Origin: Eledone cirrhosa
Lineage: Eukaryota
DNA length: 64,000 nucleotides
Assembly (NCBI GenBank): GCA_964016885.1
Contig: OZ024740.1
Coordinates: forward strand, 97,402,001 to 97,466,000
Direction of reading: 5' to 3'
Shown: positions 1 to 64,000 of the stretch, piece by piece
Layout of the letters: each line of letters starts with the position of its first letter
Numbering within the stretch: position 1 is the first letter of the stretch
Notes under the pieces: generated by a model
The model's input: only the letters and a program-made list of their open reading frames with translations
Database searches by the model: none
Told to the model about the DNA's origin: nothing
Translations under genes and position numbers: made by a program

Positions 1-1605
1 ATACAACATAGTAATATAATGCGAGAAATAAGATATAAAAATTGTAATATAATAATAATATACAATGCAATACAATACATAATACAGAAATAACAATTAA
101 TATATATATATATCTACACGCACTCCGACACATATATATACACACACATATACACATTTACACATACACGTATTAACACAAATATATAAATATAAGCATT
201 ATAATAGAATAATCACCCTGACGGTGTGATTAAACAATACTAAAATCAATGAAAATAATATATTGACATTAAAAAAAAAAAAAATACATCGAACGTACCA
301 TACAATGTCAACAAAACGTGTATAAAAACATAATGTATTCCACAGGGTAAAAAATAATAATACCATACTATAAAATAAAATATGGTGAAAAAATATATGT
401 AAATATATATAATAGACAATAAATATACGGAGATATAGGCAATTCAAATACATATAATATTCCATATATATCTAAGTTCAAAATTAAGATAAATGAATTA
501 AATGAATTTAATCTAAATCGAAATCATGGGTGTCATGACATAATGCATGCGCCATAAATCCTGAGAATTTAAGCTCAAAGATAAATACATCTGAGCATAT
601 TATAATAACTAGAGATTGATTAACATATAAAAATACAGGAATAATCACAGGAGATAATTTAAGCTTGCGTGTAACCGCGCATAGCTAGTTTAGGCAATAT
701 TTCCCTTTAAGTGTGATTAACTTTCTTTGTATATATCCCATTAAAGAAATATATTTCACCAATTAATCAGATGGTAAGTCAGGGAAAGTGGATATTATTG
801 GATTGTCAACAAGGAAATAGATAATTATCCAGCTATTCGAGCTTACAGAGCGAGTTCAAAAATCAATCTCTAGTTATAATAATATTACATATTAATATTT
901 CAATACCAGACACACAATAGCAAGGGAGAAAGTTTTAAAACATATTTACACAATATATTAATCTACACAAGTGACAGAAGATAGAAGACAGACAGAATTA
1001 GCAAAGCATATGATAGCAAAACAAAACGAAAACAAAAAAAAACACAATCACAAAATCGCGTAGGCGCAACAAATTGTTAGGTGAAAATAAAAGATACAAC
1101 TATTAAAAGTCAAAAAATTGAATTGAAACCCTTATTAATTTAATTAATCCTATAATAGTTGAATAAACATTATGGAGCACTCCATATGGAACAAAATTTA
1201 AGTCACCAATGCCGATAGAGATTAAGATATTTCAATAAATGAGCTAATACATTCATCGAAGATATATTAATTTCCGTTATGACAACTGACGTTATCCAGA
1301 GTAAAAATTCCAATTGAAAATATGGTAGGCAAAAAGGAACAGAAAGAAGTAAAACTATGGAGGACAAGAAGGAACATAAAAGTATGATATATATATGTTC
1401 AATAAGGCGAAGATTAAGTGTAGAAAGAATGAGGTTCATTAGTCGTAGATATAGAAGACTAAAGTTAAACTATTAGCTATTCAAGGAGGCAATAAGATAC
1501 ACTCCAATTTTTCGGCTCTGTTTGATAACATTGAGCTATATCTTATACTGTCATTTCTCTAATACGACGAGTGTGTTTAACTCTAATGCTCTCAAGTATT
1601 TTTAT

Positions 1606-1680
<75 letters not shown>

Positions 1681-1733
1681 GTAAGTATGTATGTATACGT
1701 ACATACATATATGTATACAGACGTACAGTAGCA

Positions 1734-1785
<52 letters not shown>

Positions 1786-1951
1786 TATACATACATACAT
1801 GCAGGTACACATACATATATGCACGCTTCAGTTTAGCAGACGCTTATTATAGCGCTTGCTTTGTTCGTTTGTCAACAAACTGAACAGCCTGAATTTATGC
1901 CATACGGTGTTAAGGCAACCACGTCACCTTTTTGTTCAACACTGACACAGG

Positions 1952-1996
1952 AACGATGTACTAGTTTCAAGCTTGTTAGCTATCATCAGCACCGTT
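1952..1996 (-). ncRNA. Type I hammerhead ribozyme (minimal palindromic stem III)
   Basis: Minus strand: AACGGUG-CUGAUGA-U AGCU AACA AGCU U-GAAA-CUAG-UA/CAUCGUU; 7-bp stem I, GUA cleavage triplet; distal GUUCAAC/GUUGAAC helix. Confidence 0.9.
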
Positions 1997-2237
1997 TACC
2001 CATCTGCCAGATAGTTGAACGTTCGAAAGTATATACTTTCCTTATGAAAATTAACGGCTGAGCAGCCTAATTTGCATATTGAGTGAGTTAAATCGGTCAG
2101 GCATATCGAAAACGATAAGTTGAAAAAAATGAAAACGATAAACGAAATTTCATTTCTCACTCTTAGTATGGCACTTACTTAAATGTAAGTATGTATGTAT
2201 ACGTAGATACATATATGTATACAGACGTACAGGAGCA

Positions 2238-2285
<48 letters not shown>

Positions 2286-2451
2286 TATACATACATACAT
2301 GCAGGTACACATACATATATGCACGCATCAGTTTAACAGACGCTTATTATAGCGCTTGCTTTGTTCGTTTGTCAACAAACTGAACAGCCTGAATTTATGC
2401 CATACGGTGTTAAGGCAACCACGTCACCTTTTTGTTCAACACTGACACAGG

Positions 2452-2496
2452 AACGATGTACTAGTTTCAAGCTTGTTAGCTATCATCAGCACCGTT
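2452..2496 (-). ncRNA. Type I hammerhead ribozyme (second unit of the 500-bp repeat)
   Basis: Identical to 1952-1996. Confidence 0.9.
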
Positions 2497-2881
2497 TACC
2501 CATCTGCCAGATAGTTGAACGTTCGAAAGTATATACTTTCCTTATGAAAATTAACGGCTGAGCAGCCTAATTTGCATATTGAGTGAGTTAAATCGGTCAG
2601 GCATACCGAAAACGATAAGTTGAAAAAAATGAAAACGAAAAACGAAATTTCATTTCTCACTCTTAGTATGGCACTTACTTAAATGTAAGTATGTATGTAT
2701 ACGTACATACATATATGCATAGAAGTATTCTCTGGCAATGAACGAACAACGTATTTTGAAATATCCAGTTCTGCGTTTACAGATTGACTTTGTTATTTTC
2801 AGAAGATCACGTTAAGGATGAAAGCAGCGATTCTTTGCTTAAACTTTAATCTGTTATTTTAATAAATATGTTATATATATA

Positions 2882-2978
<97 letters not shown>

Positions 2979-3035
2979 TATATATATATGTATATATTAT
3001 ATATATATATATTATATATATATATATATTATATA

Positions 3036-3084
<49 letters not shown>

Positions 3085-3119
3085 ATATATATTATATATA
3101 TATATATTATATATAGTAT

Positions 3120-3500
3120 ATGTAAGTATGCATGTATACGTACATACATATATGTATACAGACGTACAGTAGCATGCACATATATATATATATATACATA
3201 TATATATACATATGCATACAGGTACACATACATATATGCACGTATCAGTTTACCGGCATAAATTCAGGCTGTTCAGTTTGTTTACAAACGAACAAAGCGA
3301 CGTTATAATAAGCGCCGCTAAACTGATACGTGCATATATGTATGTGTACCTGTATGCATATGTATATATATATGTATATATATATATATATGTGCATGCT
3401 ACTGTACGTCTGTATACATATATGTATGTACGTATACATGCATACTTACATTTAAGTAAGTGCCATACTAAGAGTGAGAAATGAAATTTCGTTTTCATTT
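3120..3500. repeat. Fold-back partial copy of the 500-bp unit
   Basis: About 3120-3250 is a direct copy of the unit start; about 3255-3500 is reverse complement of unit sequence; both sides lie in (TA)n. Confidence 0.8.
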
Positions 3501-3591
3501 TGTTTCAATATATATTATATATATATATATATTATATATATATATATTATATATATATATATATTATATATATATATATATTATATATATA

Positions 3592-3668
<77 letters not shown>

Positions 3669-3714
3669 TATTTATATATATATATTATATATATTATGTA
3701 TATATATATATTAC

Positions 3715-3781
<67 letters not shown>

Positions 3782-3941
3782 TATATATATATATATATAT
3801 TATATATACATTATATATATATTATATATATATATATATTATATATATTATATATTATATATATACATTATATATATATATATATATAAAATATATATGA
3901 TATATATATATATATATTATATATATAATATATATATATAT

Positions 3942-3974
<33 letters not shown>

Positions 3975-3987
3975 ATATATATATAAA

Positions 3988-4067
<80 letters not shown>

Positions 4068-4339
4068 AAGTTAAATAAAAGTCAAATGATTAAAATCTAG
4101 CTTCGTTTATTACTGCTTTATATATTTCAGTGACAGCCATCTTTGGCTGTGACCTCTTCAAGCAGTTTGAATTAGTATGGTATAGACAAGTACATATGTT
4201 GTTTAGGTGTATAATATTGTCAATACTCTGATATGCCCAGTTCCCTGTTGGGTTGTTATTTCACTGAGGAACTGGAGTCATATGAATTCAAACAAACGAA
4301 TTTCAGTGTCAAAGGTCCCCTTCTCTTCTCATACGGGAC

Positions 4340-4725
4340 GTGTGTGTTACAAATGTAAGGTTGTAACACCCACGTCCAGTAGGGCCTAGATAGGGTTAAC
4401 CGCCAATAGATTCAATCAGCGTCTTTACAGGCATACCCATTCTTTTCGTTACCCTCTAAGAAGGAATATGACGTCACTTTCAGCTTATATCTGGAGTCTA
4501 AAAGACGACCACACCCAATATAAGTTACACTGGGAGATCCTAGCTAGGGCTAGATCATATAACGGAAATAAAAGACCATGTGACCTCTGTGCCGCTGAGG
4601 CCCTGGAAATACTCTACGCCACAGACAACATCTTAAACAAAAAATCTGAGGCAATTTTGGCTTGTAAACATAAATTGCACAAAACTTTCCTGTATTACAG
4701 CCCCACGTTATACCCTAACGGATAG
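4340..4725 (+). pseudogene. PLE (Naiad-like) GIY-YIG endonuclease fragment
   Basis: CYKCKV..RA*IGLTANRFNQRLYRHTHSF..TSLSAYIWSLK..WEIL..CDLCAAE..LNKKSE..CKH; TAG at the Y of YIG. Confidence 0.85.
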
Positions 4726-6001
4726 TACGATCTATACGTGGATATTTTACGTCTTGATGTGGGAGCTAAGTATATGTTTTGTTTATACCATTACTTATTT
4801 GCATAGGTATGTATATATTACCCGTATGTTTTGTGAAGGTAAGTATACCTTCTCGTACGTATATCTGATTGTTTATGTTATGGCGTATAATTTTATATAT
4901 TCTGGTACATATGGTTTGGCTATGTGTATACGGGAGTTTTGCGTGTGTGTGAGTATGCAGGTTCGTACGTATGTAGGGTGTGTGTATGTGTACTTCATGT
5001 TTTGGTTGACTTACGTCTCCGAACATTCGTGTATTTACTTGTAGGTATGTGTGTGCGCTTGTTAGATACGTATTTATTTATTTATATACGTTAATGTAAT
5101 TATTTATTTATTTGTATACACGCATACACACACACACATATTTATATGTGCGTGGTTTTGTATACCTATGGTAAGTGTTTTGCGTATACTTGTGTATGTA
5201 CGTTTTTGTTTGCGTGTATGTATTTATTTATTTCTATTACTTCTGTATTGTATTTATTTACTTTGTTCTTAACTCTGATGCGGAGATTCATTCGGTCTCC
5301 TACTTAGAATTTTAGTCTACGACTTCTGCTATACCATTTAGGTGGTTTTGTCTTTGCGTGCTATTGTTCTCCACGCAGCACATATGACTCTTTATCTTCG
5401 TTTTTTTCGTTCATTGCCAGAGAACGTCTCTATGAACCACCTAAGAGAACATTAGTCTACGACCTCTTTATACCATTAACGTGGTTCTGTCTTTGCGCGT
5501 AATTGTTTTTCTCCGCCCCTATTAATGACGTATTATATTCGTTTTTTCCCGTTCTTTGCCAGCGAACGTTTCCACGAACCAAAGTATTGTCTTCCTGTCT
5601 TCCTCCGGTTGCAACGTTTTTTGAAATATCCAGTTCTGCGTTTACAGATTGACTTTGTTTGTTTCAGAAGATCCTGTATTAACTCTACAACTATTGAGCT
5701 TTGACAGTGGTCCCACTCATGTATACTGTTGAAGATGTAGAGAAAGACTGTAAAAACTAGCTTATCTTTATAATTTAAAATTGATACACATTACGATACT
5801 TTTTGCCTTATGACAGCTGGTTTTCACGCCGTAACATTAGATACATTATATACCCCCCACCTAAGTAATGTCAGGGTCTCCTTAAATAGTTTATTGATAG
5901 CATTGTTGTAATAATTGTTGTTGTTATTGTTCTAATTGAATGCCATAACTACTCCATATTTTCTTTTCTTTTCTTGCCTGTGTATTTTCTTCATTCTCGC
6001 A

Positions 6002-6109
6002 TGCTCCGTAGATCTGACTGGTTATAATTCTGTATTGGCGATCGAGTGACGCAAAATTAGGCGGATAGCGATCTCTAGACATACCAGTTCAGTGAAACAA
6101 ATGTAAGCT
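6002..6109 (+). ncRNA. Degenerate hammerhead with long stem II insertion (paralog of 15146-15254)
   Basis: GCU-CCGUAGA-..UGACUGGU..ACCAGUUCA..-GAAA-CAAAUG-UA/AGC; core mutated; aligns with the 15.2-kb copy. Confidence 0.5.
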
Positions 6110-6171
6110 ATGTGATTAAAAACTTTTTTGTATAGCAAACCATGTAAACCTTCTTTCCTGATTTATATATA

Positions 6172-6266
<95 letters not shown>

Positions 6267-6283
6267 ATATATTATATATATAA

Positions 6284-6387
<104 letters not shown>

Positions 6388-6545
6388 TTTACGTATCGAG
6401 AAAGAGAGAAAAAATGGGGGGATAGGTGATACATATAGTTATTTGCCAAGTAGCGTATGCCAAAGGTGCTCGATACTAGTGCCGGCAGTATTAAATATTC
6501 GAAGTGTTAATATTTAGTGGGCTAGAGAGTTAGCAGAGCGTAAGC

Positions 6546-6905
6546 ACGTGGGAAAGTGAAAAATCGGAGAATAGACCGTTAAAACATGTTTATTGAAAAT
6601 ATCACCTACGTATGTTTCGCCCAGTTGGGCTTCTCAAGGGCATAAACAGTCACAAGTGTTCCTTATATAGTTTGGAAAGAGATTTGGGGGTTAAATCGAC
6701 ATCAAGATTCATCGCTCGCAAAGATATTTTTGCGAGCGATGAATCTTGATGTCGATTTAACCCCCAAATCTCTTTCCAAACTATATAAGGAACACTTGTG
6801 ACTGTTTATGCCCTTGAGAAGCCCAACTGGGCGAAACGTACGTAGGTGATATTTTCAATAAACATGTTTTAACGGTCTATTCTCCGATTTTTCACTTTCC
6901 CACGT
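6546..6905. repeat. 360-bp near-perfect palindrome (inverted pseudo-LTR pair)
   Basis: 6546-6725 is the reverse complement of 6726-6905 with about 2 mismatches and no spacer. Confidence 0.95.
6803..6864 (+). ncRNA. Hammerhead variant with U3:A8 core (mirror copy on minus strand at 6587-6648)
   Basis: CC-UUGAGAA-GCCC AACU GGGC-GAAA-CGUACG-UA/GG; distal UGUUUAU/AUAAACA helix; AATAAA at 6857; proximal stem I is weak. Confidence 0.65.
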
Positions 6906-6916
6906 ATATATATATA

Positions 6917-6984
<68 letters not shown>

Positions 6985-7044
6985 ATAGATATAGATATAT
7001 ATATATAATATATAAGAACAGAAGATGGTTAAAGGAGTTCCATG

Positions 7045-7115
7045 TATTTTATTATGCGCATTTCAAAAACAAACATCATCATGCAATAATATTTGTGTTT
7101 TCATCAGATAAAACA
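7045..7115 (-). ncRNA. Type I hammerhead ribozyme
   Basis: UGUUUUAU-CUGAUGA-long stem II (ACAAAUAUUAU/AUGAUGUUUGU)-GAAA-UGCGCA-UA/AUAAAAUA. Confidence 0.85.
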
Positions 7116-7323
7116 GGAGGACATGATATGAAGGCTAAAAAACACTTGTGGATAGTGCAGTTTTAAATCCGTGCAGTTTTAAATAGTGCAGTTTTAAATC
7201 CGATATCTGCATTGCTTTATTGTACTGCAATAAAACTCACCTCCTACATATATATATCTCTTCCTACCCCCTTCTTTATCTTTTATCTAGTGTATGAAAT
7301 ATTTTCATATCATTCTAATACAA

Positions 7324-7440
7324 AGGTCTGATGACATGGTGTGTTGGCTTACAGTGTACTTTCGGTTTTTGATAATATTTGTGTATTATTCAAGTAGCGA
7401 GGTATAGGTAACTCATACACTATAGAAACAATTGTTACCT
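7324..7440 (+). ncRNA. Type I hammerhead with about 90-nt expanded stem II
   Basis: AGGU-CUGAUGA-CAUGGUGUG...UACACUAUA-GAAA-CAAUUG-UU/ACCU, immediately followed by AATAAA. Confidence 0.75.
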
Positions 7441-7481
7441 AATAAATTCTATATACCCGCATTTCCATTTCGTAAATGTTT

Positions 7482-7527
<46 letters not shown>

Positions 7528-7588
7528 TATATATATATATATTATATATATTATATATATATATTATATATATATATATTATATATAT

Positions 7589-8270
7589 CCAGTGGGTGTA
7601 ACTAGGAGTTACTGCAGGTTCACCCGGGTGAGCACTCGATGTTTAGGTTCACTTCTGTGATGATGTGTTGAGCTATACAGAGTGTAAAATATAGAAAGGA
7701 TAAAAAGGACGATTGATTATTCCTTCATTGCATTTATTGATAGGTGACGCGCGTTTCGCCACTGATCAGCTCAAGGTTGGATCTATATCGATCCTACCCG
7801 ACTCAATAATTGCCAGCTCGACGGACCCTCTTAAAATGCTATAAGAAAATGAAATACATGCTATGTGGTAAAGTCAGAGTTTCAAGAGTTTGACAAAATG
7901 AGTTGTTTTGATTGGTGAGAAGGATCAAGGCGATGTACTGGCCTGTAGTTTATATGGTGATGGGTGTGATGGTGAGATGTTGGTGACGGTCTCTGGATGA
8001 GGTGGGCTGTGGTGTGGTGGTGAGGGTGGGTTGGCCTTGGCGTGTAGAGTATGTGGGGTGGATGTGATGATATGGTGGTTGTGAAGGTTATTTAGTGGGA
8101 TGGGCTGTGGTATGAGGTTAGTGGATTGTCAGTAGACGGGTTGGCGTGTGGGTGGGGTTGTGGTAGTGGTGCTTTTGTGTATGGTAGCAGCGTTGGTGGT
8201 GGTGTGGTGGATGTATTGGTGGCGTCAGGTCCTTACATAGATACATAGTTAGACGCTCTTCGTCTGGCAG
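7589..8270 (-). mobile_element. PLE 3' UTR/pseudo-LTR relic, same family as 46291-47890, with degenerate HHR at 7743-7827
   Basis: 7589-7900 aligns with 46291-46600; GAAA-CGCGCG-UC/ACC then AATAAA; ends at (TA)n. Confidence 0.7.
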
Positions 8271-8372
8271 ATACCTTGTATATACGTATACGTACACACA
8301 TATATATATATATATGTGCACATATATTGTTGTATAAACACACACAACATAAAACACATACGCACATCCCTG

Positions 8373-8550
8373 CAAAAAACGTTGCAACCGGAGGAAGACA
8401 GTATCGTCTTCCTGTCTTCCTCCGGTCGCAACGTTTTTTGAAATATCCACTTCTGCGTTTACAGATTGACTTTGTTAGTTTCAGAAGATCCCGTTAAGGT
8501 TGAAACCAGGGATTCTTTGCTTAAACTTTAATCTGTTATTTTGATAAATA
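8373..8550 (+). repeat. Dispersed repeat 3' end with a 28-bp-arm hairpin at its 5' junction; related copies at about 2720-2866 and 5310-5672
   Basis: TTGAAATATCCA.TTCTGCGTTTACAGATTGACTTTG occurs at about 2757, 5621 and 8438; inverted repeat 8373-8400/8413-8440. Confidence 0.7.
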
Positions 8551-8555
8551 TATAC

Positions 8556-8588
<33 letters not shown>

Positions 8589-8708
8589 ATATATTATATA
8601 TATATATATTATATATATATATATTATATATATATTATATATATATATATATAATATATATATTATATATATTATATATAGTTATATTATATATATATTA
8701 TATATATA

Positions 8709-8774
<66 letters not shown>

Positions 8775-8776
8775 TA

Positions 8777-8821
<45 letters not shown>

Positions 8822-8844
8822 TATATATATATATATGTGTGTTA

Positions 8845-8996
<152 letters not shown>

Positions 8997-10944
8997 TATA
9001 TATTTTATATATATATATATATATATATTATATGCAAAAGTTCTATTTAAATTGCTGGGACACAACAAGTAAATATTTTTATAACTGATATAAAGCACTC
9101 GACAAGTATGTGGAGTAGATATACGATATTAACAAATGGAAACTATATTTATAAAACCATATTTATTTCATTATACATATTTCAAGGATACCAGACAAAA
9201 TACAATATATACCAGTTTTATATATAAACATTGACCTACCCTTTCAAAATGCGACCGTTACTTTTGGAAGACATCATGATAGTGGTTTGTTTATTTTAGT
9301 AAGTCGTAGTGTTAAGGATAAGTAAAAAGACGGAGAGAGAGAGAGAAACGTGGAGAAAAGAAAGGGAGAGATAAATAAAGAAAAAGAGGAAAGAAAAAAG
9401 AAAAAAGAAAAAAGAAAAAAGAAAAAAAAAGAAAAAAGAAAAAAGAAAAAAGAAAAAAGAAAAAAGAAAAAAGAAAAAAAGAAAAAAGAAAAAAGAAAAA
9501 AGAAAAAAGAAAAAAGAAAAAAGAACAAAGAAAAAAGAGAAAAGAAAAAAGAAAATAAAAAAAGAAAAAAAGAAAACAGGAAAACAACAGAGAGATATCA
9601 AACCACCAGACAGAGAGAAAAAACTCAAGAGAGAGAAATATAGAGATAGAGAGAGGGGGAGAGAACGAAAACCTTAAGTCATGTCATATTAAGTTGAGTT
9701 AACAATTGAGATGAAATGAATAAATAAAATTAGAAATATTAATATTCATGAATGGAATATACACATATAATATGAGAAATTAATCATTGTTTAATTATGA
9801 TTAGATATTTAGTTTAAAAATTGAGATCAATATATTAAAAATTGGAATTTAAACATCACAAAATATATATATTGCTAGAGAAATTACCTATCGTATAGCA
9901 CGTACATATAGGCAAAGATACATAAATATATATGTACACAGACACTCAGAAAATACACATTATATCTACTCCCGCATATAATATATACATACAAAGCATA
10001 AGTGATTTTTTTATTACTGCTATACATTTCTTGTTTTATTAAATAAAAATTCTTAGTATATATATATAAATATATAGGATTAACTTTCATGCATTTATGG
10101 CTGTTAAATTATGCATATCTGCAATCAAAACTGCATGGGTAAGCGTGTACATGTACACACACAATTTTTAGCTATACATATATAAATATGTGTGTGCATC
10201 TTCACCCAATTGGTAGACACGCGTCACTCATGCATATATACAGACAGACATATAATCATAAAAAAGCATATAACGCATGTATATGTATGTTAATACACAT
10301 ATATAGATACATAATCGTATAGAGATAAGTATACATCAATATATTACATAGTACAATTGAGTATATAAAATATAAAAGGATTATATTTTGGAAATATAAT
10401 TATATCAATATAACTTAAAAGACAAACGAATTCGACAAATATCAAAATATTCAAATATTTTAAAATATTATAGAATATTTATGTTAAAATAATATGTTTA
10501 ATAGATTTAGTATAGAAATTTATCTTACGTATATTTTAATCAAGATATTGAAAGGATAAACTTTTGAAAATTATGATAAGCTATAAAAACAAACCTAATG
10601 AAAAATAAATAAAATATTATATCAATATAACTTAAAAAACAAGGATTCTACAGTTATCAAAATATTAAAATATTTAAAAATATTATAGAATATTTTAAGC
10701 TAAAATAATATGTTTAATATATTTATTATAGAAATTTATCTTACGTATATTTTATTCGGGATATTGAAAGGATAAACTTTTCTAGAATAGTTTATTATAT
10801 TTATATTTATATTTATATTTAGGAAGAAAATTTATACTTGAGTACTTAACCAAAGAAAATGAAAAAGGTGAAGGAATCTAATGATTTATCGACAGGTTTT
10901 ATATACCAAATTACTTAATTAATTATACTACATTTTAAATTTAT

Positions 10945-13145
10945 ATTTATATTTAAACGTTAAGTTCAATCTATGTCTGCAGCAACTGAATAAATTATTC
11001 CTTAAATTAAGGGAATTTTTGGTCTTTAATATAAAGAATATTTCCTCTATACAAAGATCACAATTTTCTGAAGAGGAATTAAAAGGAGTAGCTTATGAAA
11101 TAATATTCCAAATCAGTGAATATTCAAAATTATCTCGTTTTAGGTGCCCTAATAGGCTAGATAGCGAAGTTGAAGATTTTTTGTTTGTATCTGTAAAATA
11201 ATTTTTCTGATTATTGAAGCGGGATTTAAATTCTGTAGAGGTAGAACAGACATAATTAAATGAATTTAAATTAGTTTTAACATTACAATTATAAACTACA
11301 TTTTTAGCTAAGCAGTTGTTATTTAACGGACAGTTGGATTTATTTCTACAGTTACAATTATTCGATTGAATATTGCTTGGGTTATTATTGGTATTTTGGT
11401 TAGGTTTTAAATTTCTATTATTAATTCTATTAATATTTTGTGCTAAATTTTTTGGGGAAGAATAAGTTAATTTTATAGTATGTCTATTAAAAATTGAGTA
11501 ATATTTATGTGTTCTAGGGAAGCGTTTGTCAAGAGCTTCAAAGAATAGTTTAGCAATAGGGGTTTTAATATTTAGTGAGAAAGGAGGAGCGAACCATAAT
11601 ATATTCCTAGTTCTATTTCTTTTTCGGCTTTCGGAATTATTGTAATGTTTTCTATTACAGTTGTTAAAAGTGTTACCATAATTAAAGTTGTTATTATTTT
11701 GGTTAGTTTGTATATTATTATTATTATCGATGTATTTAATTTTATTTCTATACCCAGCTCTACCTAACGCTTCGTTGTAATAATGCGCTTTTTCATCAAA
11801 TATATTCTTATTTGATGAAATTCTTGAAATTGGTTCTATTGTATTTTTAACGGATCTGGGGTGATTAGAGTTAAAATTGACATCCTTTAAGTTCTCATTT
11901 AGTTTGTGAAATGTATAATGAAGACATGTGTTGAGATATAGTGTTACATCAAGAAAATTTACTATTTTATGGGTATTCTCTATTTCTACTTTTAGATTAA
12001 GGTAATTAAAAAATTGTATAATTTGTTTTCTTTTTCTATTTAGTTCACAGCTATTATTTTCTATAAGTAAAAGCATGTCGTCACGATATAAGCCTCCGGT
12101 TACACCTGATATTTTTCTATGTAGAGAATTAATTATAAATAGGCCCACAAGGTCCGTTACCTGAGCTGAGTCTGAAGATCCCATAGTTGTGTCGAAATTA
12201 TTATTTCTATCTGCCCTCGTCCAGAGTTCGTTATTAAATTCTATTAATGTTTTCCGTGCCGATAATATAATGTGCATTTCATTGCTAGTTAGGTCTGTAT
12301 GTTTAAATGCGTAAGTTAGTGCCTTATTCAGTAGATTAGGAGTGATAGATGAGTAGTAGTTAGCAATATCCAACTGAATAATCTTATTATTATAGTTATA
12401 TTTAATTTCTTTAAACCAATCGATAACCTCACTAGTCCCTTTCCATAATTTTAAGTAAGATAAATTAGGTAATAATTTTATAATTTGTTGTATTACCCTG
12501 TCTAGAATATTTTTGCCAAGTTGTCCCAGGTCAGATTTGGATGGTGCAATTAATCTGACTGGTAAATCATTTTCAAAGTTTCTTTTATGATCCTTCATAT
12601 TGATCTTAGGTTTCCTAGGCATGAAAGGTTGTGTTTTATTCTCAATGTCTAATTCATGCATTATACAAGATGCATCTGTATTAAGTTTTTCAAGTTCATC
12701 CTTACTTGCTACCTTCTACTTTTTCCTTAGTTCTTTCAATATAAGGTCGTTATACATGTCCTTTTGTACTCCATAAAGCTTGTTAGTTTTGTCCGACTTC
12801 ACTAAAATTTTGTCTGTTTTCTCCAGGTTTTCAATATTATCCTTAATACATCTTAAGTAGTCCTGGCCTTTGAAGTTTCTCTTGAATTTGATGCCTTGGA
12901 TGATAGATACTATATCGTTTTCAAAATCCATTAGTAATTTGTTGGGGGTGGAATATTTTAGATTTGAAAATTTTGTCCAGATTTGAAACATTTTCATTTA
13001 GATTAGATTTATCAAAGTGGAAAGCACGCCACCTGATTCTTCTTATAAAAGAGTCTGATTTTTCTATTAATTGTTTAATAATATCTTTATTTCTAGGTAG
13101 AGGTATGTCTTTTAGAGAAGAAGAAGAGATCTTAAAGAATTCCAT
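10945..13145 (-). pseudogene. PLE RT + GIY-YIG endonuclease ORF, disrupted
   Basis: FIRRIRWRAFHF, KSDKT, LDIANYYSSI, MGSSDSAQV, GLYRDD, VNFLDVTL, SNHP, WFAPPF, CNCRNKSNCPL (CxCx5C), VVYNC..YVC, CDLCIEE..CCRH; frameshift near 12970, in-frame TAG at 12716, TAA at 11093. Confidence 0.92.
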
Positions 13146-13670
13146 TTTTTCAGTTATAATGTAAAGCGCTCAACAATATAGGAGCAGAATATATGCAAAA
13201 GTTCTATTTAAAGTTGTTGGGATACAACAAGCAAATATTTTTATAACTGATATAAAGCACTCGACAAATTTTTGGAGTCACTGTCCCCCTCTCTCTATAT
13301 AGTATTTCTCTCTCTTGAGTTTCTATTTCTGTATGATGACTTGATATCTCTCTGTTGCTTTCCTTTGTTTTTCTTATTCCTTTCTTTTCTTTCTTTTTTA
13401 TTTCCTCCTATCTTTATCTATCTCTTTCTTTTCTCCATACATTTCTCTCTCCGATATTTCTTCAGGTTTTCTTTCTTTCTCTTTTCTTTCTCTCTCTCTC
13501 TGTCTTTGTTCTTTTATCTTTTTTTCTCTTTCTTTCTCTCCGTCTTTTTCTAATTGTGCTTAACACTATGACTTATTATTTAAACAAATCACTATCCAGA
13601 CAGCCTCTAAAAGTAATGGTTGTATTTTAAAGGGTACGTCAAACCTATTTGTAAAACTGTTATATATTGT

Positions 13671-13733
13671 ATTTTGTCTGATGAAGGCATACCATAATTT
13701 AATGTGGTATCCCTGAAATATGTATAATGAAAT
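13671..13733 (+). ncRNA. Type I hammerhead in the inverted PLE pLTR
   Basis: AUUUUGU-CUGAUGA-AGG C AUACCA..UGGUAU C CCU-GAAA-UAUGUA-UA/AUGAAAU, overlapping AATAAA. Confidence 0.85.
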
Positions 13734-14001
13734 AAATATGGTTTTATAAATATAGTTTCCATTTATTAGTATCGTATATCTACTCCAAAAATTTGTCGAG
13801 TGCTTTATATCAGTTATAAAAATATTTACTTGTTGTATCCCAACAACTTTAAATAGAACTTTTGCATATATATATATTATATATATATTATATATATATT
13901 ATATATATATATATTATATATATATTATATATATATTATATATATATTATATATATATATATTATATATATATATATTATATATATATATCATATATATA
14001 T

Positions 14002-14050
<49 letters not shown>

Positions 14051-14067
14051 ATTATATATCTATCTAT

Positions 14068-14579
14068 CTAAGGCGGGTAAAATTCCCGAGATCCATGGAC
14101 GTGTTCTCTCCAGCGGTCTCTGTCCCTCATTATCGCTGCCATATCCTGCATCTCCAACAGACCAGTGTCTGTCCTTAGGGCATCAACATATGTTAACCTT
14201 GGTCTTCCTCTTCTAGTGTGTAGATTGGGAATACGGAAGATGATGTGGTTGAGAGGAAGAGCAAGGCCTGGGCGGTGTGTCACAGCTTGAGATCGGTGTG
14301 GAAGTCGGACCTTCGTAGAGACCTGAAAATCCGCCTCTTTATTGCTGTAGTGGAGTCTGTGCTGCTGTATGGGTCTGAGACTTGGACACTGACCAAGAGA
14401 CTCACTCAGATGGTGGATGGGTGCTACACGAGAATGCTGAGGATGGCTCTGAACATTAATCAGTATACACTGAGGATTAAAAACTCAGAGCTGTATGGGA
14501 GCATCCCAAAATTCAGCTCAAAAGTGACACAGAGGAGATTGAGGTTGGCTGGACATGCTCACCGACATCCAGAGTTGAC
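14068..14579 (-). mobile_element. 5'-truncated, 5'-inverted RTE/RTE-X LINE 3' end
   Basis: Plus strand 14250-14578 encodes ESVLLYGSETW..RRLRLAGHAHRHPELT; minus strand 14250-14068 encodes the continuation HIIF..RRGRPRLTYVD..DRDRWR; short (TAGA) tail; lies in (TA)n. Confidence 0.85.
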
Positions 14580-14604
14580 ATATTATATATATATATATTA
14601 TATA

Positions 14605-14730
<126 letters not shown>

Positions 14731-14736
14731 ATATAT

Positions 14737-14807
<71 letters not shown>

Positions 14808-14817
14808 ATATATATTA

Positions 14818-14912
<95 letters not shown>

Positions 14913-14976
14913 TATATATATATTTATTATATATATATATATATATTTATTATATATATATATATTTATTTATTTA

Positions 14977-15020
<44 letters not shown>

Positions 15021-15145
15021 AAATAACAAATTAAAATTTCATCTCTGTTTATTTACCATGCGTGTTTTATTATTGATGTTATTGTTTTGGATTAACACTA
15101 CTCTTCTGTAAAAGCCATGCCTTGCGTATTATTCTTAAATCCACT

Positions 15146-15254
15146 TGCTCTGATGCATTGACTGGTTGTAAACAACGTATTGGAGATCGATTGACGCAGC
15201 ATCAAGCGATTAGCGAGCTCTAGGAGCACCAGATCAACGAAACAATTGTCAGCA
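15146..15254 (+). ncRNA. Hammerhead (A9C variant) with about 80-nt stem II
   Basis: UGCU-CUGAUGC-AUUGACUGGU...ACCAGAUCAAC-GAAA-CAAUUG-UC/AGCA; AATAAA at 15260. Confidence 0.65.
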
Positions 15255-15490
15255 CTTTGAATAAAGGCTTTATTGTACAGCCAACGATGTTACTCTTCTT
15301 TCTTTAACTATTATTACTCCAAGTATAACCTGCATAAAAATTACCGCGAACTCGCTGCATCTCTATGGAAGCGTCTTGTTGAGTCAAACTAAGCCGCACG
15401 TTAAAACCATCCACAACACGGACTACTCTAACGGAACAACCTCTAAGTGGATCACCTATAACGATAACTTGATATCCTATTTATATATGA

Positions 15491-15569
<79 letters not shown>

Positions 15570-18500
15570 CATGCCTTCTGTATATCTCCTTAGAATGTTT
15601 TTTTCAGGTTGCATATTTTGAAACACCTTCTTAATAATCAAAATCGTATATCGCCCCCCCCCCCCCATTTGTTGTTCAGTTGATCATCGCCCACCCAACA
15701 GTTGAAGTCGCCCGTTGGTGAGTGATATCACTCAGGTTAGGAAACCCTGATCTAAATAGAGCTCACTTAAAATACTAAATATTGTATTTATTCTCTGAGG
15801 ATTCGTTGAGTAACGATGTATTGCGAGGGAGTTATTAGAGTAATTAATATCTGCAACCATTTCTCGTTGGCCTTGTTATATAACTCGATGATGAAACACA
15901 TGTTAGAATGTATAGTTAAATAGATTTTTCTATTCAAGCCTTGTCTGCTTTTCCTAAAATATTGATATGTATATATTGGGAGCTTCCAGTTAGACTAGTT
16001 AGATAATATTCAGCTAAGTAATCGATACTTGGGAAAATAAAATGTGTATGTAGTTAAAAGTTAGTGCCAGGCAACTAAGCTCAAGCCATTTCCACGATGA
16101 CAGGGTAACTGAATTGATATTTCGTTTTCAGCTATGCCGGATTGCTGTTTCGACAGAGGCAGGGATGTGTGGGGTAAGTTGAGAAAATGGTGTAGTTGGG
16201 AGAGAAGGAGAGAAGGTCACAGAGTGAGCTATTGGGGGGGGGGTCTGTGGCCGACACTCATAGTTTCAAAGTATCTGTCATGATGTCTGTGTCCATGTGT
16301 GCAGGCGCACTCATGCCACTTTTGACTCATGTATTATTTCCCACTGTTAGTTGTGTGGGCATGTGAAAGTTTGCATCTGTGTGACTTGTGTGGTTGTGTA
16401 TTCACTGTGCTATTTTCGAAGGATAGAGATGGCTAAAATTAGGAAAGAATGAAAGTGCTAGTGTCAAAAGACGATGTCAAGGATAGTAAGTATTATTATC
16501 TCTTGCTGTTCTCACTCTACTCCCTTTCTCTCTCCCCTCACCTTTCTTCCATTTTCTATTCTGTTATTTTGGTGCATGTGTTAATGTTTTTGTTGTGTGA
16601 GTGTAGTTTACTACTTTGAGTGTGTGTGGCTATATATATTTCAACTCCTGTGGCTATATTTTATGGGTTTATTGCCACCCCCTACATATGTGGTGTGTGT
16701 GTGTGTGTGTATGTACGTGTGCATGGCTGGTGCTAGTCTTGGTAGATTGATGTTCTGGTTTGCATTCTCCGTCCAGTGGTATTAGTATGAATGTGTGTAC
16801 TAAGGAGGGGGGGGGGGGGTAAATGTGGAAAAGGGTGTTTTGTGTGCTTACTGGGGGCAGGATGATATCACTATGTGCATGTACTTTCTACTCAAGTGTT
16901 GTCCATACATATGTGTTCATCTTAGCAGTGATGTACCTGTGTAAGCATTCTGTCTATGGTTGTGTGTGAAAATACCGACACTTGGAAAATTAGCACGCCC
17001 ACAGCAAGCTCGCTCATATAGTCAAAGAACATGCACATGCAGACTCAAATCAAACCATACTATATGGGGGGAAATAGAAAGAGAGAGAAAGAGAAAGTAA
17101 ATTCACTACAATATTTAACTGGTACTTTATATTTTATTTATTGACACATCCCCCGAAAAATCAAAGGCAAAATTTGACCTTGATAGGATTTGAAATCTGA
17201 ATGCAGGGAGCTGGAATACATAGTGCAAAAATTCCTATCTGGCACTCTAATGACTCTGCCAAATTTATTCCTTAATAGTGGTTGTAGAAGTTTTAACTGT
17301 GTGATGATCATATATCAGACAGTTGTAAATACACAGTGTGAAACACTACGTGATAAAACTTAGCAACAGCCATTTAAATACTATTGATAAATACTCTATC
17401 CTGTCATTTACAATTTGTATTTTATATTCTAGTTTTTGTTGTTATTTTAAAAAAAGATTTAATGGTTAATTGGATAAAGAATGAGACTGCTGGCTTATTG
17501 GTTGCAAATGTGAATCTGCTTTAAGTGATTACTTTTATATCTGCGTAGGTATATTTACTTCTATGTTGGTACAATTAACCTTTTGAACGTGAATGGCTGA
17601 ATTATATATATAGATGATGGTCGTTGGTTGAAGATGTATCAGAATAAAACCAAGAAAAAATGGGTAGAGCTAGTGAGAATTTATCTCAGAATGCTGATAC
17701 TTAGAGAAAAATTCAGTAAGTCAGAGAAAGCTGTGCTAGAGAAGAGTCATACAACAAATGACAGCGTGGAAAGGCGGACATTAAAATAGTAATGATGATG
17801 ATGAAATGGTATTGCTCACAATACCACTCGCCATTTGTTCTAATTTATAAACAAATGTGTTTCATATCTACTAAGGTTCATATGATCATGGAAAAACGGT
17901 CTGTGTTTGAAGTTTTCCAAATGTTGTGGATCCAAATCACAAAACAAAAGTTTAGAGACACAACATTATTCAACAAAGAATTTTTTATAATTTTTAGGAA
18001 TTTAGAACTAGAAAGCCAGTGCAGAGGTCCCCAAATATTTAGAACTATTAGAAAAGGTTAATTATACCTCTGTTCACTTAACTGTAAGGAGTAGGTATCA
18101 AGTTTTTCCCCGAGAAATATTGTTGTGGGAGATTATTGTTGAGTTTAGCAGATTTATCTCTTATATGCTGTTGGTCCACATTGTATAAGGATGCATTCTT
18201 TTATTGTGGAACCAGTACTAGAAATTTATTTTCTAATGATAGGTACAGAAGGAGGTTCAGTGTCCACGTCCTTCACAATTCCTTTAAAACTGGAAAGTTT
18301 GATGCCATTGGTGTTGTGTTTAATCTTTTGCATGCCCACTCCTTTAGAAAAAACACGAGTGGCAGGGTGGGATTGGAGCAGGCCAACATTTTGACTGCCC
18401 CAGGTGTGTGTGTATCTTCTTCACTCTTTCATAGTCAACAATTTATTCGAGGCAAATGTGAATGAATATGAATAAAAAAGGAGTTATGGTCAAGAGGAGA

Positions 18501-19679
18501 GGGTATGTGCGTTATTGTAAAGGATGAAATCAATATATTTTTTAAATGTTCAATATTCTCTATGCATGTTACTGATCCGATAACAGCTCATAGAACCACG
18601 TCTTGGCTGTTTAGTACCTCACATCACTAATCTCTCATGAGTTTGACCACAACCAATTTCTTACAAACATAGGCAGAGAGTTAGAGAGTTAGAAATATAG
18701 ACAGAGAATAAGAGAGTGTGAAAGATAGACAGAAAGAGTCAGAGAGGAAGAGAGTGATAAAGACAGACAGAAAAAGGCAGAGAGTGAGAAAGAAAGACAG
18801 ACAGAGAGTAAAAGGCTAAGAGAGTGAGAAAGATAGACAGAAAGCGTCTGAGAGTAAGGGAATGAGAAAGAGAGACAAAGAGTAGGAAAGTGAGAGAAAT
18901 AGAAAAAGAGAGACAAACAAACAGAGATAGAGAGAAAAGGAACAAGAAATAAAAATGAATCTCATTTTACGTTCGTTTTACCATGCTGTTCCAGGTTTGA
19001 GAGGTTGCCACAAACTAAATCAGTACTTAGAGATATTCTCCTTTTATATGGACTGGGGGCCATCTCTTGCTTACATATATCCCAGATTTTACAGCTGGAT
19101 AGCTTTCATATCACCAACAACAATACAGAATGAACTGGTACCTTATTTCTTGAGCCCCAAAAGATAGCAGCTTAACTAAGCTTTGGCAAGATTTTAACAT
19201 GGAGAGCGGAGAACTGGTATAAATAATGGTTTCAGATTTAGGCATAAGCCCAATAATTTGGAGGGAAGAGTAAGTCAATTAAATTGACCCTGTGCATTGA
19301 TCCCATAGCGATGAAGGGCAAAGTTAACCTCGGCGGAATTTGAACTCAGAATGTAAAGGGATATAACCATATGTTGCAAAGCATGTTCTACGATGTTCTA
19401 CAGATACGGCCAAGCAAAGCATTCTATCTGATGCCCCAACTGACTCTGTAAATTTCCCACCTTCTATAAACGTATATGATTAAACAGAAAATGTTTGAAT
19501 GATACATGATTAAAGGACATTGAACTTCACTAATCAGATGTCTCAGAATCAATACAGAATCAATTGTTATATATACTTTTTTTAATGGAGTCATATCAAT
19601 AATTTCAGTATGGAAAAATAAACAACTAAAATATAACACACTAACCAATAATAAAACAACATGGAGGATGAGGACAGCA

Positions 19680-20760
19680 GTGGTGATGGCGCTGGAGGTG
19701 GGGTAGTGATGATGGTGGTGGGGTTGGTGATGGTGGTGGCAGTGGGGATGATAGGGGTGTTTCTTGTGCTAGGAGTGATAATGGGCATAATAATGATAGA
19801 GATGATGGAAATGATTGTGATATCACTATCATAACTGACACGATGCTAATTGTGGTATACAGAGATTTATACAAATACATAAAGCAAAAATTATTTTTAG
19901 CAAGGCCACACTCTTCTACAGTTGGCAATGATGATGATAAAGATAATGATTGTAATGATGATAATAATGAAGTAAATGATGATGATGAAGAATATCATGT
20001 TGATGATGGTTGTGATGGTACTGGTCAGAGTGGAGATGGTGATGATGATGATGATAACGATGATAATGTGGAAGGGGATGCTGATAGTCGTAGTGCTGGT
20101 GGTGATGGTGTTGGCATTAGTGGTGTAGTAGTGGGGCTTTGACGATGATGATGATGACCGTTGTGATGTAGGTGATGATGACAGTGATGATGATAATGAT
20201 GATGATGATATTGGTGACAATTAAATGATGATGATTATAATGGAGACGATTAAATGTTCAACTGTCATAGAGGTGACTATGGGAACTGATATAGACAAAC
20301 AATGGTTGAAGCATGAATGCTTATTGATGGTTGTGATTCTGGTGGGGGTGGTGGTGGCTGGAATGGCACTGCCAGAGGAGAGGGTAGTGATAGTGCAGGT
20401 GATGGTCGTGGTGGTGGTGGTGGATGAGATGGCAGTAGTGATAGTGATGGTGGTTGTGGTGATGGTGGTGTAGGCTCTTGATAGTAGCTTTAGTGGTAGT
20501 ATTGGTAGTGATGGTATTGGTTATAGTGATAGTGGTGGAGATGATGTTGATAGTGATGTTGGCAGTGAAGGTGGTTAGCAGTGTTGGTGGATGCTGGCAG
20601 TGTTGATGATAATGTTTTTGGAAGAGGTGGTGATGATGGTGGTAGTAGTGTTGGTGTTAATAGCACTAGCAATGATAATGGTGGTGGTGTTGGTTGCAGT
20701 GATGCTAGTATTAGTGCTGATAGTGTCAGGATAGCACAATAATATTGATTATCCCCATGG
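19680..20760. repeat. Degenerate (GAT/GGT)n low-complexity tract
   Basis: Trinucleotide composition. Confidence 0.9.
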
Positions 20761-20825
20761 TGATCATTAAAAATGCCAGAATAAAAATAATGAATAAGAA
20801 TAATGATGAAAATAACAACAACAAC

Positions 20826-20863
<38 letters not shown>

Positions 20864-21114
20864 TTTCATTTATTGGCCACAAGGGCCGACATATAGGGGA
20901 CAACACAATAGACAGGGACAGTGGGGGTTTACATAGAGATCGAGTAAGTATAAATAACAAAAAAACAAAATAACAATAAAAATACAACAATGAAAGTTCC
21001 CCAATAAGAGGGATCACCACCCAGGGTTGACTCAAGCACCCCACCAGTCCTGAGCCACCCGACGCTCCTAGGGCACCCGGGAAGGGCACCCCTCTCCTTC
21101 TCGAATTCACCAGC

Positions 21115-24100
21115 CTACAGGCGCATGATCAGAGTAGGCCCACTCACGCGGGCCATTCTCGCCACATTCACCCACCTTTCAGTAAATGTACTGGGGGGCA
21201 GCACTTCTCTCTCCACCCTCACCTTCCTTTCCAAGTGAAACTTGAAGAAGTTGATGAGGGATTGGCCGAAGAGAAAAGTGTCTGTCTTCAGTCCTTTCAA
21301 CCTGGTCCACCATGCAACCTCTTTCGCTACTGCCACCAGGCAGAGGAAAATTGCCTGCCCTTCCTGACCAAAAGAAGGCGGCGGGTCAATCTTCACTATG
21401 GACTCGGACGATAGCCGGATCCGTTCTACACGCGACAATAGCTGTTCGACATAACCCCACAAGTCAGCAATGCACGGACACTGGACGAGTGCGTGCAGAA
21501 CGGTTTCGTCGCTCTGCGCGCATCTCGGGCAGGTTCGTCTGACAGCACTTCCGTGCCTGTAGAGTTTATCCCGAACCGGCAGCGCCCCCCGGTAGCACTG
21601 CCAAGCGAGGGATTTCTGGAAGTTATCCATCGTCCCCGGCTCGAAAGTCCTCCGGAACATACTGGTCAGTTCTACTTCGTTGACGCCCAGAGCCTCTCCT
21701 AGTACGTCATCGCACTTGCCCTCCACTAATCCTCTATAGAAATCTTGAGTGGAAGTTCCACTGACCGCATTGCCCACCTTGCAGAGTGCAGTGAGCGCCT
21801 GGCAACATTCCAGATTCCAGTCGCCCAGTCTCGGTCTCTTCTTGACCCAGGACTGCAGCTCAGTCAAAGAGATGAGCTGCGGAAAGGCCCGTCTAACAAA
21901 CGGCGACCACACCTGTTCACCGTTTAGGCAAAATATCTGGAGATGTCGCAGCCTCAGCGCATGTCTGCGCATCATTAGCCACGGCATGCCCAGCCCTCCA
22001 CGAAGAGGGTGCTGGCAGCAGATGGACCGCCTCACCAACGGGACCCGTCCCCTCCACAAAAATTTGAAAAGGAGCCGTTCCAAATTGGCGAGGCGTGGAC
22101 GGGGGCAAGGCACGACGGTCAGGCGGTAGTAGATGACGGACGCGATGTACGCGTTCGCCACCTCCGCCCGCCCTTTCAGTGATAGCTTTCTCTCAGCCCA
22201 TTTCTGGGTGAGGTTGGCTATCCTGCTCGTCACCTCGTCCCAATTCTTATCCACCTGGAGGTCTGGTCCGAACCAAACCCCGAGCAACTTTACCGGTCCG
22301 TCTGTCCAGCGCCCAACGACGCTGTTGGACGGCATGGACTTGCCTCTCCAGGTGCCGAGCTGCAAGCCCACCGACTTTTCCGGGTTAAGTTTTGCTCCCG
22401 TCAACCTTTCATATTCCTCCAAATGGGTGCGGATCACCTCGATTTCCGAGGTGTCCGACACCATCACGGTGATGTCGTCCGCATAAGCGGACGCAGCCTT
22501 TCTACGTCCCGGTTCGAGCGGGATGCCCTGCAACAACTCCAGCTTCCGCAGTAGAGGCTCAAGAGTCAATACGTACAGAAGTGAGGAGAGAGGGCACCCT
22601 TGACGGACCGATCGAGAGATCTGAAACGGTTCCGAGAGGTGGCCATTAACTTTGACCACCGAGCGGATGCCGCTGTACATTGCAGCGATCCAGCTTCTGA
22701 AGACGGGGCCGAAGCCAGCCGCCTCGAGGACAGCCTCCAAGTACCGATGGTCGACCCTATCGAATGCTTTCGATTGATCTAAATTGATCAGAGCCCCACC
22801 GAAGCCAGGTTTGCACCCAACCCTCTCTATGATGTATCGCATGAGGTGGAGGTTGTCGTGTATGGACCTGGTCGGGATTGCGCAAGTTTGCGCCTCCCCA
22901 ACCAAATCTTTGACGACAAGCGCCAACCTTTTCGCTAACACCTTGGCCAAAATCTTAAACTCTGTGTTGAGCAGGGTTATGGGCCTGAAATTATCTAGTG
23001 TGTCCCTCTTGTTCTCGTCTTTCCTTATCAGCGTCACTACGCCACGGCTCACAGAACTGGGAATGCTCCCGTTCTGCTGCCAGTTGCAGTAGAGCGCTTC
23101 GAGGAGATCGGAGAACAAGTCTGGCATATTTACGTAAAGCTCGTAGGGCAGACCATCCAAACCGGGTGACTTGCGACTCGAGCAGCCGACAAGGGCGTCC
23201 TGAATTTCGGCTGATGTTATCGGCTCTTCGCAGCGCTCAGCGTCGGCCGTCGAGAGGCGTGGCAAGCCGTCGAGGTAGGGACTGAAGTCCGCCGCCGTCT
23301 CCGACTCACCCATCCTCCCGAACAATCGAGCAAAGTGCTGGCGAAAGGCCTCACACATCTGCTTGGAATCGCTCAGTTCGTGTCCATCTCGATCCGTCAA
23401 AGACCGAATTGTGGTTTTATTTCCACGCTGCGTCTCTGCAAAGCGAGCCCATCGGGCAGCTTTGGTTCCCTCGTTCCTCAGAGCACGCGCCTTAGCTCTG
23501 ACAATGCAACCTTCGTGTTTCGCATTGAAGAAATGGTCTAGTGCCATTCTCGCCGCTAGCACGTCTGTTGCAATGCCACTACAAATAGCCTCGTCTAACT
23601 TAGCTATCAGCCCCTCCTCTTTTCTATTTTTCTCTATTGCTACTTCTTTGCTAAATCCTATCGAGGTTGCTCTAATCTCTCTTTTGAGTGCCCCCCACCA
23701 CCTGTTGTTGACAACCCCCCCTGTCAACTTTTGCTTAACTAAGTTGTTGACCCGGTCCCTGTAAGCTTTACGTGCCGGAAACGACATGTTTAGCTTCCAG
23801 TAGCTAGGTCCTAACCTACGTGTCTTATCTAGGTCGACCATACAGATCACAAGCTTGTGATCTGAATAGGCAACCGTTTTAAAATGTGGACATCCTACAC
23901 TATTTCTATCTCTTTTCCTAATGAAAATCCTATCTATGTACGATCTAGATGACCCTATGCGATTGGTCCAGGTCCATACTGGCGCATTAGGGAAATCTAG
24001 TCGGTACCTGTCAGACAGTTGAAACTGGCTGATCAGGTACTTGAGGCTTTTGCACCCCCCGCTCCTATCAGATACTCCCACACAATCCCAGCGTGCTTCT

Positions 24101-24534
24101 AAGATGCCATTCCAATCCCCTATTAACAGTAAAGGGCGAGACGTAAGCAGAAAGTTTTCCAGGCGCCTAAAGAAGTCCGGCCGACCGGCCCCAGTAGGGG
24201 CGTAGACGGCCACCAGTCTAAAGGCACCACCTTCGCTATTGCTCACGTCCAGGACCACCAACTTTCCGTCAGGATCCCGGAAGATTGACCTTACCTCGAG
24301 ATCCAGACATTTCCTAAACAGCACAGCCACTCCACCTCCCATTCCCGGCCGACTAACAGATGCAAAGATCTGATAATCGTCGAAAATCGGCGCCAGTGCG
24401 CGTGTGTCGGAAATTCTGGTCTCGCTGATGGCAATTACATCTATTCCTAGTGACCTGAGGTCGTTGAGCAAGTGACCTTGCTTCCAGGGCGACCCCAGGC
24501 CACGAACATTTAAACTTCCTACTCTTATGGCCAT
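21115..24534 (-). CDS. LINE ORF2: APE endonuclease + reverse transcriptase + C-terminal CCHC
   Basis: 1139 aa; SLNVRGL, ISET, VYAP, GDWN, YIDRIF, SDH; KSPGLDG, FRPITLLN, LDQSKAFDRV, RQGCPLS, AYADD; CPRC..ETVLHALVQC. Confidence 0.97.
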   Translation of the reverse strand: MAIRVGSLNVRGLGSPWKQGHLLNDLRSLGIDVIAISETRISDTRALAPIFDDYQIFASVSRPGMGGGVAVLFRKCLDLEVRSIFRDPDGKLVVLDVSNSEGGAFRLVAVYAPTGAGRPDFFRRLENFLLTSRPLLLIGDWNGILEARWDCVGVSDRSGGCKSLKYLISQFQLSDRYRLDFPNAPVWTWTNRIGSSRSYIDRIFIRKRDRNSVGCPHFKTVAYSDHKLVICMVDLDKTRRLGPSYWKLNMSFPARKAYRDRVNNLVKQKLTGGVVNNRWWGALKREIRATSIGFSKEVAIEKNRKEEGLIAKLDEAICSGIATDVLAARMALDHFFNAKHEGCIVRAKARALRNEGTKAARWARFAETQRGNKTTIRSLTDRDGHELSDSKQMCEAFRQHFARLFGRMGESETAADFSPYLDGLPRLSTADAERCEEPITSAEIQDALVGCSSRKSPGLDGLPYELYVNMPDLFSDLLEALYCNWQQNGSIPSSVSRGVVTLIRKDENKRDTLDNFRPITLLNTEFKILAKVLAKRLALVVKDLVGEAQTCAIPTRSIHDNLHLMRYIIERVGCKPGFGGALINLDQSKAFDRVDHRYLEAVLEAAGFGPVFRSWIAAMYSGIRSVVKVNGHLSEPFQISRSVRQGCPLSSLLYVLTLEPLLRKLELLQGIPLEPGRRKAASAYADDITVMVSDTSEIEVIRTHLEEYERLTGAKLNPEKSVGLQLGTWRGKSMPSNSVVGRWTDGPVKLLGVWFGPDLQVDKNWDEVTSRIANLTQKWAERKLSLKGRAEVANAYIASVIYYRLTVVPCPRPRLANLERLLFKFLWRGRVPLVRRSICCQHPLRGGLGMPWLMMRRHALRLRHLQIFCLNGEQVWSPFVRRAFPQLISLTELQSWVKKRPRLGDWNLECCQALTALCKVGNAVSGTSTQDFYRGLVEGKCDDVLGEALGVNEVELTSMFRRTFEPGTMDNFQKSLAWQCYRGALPVRDKLYRHGSAVRRTCPRCAQSDETVLHALVQCPCIADLWGYVEQLLSRVERIRLSSESIVKIDPPPSFGQEGQAIFLCLVAVAKEVAWWTRLKGLKTDTFLFGQSLINFFKFHLERKVRVEREVLPPSTFTERWVNVARMARVSGPTLIMRL

Positions 24535-24563
24535 GCTGGCAGGATGAATGGGAGAGGAAAGGT

Positions 24564-26474
24564 TTACTTACCTTCCGGGGTCTTGTGAAGGTCGGGTGGT
24601 TCGACCTCCATGGTTTGTGGGGTTTCTTTTGGGAACCCCTTTAATAGTCTTGACGTGGGTTTTACGTTCGGGGTTCCCACATCCCGAGGAAAGCTCTTTC
24701 GAATTTCTTTGTATGAAGCGAGCGACATTCGCATCAGAAGCAAATTATCTGGTACGCGAAATGTGCTCGCTTCAAATGTTTCCCCGTCTTTTTCGATGTT
24801 TGTGCTTCGTGCTACATGGGCCATCAATTCCTTGTTGGCCCTTCTGGCAAGCACGAAGTTTTTAATGTTTTGTTGCTCGGGTTTTATTTGTTCGTGTGAT
24901 TGTGGTGGTGATAGCTTTGTTAGTGTTGTTTCTATTGTGTCTGCGTTTGTTGTGGGTGGGGTGTCTGTAGTTTCTGATGTTTGTGTGTCTATTTGTTCTT
25001 GTGTCTGTTTAGCTTGTTTGCGTTTGGGGGATTTTGGTGGTTGTGTTGGTGATGCTGTGGGGAAAATGTTTGTGTGGGTGGTGTGTGTATTTTTTTTTGT
25101 GGGGGTGTTTGTGCTTTGTGGATTTCTTTTTTTTTTGTGTTTTGTTTTTTGTATTTTGGGGGACTTTGGTTTTCCCTCATCTTCACTGCTGGAGGATGAG
25201 GGGTCTGTGGCTGTGAGCGTGTTTGTGTCTGAGTGAGTGTTTATGTTCTTGTTCGTGTGTGTATTTTGGGGGGGAGGGGGAATGGGAGAGCTTTCCTCGT
25301 TTCCCCCCTGGGTGTGCAATTTTGGTGGTTCCATTGTTGACGGTGTTGCTGGTGGTCCTTGTCCCGGCGTCGCCAGCAGTGGAATCTTTCGACCCCTTGC
25401 GCTTTTCGGCAGTTGAGGGCAGAAGGCTCGCAAGTGTGTCGTTTCCCCACAAAGGAAACAATGCGGCCTTTTGCCCTCAGTCATTATATGCAACACCCTC
25501 CCGTTTTGGAGGCGGATGTGGTCCGGGATTGTTTTTACGTTTTCGGGTCTGATTTGGAGCAGTATCTCCAGATCAACCCCGGACCAGTCGTCCCTGGCAG
25601 TTCTCGTTGCCTCTACCGGGACTGTATCCGTTCCTTCCACGATTACGCAACCCAGGAGCCACCACATATCAAGTCCTGGTGGAATCCTGGGAATGCGCAC
25701 ACGTGCTATTCGTTTTCCCATGTGGGAGGGGTACATTATGACCTTGCTGGTTTTGCAAGGGGTCATTGAATGCTTCACAGCGAGGGCTTCAGACTTGAAC
25801 AGCACCGAAACGGTGCCGTATTGCCTGCCCCTCTCTATGAAGTCTGTGTCCTCTCTGATGTATTTCAGTGCGGCTTCTATGTCAGCTTGGGCGATTATCG
25901 CTGCCCTCTTTGTCTCTACTGAGATGCATCTGAAATGCACCGTTCTTTTTTCCACTGCCTCAATGGCTTCTGCCGGGACAGTTAAGTTTGCCCAGGTCTG
26001 CTCTTGATTTATGATTTTCCAGGCCTGGGCCAACTTTTCCTCTCTGTTGGTTAAGTCGATGCTGTAGCATGGTCTCCTTTTAGCCGCTGCCACAGCAGCG
26101 AAAGTGTTCTTGTTGGTGTTGTCACTGTTGTTGTTCTTGTTGGTGTTGCTGCTGCTATTGCTGTTGTTGTTCTCCCCTGTGTCGTGGTTACCCTCTGTGC
26201 TGTTGGCCTTGTTGGTGCTGTTGCTGTCGCTACTATTACTCTCTGTGCTGTTCGTTTTGTTGGTGCTCTCGCTATTACCACCTTCTGCGCTGTTCGGCTT
26301 GTTGGTGTTGGTGTTGTCGCTGTTACCACCTTCCGCGCCGCTCGGCCCGTTGGTGCTGGCACTGTCGCTGCTCACATTCGTGCTGGTGGCGCTCCTCGCC
26401 TCACCTCTCCTCTCAACGCTCAAGTCGCCGTTGCACGACAGCAGACCCGCCTCTAGGGGGCGTGGCTCCGCCAT
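24564..26474 (-). CDS. LINE ORF1 (gag-like; CCHC zinc knuckle; S/N- and P/T/K-rich low-complexity flanks)
   Basis: 636 aa open; CFLCGETTHLRAFC knuckle; ends 29 nt upstream of the ORF2 ATG. Confidence 0.9.
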   Translation of the reverse strand: MAEPRPLEAGLLSCNGDLSVERRGEARSATSTNVSSDSASTNGPSGAEGGNSDNTNTNKPNSAEGGNSESTNKTNSTESNSSDSNSTNKANSTEGNHDTGENNNSNSSSNTNKNNNSDNTNKNTFAAVAAAKRRPCYSIDLTNREEKLAQAWKIINQEQTWANLTVPAEAIEAVEKRTVHFRCISVETKRAAIIAQADIEAALKYIREDTDFIERGRQYGTVSVLFKSEALAVKHSMTPCKTSKVIMYPSHMGKRIARVRIPRIPPGLDMWWLLGCVIVEGTDTVPVEATRTARDDWSGVDLEILLQIRPENVKTIPDHIRLQNGRVLHIMTEGKRPHCFLCGETTHLRAFCPQLPKSARGRKIPLLATPGQGPPATPSTMEPPKLHTQGGNEESSPIPPPPQNTHTNKNINTHSDTNTLTATDPSSSSSEDEGKPKSPKIQKTKHKKKRNPQSTNTPTKKNTHTTHTNIFPTASPTQPPKSPKRKQAKQTQEQIDTQTSETTDTPPTTNADTIETTLTKLSPPQSHEQIKPEQQNIKNFVLARRANKELMAHVARSTNIEKDGETFEASTFRVPDNLLLMRMSLASYKEIRKSFPRDVGTPNVKPTSRLLKGFPKETPQTMEVEPPDLHKTPEGK

Positions 26475-26688
26475 GTTTTTTTGAGAAAAAAATTATTATT
26501 TTTTTTTTTCAAAATAAAGTTCAAATATTTGGGCCAAAAGGCCCAAATATTATGAGTTATTCCTTCACAGGATACAAATTAATGTCTTATAATGCTTCAG
26601 CGGTACAAAAAATAAACAATTCTCTACAATTAATCCTCAAAAAATTGCTTACTCACGGAGCTTCAAAAAACGTACATCCACTTTCGTC

Positions 26689-26744
<56 letters not shown>

Positions 26745-26764
26745 TAATAAAAATAATAATAATA

Positions 26765-26797
<33 letters not shown>

Positions 26798-27064
26798 TCA
26801 GCAACAATAATAAGTTTGTGCTGTTTTTTTTATTTTTATTCTATATCTTTTAATATTTTGTTTGTCATTGTTGTCAATATCTTTCATCAGAAACTATTTT
26901 TTTTTCTTGAAGGACAATCAATTATACATATTATATGAAGAACAATGAAACTCTTCATTTGACCGTTTTCAGAATGTTCTTCCAACAATGGCAACAAGAA
27001 CAACATATACTACAACTATGCTACCAGCACTAACACTACTGCTGCTACTACTATAATGACTATG

Positions 27065-28640
27065 AATAAAAGTTTCTTTATTAGCTACATATGGCTCATA
27101 TTAAGAGAAAAGTATAGAAGATACACGGTGATAAAGACAGTACAGTGTGGGTTTTAAAATAACATTTAATAAAACTTTATAGCAAAGACCAAAAGAAAAC
27201 AAACATTTAAAATTCAAGCATCACATTCCCCCAAAATAGGGATAGCTCCAAGGGTGACTTGTGAAGGAAGCCCACAAAAAACCACTGTCACCTTTACTGC
27301 TAGGTCAAGTGCCCCCTCCCAGTTGTCCTCCTCCAATTTACAGACAAATACTCTGAGCAGGTCAATTCACTTGGACCATGCTTTCCACACTCACCCACCT
27401 TTGAACAAATTGGTTCAAAGACAGCATTTCACTCTCCACCATGATTTTCCTCTTCAAATGAAATCTGAAAAATTTAATCAGGACCTCACTGAAGAGGAGA
27501 GTATTTGTCTTCAACCCTTTCACACGTGCCCACCACCTCTTTCACCATGAACACCAGGCAGATAAACTGCCATCCATCCCATCGAAAACAAGATGGCTGG
27601 GTGATCTTCACAGTGGTCTTAGTTGATAGTCAGATCTGTCCCACATGTGACAGTAAGTGTTCAACATAAAACCACAGGACAGCAATATTCAGACACAAAA
27701 CGAGTACATCTAGGATGGCTTCAAGACCATGTGTGCACATTTTGGACAGGTTCAGCTGACAGCACTTCCATGTCTACAGAGTTTATCTTGAACTGATAAA
27801 ACTCCTCAATAGCGCTGCCATGCCAAGGACTTCTGGAAGATATCCATGGGCCCTCCACCAAAATTCCTCTAGAAAATAGCGACTAGTTGATTTTCGTCAA
27901 CACCAAGAGTTTTCCCAAGAAGATTGATGTTTTTTCTGGCACTAACCCTCTATAGAACACCAATGATCTTGTGCAATCAGACATGAACAGATGGATGCCC
28001 AGTCAAAACCAGACCCCAAGCAATTTAGCCAGTCCATTGGTTCAGCACCTGATCTTGTTGTACAGAATAGACATGCTTCTAAAAGTGCCAAGCTGCAGGC
28101 CGACTGGCATATCGTGGTCAATTTTTGCTCCTATAGCGTTTGGTGTTCAACACCACTATGGTGACGTCGTTAGCATATGCTGACATAGATGTCCCACAGC
28201 CTACTTCATGTGGGATGTTCCTCAACATCTCCAATTTGTGTAGTAATGGTTTGATAGTCAATACATACAAAAGAAATGAAAGGAGACAACCTTGGCAGAT
28301 TGAGTACATGTTGTTGAACTATTTCATGTTACTGTGCATTGCAGCAGTCCAGCACCTGAAATCGGGTCTGATGCTGGGTGCTTTGAGGGCTGCCATGAAG
28401 TAACAATTGTCAACCCCATCAACAGCTTTCAATTGATCTAAATTGATCAGGGCCCCACCCATGTCAGATTCCTTAGCCACCCTCTCTATGATGTATTACT
28501 CGATGAGGAGGTTGTCATGGATGGATGTGTACAGATGGTTCATGTTTGTGCCTATCCTACTAGTCCACTGATGGCAACTGCCAACCTCATTGCTAACAAC
28601 TTAGCCAAAATTTTAAACTCTGCATTTAGCAGTTATAGGT
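27065..28640 (-). mobile_element. Old, internally deleted copy of the Tx1-like family
   Basis: Remnants QGCLLSFLLYVLT..AYANDVT, FQKSLAWQ, LINLDQ; same type of AATAAAGAAAC 3' end. Confidence 0.85.
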
Positions 28641-28689
28641 AGATGTGATTGTCACCAGTTTATTACCATCAGTTAATCTAAGCTTGATG

Positions 28690-28945
28690 AGTGAGTCACT
28701 TAATCTTACTACTTCTATCACCTTATCTATCTATTTTTCAGCTAGTAGGATGCCTATGCATCCTACACCATTGTCACCTCCTACCCAGTAGAGTTTATAT
28801 CTAAGTTGCTTCCCCATGCTATTCTTGCTGAGGCACCCCTCCATCTCACTTCTTGTACACAGCATACATCTACTCCTCTTTTCTCTAACAGTTCCACAAT
28901 TTCACCTAATTTCCCTATCTGTGTACCAATATTGAGGGTGTCATT
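28690..28945 (-). pseudogene. RTE APE endonuclease N-terminal fragment
   Basis: TLNIGT..EIVELLEKRGVDVCCVQEVRWRGASARI. Confidence 0.7.
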
Positions 28946-31199
28946 CTTGAGATTTGTTCCTTGATAGTTGTTTTATATATATATATATATTAACAGTCTG
29001 ACTTTACTTTACACTACCTATGGTTTCAAGATGAAGTTACATCTAAATTATTAGGTCTTGATACTGGCACCACTAAATAGGGTTGGATGTTAAAGCCATT
29101 CAAACTTTTACTTAAAGATTTTCAGTGTGCATCTATTCTGCACTCCTGTAGTTACTTGTGGCACAGATCTCTGCATCTGCATGTAACTCATAAAAATGTC
29201 TCTATTTTCTGTGAAATCCAGTTTTCAGTGTTTTCCTTGGTCAACACTCCCTCTGCAATTTTCAACATTCAAGGGCAAGGAGTGCTGCTATGTATTCCAC
29301 GATCCAAAGTGTATATGCTAGCACATGGAGACTGACTGCAAGAGCGTTATCTTCAATGAAATCAAATCAGGTATCCATGTGCAAATAAGAATATGAAAAA
29401 TTCTGTCATTTACGGGAACAACCAGACTCATTTTCCCAGGAAAGCAAGTGATATATATGCAAGATGGAATGTTAGCTCACAGGCAACAAATCTTTCTTTT
29501 GAATCAATATGGTGAATGAAACTCTTGAACTGTGAAAGAGCTTTTAGGGCACCAGCATACAAATGTATATTTTGCTTCCCAGATTAAGTTGCAGTTGTTT
29601 CAAAGATAGGTAAATGTTTTCCAGTTGATGATTGTATGGGATGTTTTCCACATACTGTAGGCACAACTGCAAAACCTGTGATTCATGCACAACAGTGCTG
29701 CAGTTGTGAATGAACCATCTAGTGATTTGGGCTATGGGCTTTGGTTAGATAAAGTTTATAGATAAGATGATTTCAGTCATTCACTCAGCTATTTCAAATG
29801 AACCATAGATAAAACACATTTAGCTGCTAAGTATTGTGAACATAGAATAGACAGATGTCAGATAAGTTAGTTTGAATGATTGAAGTACCAAAGGTTTCAG
29901 AAGACAGAGACAACTATGTAGTAGACTGATGTGATTCGTTTTGATTAAACAGTAATCAGATAATCGAAAATAGTGATGGCTGAGTTTGATGGTGAGAATG
30001 GGATCAAGATTCTTAGCATAACCAGTGTCCATCTGGCCTTTGAATTTGTAAAGACTAACTGATGAAGTCATATCAGAACATCAAACAATTTAGCAGGGAA
30101 TGCAGACGTTTAATGATGATGATGAATAAGGATGGAAAGTAAAAACCAATAAAAGATGTGTGTTGCTATATGTAGCAGATATTGTTATAATATTGATTTC
30201 TAATTTAAGCACTAGGCCAGCAAATTTTGGGGGAAAGCAAAAGTAGATTAGATCAATCATAGTACTAGACTAGTATTTTATTTTCTTGATCCTGGAAAGA
30301 TAAGAGACAAAGTGGACAATAATGCGATTTGAACTCACAATGGCATATTATCCGATGCCCTACAAATTCTGCCAATCCACCTCACTATAGATATTGTATA
30401 ATATTGATGTCTAGCCTTCGCACAAAGCCACAAATTTGTAAAAAGGGAAATATATTGATTGTATCAATATATGTAAAGAAGAGCAATTAATAGCTAATTT
30501 TTATTTTTATCAATTCAAGTGAGATGAAGGCAAACTTAACTCCAATGGGATTTGAACTCAGAACATAATGGGATGTAATTAAATATCATAAGGTACCCTT
30601 CCTTTCACACCACTTGATATTGTATCTCATTTAACTTCACGAAAGCTGTTGTTTTGTTTGACCAAAGAATCTTAACTAGAGTATGTACAGAATTCTTTCT
30701 TTAGTCTTGCTTGCACAGTAGCATGACAGAGTTTTTTTATCCATAATTCACTATAACAGTCATTGCAAGCTTGCTTATATGCAATTTTGCAGATATATTA
30801 GAACAGTAGAAGAAATACGGAAACATAATGATTCAAGGTCTAGCTTAAAAGATCATTCACAAATATCAATCTTCAAGAATATATATAGTCTTGTATTTTG
30901 TGTTGCTTCCTCTTTTCAGAACAAAGCAAAACACAGTTGTCAAGAGAAATGTGTCTTTGATATTATTTTTAAACATTTTATTTGCTTTCTGATGCCCTCA
31001 GTCAAAACAATGGTGATAATTAGGGAAGTCTGCCTTCCTGAGAAAACATTTGGCGATATGAATCAATGAAAACATTGAACATTAATTGCAAATGAGAAAA
31101 AATAAACGAAAATAACAATAATTGCATAAATTAAATGTATATAATATACTATGAGAGATTGATGAATATAGAGAATGAATGAGAGGAAGAGAAACTACC

Positions 31200-33060
31200 C
31201 CAACTTACCAAAAGGAAGGACCAGCTACTGAAGTTGATAGCTTTAGTGGCAAAAATGCAATCAAGATGAAGAATGGTAAAGCTGCGGGACCATCAGAAAT
31301 AGTTGCTGAAAGCATTGGGAGAGGTAGGAGTGAAACTAGTAACCCATAGAGTAAATCAAGTAATAGATGATGGAGTCATATGCAATGACTGGCATAGCAA
31401 TACAATCATACATTGCTACAAAGGCAAAGGGGATGCTCTAGAAAGGAGCAACTATCAAGGAATAAAACTAATGGATCAAGTTATGAAAGTGACGGAAAGA
31501 GTAATAGGGCTGCTAATTAGGGAAAGAGTCAAAATAGATGCGATGCAGTTTGGTTTCATGTCTGGGAAAAGTAATAATGATGCCCTCTTCTTAGTGAGGC
31601 AAGTACAAGAGAAGTTCCTAGCCCAAAACAAGTCACTATATTTAGCTTTTGTTGATATATGGAAGGCCTTTGACAAAGAACCTCGATCTATTATCTGGTA
31701 ATACTTAAGGAAATTAGGTGTAGAAGAATGGCTGTTGAGGGCAGTGCAAGCTATGGACAGAGGAGCAGTCAGTAAAGTATGAGTAGGAAATGAATTTAGT
31801 AAGGAATTCAAGGTACATGAAGGAGTTCATCAAGGTTCAGTTCTTAACCCACCATCATAGTTCTTCGGGCCATAACAAAGGATTTTAAAATGAGCTGTTC
31901 ATGGAAACTTCTCTATGCAGATGATTTGGTCCTTATAGCTGAAACAAAAAAAGAACTAGAGAATAAATTTCGATCATGGAAACTGAATTTGAATCGAAAG
32001 GTCTGAGGGTAAAATAGGCCAAAACTAAAATGCAAGTGAGTAGGAGGGAAGATAGTACCCAGATTTCCTCATGGAAGTGACCATGCTTAAGAAGCAGAAA
32101 AGATATAAACTCCATACAATGTTCAAAATGTAAATATTGTGTACACAAAAGATGTAATGTGATAATTGTTTCTACTTTTTGGCAGAAGGCCAGCAATTAA
32201 CAAGTGCATTACTGGTACTTTATTTTATCGACCCCGTAAGGATGAAAGACAAAGTTAACCTCGGTGGGACTTGAACTCAGAATGGCAAGTGCTGTAACTC
32301 TATGCGTCAAAGCATGGCATTTGACCCTCTACCGATACTGCCAATCCACCGCCATTGTAATGTGATAATGAATAGACTAAAAGGAAGGGAGAAGTTTGTA
32401 TGTAGAACATGCACAGGAGAAATTGGGGGATTTGCTAATGATATAACATGTTTCCAGTCAGTCAAAGATCCATTGAATGGTTGATAGCTTCTGCTATCTA
32501 GGTGAACTAATTAGCAGTGGAGGAGCGAGTAACAAGTGCATAATAGCTAGAATAACGATAGGATGGAAGATGTTTACAGAACTACTCACACTCACGATAA
32601 CAAAAGGTTTCTCCCTAAAAAAAAAAAGGCTGTGTGATGCCTGTGTGCAGTGGACAGTGCTGCATGTTACAGAAACATGGGCGGTGACTGAAGAGAACAT
32701 ACATAGACTGGAGAAAATTGAAGCAACTATGTTTCATTGGAGTGTAATGTAAATGTGAAAAAAAGGCAGAGCTTGGATAAGCTGAGAAGAAGCCGGGTTT
32801 AAGGGGAATCTTAGATGGTGTGCAGGAGAGATGACTGCATTGGTATAGACATATGATGTGCATGGAGAATGACCGATGGATGAAGAAATGCCAAGAAATC
32901 CCAGCAGAAGATATTTGCAGTAGAGTATGACAAAGAAAGACCTGGACAGAGGTTATGAGAGCTGACCTCAAATTGCTAAGACTGGCAGAGAAGATGGACA
33001 ATAATTGGAGAGATGCCGAGCTGAGAAGGACCTGTCCAACCCATGCAAGCATAGAAACGT
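31200..33060 (+). mobile_element. Decayed RTE-clade LINE (RT and 3' end)
   Basis: KAAGP, YKGKGDALERSNYQGIKL, QFGFM, AFVDIWKAFD, GVHQGSVL, LLYADDL, FCYLG, ETW; many stops. Confidence 0.85.
32167..32355 (-). mobile_element. tRNA-derived SINE inserted in the RTE relic, 14-bp TSD
   Basis: TGTAATGTGATAAT at 32153-32166 and 32356-32369; GGCGGTGGATTGGCAG head and B-box-like GAGTTCAAGTCCC. Confidence 0.9.
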
Positions 33061-35128
33061 TGATTTATAGTCAAGCGCCTATCATCCATAAGTCGCTACT
33101 AGTTACTTCTAAAGTCTTCTTTGAACAGTCATATTTTAGTTTACCTGGAACGAAACAATGCAGTTATTAATAATAGTTTTACTTTGTTTGTGTTTATTAT
33201 AGAGCATATAACAAATATATGCGTGTGCTTGTGTGTAATATGTTGGGTAGTTTTTTGAATGCTACAAGAAAGCAAAAGTGATGATTAAAAATACAATATG
33301 CTGCATAATTTACTCTAAGTGGCTAAAGCAACAAATATAATAATAAAACTCCATAAAATGAAGTGTTTATTAATGTAGATAGATTTTATGAAAGTCATGG
33401 AGGGTTAAGCTTAGATCACAAGACATGCTGTCTCATTAATAAGCTTGGATAAATAGCATAAATATGAATATGAAATAAATTAAGATGAAAACTATATTAA
33501 ATCTGTGGAAATTATGCAAGGAAATCAAAGGCTTTGTGATTTTTATCTTCATATAAATTACTTACTGGGATGGTCATGTTCAGATTAACGATAATGTACT
33601 AAGTGCCTATCATCGTCATCACTGTTTTATGTATTTTCTTGTGTTCGCATTACTTGGGTGACTCATCACAGACTAAGTCAGCACTTTATCAGATCCACTG
33701 TCCTACTAGATGTTACAGGAGACCACGTCTCATTTGAATACATTCTTTTTGGCATGTTTTCTTTAAGTGGATGCTTTTCCTAATGTCAAGCACATTAGAG
33801 AGTTTACTGGGTGCATTTTCTTATGTCTCAACATTAGAGTATTTGACTTGTCATTGTAACATGTTTATAGTTCTTTTGGTAGGGTTTCTACAGATGGTTA
33901 TCTTTTTGAAAGACAACCACTTTGCGGAGTGTACTGAGTGAGGTTGCCATATCATTGAAATGATTGCTGAGTCCTCTCTAATCTATGTTAATGCCATTTG
34001 AATGCTAACTACTTTATGGAGTGCAACGAATGGTTTTTATATTGACACCAGTGCTCCCTGCCTCTGTTCTTATAAGGGCTGCACAAGTGGACATTGCTGC
34101 CAATTGTTTCTTATATTTATTTAAGTAGTTTGCAAGGAGATTAGTGGTCACTGAATCCACTTGGTAAAGAACACAATCTTCCTAAAAACTAAAATTGTTG
34201 TCTTAAAAATGGATTGGCACATTTTAGAATGTAATCTTTGATCTAAAAAAAATTGCTATAAAACCTTTTTTTACTTTATATTTAAAGAAAATATCTGCCT
34301 ACAAATTATAAATAATTTTGAAATTAAGAAAATATTGAAGAGATTTGGTAATATAGCTAACTTTCTAATTATCAAGCTGATATTTGCAGCTTAATAAATG
34401 TTCTTACGTAAAATTATTATGGAATGTGTTTAGCTAAATTTAAGAACTTTAAACTAAACAACTTTGAATTTTAGAAACAAGGGCAGATTAAGGCAGTCTG
34501 GTATCAAATGAGTTAACAGTAAACTGCAGTTGATATTAGCTTTTTGGCTTAGTATTCTGATTTTCAGTAACTTTTCCCATTCTTTGTGCAGTTAGGCTAT
34601 CATTTTTGGTGTGAATAGATGAGGAGTGGTGATAAGGAATCTTCCTAAAAAATATCTTTGTTACGATGCTGGTTTTTATTAGCTTTTTTTCCATAAATTT
34701 TTCCATAAAGCTTCTAATGTTGACATGTGATATTTTCCCTTAGTATTGGATTTACTTAGTTTAAATACACTGTCTCCAATATCCCGGAGCGTGACATGCT
34801 GTCAGAGGCATTTTACTAATCAATGTCAAGCTTAATGTTACTGTTTCTCCTAATTTAAATATTTCTTCAGTTTACCAATAGAATCACACACCGCTCTCTA
34901 ATATTAAAAACCAAACAAACATGAAGAATACATGGACAATGCAATTCTATGCCTGAAAGAAAAAGGATAATAATCATATGCTGAAAGTCTTTAATTCTTT
35001 TGATACCAACCTGGTTCTAAAATAGAGAACTGTTTATTTAAAAACTCATATATTTATCTAAAAGTCTTCACACATAAGATTATATAAGAACCTGTGTTAA
35101 GTAATATTCCAAACACTATTTTAATAAT

Positions 35129-35521
35129 TGTTTCTACTTTTGGCACAAGGCCAGTAATTATCCCACTGTATTACTGGTACTTTATTTTATCGACCCCCGT
35201 AAGGATGAAAGGCAAAGTTAACCTCAGTGAGATTTGAACTCAGACCATAAAGGGTCGTAACTCTTTGCTGCACAGCATGGCGTCCGACCCTCTAAGGATA
35301 CTGCCAATCCACCGCCCTTCTATTTTAATAATTATTTCTACTTTTGGCACAAGGCCAGTAATTATCCCAGTGCATTATTGGTACTTTATTTCATCGACCC
35401 CGTAAGGATGAAAGGCAAAGTTAACCTCGGCGGGATTTGAACTCAGACCATAAAGGGCTGTAACTCTTTGCATCAAAGCATGGCGTCCGACCCTCTATCG
35501 ATACTGCCAATCCACCCTCTT
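35129..35521 (-). mobile_element. Two head-to-tail SINE copies of the same family (other copies at about 17115, 19225, 30200, 30410, 37835, 47985)
   Basis: CTATTTTAATAAT at 35116, 35320 and 35522 bounds each monomer of about 190 bp. Confidence 0.9.
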
Positions 35522-36827
35522 CTATTTTAATAATGCCGTTAGACATGTATCAAACATGGACCTCCTCAATACTCCCTCTCATCACACATCTCACTTACAG
35601 GACACCCAGCACACTGAATGCTACTGGTAACATAACCACATCTACCACCAGTGTCTAGCAAAGTGATACATTCAGTCCACTCCTGATTGAATTGGGTGTC
35701 AATGATAATTATCCAAAACCAATCCCTCCTTTGACTTGTGAACAACCCACCCAAGTCTAAATGCTAAATGTAAGCTGTGGTGAAAGTCAATATGAAAACA
35801 CTGTACTCAGAATTCAACCCATCCTGACTGAGACATGTCTAACTGTGACAGTTGATCCCTACATTCTTGGATTTCCAATCCTTTTAAAAACCACACAAGA
35901 GTGCCAAAAAAGCAAAAAAGTAGAGATGGTGAATATGATGGACAAACTGAACCCCGTTGATGTACATCCCATGATTTTCCTCCTCCTGAGGAACTGTTTC
36001 ATTTTCCTTAGATTTATGTTTATGTAGTGCAGTGTATTTAGTCACCCTCATACAGACTTCTTCAATGAACTTATCCATAGTCATCATTTCAATGCAGTTG
36101 GCTGCCTGTAGGTGAAGCTCCCCATGACATTTAGTAACTGAGGCATCAACACAACGTATAACTTTATACTGCCAGCCTACTTATTTTCCATCATCACCAG
36201 CTACACCTTCATCAATTAGGTTTTCTGCAAATCAGGATCTCAAAGCTGATCTGGCTGTTTGGGTTAAGGATAAACTCACCATCACCAAGTAGGCAAGTTA
36301 CCAAGGTAACTGGGATGGCAGCCTCCACAAAATTGGAAGGAGTGTATCCTGTCATTGGAGAGATCCCATTGTGGTGGAGGGGCTGATACGGCGAATGTCA
36401 CTGGTGATTCTCCACAGCAGTGCAATGCCATTTTGTCCGTTGGGTAAAGCTGAGATATACTGACTAGATTAGGGTGTAGAGTAGGCATGGCAACATTTTT
36501 CGAGAAGCAGGCCACTTGAGATGTGGCTCATCATGATTGATGTTGATAAATAAAATAGTATCTAAGGCAGTGTATTGGCAGGATTGTTAGTATGTTGGGC
36601 TAAATGCCTTGTGAGAGCTTTTTCCATTTCTATGTTCTAAGTTCAAATACTGCCACATTTTACAGAAAAGAACTGATGTCTGTCTCATTAAAACACCAGC
36701 TACATCAAACCTGAGACTAGCTCATGGAATTCCAGCAAAGCTATGCAAGTGGTAGCTGTAACAGCAACACTTCAAAGTAGGATTCATTGGTTTAAGGTTC
36801 TCTTTTAATTTTGTTTTTATTTCAGCA

Positions 36828-37000
36828 CAGACATAGCTGAATGATTAAGGGGTTTGTTTCACAACCCATCAGTCATATGATTCTGGATTCAGTCCAGCTA
36901 TGTGGCACCTTGGGCAAATGTCTCACTATAACCTCAGGTTGACCAGTGCTTTGTGTGTATTAATTTGGTAGATGGAACCTGCAGAATCCCATCATATGTG
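36828..37000 (+). mobile_element. Second tRNA-like SINE family, diverged (also at about 53667-53815 and inverted at 51771-51860)
   Basis: GGATTCAGTCC..GGCACCTTGGGCAAATGTCT..GACCAGTGCTTTGTG..TTTGGTAGATGGAA. Confidence 0.7.
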
Positions 37001-37087
37001 TGTAGGGTGTCTGCATCTGTGTGCATGTATGTATCTATGTTCATGTCTCTGTTTACATTTGTGTTTGTAATTATGTCCCATAACTTG

Positions 37088-37209
<122 letters not shown>

Positions 37210-38599
37210 AATATTAAATTTTAAAAAATTAGTATTGATAAGATTGACTAATCCAAGACATTGCTCATTGTCATGAGTGCAATCTAATGATGAAAACGAG
37301 GAAAAGTATAAAAAAGTAGAATGCTAGTAGAAAGCTATGAGCCATTCTGTTAATGATGTTAACCTTTTGAAATGACACTGATGCTGAGCAACGTGACACA
37401 TTATTTTTGTATTGCAATCACAATAAATTCACACTATGAAATTCATCATATAAACCTGACATATGTAGTCATGCTTTTGTTGCTGATTAATTCATTCCTG
37501 GACATGATTGATTTGTATTAAAATAGTATTGATTATATTTACAGTTTGATTCAGTCTTTGTTTGTCACATATGTTTACCTCATTACAAATATAGTATATA
37601 TTATTCCAGCAACTAAAATTTCCTATTCTGTATAATTGTTTGTAATTTATGTGTCTGTATGTGTTAATAGATGTAGATATTAGCAACCCATTTTATCACT
37701 ACTTATATATGATAAGGGTCAGCTATACTAATTAGGGTCCTTATGGCAGAATTTCTCTTTTTTGTATCCCAGTTTTGTTTTTTTCTTAGCAGATTTATTT
37801 TAGATTAAATGAAAGTTATTATTAATATTATTAATCCCGCCGAAGTTAACTTGGCCTTTCACCCTTACGGAGTCGATAAAATAAAGTACCAGTAATACAC
37901 TGGTTAATTTGCTGGCCTTGTGCCACAAGTAGAAACACTTATTAATATTATTCAGTTGTGAAATTGTAGAACATAACAAATGCCTCATAGTTTTGTACTT
38001 AACATACTGAGCTCAAATTTTTCTGAGATTGATCTTGTCATGCACTTTTCAGATGTCATTGAAAATAGAATACTAGTCAAAAACTAGGGTTAATATAATT
38101 GACTGGGTTTACCTCACACCAATTTTAGGAATTGTGCCAGGCAGAATATTATTTTAGGTGTTTCTTCTGGCTCATTATGTTCTGAGCTCAAATTTTGTTC
38201 AAATCAAGTGTGCAGTTCAGTATTCTGAGATTAATACGATTAAGTATCAGTCAAGTACTGGTGTCAATATTGCTGACTATCACACCTCCCACCAACATTT
38301 CTTGCTTCATGCTTAATTAAGAAATAATGATTGCAATTATTATGATTATTGTTGCTGTTACACGGCATTGAGGTTTTGACTAGTTTAAACATTCTTCACA
38401 AAGTCGTCTAAGGTTAGAAGCATCTTATCCTTTCTCCTGCTAAGGTTTTTCCAGTAACTGGGTTTACATTGCAATGGATTTTTTGATAACTCTTGTTAAT
38501 ACTCTCAGATTAAGGTCTAGTTTTCTCCTTATTTCTCAAATTATGCTAGTGTCAACCTGGCACATATTATTATTATTATTTTTATTATTATTATTATTA

Positions 38600-40578
38600 C
38601 AGTTGCATTTATCTTGCTTTATGCTCATGTGAGTTATCACCAAGTCACAACCAGTGACCTCAAGAGATGACAAGGTCCCCCATGTTCAAGAAAGAACATA
38701 CATACACACACATGCATCTTTAGGTGTTTAGACTTGTGATGTACTTATATTTACAGAATCTTCCTTAGTATATGGGCAGTTCCCATTAGTACTATCTTTT
38801 GTATTTCTCCTATACGCGGGTTTCTTGGGATTTGTGATAAGTAATCATTAGACCCCTTAGGTATCATTCCTAGAGTTCTTACAACCACTGGTATTGTTTT
38901 AGTTCTCAATTTCCACATTTTTCCAATTTCTATCTCCAGGTCCTTATACTTGCTCAATTTTTCAAATATTTTTATAGATACATTCTTGTGTATTGGAACG
39001 GACATATCAATTAGCAGGCATACCCTCTTTTTAAAGTCCTTCAGTATTATATCAGGTCTATTTGCATCTATTTTTCGGTCTGTTTGGATGCTAAAGTTCC
39101 ACTAGATTGAGATGTGATCTTTTCATGTATGGGAGGTGGTTGATGCTCCCACCAAATCTTTTGATGGGACAGGTCAAAATGCTTACACATTATGCAATGT
39201 ATGTCTTGTGCAGCTCTGTCATGCCTGTTTAGGTATTCGGTTGGAGCTATAGGGCTGCACATTGAAATTATATGATCAATGGTCTCTGGTTGTTTTTTAC
39301 ATACACGGCATAATGGGTTGCATCCATTTTTTATTATGTTGGCTTGGTAATTTTTTGTTGGCAGACACTGATCTTGTGCTGATATAATCAGTCCTTCAGT
39401 CTCCGATTTCAGTCCAGAGGATGCCAACCACTGATGGGTTAAAGTTTTGTCAACATCAGGATTATTAGCTCTTTCTGGGTATTTTCCATACAGAGGCTTT
39501 TCTTGCCATTTCTAGGCCAGTTTCTGTAGCAGTTCTTTCTTTGCAGTTACTTTTACCTGCTTTGCTTTTTCTGTGTTTTCCATTTCAGCAGTAAATGGGA
39601 CTTCTGAAATGTGTAGTCCATTACTGTACATGTGTGCATCTTTTGTAATGGAGTATGATCTTTTGATGCTTTCGTGTTTCAAAACGAGTTTGATCACCCA
39701 ATCATGTGATTCCCTTAGATATGTATATAATCCAATTGTTGCAGTTTTCAACACAATATCTAACTGGATTAACCCACGTCCTCCTTCTTTCCTAGGGAGA
39801 TATATTCTATCTGTATCTGCCTTAGGGTGATGCATTCTGTGCATGGTTAAGAATTTTCTAATTTTTATATCGAGCCTACGGATCTCTGTGCTTGACCAGT
39901 TGATGACATTGTAACTGTAGGTTACTACTGGTATGGCAAGTATGTTTATGGCATCGACCCTATTCCTTGCATTCAATTCCGTTATTAAGTTTGCTCTTAC
40001 TCTGCGGTAACATTCCTTCCTTATCCTTTCCCTTATTGTCGAGAGCTTGATTCCGTCTCCTTCACAAATACCTAGATATTTGTAAGTTTCCTCTTGTTCA
40101 AGTTCTCTTATCACATTCCCCCGATCAAGATAAATGTCTGAACTTTTCAGCAGATTTCTTCTGGTGAACGCAGCTTTGGCGCACTTATCTAGTCCAAACT
40201 GCATTTTAATGTCATCACTGAACTGCTCCACAGTGGATAATAGCCCTTGCAATTGTTCATCATTTTTTGCAAATCGTTTCAGGTCATCCATGTAGAACAA
40301 GTGATTAATGGTTTTGTCATAGACTTTATATCCATGTTTTGTTTCATTGAGCATTTTACTTAATGGTATAAGTGCGATGCAGAATAAAAGCGGTGATAAA
40401 GAGTCACCCTGAAATATTCCACAATTAATATTAACTTCTCCAGCTTCCAGTGATTCCTTTTCACTATTCAAAAGGAGTGTCGTTTTCCATGTCTTCATAC
40501 TGAATGACAAGAACCTCCTGACAACGGGAGATATTTTGAAAATATCTAAACATTTTTCAATCCAACTGTGTGGCAAAC
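38600..40578 (-). mobile_element. 5'-truncated R4/Dong-like LINE (RT + CCHC + restriction-like endonuclease) in (TAA)n
   Basis: PHSWI, GIFQGDSLSPLLF, HLFYMDD, YKYLG, LPRKEGGRG; SETEGLIISAQDQ, CRVC..ETIDHIISMC, RHD, RPDII..LIDMSVP..EKLSKYKDL; (TTA)n on both flanks; a few stops and frameshifts. Confidence 0.9.
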
Positions 40579-40622
<44 letters not shown>

Positions 40623-43600
40623 GGCGACCTACGTAGTAAATCGTATCATCATGAGCTCCGCAAAGGTTTGTTATTTTCAGTTGTTTAAAATTGCCATTTA
40701 TGGAAAATTTTTATTGTTAACTGTATATAAGTGCACATACATTGATTTCTGTAAAAGACACTCAAAAATAATAGGGCCTTGAGCCCAAATTTAAACTTTT
40801 TATAATTATCAAACAAAACAAACTTCTTTGAAAAATCATGGACGACTCAGAGTCACTCCTTCCTCACACACTAACACCTCACACAGACACCACCATTGTA
40901 AATATTACTACGTTTGCCAACAATAAAAATATAAGCAATAGCAATATTTTAAATTTGTCTCAGCCAGACATTCATTTCCCGCCATTACCAATGACTGCAG
41001 GTGTTAAAGCCACCACCCCACCATCACCACCACAGCGAAAACCCCCACCACCACTACCACAGCGACAACCCCCATCACCACCACCAAAACCAACGCCTGT
41101 GAAGGATTTTCCACTCCCCGGCTTATCGTAACTGGAGACAGATTGTGACGACGAGGAGTGGGAAACGGTATCAGGAAAAAAGAAAAAACAAACCAAAAAA
41201 GAAAAAATTCTCTTCCTTCCCCCTCCAAAAACAAAATACAGAGGGAAACAAATAAATTATCAAACAAAAAAGTTAGGACAGATATGCCACTATCCACACC
41301 AGCATCACCAACCCCATCACCACAAACACCAACACCATCACCATCATTAACCCCAACACCACCATCACCAACACCACAACAGTTACCAAAAAGCGTAACA
41401 GAAACAAACTCACAACAAACGCAACAAAACAAAACAACCAAAACGATACACACTACACAGCATTAAATTTGAACAACAACCAATCATTACACTACATGCA
41501 ACACAACACCTGCATCACAGAAAAAGACTACACAACAACCCAACAGTTCACACCACCTCCACACATACAAATCAATCGCATCACACATAAAACGTACACG
41601 ACACTAAAACAAAACTTCCCCAAAGACATCGGAGGCTACCGACAAACACTCTCCAGGAGGATTTATAAGGACATCCTTCCGGAGGAGGCCACAAGCAGTG
41701 AAAAGGATGGACAAACCATCCTTCCTCTACGAGAAGTAAGGTAAGTGGTCTTTCCCATCTTTTCCACTCCATTTCAACATGACCTCATTCAGAATAGGCA
41801 GCATAAATGCGCGTAGCTTGGGGTAGTCATGGAAGCAAGGCCACCTGCTCAACGACCTCAGGTCACTAAACATAGATGTAGTGGCCATCAGCGAGACCAG
41901 AATCTCCGAAGCAGGGGCTTTCGCACCGATCTTCGACGGCTACGATGTGTACGCATCTCCCAGCCGTCCGGGATCGGGAGGAGGAGTTGATGTGATTTTT
42001 CGGAGAGTTTTGGATCTCGCCATACGGGCCATCTTCTTGGACCCAGAAGGTAAGTTGGTGGTGCTAGACGTGACCAGCGGAGAAGGGCAAGATTTCAGGC
42101 TAGTGGCCGTCTATGCCTCGACAGGAGCAGGGCGGCCTGATTTATTCCGGCGTCTGGAGACCTTTCTTGGAACGTCCCGCTCTTTAGTGTTAGTGGGCGA
42201 CTGGAACGGGATTTTAGATGCACGCTGGGACTGTGTGGGATTAGCGGATAGGGAAGGAGGGTGCAAGATCCTCACCAATCTGCTCAGGCGTTTTGAACTG
42301 TCTGACAGGTACGGATTGCATTTCCCGAATGTGCCAATGTGGATTGGACAAATCGCATAGGGTCATCCAGATCATATCTAGATAGAGTATTTTGTAGAGA
42401 AATAGATAGGTCTAGCATAGGTTGTCCACAATTCAAGATAGTCAGCTACACGGACCACAAATTCGTGATCTGTATGCTTGACTTAGATAGCCTTCATAGA
42501 CGAGGACCCGGCTACTGGAAGCTAAACGCGACCTTACCAGCGCGCATGGCCTACAGAGATCGAATTAGCGAACTAGTTAAGCGGGCATTGACGGGGGCCA
42601 TCGTCAACAACAAGTGGTAGTTTGCTCTGAAAAGAGCAATTAGAATAGAGTCCATTAGGTTTAGTAAGGCTTTAGCAATAGAGAAAAATAGAGCAGAGGG
42701 AGAATTAGTTAGAAAATTAGACGAGGTGCTTAGCAAAGGCATCGCGACCGACGTACTTGCGGCGAAATTGGCCCTTGACCAATTCTTCAATGCAAAGCAC
42801 GAAGGCTGCGTTGTCAGAGCTAATGTGCGTGCTCTCAGACACGAGGGAACGAAAGCCGTTCAATGGGGACGAAAGCCGTTCAATGGGCCCGAATGGCGGA
42901 GGAGCGTCGTGGCAACAAAGCCACGATCCGGTCTATGGTGGACCACGACGGGCGCATGCTACTCGATCCCGGGCAAATGTGTGAAGATTTTCAGCGACAC
43001 TTCGCTCAGTTGTTCGGGGGCAGCGGCGGGCCGGATAGAAAGATGGATTAGTATCTACCTCGACGGACTGCCGCGGCTCTCGGCCTCTGAGGCGGAGTGT
43101 TGATAAAAGCCGATAACAGCCGCAGAAGTACGGGGAGCAATGACTAGCTGCACAAGGGGTAAATCGCCTGGTTTGGATAGTCTGCCCTATGAACTTTACG
43201 TACAGATGCCAGACTTGTTCGGAGGCCTCTTGGCGGACGTCTACTGCAACTGGCAACAGAACGGGATAATTCCCAGCTCTATAAGCCAGGGAGCTGTGGT
43301 GCTTCTGAGAAAGGATCCGAACAAGGGGGATAACATAGATAATTTTAGGCCCATAACACTGCTAAACACAGAGTTTAAGATTTTGGCCAAGGTGCTAGCA
43401 AAGAGGTTGGCGCTTGTCGTTGGTGGTCTGGTGGGAGAGGCGCAGACATGCGCCATTCCCAACAGATCCATCCACGACAACCTCCACCTCATGCGATACA
43501 TCGTAGAGAGGGTAGCTAGGGAACCTGGCACGGGTGGGTCCTTGATCAATTTAGATCAGTCGAAAGCTTTCGATAGGGTCGACCATCATTACCTAGCGGC

Positions 43601-45455
43601 AGCCCTGAGGGCGGCTGGCTTTGGGCCCGTCTTCAGAGGCTGGATCGCTGCGATGCACAGCGACATCTGCTCTGTCGTGAGAGTGAACGGTCACCTTTCG
43701 GAACCGTTCAACATCATGCGCTCGTTCCGCCAAGGATGTCCCCCCCCGTCCCTCTTGTACGTATTGACTCTCGAGCCATTACTGCACAAACTGGAGACTT
43801 TGAGGGGGGTCCCGCGCGAACAAGGATGCGGAAGATCCGTGTCATCATATGCGGACGATGTCACCGTAGTGGTGTCGAATGTCAAACACATCGAGACGAT
43901 CGGCATTACACTAAGAGAGTACGAAGCGGTGACAGGAGCAATGATCAACCAGGAAAAGTCAGTGGGCCTGCAGCTCGGCACCTGGATAGGCAGGTCCATG
44001 CCGTCCAACAGCGTCGTCGGGCGCTGGACGGACGGACCAGTTAAATTGCTCGGGGTCTGGTTCGGTGCGGATCTCCAGACGGACAAAAACTGGGATAAGG
44101 TGACGAATAGGGTGGCTTCTCTCATCCAGAAATGGGCAGAGAGGAAGCTATCCCTGAAAGGTCGAGCGGAGGTGGCTAACGCGTATATCGCGTCCGTTAT
44201 CTACTACCGCCTGACCGTCGTACCTTGTCCTAAGCCCCGCCTGACTGCGCTGGAGCGTTTGCTCTTTCGCTTTTTGTGGAAGGGACGCGCTCTGATGGTC
44301 AGCGGTCCATCTGCTGTCAACACCCGCTATATGGAGGGTTGGGAATGCCGTGGCTGATGATGCGCAGACACGCGCTCAGGCTACGAGATCTCCACCTCTT
44401 CCTCGACGGTGATCAGGTGTGGTCTCCGTTTGCTAGACGCGTCTTTCCCCAGCTCTTCTCCTTGACGGAGCTGCAGTCTTGGGTCAAGCGAAGACCGAGA
44501 GGGAGCGCTTGGAGACTGGAATGTCTTCAGGCGCTCACAGCCCTCGACCAATCGGGCAATGTGATCGGTGGAAATTCCACCTTGGCGTTCTATAGAGTAT
44601 TAGTGGAGGGGAAGAGCGACGACGTACTTGGGGAAACTCTAGGCGTCGACGAAAATCAACTAGCCAATCTCTTCGGAAGAACTTTCGGGCCGGGGCCTAT
44701 GGACAACTTCCAGAAATCCCTGGCCTGGCAGTGCTACCGAGGAGCTTTGCCAGTTCGGGATAAACCCTACAATCATGGAGGTGCCGTCAGCCGGGCATGT
44801 CCGAGATGCGCGCAGGGCGACGAAAACGTCCTGCACGCACTCGTCCAGTGTCCGAGCATTGACATGTGGGTTTATGTCGAACACCTGCTGTCGCGTGTAG
44901 GACGGATCCAGCTATCAGCAGGGTCCATCGTGAGGATTGCCCCGCCCTCCTCCTTTAGCCGGGAAGGGCAGGCAGTTTTTATCTGTCTGGTGGTCATGGC
45001 GAAAGAGATAGTATGGTGGACACGTTTGAAAGGGCTGAAGACGAGCACTTACCTCTTCGGTGATGCCCTGATTAACATTTTCAAATTTCATTTGAAAAAG
45101 AAAATCAGGTTAGAGAGGGAAGTGCTCTCTTCCCAGCATTTTGTTGAAAGATGGGTGAGAGAGGCAAGTATGGCCCGAATGAATGGGCCTTCTCTGAATA
45201 TGTGTCTGTAAATTAAAGGTGGAAAACTGGGAGAGGGCACTTGCCCTGGTGATCAGGGTCACTGTGGTCTTTTAATGGGCTTTCTCCACAAATGTCCCTC
45301 GGAAGTCTCCCCCCTATTGGGGAATTTTTCTTTGTTATTTTATTACATCCTCTGTTTTCTTTTACACGCAGAAATGCCCATTTGTACCGTCCTGTATTGT
45401 CCTGTACTGTCCTTAATGTCTACTTTATGTAAACCCTTGTGGTTAATAAAGAAAA

Positions 45456-45456
<1 letters not shown>
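40623..45456 (+). mobile_element. Second Tx1-like LINE (related subfamily), disrupted, in (ATT)n
   Basis: ORF2 fragments are closely homologous to 21115-24534; ORF1 remnant at 40838-41744 lacks the knuckle; (ATT)n flanks. Confidence 0.93.
41779..45211 (+). pseudogene. Disrupted Tx1 ORF2
   Basis: Stops at about 41824, 42618 and 43101; frameshifts; 20-bp tandem duplication at about 42849-42888. Confidence 0.92.
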
Positions 45457-45491
<35 letters not shown>

Positions 45492-45687
45492 ATATTATTA
45501 TTATTGTAAGAGATAGGATAGTTACTGAAATCAACAAAATAGAATCTGTAAACTTCTTGATAGACAATGCAGAAAGTGTATTGTTAAAACTATATTTAGA
45601 ATAATAGTAGTAGTAGCAATGTCTCTCACACACACACGCCTACAAATAAGATGAGGAAGAAACAAATAAATTTAACAAAGACTTGTC

Positions 45688-45747
<60 letters not shown>

Positions 45748-45909
45748 TCAAAACAACAATAAATGAAACATTAAACTGTCAAAGACATCGTCAATAAGAA
45801 AAAAGACCTAAACAAACACCAATAGAAAAAAGCCCAACATTAAAGCATTAATCAGTGATGAGGCACTAATGAATTATTGGATTATTTCCTTTCCTATACA
45901 TACATACAA

Positions 45910-45953
<44 letters not shown>

Positions 45954-46214
45954 TTGCTTGTATGTGTAAGTATGTATGAATATGTATATGTGTGTGAGTA
46001 TATATCTATATATATATATAACCACCTATCCACATTGCTACCTCCTCATCCTTTACTCCCTCTCCCTTCTCCAGCTCACTTTTAGAGGTATCAATTGATT
46101 TTCTTCCTATTTTCCCTGACAACAGTGATTTAGTAGAGAGCCAGCAGCATGAAAACTAACACAAGCAGAATCTGAAACAACAACTTGTCAAATGTTTGCT
46201 TATCATATATGTAT

Positions 46215-46290
<76 letters not shown>

Positions 46291-47890
46291 CCAGGGAGTG
46301 TAACTTTCAGTTACCGTAGATTCACCCGGGTGAGCACTCGATGTTTAGATTCACTTCAGTGTCGTGGTGTAGAGCTATACAGAGTGTATTATAGTTAAAT
46401 AAGATAACAAGGATGATTGGTTACTCCTTCATTACGTTTATTGTTTGGTGACGCGCGTTTCGCAACTGATCAGCTCAAAGTTCGATGTGTATCGATCTGA
46501 CCCGACTCTGTAATCCGCGGCCTGTCAGACCCCTTGTAATGTTAATGGAACATGACTACATGCTGTATTATAAAGTCAGAAGTTCCTATGGTGGTCATTA
46601 AAGTTTGTTTCGATTGATGGATTAATTCATAGGGATGTTCTTGCCTGTAGTGTGTGTATGTGTGGAGGGGGGGGGGGTCGTGATAAGTTGGTGATGAGAG
46701 TCGCAGGTTGAAGTGGACGTGATGTGGGGGTGCTGGTTGTTGGTAGACAGTTTGGCATGTTGATGTGGCTGAGTTTTGTGTGTGGTGTGTGTGTGTGTGT
46801 GTGTGTGGTGTTGCTGTTTGTGATAAAGATGAAAGGTTTCGGTGTTTATGATGGTGTGATGATTGTGTTCGTGGTTTCCTTTCCATAAGGAGATACATAT
46901 ATAGACACACTTAGTCTGACAGATACAATGCATACATACACATGTGTATATATATAGAGCCAGTGGAGATGGCGTTGTACAAATGTACTTACACACAGAC
47001 ACACACACATGCGTTGTTTAGGGAGGGATGATAAGTGTTGGTGATGTTGATGGTTGTGGAAGTATAGCGATGTGTCTGTTGGTGGCGGTGGTGGGAATGA
47101 TGGGTGCGATATGATATGTATAAGATCTGATCTTACAATGGGTAACATGTTATAGAAGACAAATGTACTGAGATGAGAGACGGTGTGGTAAGGCAAAGGT
47201 GGTTATCCCTATGTTGAGTCAGGGTAAGGGGTTGGCCCTGCGCCGAATTTTTGTGCAGAGAAGGTGGCTATTCTGGTGTGTCTGCAGTTTATAATTATGT
47301 CAGACCTTGAGTTTATGGCCGATTTCTATTTAATGATTTTGGCCGCCTCGGCTAGGCATAACCTGCAGTGGTTTCTGTCATTGGGGAGTTGGGCCACACA
47401 TCTTTTAACTGACCATTTGATCTGGTATTCAATGTTCTTGTCTTTGAGTTCCCAGATCAAGTCCGCCAATATTCTTTGGAATCATTTGGGGCTATGTTTG
47501 AAGGAGCTTCTGGGGTTATACCAGCGATCCTTAACGTAGTCGAAGTCGCCCCTATGTAGGAGTACTCTTATCGGCCAGATGTGACATTGCACCGGTAAAT
47601 AATGTTTTTAACGAGGCACTCCCCGTTTAATGGGCTTTCTGCACGCTTTTTGCAGTTGCAGTTAGGGGTTATGGTTTTGTGTCCATGTTGTCGGTTGTTC
47701 ATATTCTGTGTGGAGCTGGCACGTGGGTTGTTGTGTTGTGTCTTGTGTATGGTTTCGTTCTGGGTTGTGCTAGAGGTTGGTTGTGGTGCTATCATGTATC
47801 TGCGTATTTTTGTCCTATGTTTGTGTGATATTGTGTCGCCTAGATTTGGTGTTGTGGAGAAGGAGAATTTGACAGTGTGTCTATTAAAGA
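46291..47890 (-). mobile_element. 5'-truncated Naiad-like PLE with GIY-YIG remnant and degenerate HHR (46447-46531)
   Basis: LFNRHTVKFSFSTTPNL..NCNCKKRAESPLNGECLVKNIIYRC..YSYIG; GGU-CUGACAG..GAAA-CGCGCG-UC/ACC; ends at (TA)n. Confidence 0.85.
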
Positions 47891-48150
47891 GCTTACACAC
47901 ACACATATATATATATATATAAGTATGTATGCATGTATGTATGTATATATGTCTGCATGTGTGTATCATTATCATTATTTAACGGTGGTCTGAGTTCAAA
48001 TCCCGCCGAGGTTGACTTTGCCTTTCATCTTTACGGGGTCGATAAAATAAAGTACCAGTAATAAACTGGTTAATTGCTGGCCTTGTGCCTAAAGTAGAAA
48101 CAATTATTTAATATTTTTTAAATGATCTCTCTCTCTTTATATATATAAAT

Positions 48151-48244
<94 letters not shown>

Positions 48245-51200
48245 CATACACACATACACTGATATATGTGTGCGCGCTTGTGAGAGAGAGAGTGGATGTG
48301 TTTGAAAGTTGTATTATATTTCAAGAGATAATTTGTTTAGCCACGAATGTGTAAATGTTTTTGAAGAAATCTGCTGTGTTAATAAGGCATGAGAATTTGT
48401 CAAGTCAGTTTGGACAACAATTTTCCTAACAGGATGAAACAAATAACTAATATAGAAATATAATGATGTTAATGCTAACAATTATCTCTATCTCTGTCAG
48501 AGAAATACAGAACATAGAATAAAATAGATTATAGATTTGTGTTTCCATGTTTTCACAAGTGAAAACTTTATAATTCTTAATAGGAAGATTTAAGAATTTG
48601 TATAGTGTATGATCATCATCATCATCTTTATCATTATTTTACATTCACTTTCTATGCTGGCATAAGTGAGAAGGGTTGCCAAGATCCATGACCAAATATT
48701 TTTGAACAGTCCATCTTGCTTATACATACCATATTTGACATGGTATTTCTGACTGGATGACCTTTCTTATTCCAACAATTTATAGAGTGGACTTGCTTCG
48801 TTTTTTCCTGACACCCACACTACCAATTTTTCATACAGACACAGAAATACATATATACATGCATGCATACTGAATGCATAAAGCCATAAAAGGTAAAAGA
48901 GTGGTCTTGACAGACTGAAAAAATGGTGTTAGCTGTAAGCAATACACTGCAGTTGGTGAGCAGCTGGTCACCTATATACTTAACTATGGGAGAAGCGGAA
49001 TATAAAGAAAACTTCCATATGTTCTTTGTCAGGAGAATCAGAGGCATGAAGTGTTTCAGATTGCAGCACAGCTTACTAGTGAACATCAACACTTTGTTGC
49101 ATTTGGATTGATAGCAGTATACTTGCTCTCACTGATATTGAGAAGAACGAGATGAGAGAGAAAAATGCATAGGAAAGAGATGGGATGCAGTGACGAAACC
49201 CAAAGGAAGGCCCCAAACATCCAGGTTGACAGCAGTAAGATAGATAAATCAATTAAGAATATGAAGACTGGTATAGTTTACAAAGTGCTGAAAATATGTG
49301 ACAGTACAATATACACAAAATATATATTTATACAAAATATACACAAGCATATTAAACCAGGTAGTACAGGATGGTGTTATACCCAAATATTTACATAGCA
49401 CATTTGTTAGAGTGTCAAACAAAGTACATTGGGGTATTTGTTATTGTTCTTTAGATTCTAAGTTGAAACATAAGGCCAACTAAATGAACTATTCCTTTAA
49501 ATCTTTTGACAACAATCTACCAAAATGTTCCTTCAGTTCTCTGAGGTAAAAATACCCAATTTAAAGGATTCTTATTTAAATGAAACTCTGCAACATAATT
49601 TTATAGGATAACGACTACATATATTGGAATATAAGCCAAGGAATATACAATCAAAACATCGATGGTAAAATGGTGTCAGCTGATATGGGGCCAATATTTT
49701 GAAGATTTTCACTAACTTCAAATTCTACATAAATATGCTGCATAAATATCTGGAGTTATTATTTCACAATTAAACGGTTTTCCTACATTTACTACACCTC
49801 CGTTGGTGTTAAAAATGCATTTCATTGAAAATAGTCCCAGACAAAGTTTTAGAATTTGAACTGTTTAATACATAAATACCCCTTACACATGTGTACACAC
49901 ATATATATGTTTTAACTGACAATAAATATGTTTCTTTCAATCTTACCTCTGATTTTATTTTAATCCTCTGGCTCTCTTTCTCTCTTTATCCTGCTCTGCC
50001 TTTTCTCTCTCACACACATACTGTCTCTCCCTCTCTCTTCTAGTCTATGAATTCCCATATAAAGTTATCTCATTCAATCTCTTGCTTTTGAGTGGCCGGA
50101 AGTAAACTAAAATTTGAGAAACTTGTTGCAACTTAAAGTAATAAAAACACTTTACGTAATAGAGTTCTGAAACAAAAAAAAACTTTCCTCTAAATCACAT
50201 TTAAAACATCAAAATATTAAAACTTCATAAATATATTTTATACTTATGAGAATTTCAAAACAACCACATCTAAACATTATGTGTTGATTAGTTGTCTCAG
50301 ATGATAAATGGGATGTGGATTTTTGCCCATTTCTCAGACATAAAATAGGAAGGTGGGGACGAGTAACATTTTGATTGACTTAGATTTTTGTATATACGAT
50401 ACTTGTTAAATCATTTTACAAATACCATCCTAATATTGAAATAATTAATAATTTTAATAGATGTAATGATTAATTAAAATACACAGTATTTCATTATGAA
50501 TATGATAACAAAATTGTTAAGGGTTCAATGTGATTATATTTTGAAACATACATTGGTCACACTCAAAGGTGAATGACACAAAAGAGAAAAATTGAAATTT
50601 AGACACATCATTCATTATCTCCTATGGAAAATACGTTTGTTTCAGTTTTCTTTTCTTGTAATCTCAAGTAATGCATACAATCCAATAGTGCATATTGTTT
50701 ATCTCATTAATTCTTATTTAACACAATCACTGTCATTGACCATATTAATTTAAGCTCTAAGGCCTAATAGCCAATGGAACGCATTGACACATTTCTGCTT
50801 TATCTGTTTCTTCACAAAGAGCTTAAAACATAAAATCAAAGAATTTAAATAATTAATTGTTCTGCAATTATTTTTCTCTGTTTTCATTCCTGGGGCCATT
50901 TGGATATACACACACACTTATGTATGTGTATATATATATACATACATATTACATGGCTCGGAAATATTCCCTTCTTTGAGCTATTTAATTGTAAAAGATA
51001 TGATAATAAAATTGTTAAGGTTTCAATGAGATTATATTTTGAAACATACATTGGTCACACTCAAAGGTGAATGACACAAAAGAGAAGAATTGAAATTTAG
51101 ACACCTCATTCATTAGCTCCTATGGAAATACGTTTGTTTCAGTTTTCATTTCTTGTAATCTCAAGTAATGCATACAATCCAATAGTGCATATTCTTTACC

Positions 51201-51703
51201 GCATTAATTCATATTTATAACTCAATATTTGATACGTTGAGCTAATTTTAGTCCCATAAAACCGATTGCTATTTTTAGCGGCACGAGTATAGGACAAGGT
51301 AGGCGCTGGGACACATGTGCGTTCAACAACACGTATTTCTCAGTCTTCTTAAGTATTCTGAAGTGATTGATACAAATTTTCATGGATACCCGCAGAAGAG
51401 CATAGGAATAGTAACTTTCACTTAATTGTTGCGAAACAAATTTAGAATTTGTCCGGGTATCATAGCCATTGCCAATATAGGTTTGTTATTTTTATTGATT
51501 TATTATTTTAAATCGAGACAGGCAAATCATATTATGTTAAATTAGTATTTTTCAACCTAGCTAACGTGGTCATTTGCAATTCGAACACATGTATAATTGT
51601 ATAGGTGTTCATCCCTCATATATTCATTTATATTACACGGCTCAGAAATATTCCCTTCTTTGCGCTATTAAATTGTAAAAGACTATTTCGAGTTTATAAC
51701 TCA

Positions 51704-51773
<70 letters not shown>

Positions 51774-52149
51774 ACACTTGCCCAAGACAGCACTTTGTGG
51801 AATTAGACACTGGCCTACATGATTGTGAAGTAAACGTTTTACCCACAAACCCATGCCAGGTATGAATCCATTTACAAATATATTTTTACTGAAATACACT
51901 TTCTGTGTGTTCTTTGTTGATTTGATAAATGGCCAAGAATTTTGAAGGATTTAGTATTTTTTATTCTATTAAGCTGATGTATATACACAAGTATAGTCAC
52001 ACATATGAAGGAGTCAACTGCAGTAGGGATTCTCTAATTATATAGGTTAATATTTCTTTATCTTATTTGCATTTCCCATATATATATATGTGTGTCTTTG
52101 TGTAAGTGTTTCCTGTCAGACAGAGCCCAACATGTTATCATCTAAGAAG

Positions 52150-52960
52150 TAAAATCAAGCCCAGCCAAAGAAAATAGTGGTGTGCCACAAAGTACTGTGA
52201 TCGGCTTACTTCTATTCCTCATCTACATTAACCCTTTACCATTTACATTTCTCTATATATACTATTGTATTTTTACAGTACACACTTTATTTTACATAAT
52301 TATCTTACATAATATCGAATCTATGAGATTTTGATACTATTTATTTTGAGAACAATACCTTGACATAAGTCTGAGTGGCTGGTTACAGCCGGTTTGATAA
52401 GAGAGAGGTGAGAGAATTCTGGCCGGATACGGCCGTTTTAAATGCTAAAGCGTTAATGACATTACTGACATAATGAAGCACAGCAACATAAGAATCTTTG
52501 CAGATGATTCTAAGCTCCAGAAGGTCATCAATGAAGTGGGTGACTGGACATGTCTTCAGTCAGACCTATTGGCAGTTATCCAATGGGTCGAAAAGAGGCT
52601 TGGGAGTAATTGTGGACAAGAACATAAGCTGGGCCACTCATATAAACAGTAAAGTTGACATGGCCCGCAGAATGTGTTCCTGGATTCTCAGAACCTTCCA
52701 GTCGAACCACACTATTATCCTTATCTTCATTTTTGCCTGGCTCCACCTTGAATACTGTTTTCCACTGTGGTCTCCCCTCTTCGAAACAAATATCATGAAA
52801 ATTGAAGCTTCTCAAGCGTCAATCACAAACAAAATAGATGGCATGACAGGTCTTGACTATTGGGGTTGACTAAAATCTCAAACTTTATTCTCCCTAACGT
52901 CGCTGTAAGTGTTACATCATCTTCATGATGTGGAAAATATACCATCATCATAGCCCAAAT
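52150..52960 (+). mobile_element. CR1-like LINE RT relic
   Basis: SGVPQST..LLFLIYIND, FADDSKL, LGVIVDKNISW, LEYCFPLWSP. Confidence 0.75.
52232..52452. mobile_element. piggyBac-like MITE with TTAA TSD
   Basis: TTAA-CCCTTTACCATTTA...TAAATGCTAAAGCG-TTAA; removing it restores I-Y-I-N-D-I in the CR1 frame. Confidence 0.8.
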
Positions 52961-53036
52961 GATGTAAATGCGCGTAACAGGTTGATACTCAATAAATATC
53001 TTTTATATGTAAACGAAAAATCCTCGTTTTTTTCTA

Positions 53037-53111
<75 letters not shown>

Positions 53112-54569
53112 CCTACATATATGTTTATACGTAGCTGTATATGATAAACACTCACTAAATTGAAATTTTGTTCGCTTAAAGAAAAAGTAGACAAAAAGCT
53201 ATTGGAAATGGTTAGTGACAGAATAAGAGATGGAACAATTTTCAAGCAATTAAAAATGAATTTCCAATGAATTAACATATTAGGAGAAAAAAAATAATCT
53301 GAATTTTACCTCAATAAGTGTTATTTGTATGGCTGCCCTTCTTACTTCTAAACAATTTGTCAAATACAAAATGAGTTGAGAACATTGATGGTTAAGCTTA
53401 AAGAAGGTAATTTAAATTTTTAATGAAATATGTGGAGTTAGATACATAAAAGCAATTTTGATTTTGATTCAAAATTTCTAGAGTTTTCATATCAAAAGCA
53501 AAATATTTCATCATAAATTATGAAAGAAAATTTTAAGTTTCAAACATCAGCTTAATAGAATAAAAACTACTAAATCCTTCAAAATTCTTGACCATTTATC
53601 AAATCAACAAAGAACACACAGAAAGTGTATTTCAGTAAAAATATATTTATAAATGGATTCATATCTGGCATGGGTTTACGGGTAAAACGTTTACTTCACA
53701 ATCATGTAGGCCAGTGTCAAATCCCACAAAGTGGTGTCTTGGGCAAGTGTCTTTATCAGAGACTCAAGTAAATCCAAGTCTTATAAGTAAAATTTGGTTA
53801 GCAGAAGCCTATCAGATGAATTATACTTGTAATTCATAGATCAAGCCTTGTAACACTGTATTACTGATTCAGTTTGGGAATCAATTCTAAGGGTGCACGT
53901 GACTATAAAATACACAGTTAACTTGTTAATTGAATGATCAAGCAGATATTTCAGTTAGCTGAAGAACTAAAAGCACACTGTCGAAATAAATGGAGGGTCC
54001 ATCACTGTAGTTATTCTCTGCACCCAGAATGATATTAATCAGAATCGATTCCAGGTATCTCAGTTGATATAAAGGGGTGATGATGATGGAAGTATTGTAG
54101 AATATTGGAGGCTCTGGTATTGATTGTTTTCCTCATTTATGCACTGAATACATGGATACAAGATACATATCTCTACTACCTTCAGTTTTCATTCTGATAG
54201 ATTTGATTTTTTTACTACACAATTGAGTGCTTAGCTGCAGGAAAGTCATCTTGCTGATGTGGTTACAACACTTTGCAAATATATAAATTCTTGAAAATAG
54301 ATGCAAAATAGAAAATATAAACAATAATATTTGTAGTTCGTGTTATTCTTTCCTTATTTTATGTATGTTTTCAGATTCATGTAGGCTTTCAGTTTATGTC
54401 GTTTTTATGTTTTGTCTTTTAAGACAGAAACACAGTTTCATTCACAACTTTTTTTTATATTTCAATGTTTCTTTTTTAGCTTTTTAATATACTTAGTCAG
54501 AAGAGAAGTGTTGTGCCCATGAACATTTTCAAGACCTTAAAGAAATGACGCAAAAATATTTGCTTAATG

Positions 54570-54895
54570 TGAGAATGGCAAAGTATGGGTGATCTGAAGA
54601 AGAAACTGGCTATAAGAAGAATCAGAATTAGAGTGCAGGAAAGGAGACTGCATTGGCATGGACATGTGATGTGCATGGATGTTGATTGCTAGGTGATGAA
54701 GTTCCACCATATCCGAGTAGAGAGAAGATGTGGTAGAGGAAGACCAAGGAAGACCTGGATAGAAGCGGTGAGGGCAAATCTCAGATTGCAAGAGTTCACA
54801 GCTGAGATGACAAAAGAACTAGACAAGTGGGAGAGATGCTATACAGAGAATTACCTTTCCAACCCATGCAAGCATGGAACAACAGTCGTAAAATG
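54570..54895 (+). mobile_element. RTE 3' end fragment
   Basis: RRLHWHGHV..RGRPRKTWIEAVRANL; CCAACCCATGCAAGCATGGAA terminus similar to about 33036. Confidence 0.75.
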
Positions 54896-54984
54896 ATGAG
54901 GATGATGATGGTGATGATGATATATTTCACAGAGTGAGAAAGAAATACAGATAGAGTGTCAGAAAGATATATATAAATAATGAA

Positions 54985-55026
<42 letters not shown>

Positions 55027-56089
55027 TTCGGTTAATAGGAGTTAGGTATTGTATACCCGTGTCCCATTAAGGTATTGAATCCAACCACCGACAACATAGT
55101 TGGATGACCGATAATCACACCAAACCGGAGTACTGTGATCCTTGTGATTTTGAGATATACAACCACTGACACTCTTACGAAGACCAGAAAACCATACTCC
55201 ATAATATTGAACCAAGTGATTGATTTGCGCGACCAAAATAACACCACACACATATTGAACTAGGAATATTGGATCCTCCGTCAATGTCTGGGTGAGCAAA
55301 AGTAGATCTCTATCTGCATTGGAATTTACGAACTTGTGCATCTGCTGTGGTGTCAAAAACAAACGCACATGACCGCACGGATGAACAATGGACTATACCA
55401 CGTGGCTTGAACCTGCAGGTGAATTGAAGGATGTGTAACTCTGATATACAGATTGTTTATTATTAGGATGTATAAACTTGACATAACTATTATCATCTTA
55501 TATTCTCTCAAATAATCACATTTGATTATATTTCTCTATCCCGTTTTCTCCCCCTATATTTATAATATTTTTATTTGAAAAGATCGGTTTTTTTTTACAT
55601 TGTGTTTCCCCTCCTAATACTTGCTTATATTTCTTTATATATTCTCTATATATTTTTTATATATATTTTTTATCTTTATTCTTATTTTCACTTTTATCCT
55701 CCTTTATTCTTACTTTTATACCTTATTATAGTGTAATCTTCCCCATGCCTTATTATACATTATTAATTATAGATTATTATTATTACTCTTTTTCCATTTC
55801 TAATTACCTCCTCCATTATATATATATTGTATGCCTTTTGTGTGTGTGTAGCCTCTGCACACCCTCTGCACCCTACTATCGACGCCACCCCATCTATGGC
55901 TCAACTAACCACTCGACTCCCGGGAATGAATATGACCCCAGCTAGTAAAAAAGGACACAAACCCCACCCTCCCGCACCAAAATTAAAATTAGACTTATCG
56001 TCCCCTGCTTTTGCTCTTTACTCTCTTTACTCTTTGTTCTTGAATGTTTGGTTGGTAGAGTCCATAACACCAATCAAACCCCTTTTATA

Positions 56090-56134
56090 GCTCTGACGAA
56101 TCCTACGGTTACATAAGGAAGAAACATTGTAAGC
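56090..56134 (+). ncRNA. Type I hammerhead at the 3' end of a PLE-like relic (about 55026-56180)
   Basis: GCU-CUGACGA-A UCCU..AGGA A-GAAA-CAUUG-UA/AGC; AATAAA at 56136; (TA)n at 56180. Confidence 0.75.
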
Positions 56135-56179
56135 CAATAAAAATCTTTTGATGTTGTAGACGCTCTTGTGTTCTTTATC

Positions 56180-56240
<61 letters not shown>

Positions 56241-56352
56241 CATATATATATATATATACATACATATATATATATATATATACATATATTAATATGCATG
56301 AGTATACACCATTTTGGTCACACACAAGTATTTATATGCATACTAGCATGTA

Positions 56353-56427
<75 letters not shown>

Positions 56428-58169
56428 TTACATGCTAGTATGCATATAAATACTTGTGTGTGACCAAAATGGTGTATACTCATGCATATTAATATATGTA
56501 TATATTTACACATTTGCATAAGTACATATGCATACATGCATACATGCACCCCCCCACACACACACACCCACACACACAAATACACACACACACACACACA
56601 ATTTAGCCGGAGAATGATCAGTTTTGTTATTATTATTGCTATTTTATTGTTTCTTATATCATCTGACTACGCGATTAATAGTTTAGCCATTTATTGATTT
56701 ATGCTTATTTTTTCTTTATCTAAAAATATTAAAATATTTAACAAATGTGATTTAGCTGTTTTATTTTTTCTCAAAATAACAGGAATTATAATTTGAGAAT
56801 TTTAATGTGTATAAACTAAAAATATAATTTTCAAAAAGTAAATAAAATAAAATTTTAAAAATATATATGATATGTATGTATATATATATATTATATATAT
56901 ACATTTAATTTAAATATATAATAGATAATGTATTGAAACTGCTAGTAATTTAAATTTCATAAGAAACTATTCTATAATGTGCACTAGATGTATTTATCTG
57001 GGTCAGAATTATCATCTTTACATATATTACTTTAATGATAATGGAGATGCTCCATGATTCACAGCCATAAAGACAGATTCAACTGATTTGTAAAGATAAG
57101 AACTACACACTCATTTCCTCTCAATGGTTTCTACCTTCTTAGGTTTCTCAGTTATACATTGTGACTCACAGAAACAGAGATTGAACATAAATATATAATG
57201 TACATTCTATAATATTGTGTGTGGAAGTGTGGATGCCATAATCAACAGTATCTAGAGCATATCTAAGAGCTGCTGGGTGCCTGATCCCAGCTTATGAAGC
57301 CAGAATATATCACTAGTATGTTTCATGATAATGCCAGTTGGAAGAGAACTGTAGCCATGTGTGCAGCATCCAAAACAGGTTGGTGATAATGATGATGATT
57401 GTCATCATTAAAACTTTATGGTCTGATTTAAAAAAAAAAAAATTTTACATGGAAGGTGTAGTACCACCACATACATGTTCCTTGATATATTTAGTAGAGT
57501 CCCAATTTTGCAAACATTTGGACAAAATCTTTGCTTTGAGAATATCTTCCTAATTCGTTCCAACCTACACATAATGGATATCATGTTTTAGTCTTACTTC
57601 ATTAGTTTGCTGGGGACTGAAAAGATGATGATTCTACATATGTGTGTGTATTTGTGCATGTAGAAACTATGTCAAGCAAAGGGTTAAGATAACTTTATGA
57701 AAAAAATGGACCTAGTACACTCTGTAAAGTGTTTAAATTTATGAAGGGAACTCAGCTGTAGAAAGGACAACAAAACTGGAATTTATGTAAGACATGGCCT
57801 TCAGTCCATCTAAGAGGAATGTAGCTCTAATTAAGTACTGCCAACTCAAGCCAGCATTGAAACCTAAAGTAAAATGATGTTGAAATGGATGGTGATGATA
57901 ACATGTGCATATGTGTGCGTATGTCTGTTCTCAAATACTGAAACATATTTATAAAGGTGAAAACCATTAACAAAATAAAACATAGATTAGCCTGCAGCTC
58001 CAAACCAAATTTTGTTAAAACTAATCTAAATTTTGCTAGTAGACCTACTTAGAGTCTGAAACAAATGTATTATTTACTTTTAGCAAAGTTTGAATGTTAC
58101 TACTATTAATAATAATAACTCTTAGTGAGTCAAACTTAATAATTTACAGAAACAGCTATTTGGTTTTGA

Positions 58170-58227
<58 letters not shown>

Positions 58228-58282
58228 TCATCATCGTCACAGTTTAACATAATATTTTATTATCTATTTATAATGACATTAT

Positions 58283-59033
58283 AAATATAAATTTAGCGAG
58301 AATTGCATTTCGGCGCGTAGAAATTGGCGAAACGCAACTTCTGTGTTGTGCAGACAAGCGCTCCATGGATATGAAGATACCAGAGCTATAAACATAAGTT
58401 AAAATGGTCATACAAACTGAGACGATGGTTAAGAAGCCATTAACCACCTTAGCCAAAAAAGCGAACAAGCTAAACGGGTCAAACAAAATAAGATATGATT
58501 GAAATAGTTACCCAGACTCTCGGGGGAGATGGAATACTCCGATATTTGGGTTTCTGCAACACCTAAATCAATAATACTGTCTGCTTATAAAAAAATAAGC
58601 TTTTGGTATAATGATCGGACAAGGCATCGCTTTCTCAACAGGCATTTTGCTCTTCGTGTGCCAGAATCTCACAGGTTATGAAAGCACATGTGAGGTGCTA
58701 AGGGGAGGAAACCTCTATTTTGGCCAGTGAATTGAGCATGTATAGTTATTGCGAAACATTTGCAAAAACAGCACAAGACGAATTAAGCTCTCGACCGAGT
58801 TGTTTTTAAAATAAACTTAAGCGATTGATCAGTCAATAGAGTTAACTAAAAAGCCAAATAAAATTAACTGGTTAATCGCTTGACTTGGGAGATTAATTAA
58901 TACAAATATAAATTTAGCGAGAATCGCATTTCGGCGGGTAGAAATTGGTGAAACGCAACTTCTGTATTGTGCAAACAAGCGCTCCATGGATATGAAGATA
59001 CCAGAGCTATAAACATAAGTTAAAATGGTCATA
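58283..59033. repeat. Element with 130-bp terminal direct repeats (period 621 bp)
   Basis: 58283-58412 matches 58904-59033; flanked by (TA)n. Confidence 0.8.
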
Positions 59034-59510
59034 TATATAATATATATATATATTATATATAATATAATATATCATAAATTGAGTATTAAAATAAATGTAG
59101 AAAGATTGCTTCAATTTCCATTATAATATGCATTCATATCTTCAAACCCATGAGATTCTGTTTTAGATCACACAGCCTGGCATTATCACCATCATTTAAT
59201 GGCCATTTTCAACACTAGCTTGGGTTAGGTGAGCAGATCCATTGTAAGATAAGCCAGGTCGGAGAATGGTGTTTGGCTCACACAAACCGATTTTGGCTTA
59301 GAAGTGAGGCCGAACTAGACAAGTGGGAGAGATGCTATACAGAGAATTACCTTTCCAACCCATGCAAACAAGGAACAACAGTCGTAATATGATGAGGATG
59401 ATGATGGTGATGATGATATATTTCAGAGTGTAAGAAAGAAATACAGATAGGGAGTCAGAAAGATATATATAAATAATGAAATAAACATATATATATATAT
59501 ATATATATAT

Positions 59511-62500
59511 TGGAATAAATGCTCTGAAATAGCGATATATATGTGAATATAGACATAGAATATTCGAAAATATTCTGTATGTTTATAATAAACATTTTGA
59601 AGACCTAATCGCTATAGAATAGAATACGTCACGTATTACAATTAGATTCTCGATAAAAGCAAGGGAAGTAATCTACGCGTTTCATTCTTGTTAGAAATCA
59701 TCAGGACTACATATCCAGTGCTTTTATCGAGAATGACACAGCTAGAGACTTATAGAATACTTAGCTGTGTACAGGAACTGGTTTGAAAGAGCGGTTGCCG
59801 GTCCGGCAGAAATTAGAAATTGGAATAAATGCTCTGAAATAGCGATATATATGTGAATATAGACATAGAATATTCGAAAATATTCTGTATGTTTATAATA
59901 AACATTTTGAAGACCTAATCGCTATAGAATAGAATACGTCACGTATTACAATTAGATTCACGATAAAAGCAAGGGAAGTAATCTACGCGTTTCATTCTTG
60001 TTAGAAATCATCAGGACTACATATCCAGTGCTTTTATCGAGAATGACACAGCTAGAGACTTATAGAATACTTAGCTGTGTACAGGAACTGGTTTGAAAGA
60101 GCGGTTGCCGGTCCGGCAGAAATTAGAAATTGGAATAAATGCTCTGAAATAGCGATATATATGTGAATATAGACATAGAATATTCGAAAATATTCTGTAT
60201 GTTTATAATAAACATTTTGAAGACCTAATCGCTATAGAATAGAATACGTCACGTATTACAATTAGATTCTCGATAAAAGCAAGGGAAGTAATCTACGCGT
60301 TTCATTCTTGTTAGAAATCATCAGGACTACATATCCAGTGCTTTTATCGAGAATGACACAGCTAGAGACTTATAGAATACTTAGCTGTGTACAGGAACTG
60401 GTTTGAAAGAGCGGTTGCCGGTCCGGCAGAAATTAGAAATTGGAATAAATGCTCTGAAATAGCGATATATATGTGAATATAGACATAGAATATTCGAAAA
60501 TATTCTGTATGTTTATAATAAACATTTTGAAGACCTAATCGCTATAGAATAGAATACGTCACGTATTACAATTAGATTCTCGATAAAAGCAAGGGAAGTA
60601 ATCTACGCGTTTCATTCTTGTTAGAAATCATCAGGACTACATATCCAGTGCTTTTATCGAGAATGACACAGCTAGAGACTTATAGAATACTTAGCTGTGT
60701 ACAGGAACTGGTTTGAAAGAGCGGTTGCCGGTCCGGCAGAAATTAGAAATTGGAATAAATGCTCTGAAATAGCGATATATATGTGAATATAGACATAGAA
60801 TATTCGAAAATATTCTGTATGTTTATAATAAACATTTTGAAGACCTAATCGCTATAGAATAGAATACGTCACGTATTACAATTAGATTCTCGATAAAAGC
60901 AAGGGAAGTAATCTACGCGTTTCATTCTTGTTAGAAATCATCAGGACTACATATCCAGTGCTTTTATCGAGAATGACACAGCTAGAGACTTATAGAATAC
61001 TTAGCTGTGTACAGGAACTGGTTTGAAAGAGCGGTTGCCGGTCCGGCAGAAATTAGAAATTGGAATAAATGCTCTGAAATAGCGATATATATGTGAATAT
61101 AGACATAGAATATTCGAAAATATTCTGTATGTTTATAATAAACATTTTGAAGACCTAATCGCTATAGAATAGAATACGTCACGTATTACAATTAGATTCT
61201 CGATAAAAGCAAGGGAAGTAATCTACGCGTTTCATTCTTGTTAGAAATCATCAGGACTACATATCCAGTGCTTTTATCGAGAATGACACAGCTAGAGACT
61301 TATAGAATACTTAGCTGTGTACAGGAACTGGTTTGAAAGAGCGGTTGCCGGTCCGGCAGAAATTAGAAATTGGAATAAATGCTCTGAAATAGCGATATAT
61401 ATGTGAATATAGACATAGAATATTCGAAAATATTCTGTATGTTTATAATTAATATTTTGAAGACCTAATCGCTATAGAATAGAATACGTCACGTATTACA
61501 ATTAGATTCTCGATAAAAGCAAGGGAAGTAATCTACGCGTTTCATTCTTGTTAGAAATCATCAGGACTACATATCCAGTGCTTTTATCGAGAATGACACA
61601 GCTAGAGACTTATAGAATACTTAGCTGTGTACAGGAACTGGTTTGAAAGACCGGTTGCCGGTCCGGCAGAAATTAGAAATTGGAATAAATGCTCTGAAAT
61701 AGCGATATATATGTGAATATAGACATAGAATATTCGAAAATATTCTGTATGTTTATAATAAACATTTTGAAGACCTAATCGCTATAGAATAGAATACGTC
61801 ACGTATTACAATTAGATTCTCGATAAAAGCAAGGGAAGTAATCTACGCGTTTCATTCTTGTTAGAAATCATCAGGACTACATATCCAGTGCTTTTATCGA
61901 GAATGACACAGCTAGAGACTTATAGAATACTTAGCTGTGTACAGGAACTGGTTTGAAAGAGCGGTTGCCGGTCCGGCAGAAATTAGAAATTGGAATAAAT
62001 GCTCTGAAATAGCGATATATATGTGAATATAGACATAGAATATTCGAAAATATTCTGTATGTTTATAATTAATATTTTGAAGACCTAATCGCTATAGAAT
62101 AGAATACGTCACGTATTACAATTAGATTCTCGATAAAAGCAAGGGAAGTAATCTACGCGTTTCATTCTTGTTAGAAATCATCAGGACTACATATCCAGTG
62201 CTTTTATCGAGAATGACACAGCTAGAGACTTATAGAATACTTAGCTGTGTACAGGAACTGGTTTGAAAGAGCGGTTGCCGGTCCGGCAGAAATTAGAAAT
62301 TGGAATAAATGCTCTGAAATAGCGATATATATGTGAATATAGACATAGAATATTCGAAAATATTCTGTATGTTTATAATAAACATTTTGAAGACCTAATC
62401 GCTATAGAATAGAATACGTCACGTATTACAATTAGATTCTCGATAAAAGCAAGGGAAGTAATCTACGCGTTTCATTCTTGTTAGAAATCATCAGGACTAC

Positions 62501-64000
62501 ATATCCAGTGCTTTTATCGAGAATGACACAGCTAGAGACTTATAGAATACTTAGCTGTGTACAGGAACTGGTTTGAAAGAGCGGTTGCCGGTCCGGCAGA
62601 AATTAGAAATTGGAATAAATGCTCTGAAATAGCGATATATATGTGAATATAGACATAGAATATTCGAAAATATTCTGTATGTTTATAATAAACATTTTGA
62701 AGACCTAATCGCTATAGAATAGAATACGTCACGTATTACAATTAGATTCTCGATAAAAGCAAGGGAAGTAATCTACGCGTTTCATTCTTGTTAGAAATCA
62801 TCAGGACTACATATCCAGTGCTTTTATCGAGAATGACACAGCTAGAGACTTATAGAATACTTAGCTGTGTACAGGAACTGGTTTGAAAGAGCGGTTGCCG
62901 GTCCGGCAGAAATTAGAAATTGGAATAAATGCTCTGAAATAGCGATATATATGTGAATATAGACATAGAATATTCGAAAATATTCTGTATGTTTATAATA
63001 AACATTTTGAAGACCTAATCGCTATAGAATAGAATACGTCACGTATTACAATTAGATTCTCGATAAAAGCAAGGGAAGTAATCTACGCGTTTCATTCTTG
63101 TTAGAAATCATCAGGACTACATATCCAGTGCTTTTATCGAGAATGACACAGCTAGAGACTTATAGAATACTTAGCTGTGTACAGGAACTGGTTTGAAAGA
63201 GCGGTTGCCGGTCCGGCAGAAATTAGAAATTGGAATAAATGCTCTGAAATAGCGATATATATGTGAATATAGACATAGAACATTCGAAAATATTCTGTAT
63301 GTTTATAATAAACATTTTGAAGACCTAATCGCTATAGAATAGAATACGTCACGTATTACAATTAGATTCTCGATAAAAGCAAGGGAAGTAATCTACGCGT
63401 TTCATTCTTGTTAGAAATCATCAGGACTACATATCCAGTGCTTTTATCGAGAATGACACAGCTAGAGACTTATAGAATACTTAGCTGTGTACAGGAACTG
63501 GTTTGAAAGAGCGGTTGCCGGTCCGGCAGAAATTAGAAATTGGAATAAATGCTCTGAAATAGCGATATATATGTGAATATAGACATAGAATATTCGAAAA
63601 TATTCTGTATGTTTATAATAAACATTTTGAAGACCTAATCGCTATAGAATAGAATACGTCACGTATTACAATTAGATTCTCGATAAAAGCAAGGGAAGTA
63701 ATCTACGCGTTTCATTCTTGTTAGAAATCATCAGGACTACATATCCAGTGCTTTTATCGAGAATGACACAGCTAGAGACTTATAGAATACTTAGCTGTGT
63801 ACAGGAACTGGTTTGAAAGAGCGGTTGCCGGTCCGGCAGAAATTAGAAATTGGAATAAATGCTCTGAAATAGCGATATATATGTGAATATAGACATAGAA
63901 TATTCGAAAATATTCTGTATGTTTATAATAAACATTTTGAAGACCTAATCGCTATAGAATAGAATACGTCACGTATTACAATTAGATTCTCGATAAAAGC
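59511..64000 (-). repeat. 310-bp tandem array (14 full units plus a partial, runs off the window), one hammerhead per unit; non-LTR retrozyme-like
   Basis: Units start at 59511+310k and are almost identical; no ORF in the track; the array abuts (TA)n. Confidence 0.95.
59668..59710 (-). ncRNA. Type I hammerhead ribozyme; repeated at +310k up to 63698-63740 (14 copies)
   Basis: GUAGUC-CUGAUGA-U UUCU AACA AGAA U-GAAA-CGCG-UA/GAUUAC; stem I extended by GGA/UCC and a perfect 16-bp helix (59646-59661 with 59719-59734). Confidence 0.93.

What the first reader, a model, noticed from the sequence alone, without database searches (positions are those of the whole stretch)
1952..2496. Second tandem HHR family shares an unusual, covarying stem II with the 310-bp array
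The 500-bp unit and the 310-bp unit show no similarity I can see outside the ribozyme, yet both read CUGAUGA-U-[4 bp]-AACA-[4 bp]-U-GAAA-[4-nt palindrome]-UA. The stems differ but pair: AGCU/AGCU vs UUCU/AGAA, and CUAG vs CGCG. Both have a bulged, extended stem I. A U.U at 10.1/11.1 replaces the usual G-C. Inference: a conserved HHR subclass whose AACA loop docks with the stem I bulge.
Basis: partly seen in the sequence, partly recalled or inferred. Interest (0 to 1): 0.75.

Follow-up and report, generated by a model that had tools for sequence, protein, structure and literature searches.

The report
Two canonical hammerhead retrozyme families
Two unrelated-looking repeat families in this animal genome carry the standard animal form of a predicted self-cutting RNA (hammerhead); the 'unusual' U·U mismatch they share is real and recurrent but is a known variant that close relatives swap for other pairs, so this is likely an ordinary pair of jumping RNA repeats rather than a new ribozyme class.

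Summary
Minus-strand type I hammerhead cores lie at 1965-1989 and 2465-2489 (500-bp family A) and in the 310-bp array (family B); 15,720 genomic matches share the motif (control 0). The reading 'unusual subclass' mostly fails. The 14 nt between CUGAUGA and GAAA are the canonical 4-bp helix II plus 6-nt loop; A and B align without gaps there to Rfam HH9, and the invariant loop A and helix I U1.7 are the known Schistosoma-type contact. U10.1·U11.1 is published (natural hammerheads; axolotl retrozyme). It is not fixed: 46% of exact B cores have A-U, and A's homologues have G-C, C·A or A·A. It does recur, though: older families J and K keep U·U with different helix II pairs. AACA is not constant. 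Both families insert as back-to-back arms with two fixed ends in (TA)n, the Penelope footprint; earlier scan notes already reported this layout on other DNA of this genome. Verdict: new members of the metazoan non-LTR retrozymes; cleavage, expression and any tuning role of the mismatch are untested.

The parts
1672..2721 (-). Family A arm: 2.1 head-to-tail units of a 500-nt non-coding monomer (34% GC, internal TA microsatellite); 3' end at monomer position about 283 running into (TA)n, 5' end truncated at position 238
1934..2020 (-). Type I hammerhead, copy 1, with extended helix I. Proximal helix I 1990-1995/1953-1958, UA bulge 1997-1998, U1.7 at 1952, core 1983-1989 and 1965-1968, U10.1 1982, U11.1 1969, hexaloop UAACAA 1973-1978, palindromic helix III ACUAGU 1960-1965, predicted cut between 1959 and 1958
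   Evidence: sequence, folds, HH9 alignment, covariation
2434..2520 (-). Type I hammerhead, copy 2, identical to copy 1; predicted cut between 2459 and 2458, so that double cleavage would release a 500-nt monomer
2070..2077 (-). ATGCAAAT block kept in families A, old A, C, D and one E copy, upstream of a TATA-like stretch; resembles an octamer promoter element (name recalled, function untested); second copy at 2570-2577
2722..2870 (.). Pieces of the 3' region of a Penelope-like element: about 27 nt (minus) fused to the 5' end of the A arm through imperfect microhomology, then its 3' end with tail (plus, 2747-2870) running into (TA)n; takes the place of the usual second arm
3117..3501 (.). Short back-to-back family A insertion that lacks the ribozyme
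59509..64000 (-). Family B arm: 310-nt units, 14 hammerheads in the window; the arm continues about 9.6 kb beyond the window (44 complete units in all) and then inverts; 3' end at monomer position 165 in (TA)n
59974..60026 (-). Representative family B hammerhead: helix I GUAGUC/GAUUAC, UA bulge, U1.7, U10.1 at 60007, hexaloop UAACAA, helix III ACGCGU

Best explanation
The 500-bp and 310-bp repeats are two families of animal non-LTR retrozymes, each unit carrying a canonical-geometry type I hammerhead that is predicted to self-cleave and likely tolerates a U·U mismatch at the base of helix II. Shown: the conserved core, covarying helices I and II, an invariant loop-end A and helix I U1.7, a palindromic helix III, over ten thousand A and over eight thousand B cores, and back-to-back arms with two fixed outer ends in (TA)n. 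Inferred: tandem transcripts fold two-ribozyme dimers through the self-complementary helix III (ACUAGU, ACGCGU); loop II docks on the helix I bulge by the known A(L6)·U1.7 Hoogsteen contact; cleavage after UA gives unit-length RNAs that a host ligase circularises; a Penelope-type reverse transcriptase/endonuclease nicks (TA)n DNA, starts at two fixed internal sites and copies one template repeatedly from both strands. A and B look alike in helix II because both obey the same canonical fold and use the commonest loop of this genome, not because they form a separate subclass.
For: Geometry: A, B, C and J all align gap-free across helix II/loop II to Rfam HH9 (4 bp + 6-nt loop); the canonical metazoan hammerhead is described as helix I 6 bp, helix II 4 bp, helix III 1-2 bp with a palindromic 2-4 nt loop, active as dimers (PMC4209133). 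Contact: A at L6 pairs by Hoogsteen with the U next to residue 1.6 in the Schistosoma structure (PMC2553840; PMC11875169); both bases are invariant in 15 of 15 representatives. Covariation: 13 of 16 pairs change on both sides, 92.9% of cells paired, 0 of 500 shuffles as high; all 6 proximal and 3 distal helix I pairs and pairs 10.2-10.4 covary, while 10.1/11.1 is unpaired in 9 of 15 and L1/L6 never varies. U·U known: PMC3088659, axolotl HHR_Amex2 (PMC7229834). U·U dispensable: 4,587 U·U versus 3,924 A-U exact B cores in units 99% identical, both forming young two-armed insertions; 15,810 same-geometry cores lack U10.1. Mobility: 14 of 14 opposite-strand neighbours within 1 kb among the first 100 matches are back-to-back; 12 of 12 complete two-armed B insertions have one short (135-139) and one long (154-172) end; 7 of 7 A insertions printed have one short and one long end; both arms carry the same variant set in 8 of 8 B insertions (6 different sets); two internal start sites and a tail are the Penelope signature (PMC11167929; Craig et al.).
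Against: No cleavage or circularisation was assayed. In one preprint only 1 of 9 predicted Xenopus retrozyme dimers cleaved in vitro, so a perfect-looking motif need not be fast. Rfam scores (18.5-36.5 bits) are below the HH9 gathering score of 52, and the window has no gathering-level hit. In A the minimum-energy fold pairs part of the core with helix III bases and is no more stable than shuffles (z = -1.0; B z = -4.0). U·U is kept across B, J and K while the three pairs above it change completely, which hints at more than tolerance. The 15 representatives were hand-picked, are related, and some came from searches that fixed loop letters, so invariance there is partly built in. No autonomous partner was identified by sequence.
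Confidence: 0.82

Rival explanations
1. The 10.1·11.1 mismatch is a selected brake: retrozymes of this genome repeatedly weaken the first helix II pair so that circles or multimers survive long enough to be reverse-transcribed.
For: U·U persists in B, J and K with three different helix II sequences; the A lineage shows three different mismatches (U·U, C·A, A·A); about half of the counted canonical-geometry cores are U·U (15,720 + 349 versus 15,810); the axolotl U·U ribozyme cleaves slowly as a monomer.
Against: A-U copies of B (46% of exact cores) and G-C family C are also abundant and young; the first 100 matches fall into about 10 B(U·U) and 12 B(A-U) clusters, so array length does not differ visibly; U·U is reported as the best-tolerated mismatch, so recurrence is expected from tolerance alone.
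Confidence: 0.15
2. One reading: a distinct hammerhead subclass defined by U·U plus a 4-bp stem and an AACA tetraloop with its own docking mode.
For: A and B, unrelated outside the core, share U·U and UAACAA; MFE folds pair the loop-closing U-A.
Against: The same loop occurs with G-C (family C) and A-U (B variant); U·U occurs with other loops (CAAACA, CAACCA, UAAAAA) and L1·L6 is C·A in 22 of 24 J copies; loop middle varies (UAAUAA, UAAUGA, UAACGA); register equals HH9.
Confidence: 0.05
3. These are satellites amplified at the DNA level, with a fossil ribozyme carried along.
For: The long window array has interspersed recurrent variants, as expected from later unequal exchange; cleavage is not needed for Penelope insertion in vitro.
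Against: Fixed two-ended, back-to-back insertions at thousands of dispersed sites; intact core and covarying helices across families that are only 67-80% identical or unalignable elsewhere.
Confidence: 0.05

Closest known systems
Metazoan non-LTR retrozymes, especially axolotl HHR_Amex2/Rtz_353 (Cervera and de la Pena 2020, PMC7229834; passages and parts 2-4 of 6 read; supplement not readable)
   Same: Tandem non-coding units of a few hundred bases, GC under 45-50%, one canonical type I hammerhead per unit, short palindromic helix III; Amex2 has a U·U mismatch at the base of helix II.
   Different: A is 500 nt, above the 170-400 nt of that paper (within the 51-972 bp range of the Li et al. preprint); Amex2 has a 2-bp helix III capped by a tetraloop, A and B a 6-nt palindrome; expression and circles were shown there, not here; the two-armed fixed-end layout is not in the parts read.
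Schistosoma Sm-alpha / human HH9 class of type I hammerheads (Rfam RF02275; Chi et al. 2008, PMC2553840, passages; Cervera and de la Pena 2014, PMC4209133, passages)
   Same: 6-bp helix I, U1.7, 5' bulge, 4-position helix II, 6-nt loop ending in A; same register in the Rfam alignment.
   Different: U·U instead of G-C at 10.1/11.1, UA rather than UC cleavage triplet end, minimal helix III; scores below the family cut-off.
Natural U10.1-U11.1 hammerheads (Perreault et al. 2011, PMC3088659, passages)
   Same: Helix II starting with a U·U mismatch, called the best-tolerated mispair.
   Different: There a rare variant; here about half of the counted cores in one genome.
Penelope-like elements and their insertions (Frangieh et al. 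2024, PMC11167929, parts 1-2 of 4; Craig et al. 2021 preprint, passages; Li et al. 2026 preprint, parts 1-3 of 5)
   Same: Inverted 5'-truncated partner copy, a tail on one end, two internal start sites, AT-rich or (TA)n targets.
   Different: A and B encode no protein and show no similarity to the 3' region of the one young autonomous family examined; tail lengths about 26 nt (B) and 60 nt (A) versus 30-40 bp.

Membership tests
Canonical metazoan type I hammerhead | Core CUGANGA, GAAA, UH in type I order | tested here: met
Canonical metazoan type I hammerhead | Helix I of 6 bp with bulge and distal helix, supported by covariation | tested here: met
   6 of 6 and 3 of 3 pairs change on both sides
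Canonical metazoan type I hammerhead | Helix II of 4 positions with a 6-nt loop | tested here: met
   gap-free to HH9; pairs 10.2-10.4 covary
Canonical metazoan type I hammerhead | G10.1-C11.1 pair (usual, with published exceptions) | tested here: not met
   U·U in A and B; exception documented in PMC3088659 and PMC7229834
Canonical metazoan type I hammerhead | Loop-end A and U1.7 for the tertiary contact | tested here: met
   15 of 15; U1.7 in 22 of 24 J copies; the contact itself is inferred from PMC2553840
Canonical metazoan type I hammerhead | Short palindromic helix III allowing dimers | tested here: met
   ACUAGU and ACGCGU self-duplex at -4.8 and -7.5 kcal/mol
Canonical metazoan type I hammerhead | Self-cleavage | not testable with these tools
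   needs an in vitro assay
Rfam Hammerhead_HH9 (RF02275) | Score at or above gathering threshold 52 bits | tested here: not met
   18.5 (A), 19.2 (B), 22.7 (J), 36.5 (C) bits
Non-LTR retrozyme | Tandem non-coding units, each with an intact type I hammerhead, at least two in a row, low GC | tested here: met
   34% GC
Non-LTR retrozyme | Dispersed multicopy family with signs of retrotransposition | tested here: met
Non-LTR retrozyme | Expressed as unit-length linear and circular RNA | tested here: inconclusive
   the available runs could not address it
Proposed new 'U·U/AACA' subclass | U·U and the AACA loop always occur together | tested here: not met
Proposed new 'U·U/AACA' subclass | A fourth Watson-Crick pair closing a tetraloop | tested here: not met
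   no covariation at L1/L6; C·A in 22 of 24 J copies
Minimal PLE hammerheads (min-HHR) | Long helix II (7-8 bp), poorly defined loop 1, location in the terminal repeat of an RT-coding element | tested here: not met
   PMC4209133

The most novel reading that the evidence does not exclude
Retrozymes in this genome are under selection to keep the hammerhead's most conserved helix II pair broken (U·U held through complete turnover of the stem in the B/J/K families, and U·U, C·A and A·A arising in the A lineage) as a brake that lets RNA circles persist as rolling-circle templates for Penelope reverse transcriptase; the near-identical U·U and A-U versions of the 310-nt unit are a natural experiment for it.
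Probability: 0.15. Interest if true: 0.6.

Novelty: new member of a known kind. Interest (0 to 1): 0.3.

Why it matters
As it stands it adds two large, young retrozyme families from an animal group for which my searches found no description, and shows that about half of this genome's canonical-geometry hammerheads lack the 10.1-11.1 pair that many search descriptors demand (PMC3088659 rejects such hits by default) and fall below Rfam cut-offs, so genome counts of hammerheads are probably low. It also offers a clean matched pair (U·U versus A-U in a 99% identical unit, both still mobile) to test whether cleavage rate matters for retrozyme spread. It is not a new ribozyme class.

Tried and rejected
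Rfam at gathering threshold: no hit in the window; miRNA and snoRNA hits at 2170-2390 are TA-repeat artefacts. Pfam did not recognise the three Penelope-like fragments, so their identity rests on motifs and tblastn. Expression: no RNA holder listed; the runs laid (X1, X3, X5, X6 on A; X1, X2, X5, X6 on B) are contigs of unknown kind, show no cut ends, and the 310-nt wrap-around contigs in X5 and X6 fit a tandem array as well as a circle. Autonomous partner: ten loci of one young RT-endonuclease family were fetched; no canonical core inside the element and no similarity to A, B or C; adjacency of A arms to this element in L061, L063 and L004 is explained by shared (TA)n targets. Array length versus 10.1/11.1 state: no visible difference in the first 100 matches of each. 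Alignment A3 including J and K was misaligned around helix III and was not used for pair counts; J and K were counted in fixed register instead. Literature searches with little yield; two key papers (Martick and Scott 2006; Hammann et al. 2012) are not held, and the supplement of PMC7229834, which shows the mussel, coral and other invertebrate ribozymes, could not be read, so an identical published motif cannot be excluded. The host taxon was not tested.

Full report
Observation. Family A cores lie at 1965-1989 and 2465-2489 in a 500-bp repeat of 2.1 copies; family B has 14 cores at 310-bp spacing from 59680. The loose core pattern has 17 window matches against 1.2 expected. The monomers share only the core, TA-rich stretches and hits of at most 14 nt. 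In the 3.0-Gb genome the shared pattern has 15,720 matches and its reversed control none; 10,718 are exact A cores and 4,587 exact B cores.

Re-reading the stem. A and B align in exactly this register, without gaps, to the Rfam HH9 consensus, with the mismatch flagged at the first pair; scores are 18.5 and 19.2 bits against a cut-off of 52. A 2014 paper defines the canonical metazoan hammerhead as helix I 6 bp, helix II 4 bp and a 1-2 bp helix III with a palindromic loop that works in dimers (PMC4209133, passages). The structure paper states that an A at L6 of the Schistosoma loop makes a conserved Hoogsteen pair with the U next to residue 1.6 (PMC2553840, passages). A and B both have that A and that U, and a UA bulge at the HH9 position.

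Is U·U a subclass marker? I searched for the same geometry without U at 10.1 and found 15,810 matches, control 0. They include family C (466-469 bp, G-C, same UAACAA loop), D (C·A or C-G), E (A·A) and a B variant with A-U. The B variant has 3,924 exact cores, 46% of the 8,511 exact B cores, in a unit 99% identical to B, and forms its own young insertions. C is 67% identical to A over 258 nt outside the ribozyme, D 71-77%, and A, C, D and one of two E copies share an upstream block, so A's relatives lack U·U while unalignable B has it. Against this reading, a search for U·U with other stems gave 349 matches (control 3): family J, about 68-80% identical to B over 45-240 nt, with CGC/GCG, and family K with GGA/UCC. 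So U·U has been kept while the stem turned over. In J the loop starts with C and L1·L6 is C·A in 22 of 24 copies, U1.7 is kept in 22 of 24; the fourth 'pair' and AACA are therefore not features of U·U ribozymes. U10.1-U11.1 is published as a natural variant and the best-tolerated mismatch (PMC3088659, passages) and marks one of the two axolotl retrozyme ribozymes (PMC7229834, parts 2-4 of 6).

Covariation. On 15 hand-picked representatives of six groups, 13 of 16 pairs change on both sides, 92.9% of cells pair (shuffles 72.4 +/- 2.1, 0 of 500 as high) and sliding the partners drops pairing to 31-49%. All helix I pairs and 10.2-10.4 covary; 10.1/11.1 is unpaired in 9 of 15; L1/L6 never varies. 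The rows are related, were chosen by me from the 65 or so distinct contexts, and some came from searches that fixed loop letters, so these numbers are descriptive, not probabilities. Helix III hexamers are self-complementary (-4.8 and -7.5 kcal/mol). The A ribozyme folds no better than shuffles (z -1.0), B does (z -4.0).

What the repeats are. Mapping monomers on fetched loci shows two arms whose 5' ends meet at variable positions and whose outer 3' ends are fixed, not at the cut site, and run mostly into (TA)n. Among the first 100 genome matches, 14 of 14 opposite-strand neighbours within 1 kb are back-to-back. I fetched loci chosen for having both strands, so the share of two-armed insertions is not estimated; among them 12 of 12 complete B insertions have one short (135-139) and one long (154-172) end, one further locus had a single arm, and 7 of 7 A insertions printed have one short and one long end. 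Both arms carry the same variant set in 8 of 8 B insertions with whole units on each side, which fits repeated copying of one template. An inverted truncated copy, a one-sided tail and two internal start sites are the Penelope signature (Craig et al. preprint, passages; PMC11167929, parts 1-2 of 4), and a recent preprint argues that animal retrozymes are non-autonomous Penelope derivatives (parts 1-3 of 5). The genome holds a young family with 713-residue open frames bearing RT and GIY-YIG-like motifs (motif names recalled, Pfam silent), but it shares no sequence with A or B. In this window the A arm is fused at 2722 to pieces of that element's 3' region through imperfect microhomology; one case, suggestive of a template switch. 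I saw the two-armed layout before the look-up; earlier scan notes report it for 310-, 466- and 478-bp units elsewhere in this genome.

Mechanism and limits. Shown: motif, covariation, copy number, insertion geometry. Inferred from known families: dimeric cleavage, loop-bulge docking, circularisation, Penelope-driven copying. Not shown: any RNA, any rate, any role for the mismatch. Only 1 of 9 predicted Xenopus retrozyme dimers cleaved in one test. Searches for a description in octopus or other cephalopods found none (general search), but the host taxon was not tested and the supplement showing other invertebrate ribozymes could not be read.

Verdict. Real feature, new members of a known kind. 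The subclass claim is not upheld; the residual interest is the recurrence of mismatches at 10.1/11.1 and the natural U·U/A-U pair in family B.

Noticed in passing
window 2722-2870: The A arm is fused to about 27 nt of a Penelope-like 3' region via imperfect microhomology, and the opposite arm is that element's 3' end with tail: a possible chimeric insertion naming a candidate mobilising enzyme.
   Followed up: partly
L214:1489-1544 and other family J loci: In family J the second bulge base is G (UG in 17 of 24) and loop position L5 is C (21 of 24), whereas A, B, C and HH9 have A and A. From memory the Schistosoma ribozyme has A and U there; if so this would be a compensatory tertiary pair. Recalled, not verified.
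   Followed up: partly
L083, L138, L183: One subfamily of the A-U variant of B has an extra C in the 3' strand of helix I (311-bp unit) that shifts U1.7, yet forms young two-armed arrays.
   Followed up: partly
window 2070-2077 and homologues: ATGCAAAT block plus TATA-like stretch conserved upstream of the ribozyme in A, C, D and E; possible internal promoter (motif name recalled).
   Followed up: partly
window 11093-12997 (-) and 13650-13750 (+): Broken Penelope-like frame with an inverted arm carrying a long-helix-II hammerhead (core 13678-13718, A...U at 10.1/11.1).
   Followed up: partly
window 4348-5673 (+), 8373-8565: 5'-truncated copy and a short two-armed end of a young Penelope-like family; no canonical hammerhead core was seen inside ten fetched copies, although such elements are said to carry one.
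   Followed up: partly
L126-L136, L033-L040: Further dispersed hammerhead-like families with U at 10.1 and 11.1 but other loop lengths (12-nt and 18-nt helix II regions) and weak helix I.
   Followed up: no
L061:6687-9106: Family A units alternate in length (494, 484, 502, 484), possibly a dimeric template or later duplication.
   Followed up: no
window 21115-26492 (-), 41827-45211 (+), 38751-40645 (-): A long-ORF non-LTR retrotransposon with an apparently intact 1150-aa frame, a decayed relative, and a fragment of another RT element.
   Followed up: no

What the first reader, a model, noticed from the sequence alone, without database searches (positions are those of the whole stretch)
59511..64000. 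Homogeneous 310-bp tandem array of hammerhead-ribozyme units: candidate retrozyme/circRNA-generating locus
Seen: at least 14.5 nearly identical units. On the minus strand each has a complete type I hammerhead: CUGAUGA and GAAA cores, GUA cleavage between 59674 and 59673, and palindromic stem III ACGCGU. Stem I is closed by a 16-bp helix. The array has no ORF and ends in (TA)n, like the neighbouring PLEs. Known: small tandem repeats with type I HHRs (newt satellite 2, Schistosoma Sm-alpha, metazoan non-LTR retrozymes) are transcribed, self-cleave to monomers and circularise, and are proposed to use PLE RT. Minimal palindromic stem III HHRs act as dimers, which a tandem array allows. Inference: this is a young non-autonomous retrozyme family giving 310-nt linear or circular RNAs that start GAUUACUUCCC and end GAAACGCGUA>p.
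Basis: partly seen in the sequence, partly recalled or inferred. Interest (0 to 1): 0.92.

Follow-up and report, generated by a model that had tools for sequence, protein, structure and literature searches.

The report
Penelope-mobilised hammerhead ribozyme repeat family
This is one copy of a young, very abundant family of small self-cutting-RNA repeats (a known kind, retrozymes); its insertions carry the fingerprints of Penelope-type retrotransposons and look as if each array was written in one event from a single RNA, a step that had been proposed but, in my searches, not shown.

Summary
Observation confirmed: 310-bp units, each with a type I hammerhead on the minus strand, cleavage 59674/59673. 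The fold is backed by covariation in 21 related ribozymes from this genome, including a C3-G8/U3-A8 core swap. The array runs on to 15 kb and turns round: 44 full minus units, a junction, about 3 plus units. The family has about 19,000 ribozyme copies in roughly 2,000 dispersed insertions. Insertions are head-to-head, (TA)n-[arm]-[arm]-(TA)n, one arm ending at unit position 165-170, the other at 130-139 (53 of 53 end pairs): the Penelope-like-element (PLE) signature of inverted copy plus tail. Both arms usually share one haplotype (42 of 46), rare variants are fixed through single insertions, and cleavage sites are read through without error. So arrays are mostly born multimeric from one continuous template, probably a circular monomer; two loci point to linear multimers instead. 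This window's array, the longest seen, also grew in place. Cleavage, expression and circles are untested; the partner PLE was not identified. Verdict: new member of a known kind (non-LTR retrozyme, non-autonomous PLE), with unusually clear mechanistic footprints.

The parts
59509..64000 (-). Tailed (T) arm of a two-armed insertion: 310-bp hammerhead units; continues beyond the window to G000:C1:97475587, then an inverted arm of about 3 units ends at G000:C1:97476480
59487..59508 (.). (TA)n target microsatellite at the outer end
59509..59543 (-). PLE-type 'tail' (unit 131-165): present on this arm, absent on the other arm, which ends at unit 130-139; the two ends are the inferred reverse-transcription start sites
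59528..59615 (-). Stem-loop module (unit about 59-146) conserved in older sister subfamilies and holding the short-end site; inferred RT-binding/initiation element
59646..59734 (-). First complete type I hammerhead with extended stem I: outer helix 59734-59719 with 59661-59646; stem I 59710-59705 with 59673-59668; repeats every 310 bp
59698..59704 (-). Core CUGAUGA (C3...G8 pair; position 7 varies U/A/C among haplotypes)
59684..59697 (-). Stem II and loop 2; U.U at the base in this haplotype, A-U in the 287A haplotype
59674..59683 (-). GAAA, palindromic minimal stem III (ACGCGU, 59680-59675) and GUA triplet; predicted cut between 59674 and 59673
61450..62073 (-). Two units with the linked 81A/84A variant, found in 9 units of this array and nowhere else in the genome: marker of growth in place after insertion

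Best explanation
A non-autonomous Penelope-like element of the non-LTR retrozyme kind. (1) Arrays are transcribed on the ribozyme strand (inferred). (2) Neighbouring hammerheads pair through the palindromic stem III and cut to 310-nt monomers, which are ligated to circles (inferred from the class; fold supported by covariation). (3) An endonuclease-bearing PLE protein supplied in trans cuts both strands in (TA)n; each DNA end primes on the RNA at one of two fixed internal sites, unit 165(-170) and 130-139, 130-165 nt downstream of the ribozyme cut (fixed ends and one-of-each rule shown; enzyme inferred). (4) Each RT runs through the cleavage sites for 0.4 to more than 25 units; the two cDNAs join head-to-head by 0-6 nt microhomology or short filler (shown as product). 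(5) The template is usually one haplotype and covalently continuous: most likely a monomer circle (about 55%), otherwise an uncut multimer. (6) Some arrays, this one included, later grow by DNA recombination (private variant shown; recombination inferred). PLE-type insertion about 90%.
For: 19,121 core copies, control 1; 1,046 tailed and 1,253 short ends, controls 0. 53 of 53 divergent end pairs are one tailed + one short, none alike; 10 of 10 among loci found by the ribozyme alone; 14 of 20 'unpaired' tailed ends also had a short-ended arm in view. Same anatomy is described for EN+ PLEs (PMC8557442; PMC3846280), two internal RT starts and cutting of both strands were shown in vitro (PMC11167929), and a coding PLE of this genome shows it too (L208). 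Arms share the majority haplotype in 42 of 46 insertions, chance about 12%; 39 of 47 insertions of 4 or more units have no variant confined to a subset of units; units differ 0.082% from their own insertion's haplotype. 145C is fixed through both arms on two backgrounds (L086, L172), with no other multi-unit array of either haplotype among all 25 genome hits. 7 of 674 read-throughs of the cut site deviate, the background rate. Ribozyme fold: 87.2% paired against 76.5% shuffled (0 of 500) and 37-51% slid; 22 of 32 pairs change on both sides; pair 3-8 is C-G in 8, U-A in 13, broken in 0.
Against: No cleavage, RNA or circle data. No autonomous PLE with sequence homology to the unit among 4 families tested. 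L071 switches haplotype after two units in both arms and L092 in one arm, which a single monomer circle cannot give. The window's own array is mosaic with a 27-unit repeat pattern and a private variant. One tailed+tailed locus (L169, within a larger local fold-back), one chimera with two tails (L110), single-armed loci (L041, L093, L101, L103) and one doubly inverted locus (L047). Source arrays missing from the assembly could mimic 'private' variants. 39 of the 63 parsed insertions were chosen as tailed+short pairs, so that tally is not independent. All end statistics come from one contig.
Confidence: 0.8

Rival explanations
1. Same PLE machinery, but the template is mostly an uncut linear multimer transcribed from a source array; the ribozyme and circles are side matters for mobility.
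For: L071 mirrors a haplotype switch from both outer ends (8 of 54 testable variant-unit cases mirrored, all L071); L092 and L038b fit priming at different units of one multimer. In vitro a PLE used unprocessed RNA and did not need cleavage (PMC11167929). Stem II of the commonest haplotypes is weak; 8 of 9 Xenopus dimers did not cleave (bioRxiv 10.64898/2026.07.22.740005).
Against: New variants become fixed in every unit of both arms, 22 haplotypes among 46 insertions, which needs a one-unit bottleneck; the catalytic core is kept by covariation, which needs selection on cutting.
Confidence: 0.3
2. Short PLE-type insertions (one or two units) that expand and homogenise afterwards by unequal crossover and gene conversion, as for ordinary minisatellites.
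For: The window's array shows growth in place; recurring subset variants in L038b, L040, L055. This is the scenario discussed in bioRxiv 10.64898/2026.07.22.740005.
Against: 100 of 126 arms exceed 475 bp and 44 of 126 reach five units at 0.082% internal divergence; where in-place spread is seen it stays partial and in one arm; fixed variants cover both inverted arms.
Confidence: 0.1
3. The second arm is a fold-back (self-primed) copy of the first cDNA or of an antisense RNA, as proposed for rotifer Penelope, not a second priming from the target.
For: Proposal in PMC3846280 (passage); shared haplotypes fit any copying of one molecule; L100 and L110 have palindromic centres.
Against: Fold-back predicts matching phases at the centre: 5 of 52 resolved junctions lie within 15 nt, about 5 expected by chance (my count). 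Either arm can be the longer (tailed arm longer in 38 of 63), so neither is a sub-copy of the other.
Confidence: 0.07
4. A host-used source of regulatory circular RNA at this locus.
For: Retrozyme circles are abundant in other animals (PMC7229834).
Against: Near-identical, recent, dispersed copies; nothing singles out this locus; covariation is explained by selection for mobility.
Confidence: 0.03

Closest known systems
Metazoan non-LTR retrozymes (Cervera and de la Pena 2020, PMC7229834; parts 2-4 of 6 read, supplement unreadable): coral, mussel, axolotl HHR_Amex1/2, newt satellite 2
   Same: 150-450-bp tandem units with type I hammerhead, low GC, no ORF, thousands of copies, palindromic minimal stem III; U.U at the base of stem II as in HHR_Amex2
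   Different: There expression, cleavage and circles were shown and PLE mobilisation only proposed; the main text has no 'inverted' and no cephalopod. Here the insertion anatomy is in view and the RNA work is missing.
Xenopus retrozymes as non-autonomous PLE derivatives (Li, Clavereau, Pollet 2026, bioRxiv 10.64898/2026.07.22.740005; parts 1-3 of 5 read, supplements closed)
   Same: Retrozymes tied to PLE pseudo-LTRs
   Different: Their link is sequence homology and co-occurrence; arrays are discussed as local expansion by unequal crossover; no 'tail', no inverted arms, no molluscs in the text. Here no pLTR homology was found, but arrays look born multimeric.
Endonuclease-bearing PLEs (Penelope/Poseidon, Neptune, Nematis, Naiad, Hydra; PMC8557442 and PMC3846280, passages; Poseidon of Anolis in vitro, PMC11167929, parts 1-2 of 4)
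   Same: 5' truncation, partial tandems, inverted 5'-truncated copy, 30-40-bp tail on one end, (TA)n or AT-rich target, hammerhead shortly upstream of two internal RT starts
   Different: No ORF; the whole element is pLTR-sized and repeated up to 45 times; the tail rule here is near-strict (one per insertion) rather than optional.
Non-autonomous Chlamys PLEs such as MRC1 (PMC8557442, passage)
   Same: Non-coding, multicopy head-to-tail insertions moved by a PLE
   Different: Those lack canonical hammerheads and resemble their partner at the 3' end.

Membership tests
Type I hammerhead ribozyme | Core CUGANGA, GAAA, NUH and three helices with open stem I | tested here: met
   stem III is one pair plus palindromic loop
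Type I hammerhead ribozyme | Paired base of stem II (G10.1-C11.1 is canonical, recalled) | tested here: not met
   U.U in the window haplotype, A-U in 287A haplotypes; U.U also in the cleaving axolotl HHR_Amex2
Type I hammerhead ribozyme | Self-cleavage; loop 1-loop 2 contact | not testable with these tools
   needs transcription assays
Rfam hammerhead families (Hammerhead_1, HH9, HH10) | Score above gathering threshold | tested here: not met
   HH9 19.2 of 52 bits, others no hit
Non-LTR retrozyme | 150-450-bp tandem units, each with a type I hammerhead, GC under 50% | tested here: met
Non-LTR retrozyme | No coding capacity, no LTR structure | tested here: met
Non-LTR retrozyme | Many dispersed genomic copies | tested here: met
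Non-LTR retrozyme | Target-site duplication longer than 4 bp when present | tested here: inconclusive
   flanks are (TA)n; no duplication could be told from the microsatellite
Non-LTR retrozyme | Expressed as linear and circular monomers | not testable with these tools
   no RNA holder listed; only contigs of unknown kind
EN+ Penelope-like element insertion | Inverted 5'-truncated copy, head-to-head | tested here: met
   66 of 71 parsed stretches simple two-armed
EN+ Penelope-like element insertion | 30-40-bp tail on one end | tested here: met
   26-40 nt; 53 of 53 pairs
EN+ Penelope-like element insertion | Microsatellite or AT-rich target | tested here: met
   (TA)n of 8 nt or more on both sides in 50 of 63, on one side in 61 of 63 (partly selected by the end patterns); also at loci found by the ribozyme alone
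Autonomous PLE | ORF with RT and GIY-YIG endonuclease | tested here: not met
   none in 71 parsed stretches of the family
Non-autonomous derivative of a named PLE family | Homology to the pLTR of an autonomous PLE of the genome | tested here: inconclusive
   none for 4 families; other families not sampled; one chimera of a sister unit with the L207/L208 family

The most novel reading that the evidence does not exclude
The family is a genomic record of rolling-circle target-primed reverse transcription: a PLE protein dimer holds one circular ribozyme RNA, primes both cut ends of a (TA)n target at two fixed sites about 30 nt apart, and writes two clonal, opposed multimer arms in one event. This would be direct support for circRNA as the retrotransposition template of animal retrozymes and would explain the PLE inverted-copy-plus-tail anatomy as one site per strand.
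Probability: 0.45. Interest if true: 0.78.

Novelty: new member of a known kind. Interest (0 to 1): 0.55.

Why it matters
How PLEs make their tandem/inverted insertions and tails, and whether retrozyme circles are the template for new arrays, are stated as open in PMC8557442, PMC11167929 and PMC7229834. A very young family with about 2,000 insertions, two fixed start sites, a near-strict one-tail rule and haplotype-marked units lets those models be tested by counting, and gives a 310-nt RNA with predicted start sites for an in vitro assay. It also shows a route by which satellite arrays arise in one step. The class itself is not new.

Tried and rejected
DNA search of the own genome with the unit returned nothing because common words are skipped; patterns were used instead. 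Rfam does not recognise the ribozyme. No RNA holder listed; four runs laid were contigs of unknown kind, three giving one 340-nt contig (310+30), which a tandem array and a circle both give, so no evidence on expression. Partner search: the window's PLE family, 30 loci; 30 GIY-YIG loci; 5 long-frame loci of 16 wanted: matches were either inserted sister units or (TA)n. Pfam gave no useful family for the PLE frames; 150 representatives were all near the same PLE type. Run-off at cut 5' ends: not supported; 5' ends spread over the unit (chi-square p 0.07); short arms stop at unit 303-3 in 6 of 63, mostly just past the cut, tailed arms in none, a weak post-hoc excess. L1-style twin priming (one arm stopping at the other's start): 8 of 52 tailed arms stop at 120-145, about 4 expected, inconclusive (my count). 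No Pol III A/B box or octamer in the unit. No TSD resolvable. Free folding does not give the active monomer core (about 13 kcal/mol worse for two ribozymes); this fits dimer dependence but proves nothing. No earlier scan findings. PMC5785218 is not held. Literature searches for the anatomy in retrozymes or for a cephalopod family found nothing; most subscription papers and the two key supplements were not visible and may bear on the novelty claim.
Full report
Numbering. Unit position 1 is the base after the predicted ribozyme cut (window 59673, minus strand); window coordinate = 59674 minus position for the first unit. The window is G000:C1:97402001-97466000 of a 3.0-Gb genome in 1,796 contigs. 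Its repeat landscape looked cephalopod-like to me; that is a recalled impression, not a test.

1. Observation. Tandem Repeats Finder gives period 310, 14.5 copies, 99%. Fourteen minus-strand cores are complete and only 7 substitutions occur. Stem I, the 16-bp outer helix, the palindrome ACGCGU and the GUA site at 59674/59673 are as described. The descriptor hit 0 of 3000 shuffles. Rfam gives no hit at threshold and HH9 at 19.2 of 52 bits. The longest ATG frame is 30 aa.

2. The locus is larger and turns round. With 40 kb of neighbouring DNA the array has 44 full minus units between two partial ones, a junction (unit 37 to unit 176, 1 nt overlap), then 2 full and 2 partial plus units; both outer ends lie in (TA)n, the left at unit 165, the right at 139. 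At 14,972 bp it is the longest of 63 insertions measured; the median is 2,450 bp.

3. The family. The exact 43-nt ribozyme occurs 4,177 times, a 15-nt core shared by the haplotypes 19,121 times with control 1: about 5.9 Mb, and at a mean of 9.9 units roughly 2,000 insertions (estimate). Exact end signatures occur 1,046 times (tailed, T) and 1,253 times (short, S), controls 0. Of the listed ends I used 80 of 100 T and 100 of 100 S (the shared range of contig C1). They form 53 divergent pairs under 30 kb: 29 T-S, 24 S-T, none T-T or S-S. Of 20 unpaired T ends, 14 had an S arm in view, 2 a second arm running out of view, 4 none, and none led into a PLE frame. In all, 66 of 71 parsed stretches were simple two-armed; the 63 with both ends in view are all T+S, but 39 of these were picked as such. 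T ends fall at 165 in 60 and at about 170 in 3; S ends at 130-139. Centre junctions fall anywhere in the unit with 0-6 nt overlap or short filler (52 T+S junctions resolved of 63). Exceptions: L169, T+T inside a larger local fold-back that also mirrors its flank; L047, doubly inverted.

4. This is the PLE signature. EN+ PLE insertions are 5'-truncated partial tandems with an inverted truncated copy, a 30-40-bp tail often on one end only, and a bias for (TA)n (PMC8557442, passages; PMC3846280, passages). A purified Poseidon protein cuts both strands at AT-rich DNA and starts at two internal RNA sites that define the tail, downstream of the hammerhead, and does not need ribozyme cutting (PMC11167929, parts 1-2 of 4). 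A coding PLE of this genome (L208) has the same two-armed, one-tail form in (TA)n.

5. What the template was. Both arms carry the same majority haplotype in 42 of 46 insertions against about 12% by chance, with 22 haplotypes seen; two of the four misses are single-unit private changes. Units differ 0.082% from their own insertion's haplotype (133 changes, 521 units) and 39 of 47 insertions with 4 or more units have no variant limited to a subset. The 145C variant has 25 genome hits: 9 fixed through both arms of L086 (with 295G), 9 through L172 (alone), and 7 in six other loci as lone units, on other backgrounds or in very short inserts. 88T has 46 hits in 5 loci, four of them runs at unit spacing (only L077 parsed). 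Read-through of the cut site is as exact as the rest: 7 of 674 deviate over 13 nt. Together: a one-unit bottleneck and a continuous template, which a monomer circle explains most simply (inference). Against: L071 has two units of one haplotype at both outer ends and another inside; L092 switches in one arm; these need a linear multimer. Source arrays absent from the assembly could also mimic private variants. The window's array is itself mosaic: 81A/84A in 9 of 44 units and nowhere else in the genome, with a pattern recurring at 27 units, so it grew after insertion.

6. The ribozyme is under selection. Haplotype changes keep the fold: position 7 U/A/C, 287A closing stem II, 276G giving G.U, 277A with 2G. 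Older sister subfamilies of 313-322 bp (5,263 and 1,434 hits for two exclusion patterns) share the tail module and the same two ends. In 21 ribozymes 87.2% of cells pair (shuffled 76.5%, 0 of 500; slid 37-51%), 22 of 32 pairs change on both sides, and the core pair 3-8 is C-G in 8 and U-A in 13, the swap reported for Schistosoma PLE hammerheads (PMC4209133, part 1 and passages). The structure was drawn from the window's sequence and the sequences are related, so the controls are lenient; 'further pair types' did not exceed shuffles.

7. Partner. The window's PLE family (11093-13140, 91-95% identical copies) shows no pLTR homology to the unit. The genome holds CxxC-type C-terminal-endonuclease PLEs (Neptune/Nematis-like by the motif), some with open frames of 844-1,096 aa; none matched beyond (TA)n. 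Their ends share a terminal AAT before (TA)n, and one has a U3-A8 hammerhead with palindromic loop and GUA. L110 joins a sister unit to 31 nt and an inverted 280-bp tailed end of the L207/L208 family: a template switch or a later deletion, one case, a lead only.

8. RNA. No RNA holder was listed; the runs laid say nothing on expression. Cutting, transcripts and circles rest on the class (PMC7229834, parts 2-4 of 6).

9. Comparison and novelty. It works like, and by every testable feature is, a non-LTR retrozyme; it inserts like an EN+ PLE but is not an autonomous one. The retrozyme-PLE link is in print by homology (bioRxiv 10.64898/2026.07.22.740005, parts 1-3 of 5) and the circle-as-template idea as a hypothesis. 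I found no paper describing two-armed, one-tail, clonal retrozyme insertions, but supplements and subscription papers were not visible.

Noticed in passing
window 1675-2721 (cores on minus strand at 1989 and 2489): Second retrozyme-like family: 500-bp unit, two copies, hammerhead with palindromic CUAG loop and GUA site, between (TA)n; another copy in L105:1467-1557.
   Followed up: partly
window 10660-13960, minus: Decayed PLE (RT + GIY-YIG, 540-aa open part at 11093-12715); abundant family, 150 scored hits at 91-95% identity; hammerhead-like motif with a long stem II at 13678-13734 on the opposite strand.
   Followed up: partly
L105:2100-2920, L107-L136: Older sister retrozyme subfamilies (313-322 bp) with the same tail module and ends, many with the U3-A8 core; successive waves of one lineage.
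   Followed up: yes
L110:about 1500-2100: Chimeric insertion: a sister retrozyme unit joined to the 3' end of the L207/L208 coding PLE family; both ends tailed.
   Followed up: partly
L206:274-3561; L204; L205; L207; L208; L002:7094-9962: CxxC-type PLE families, some with long open frames (1,096, 938, 844 aa), in (TA)n; candidate sources of RT. One older copy lies 6.6 kb past the end of this array.
   Followed up: partly
L169:560-4200: Tailed+tailed copy sharing its junction with an insertion 2.8 kb away, with mirrored (TA)-rich flanks: local fold-back duplication or assembly artefact.
   Followed up: partly
L040:2598-2869: 272 bp of unrelated GC-rich sequence captured at the centre junction; origin not found.
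   Followed up: no
L132:2420-2980; L117:1708-1860; L108:2582-2679; L004:2044-2330: Further hammerhead-bearing repeats (about 470-bp period in L132; opposed pair in L117 with the same CUGAUGAUUUCUAA start as this family).
   Followed up: no
window 21115-26492 and 41827-45211: Two non-LTR retrotransposons with endonuclease-RT frames; the first has open frames of 642 and 1,150 aa.
   Followed up: no
window 58283-59035: Short element with a duplicated end of about 140 bp between (TA)n tracts, also seen in L101; possibly another non-autonomous PLE-type family.
   Followed up: no
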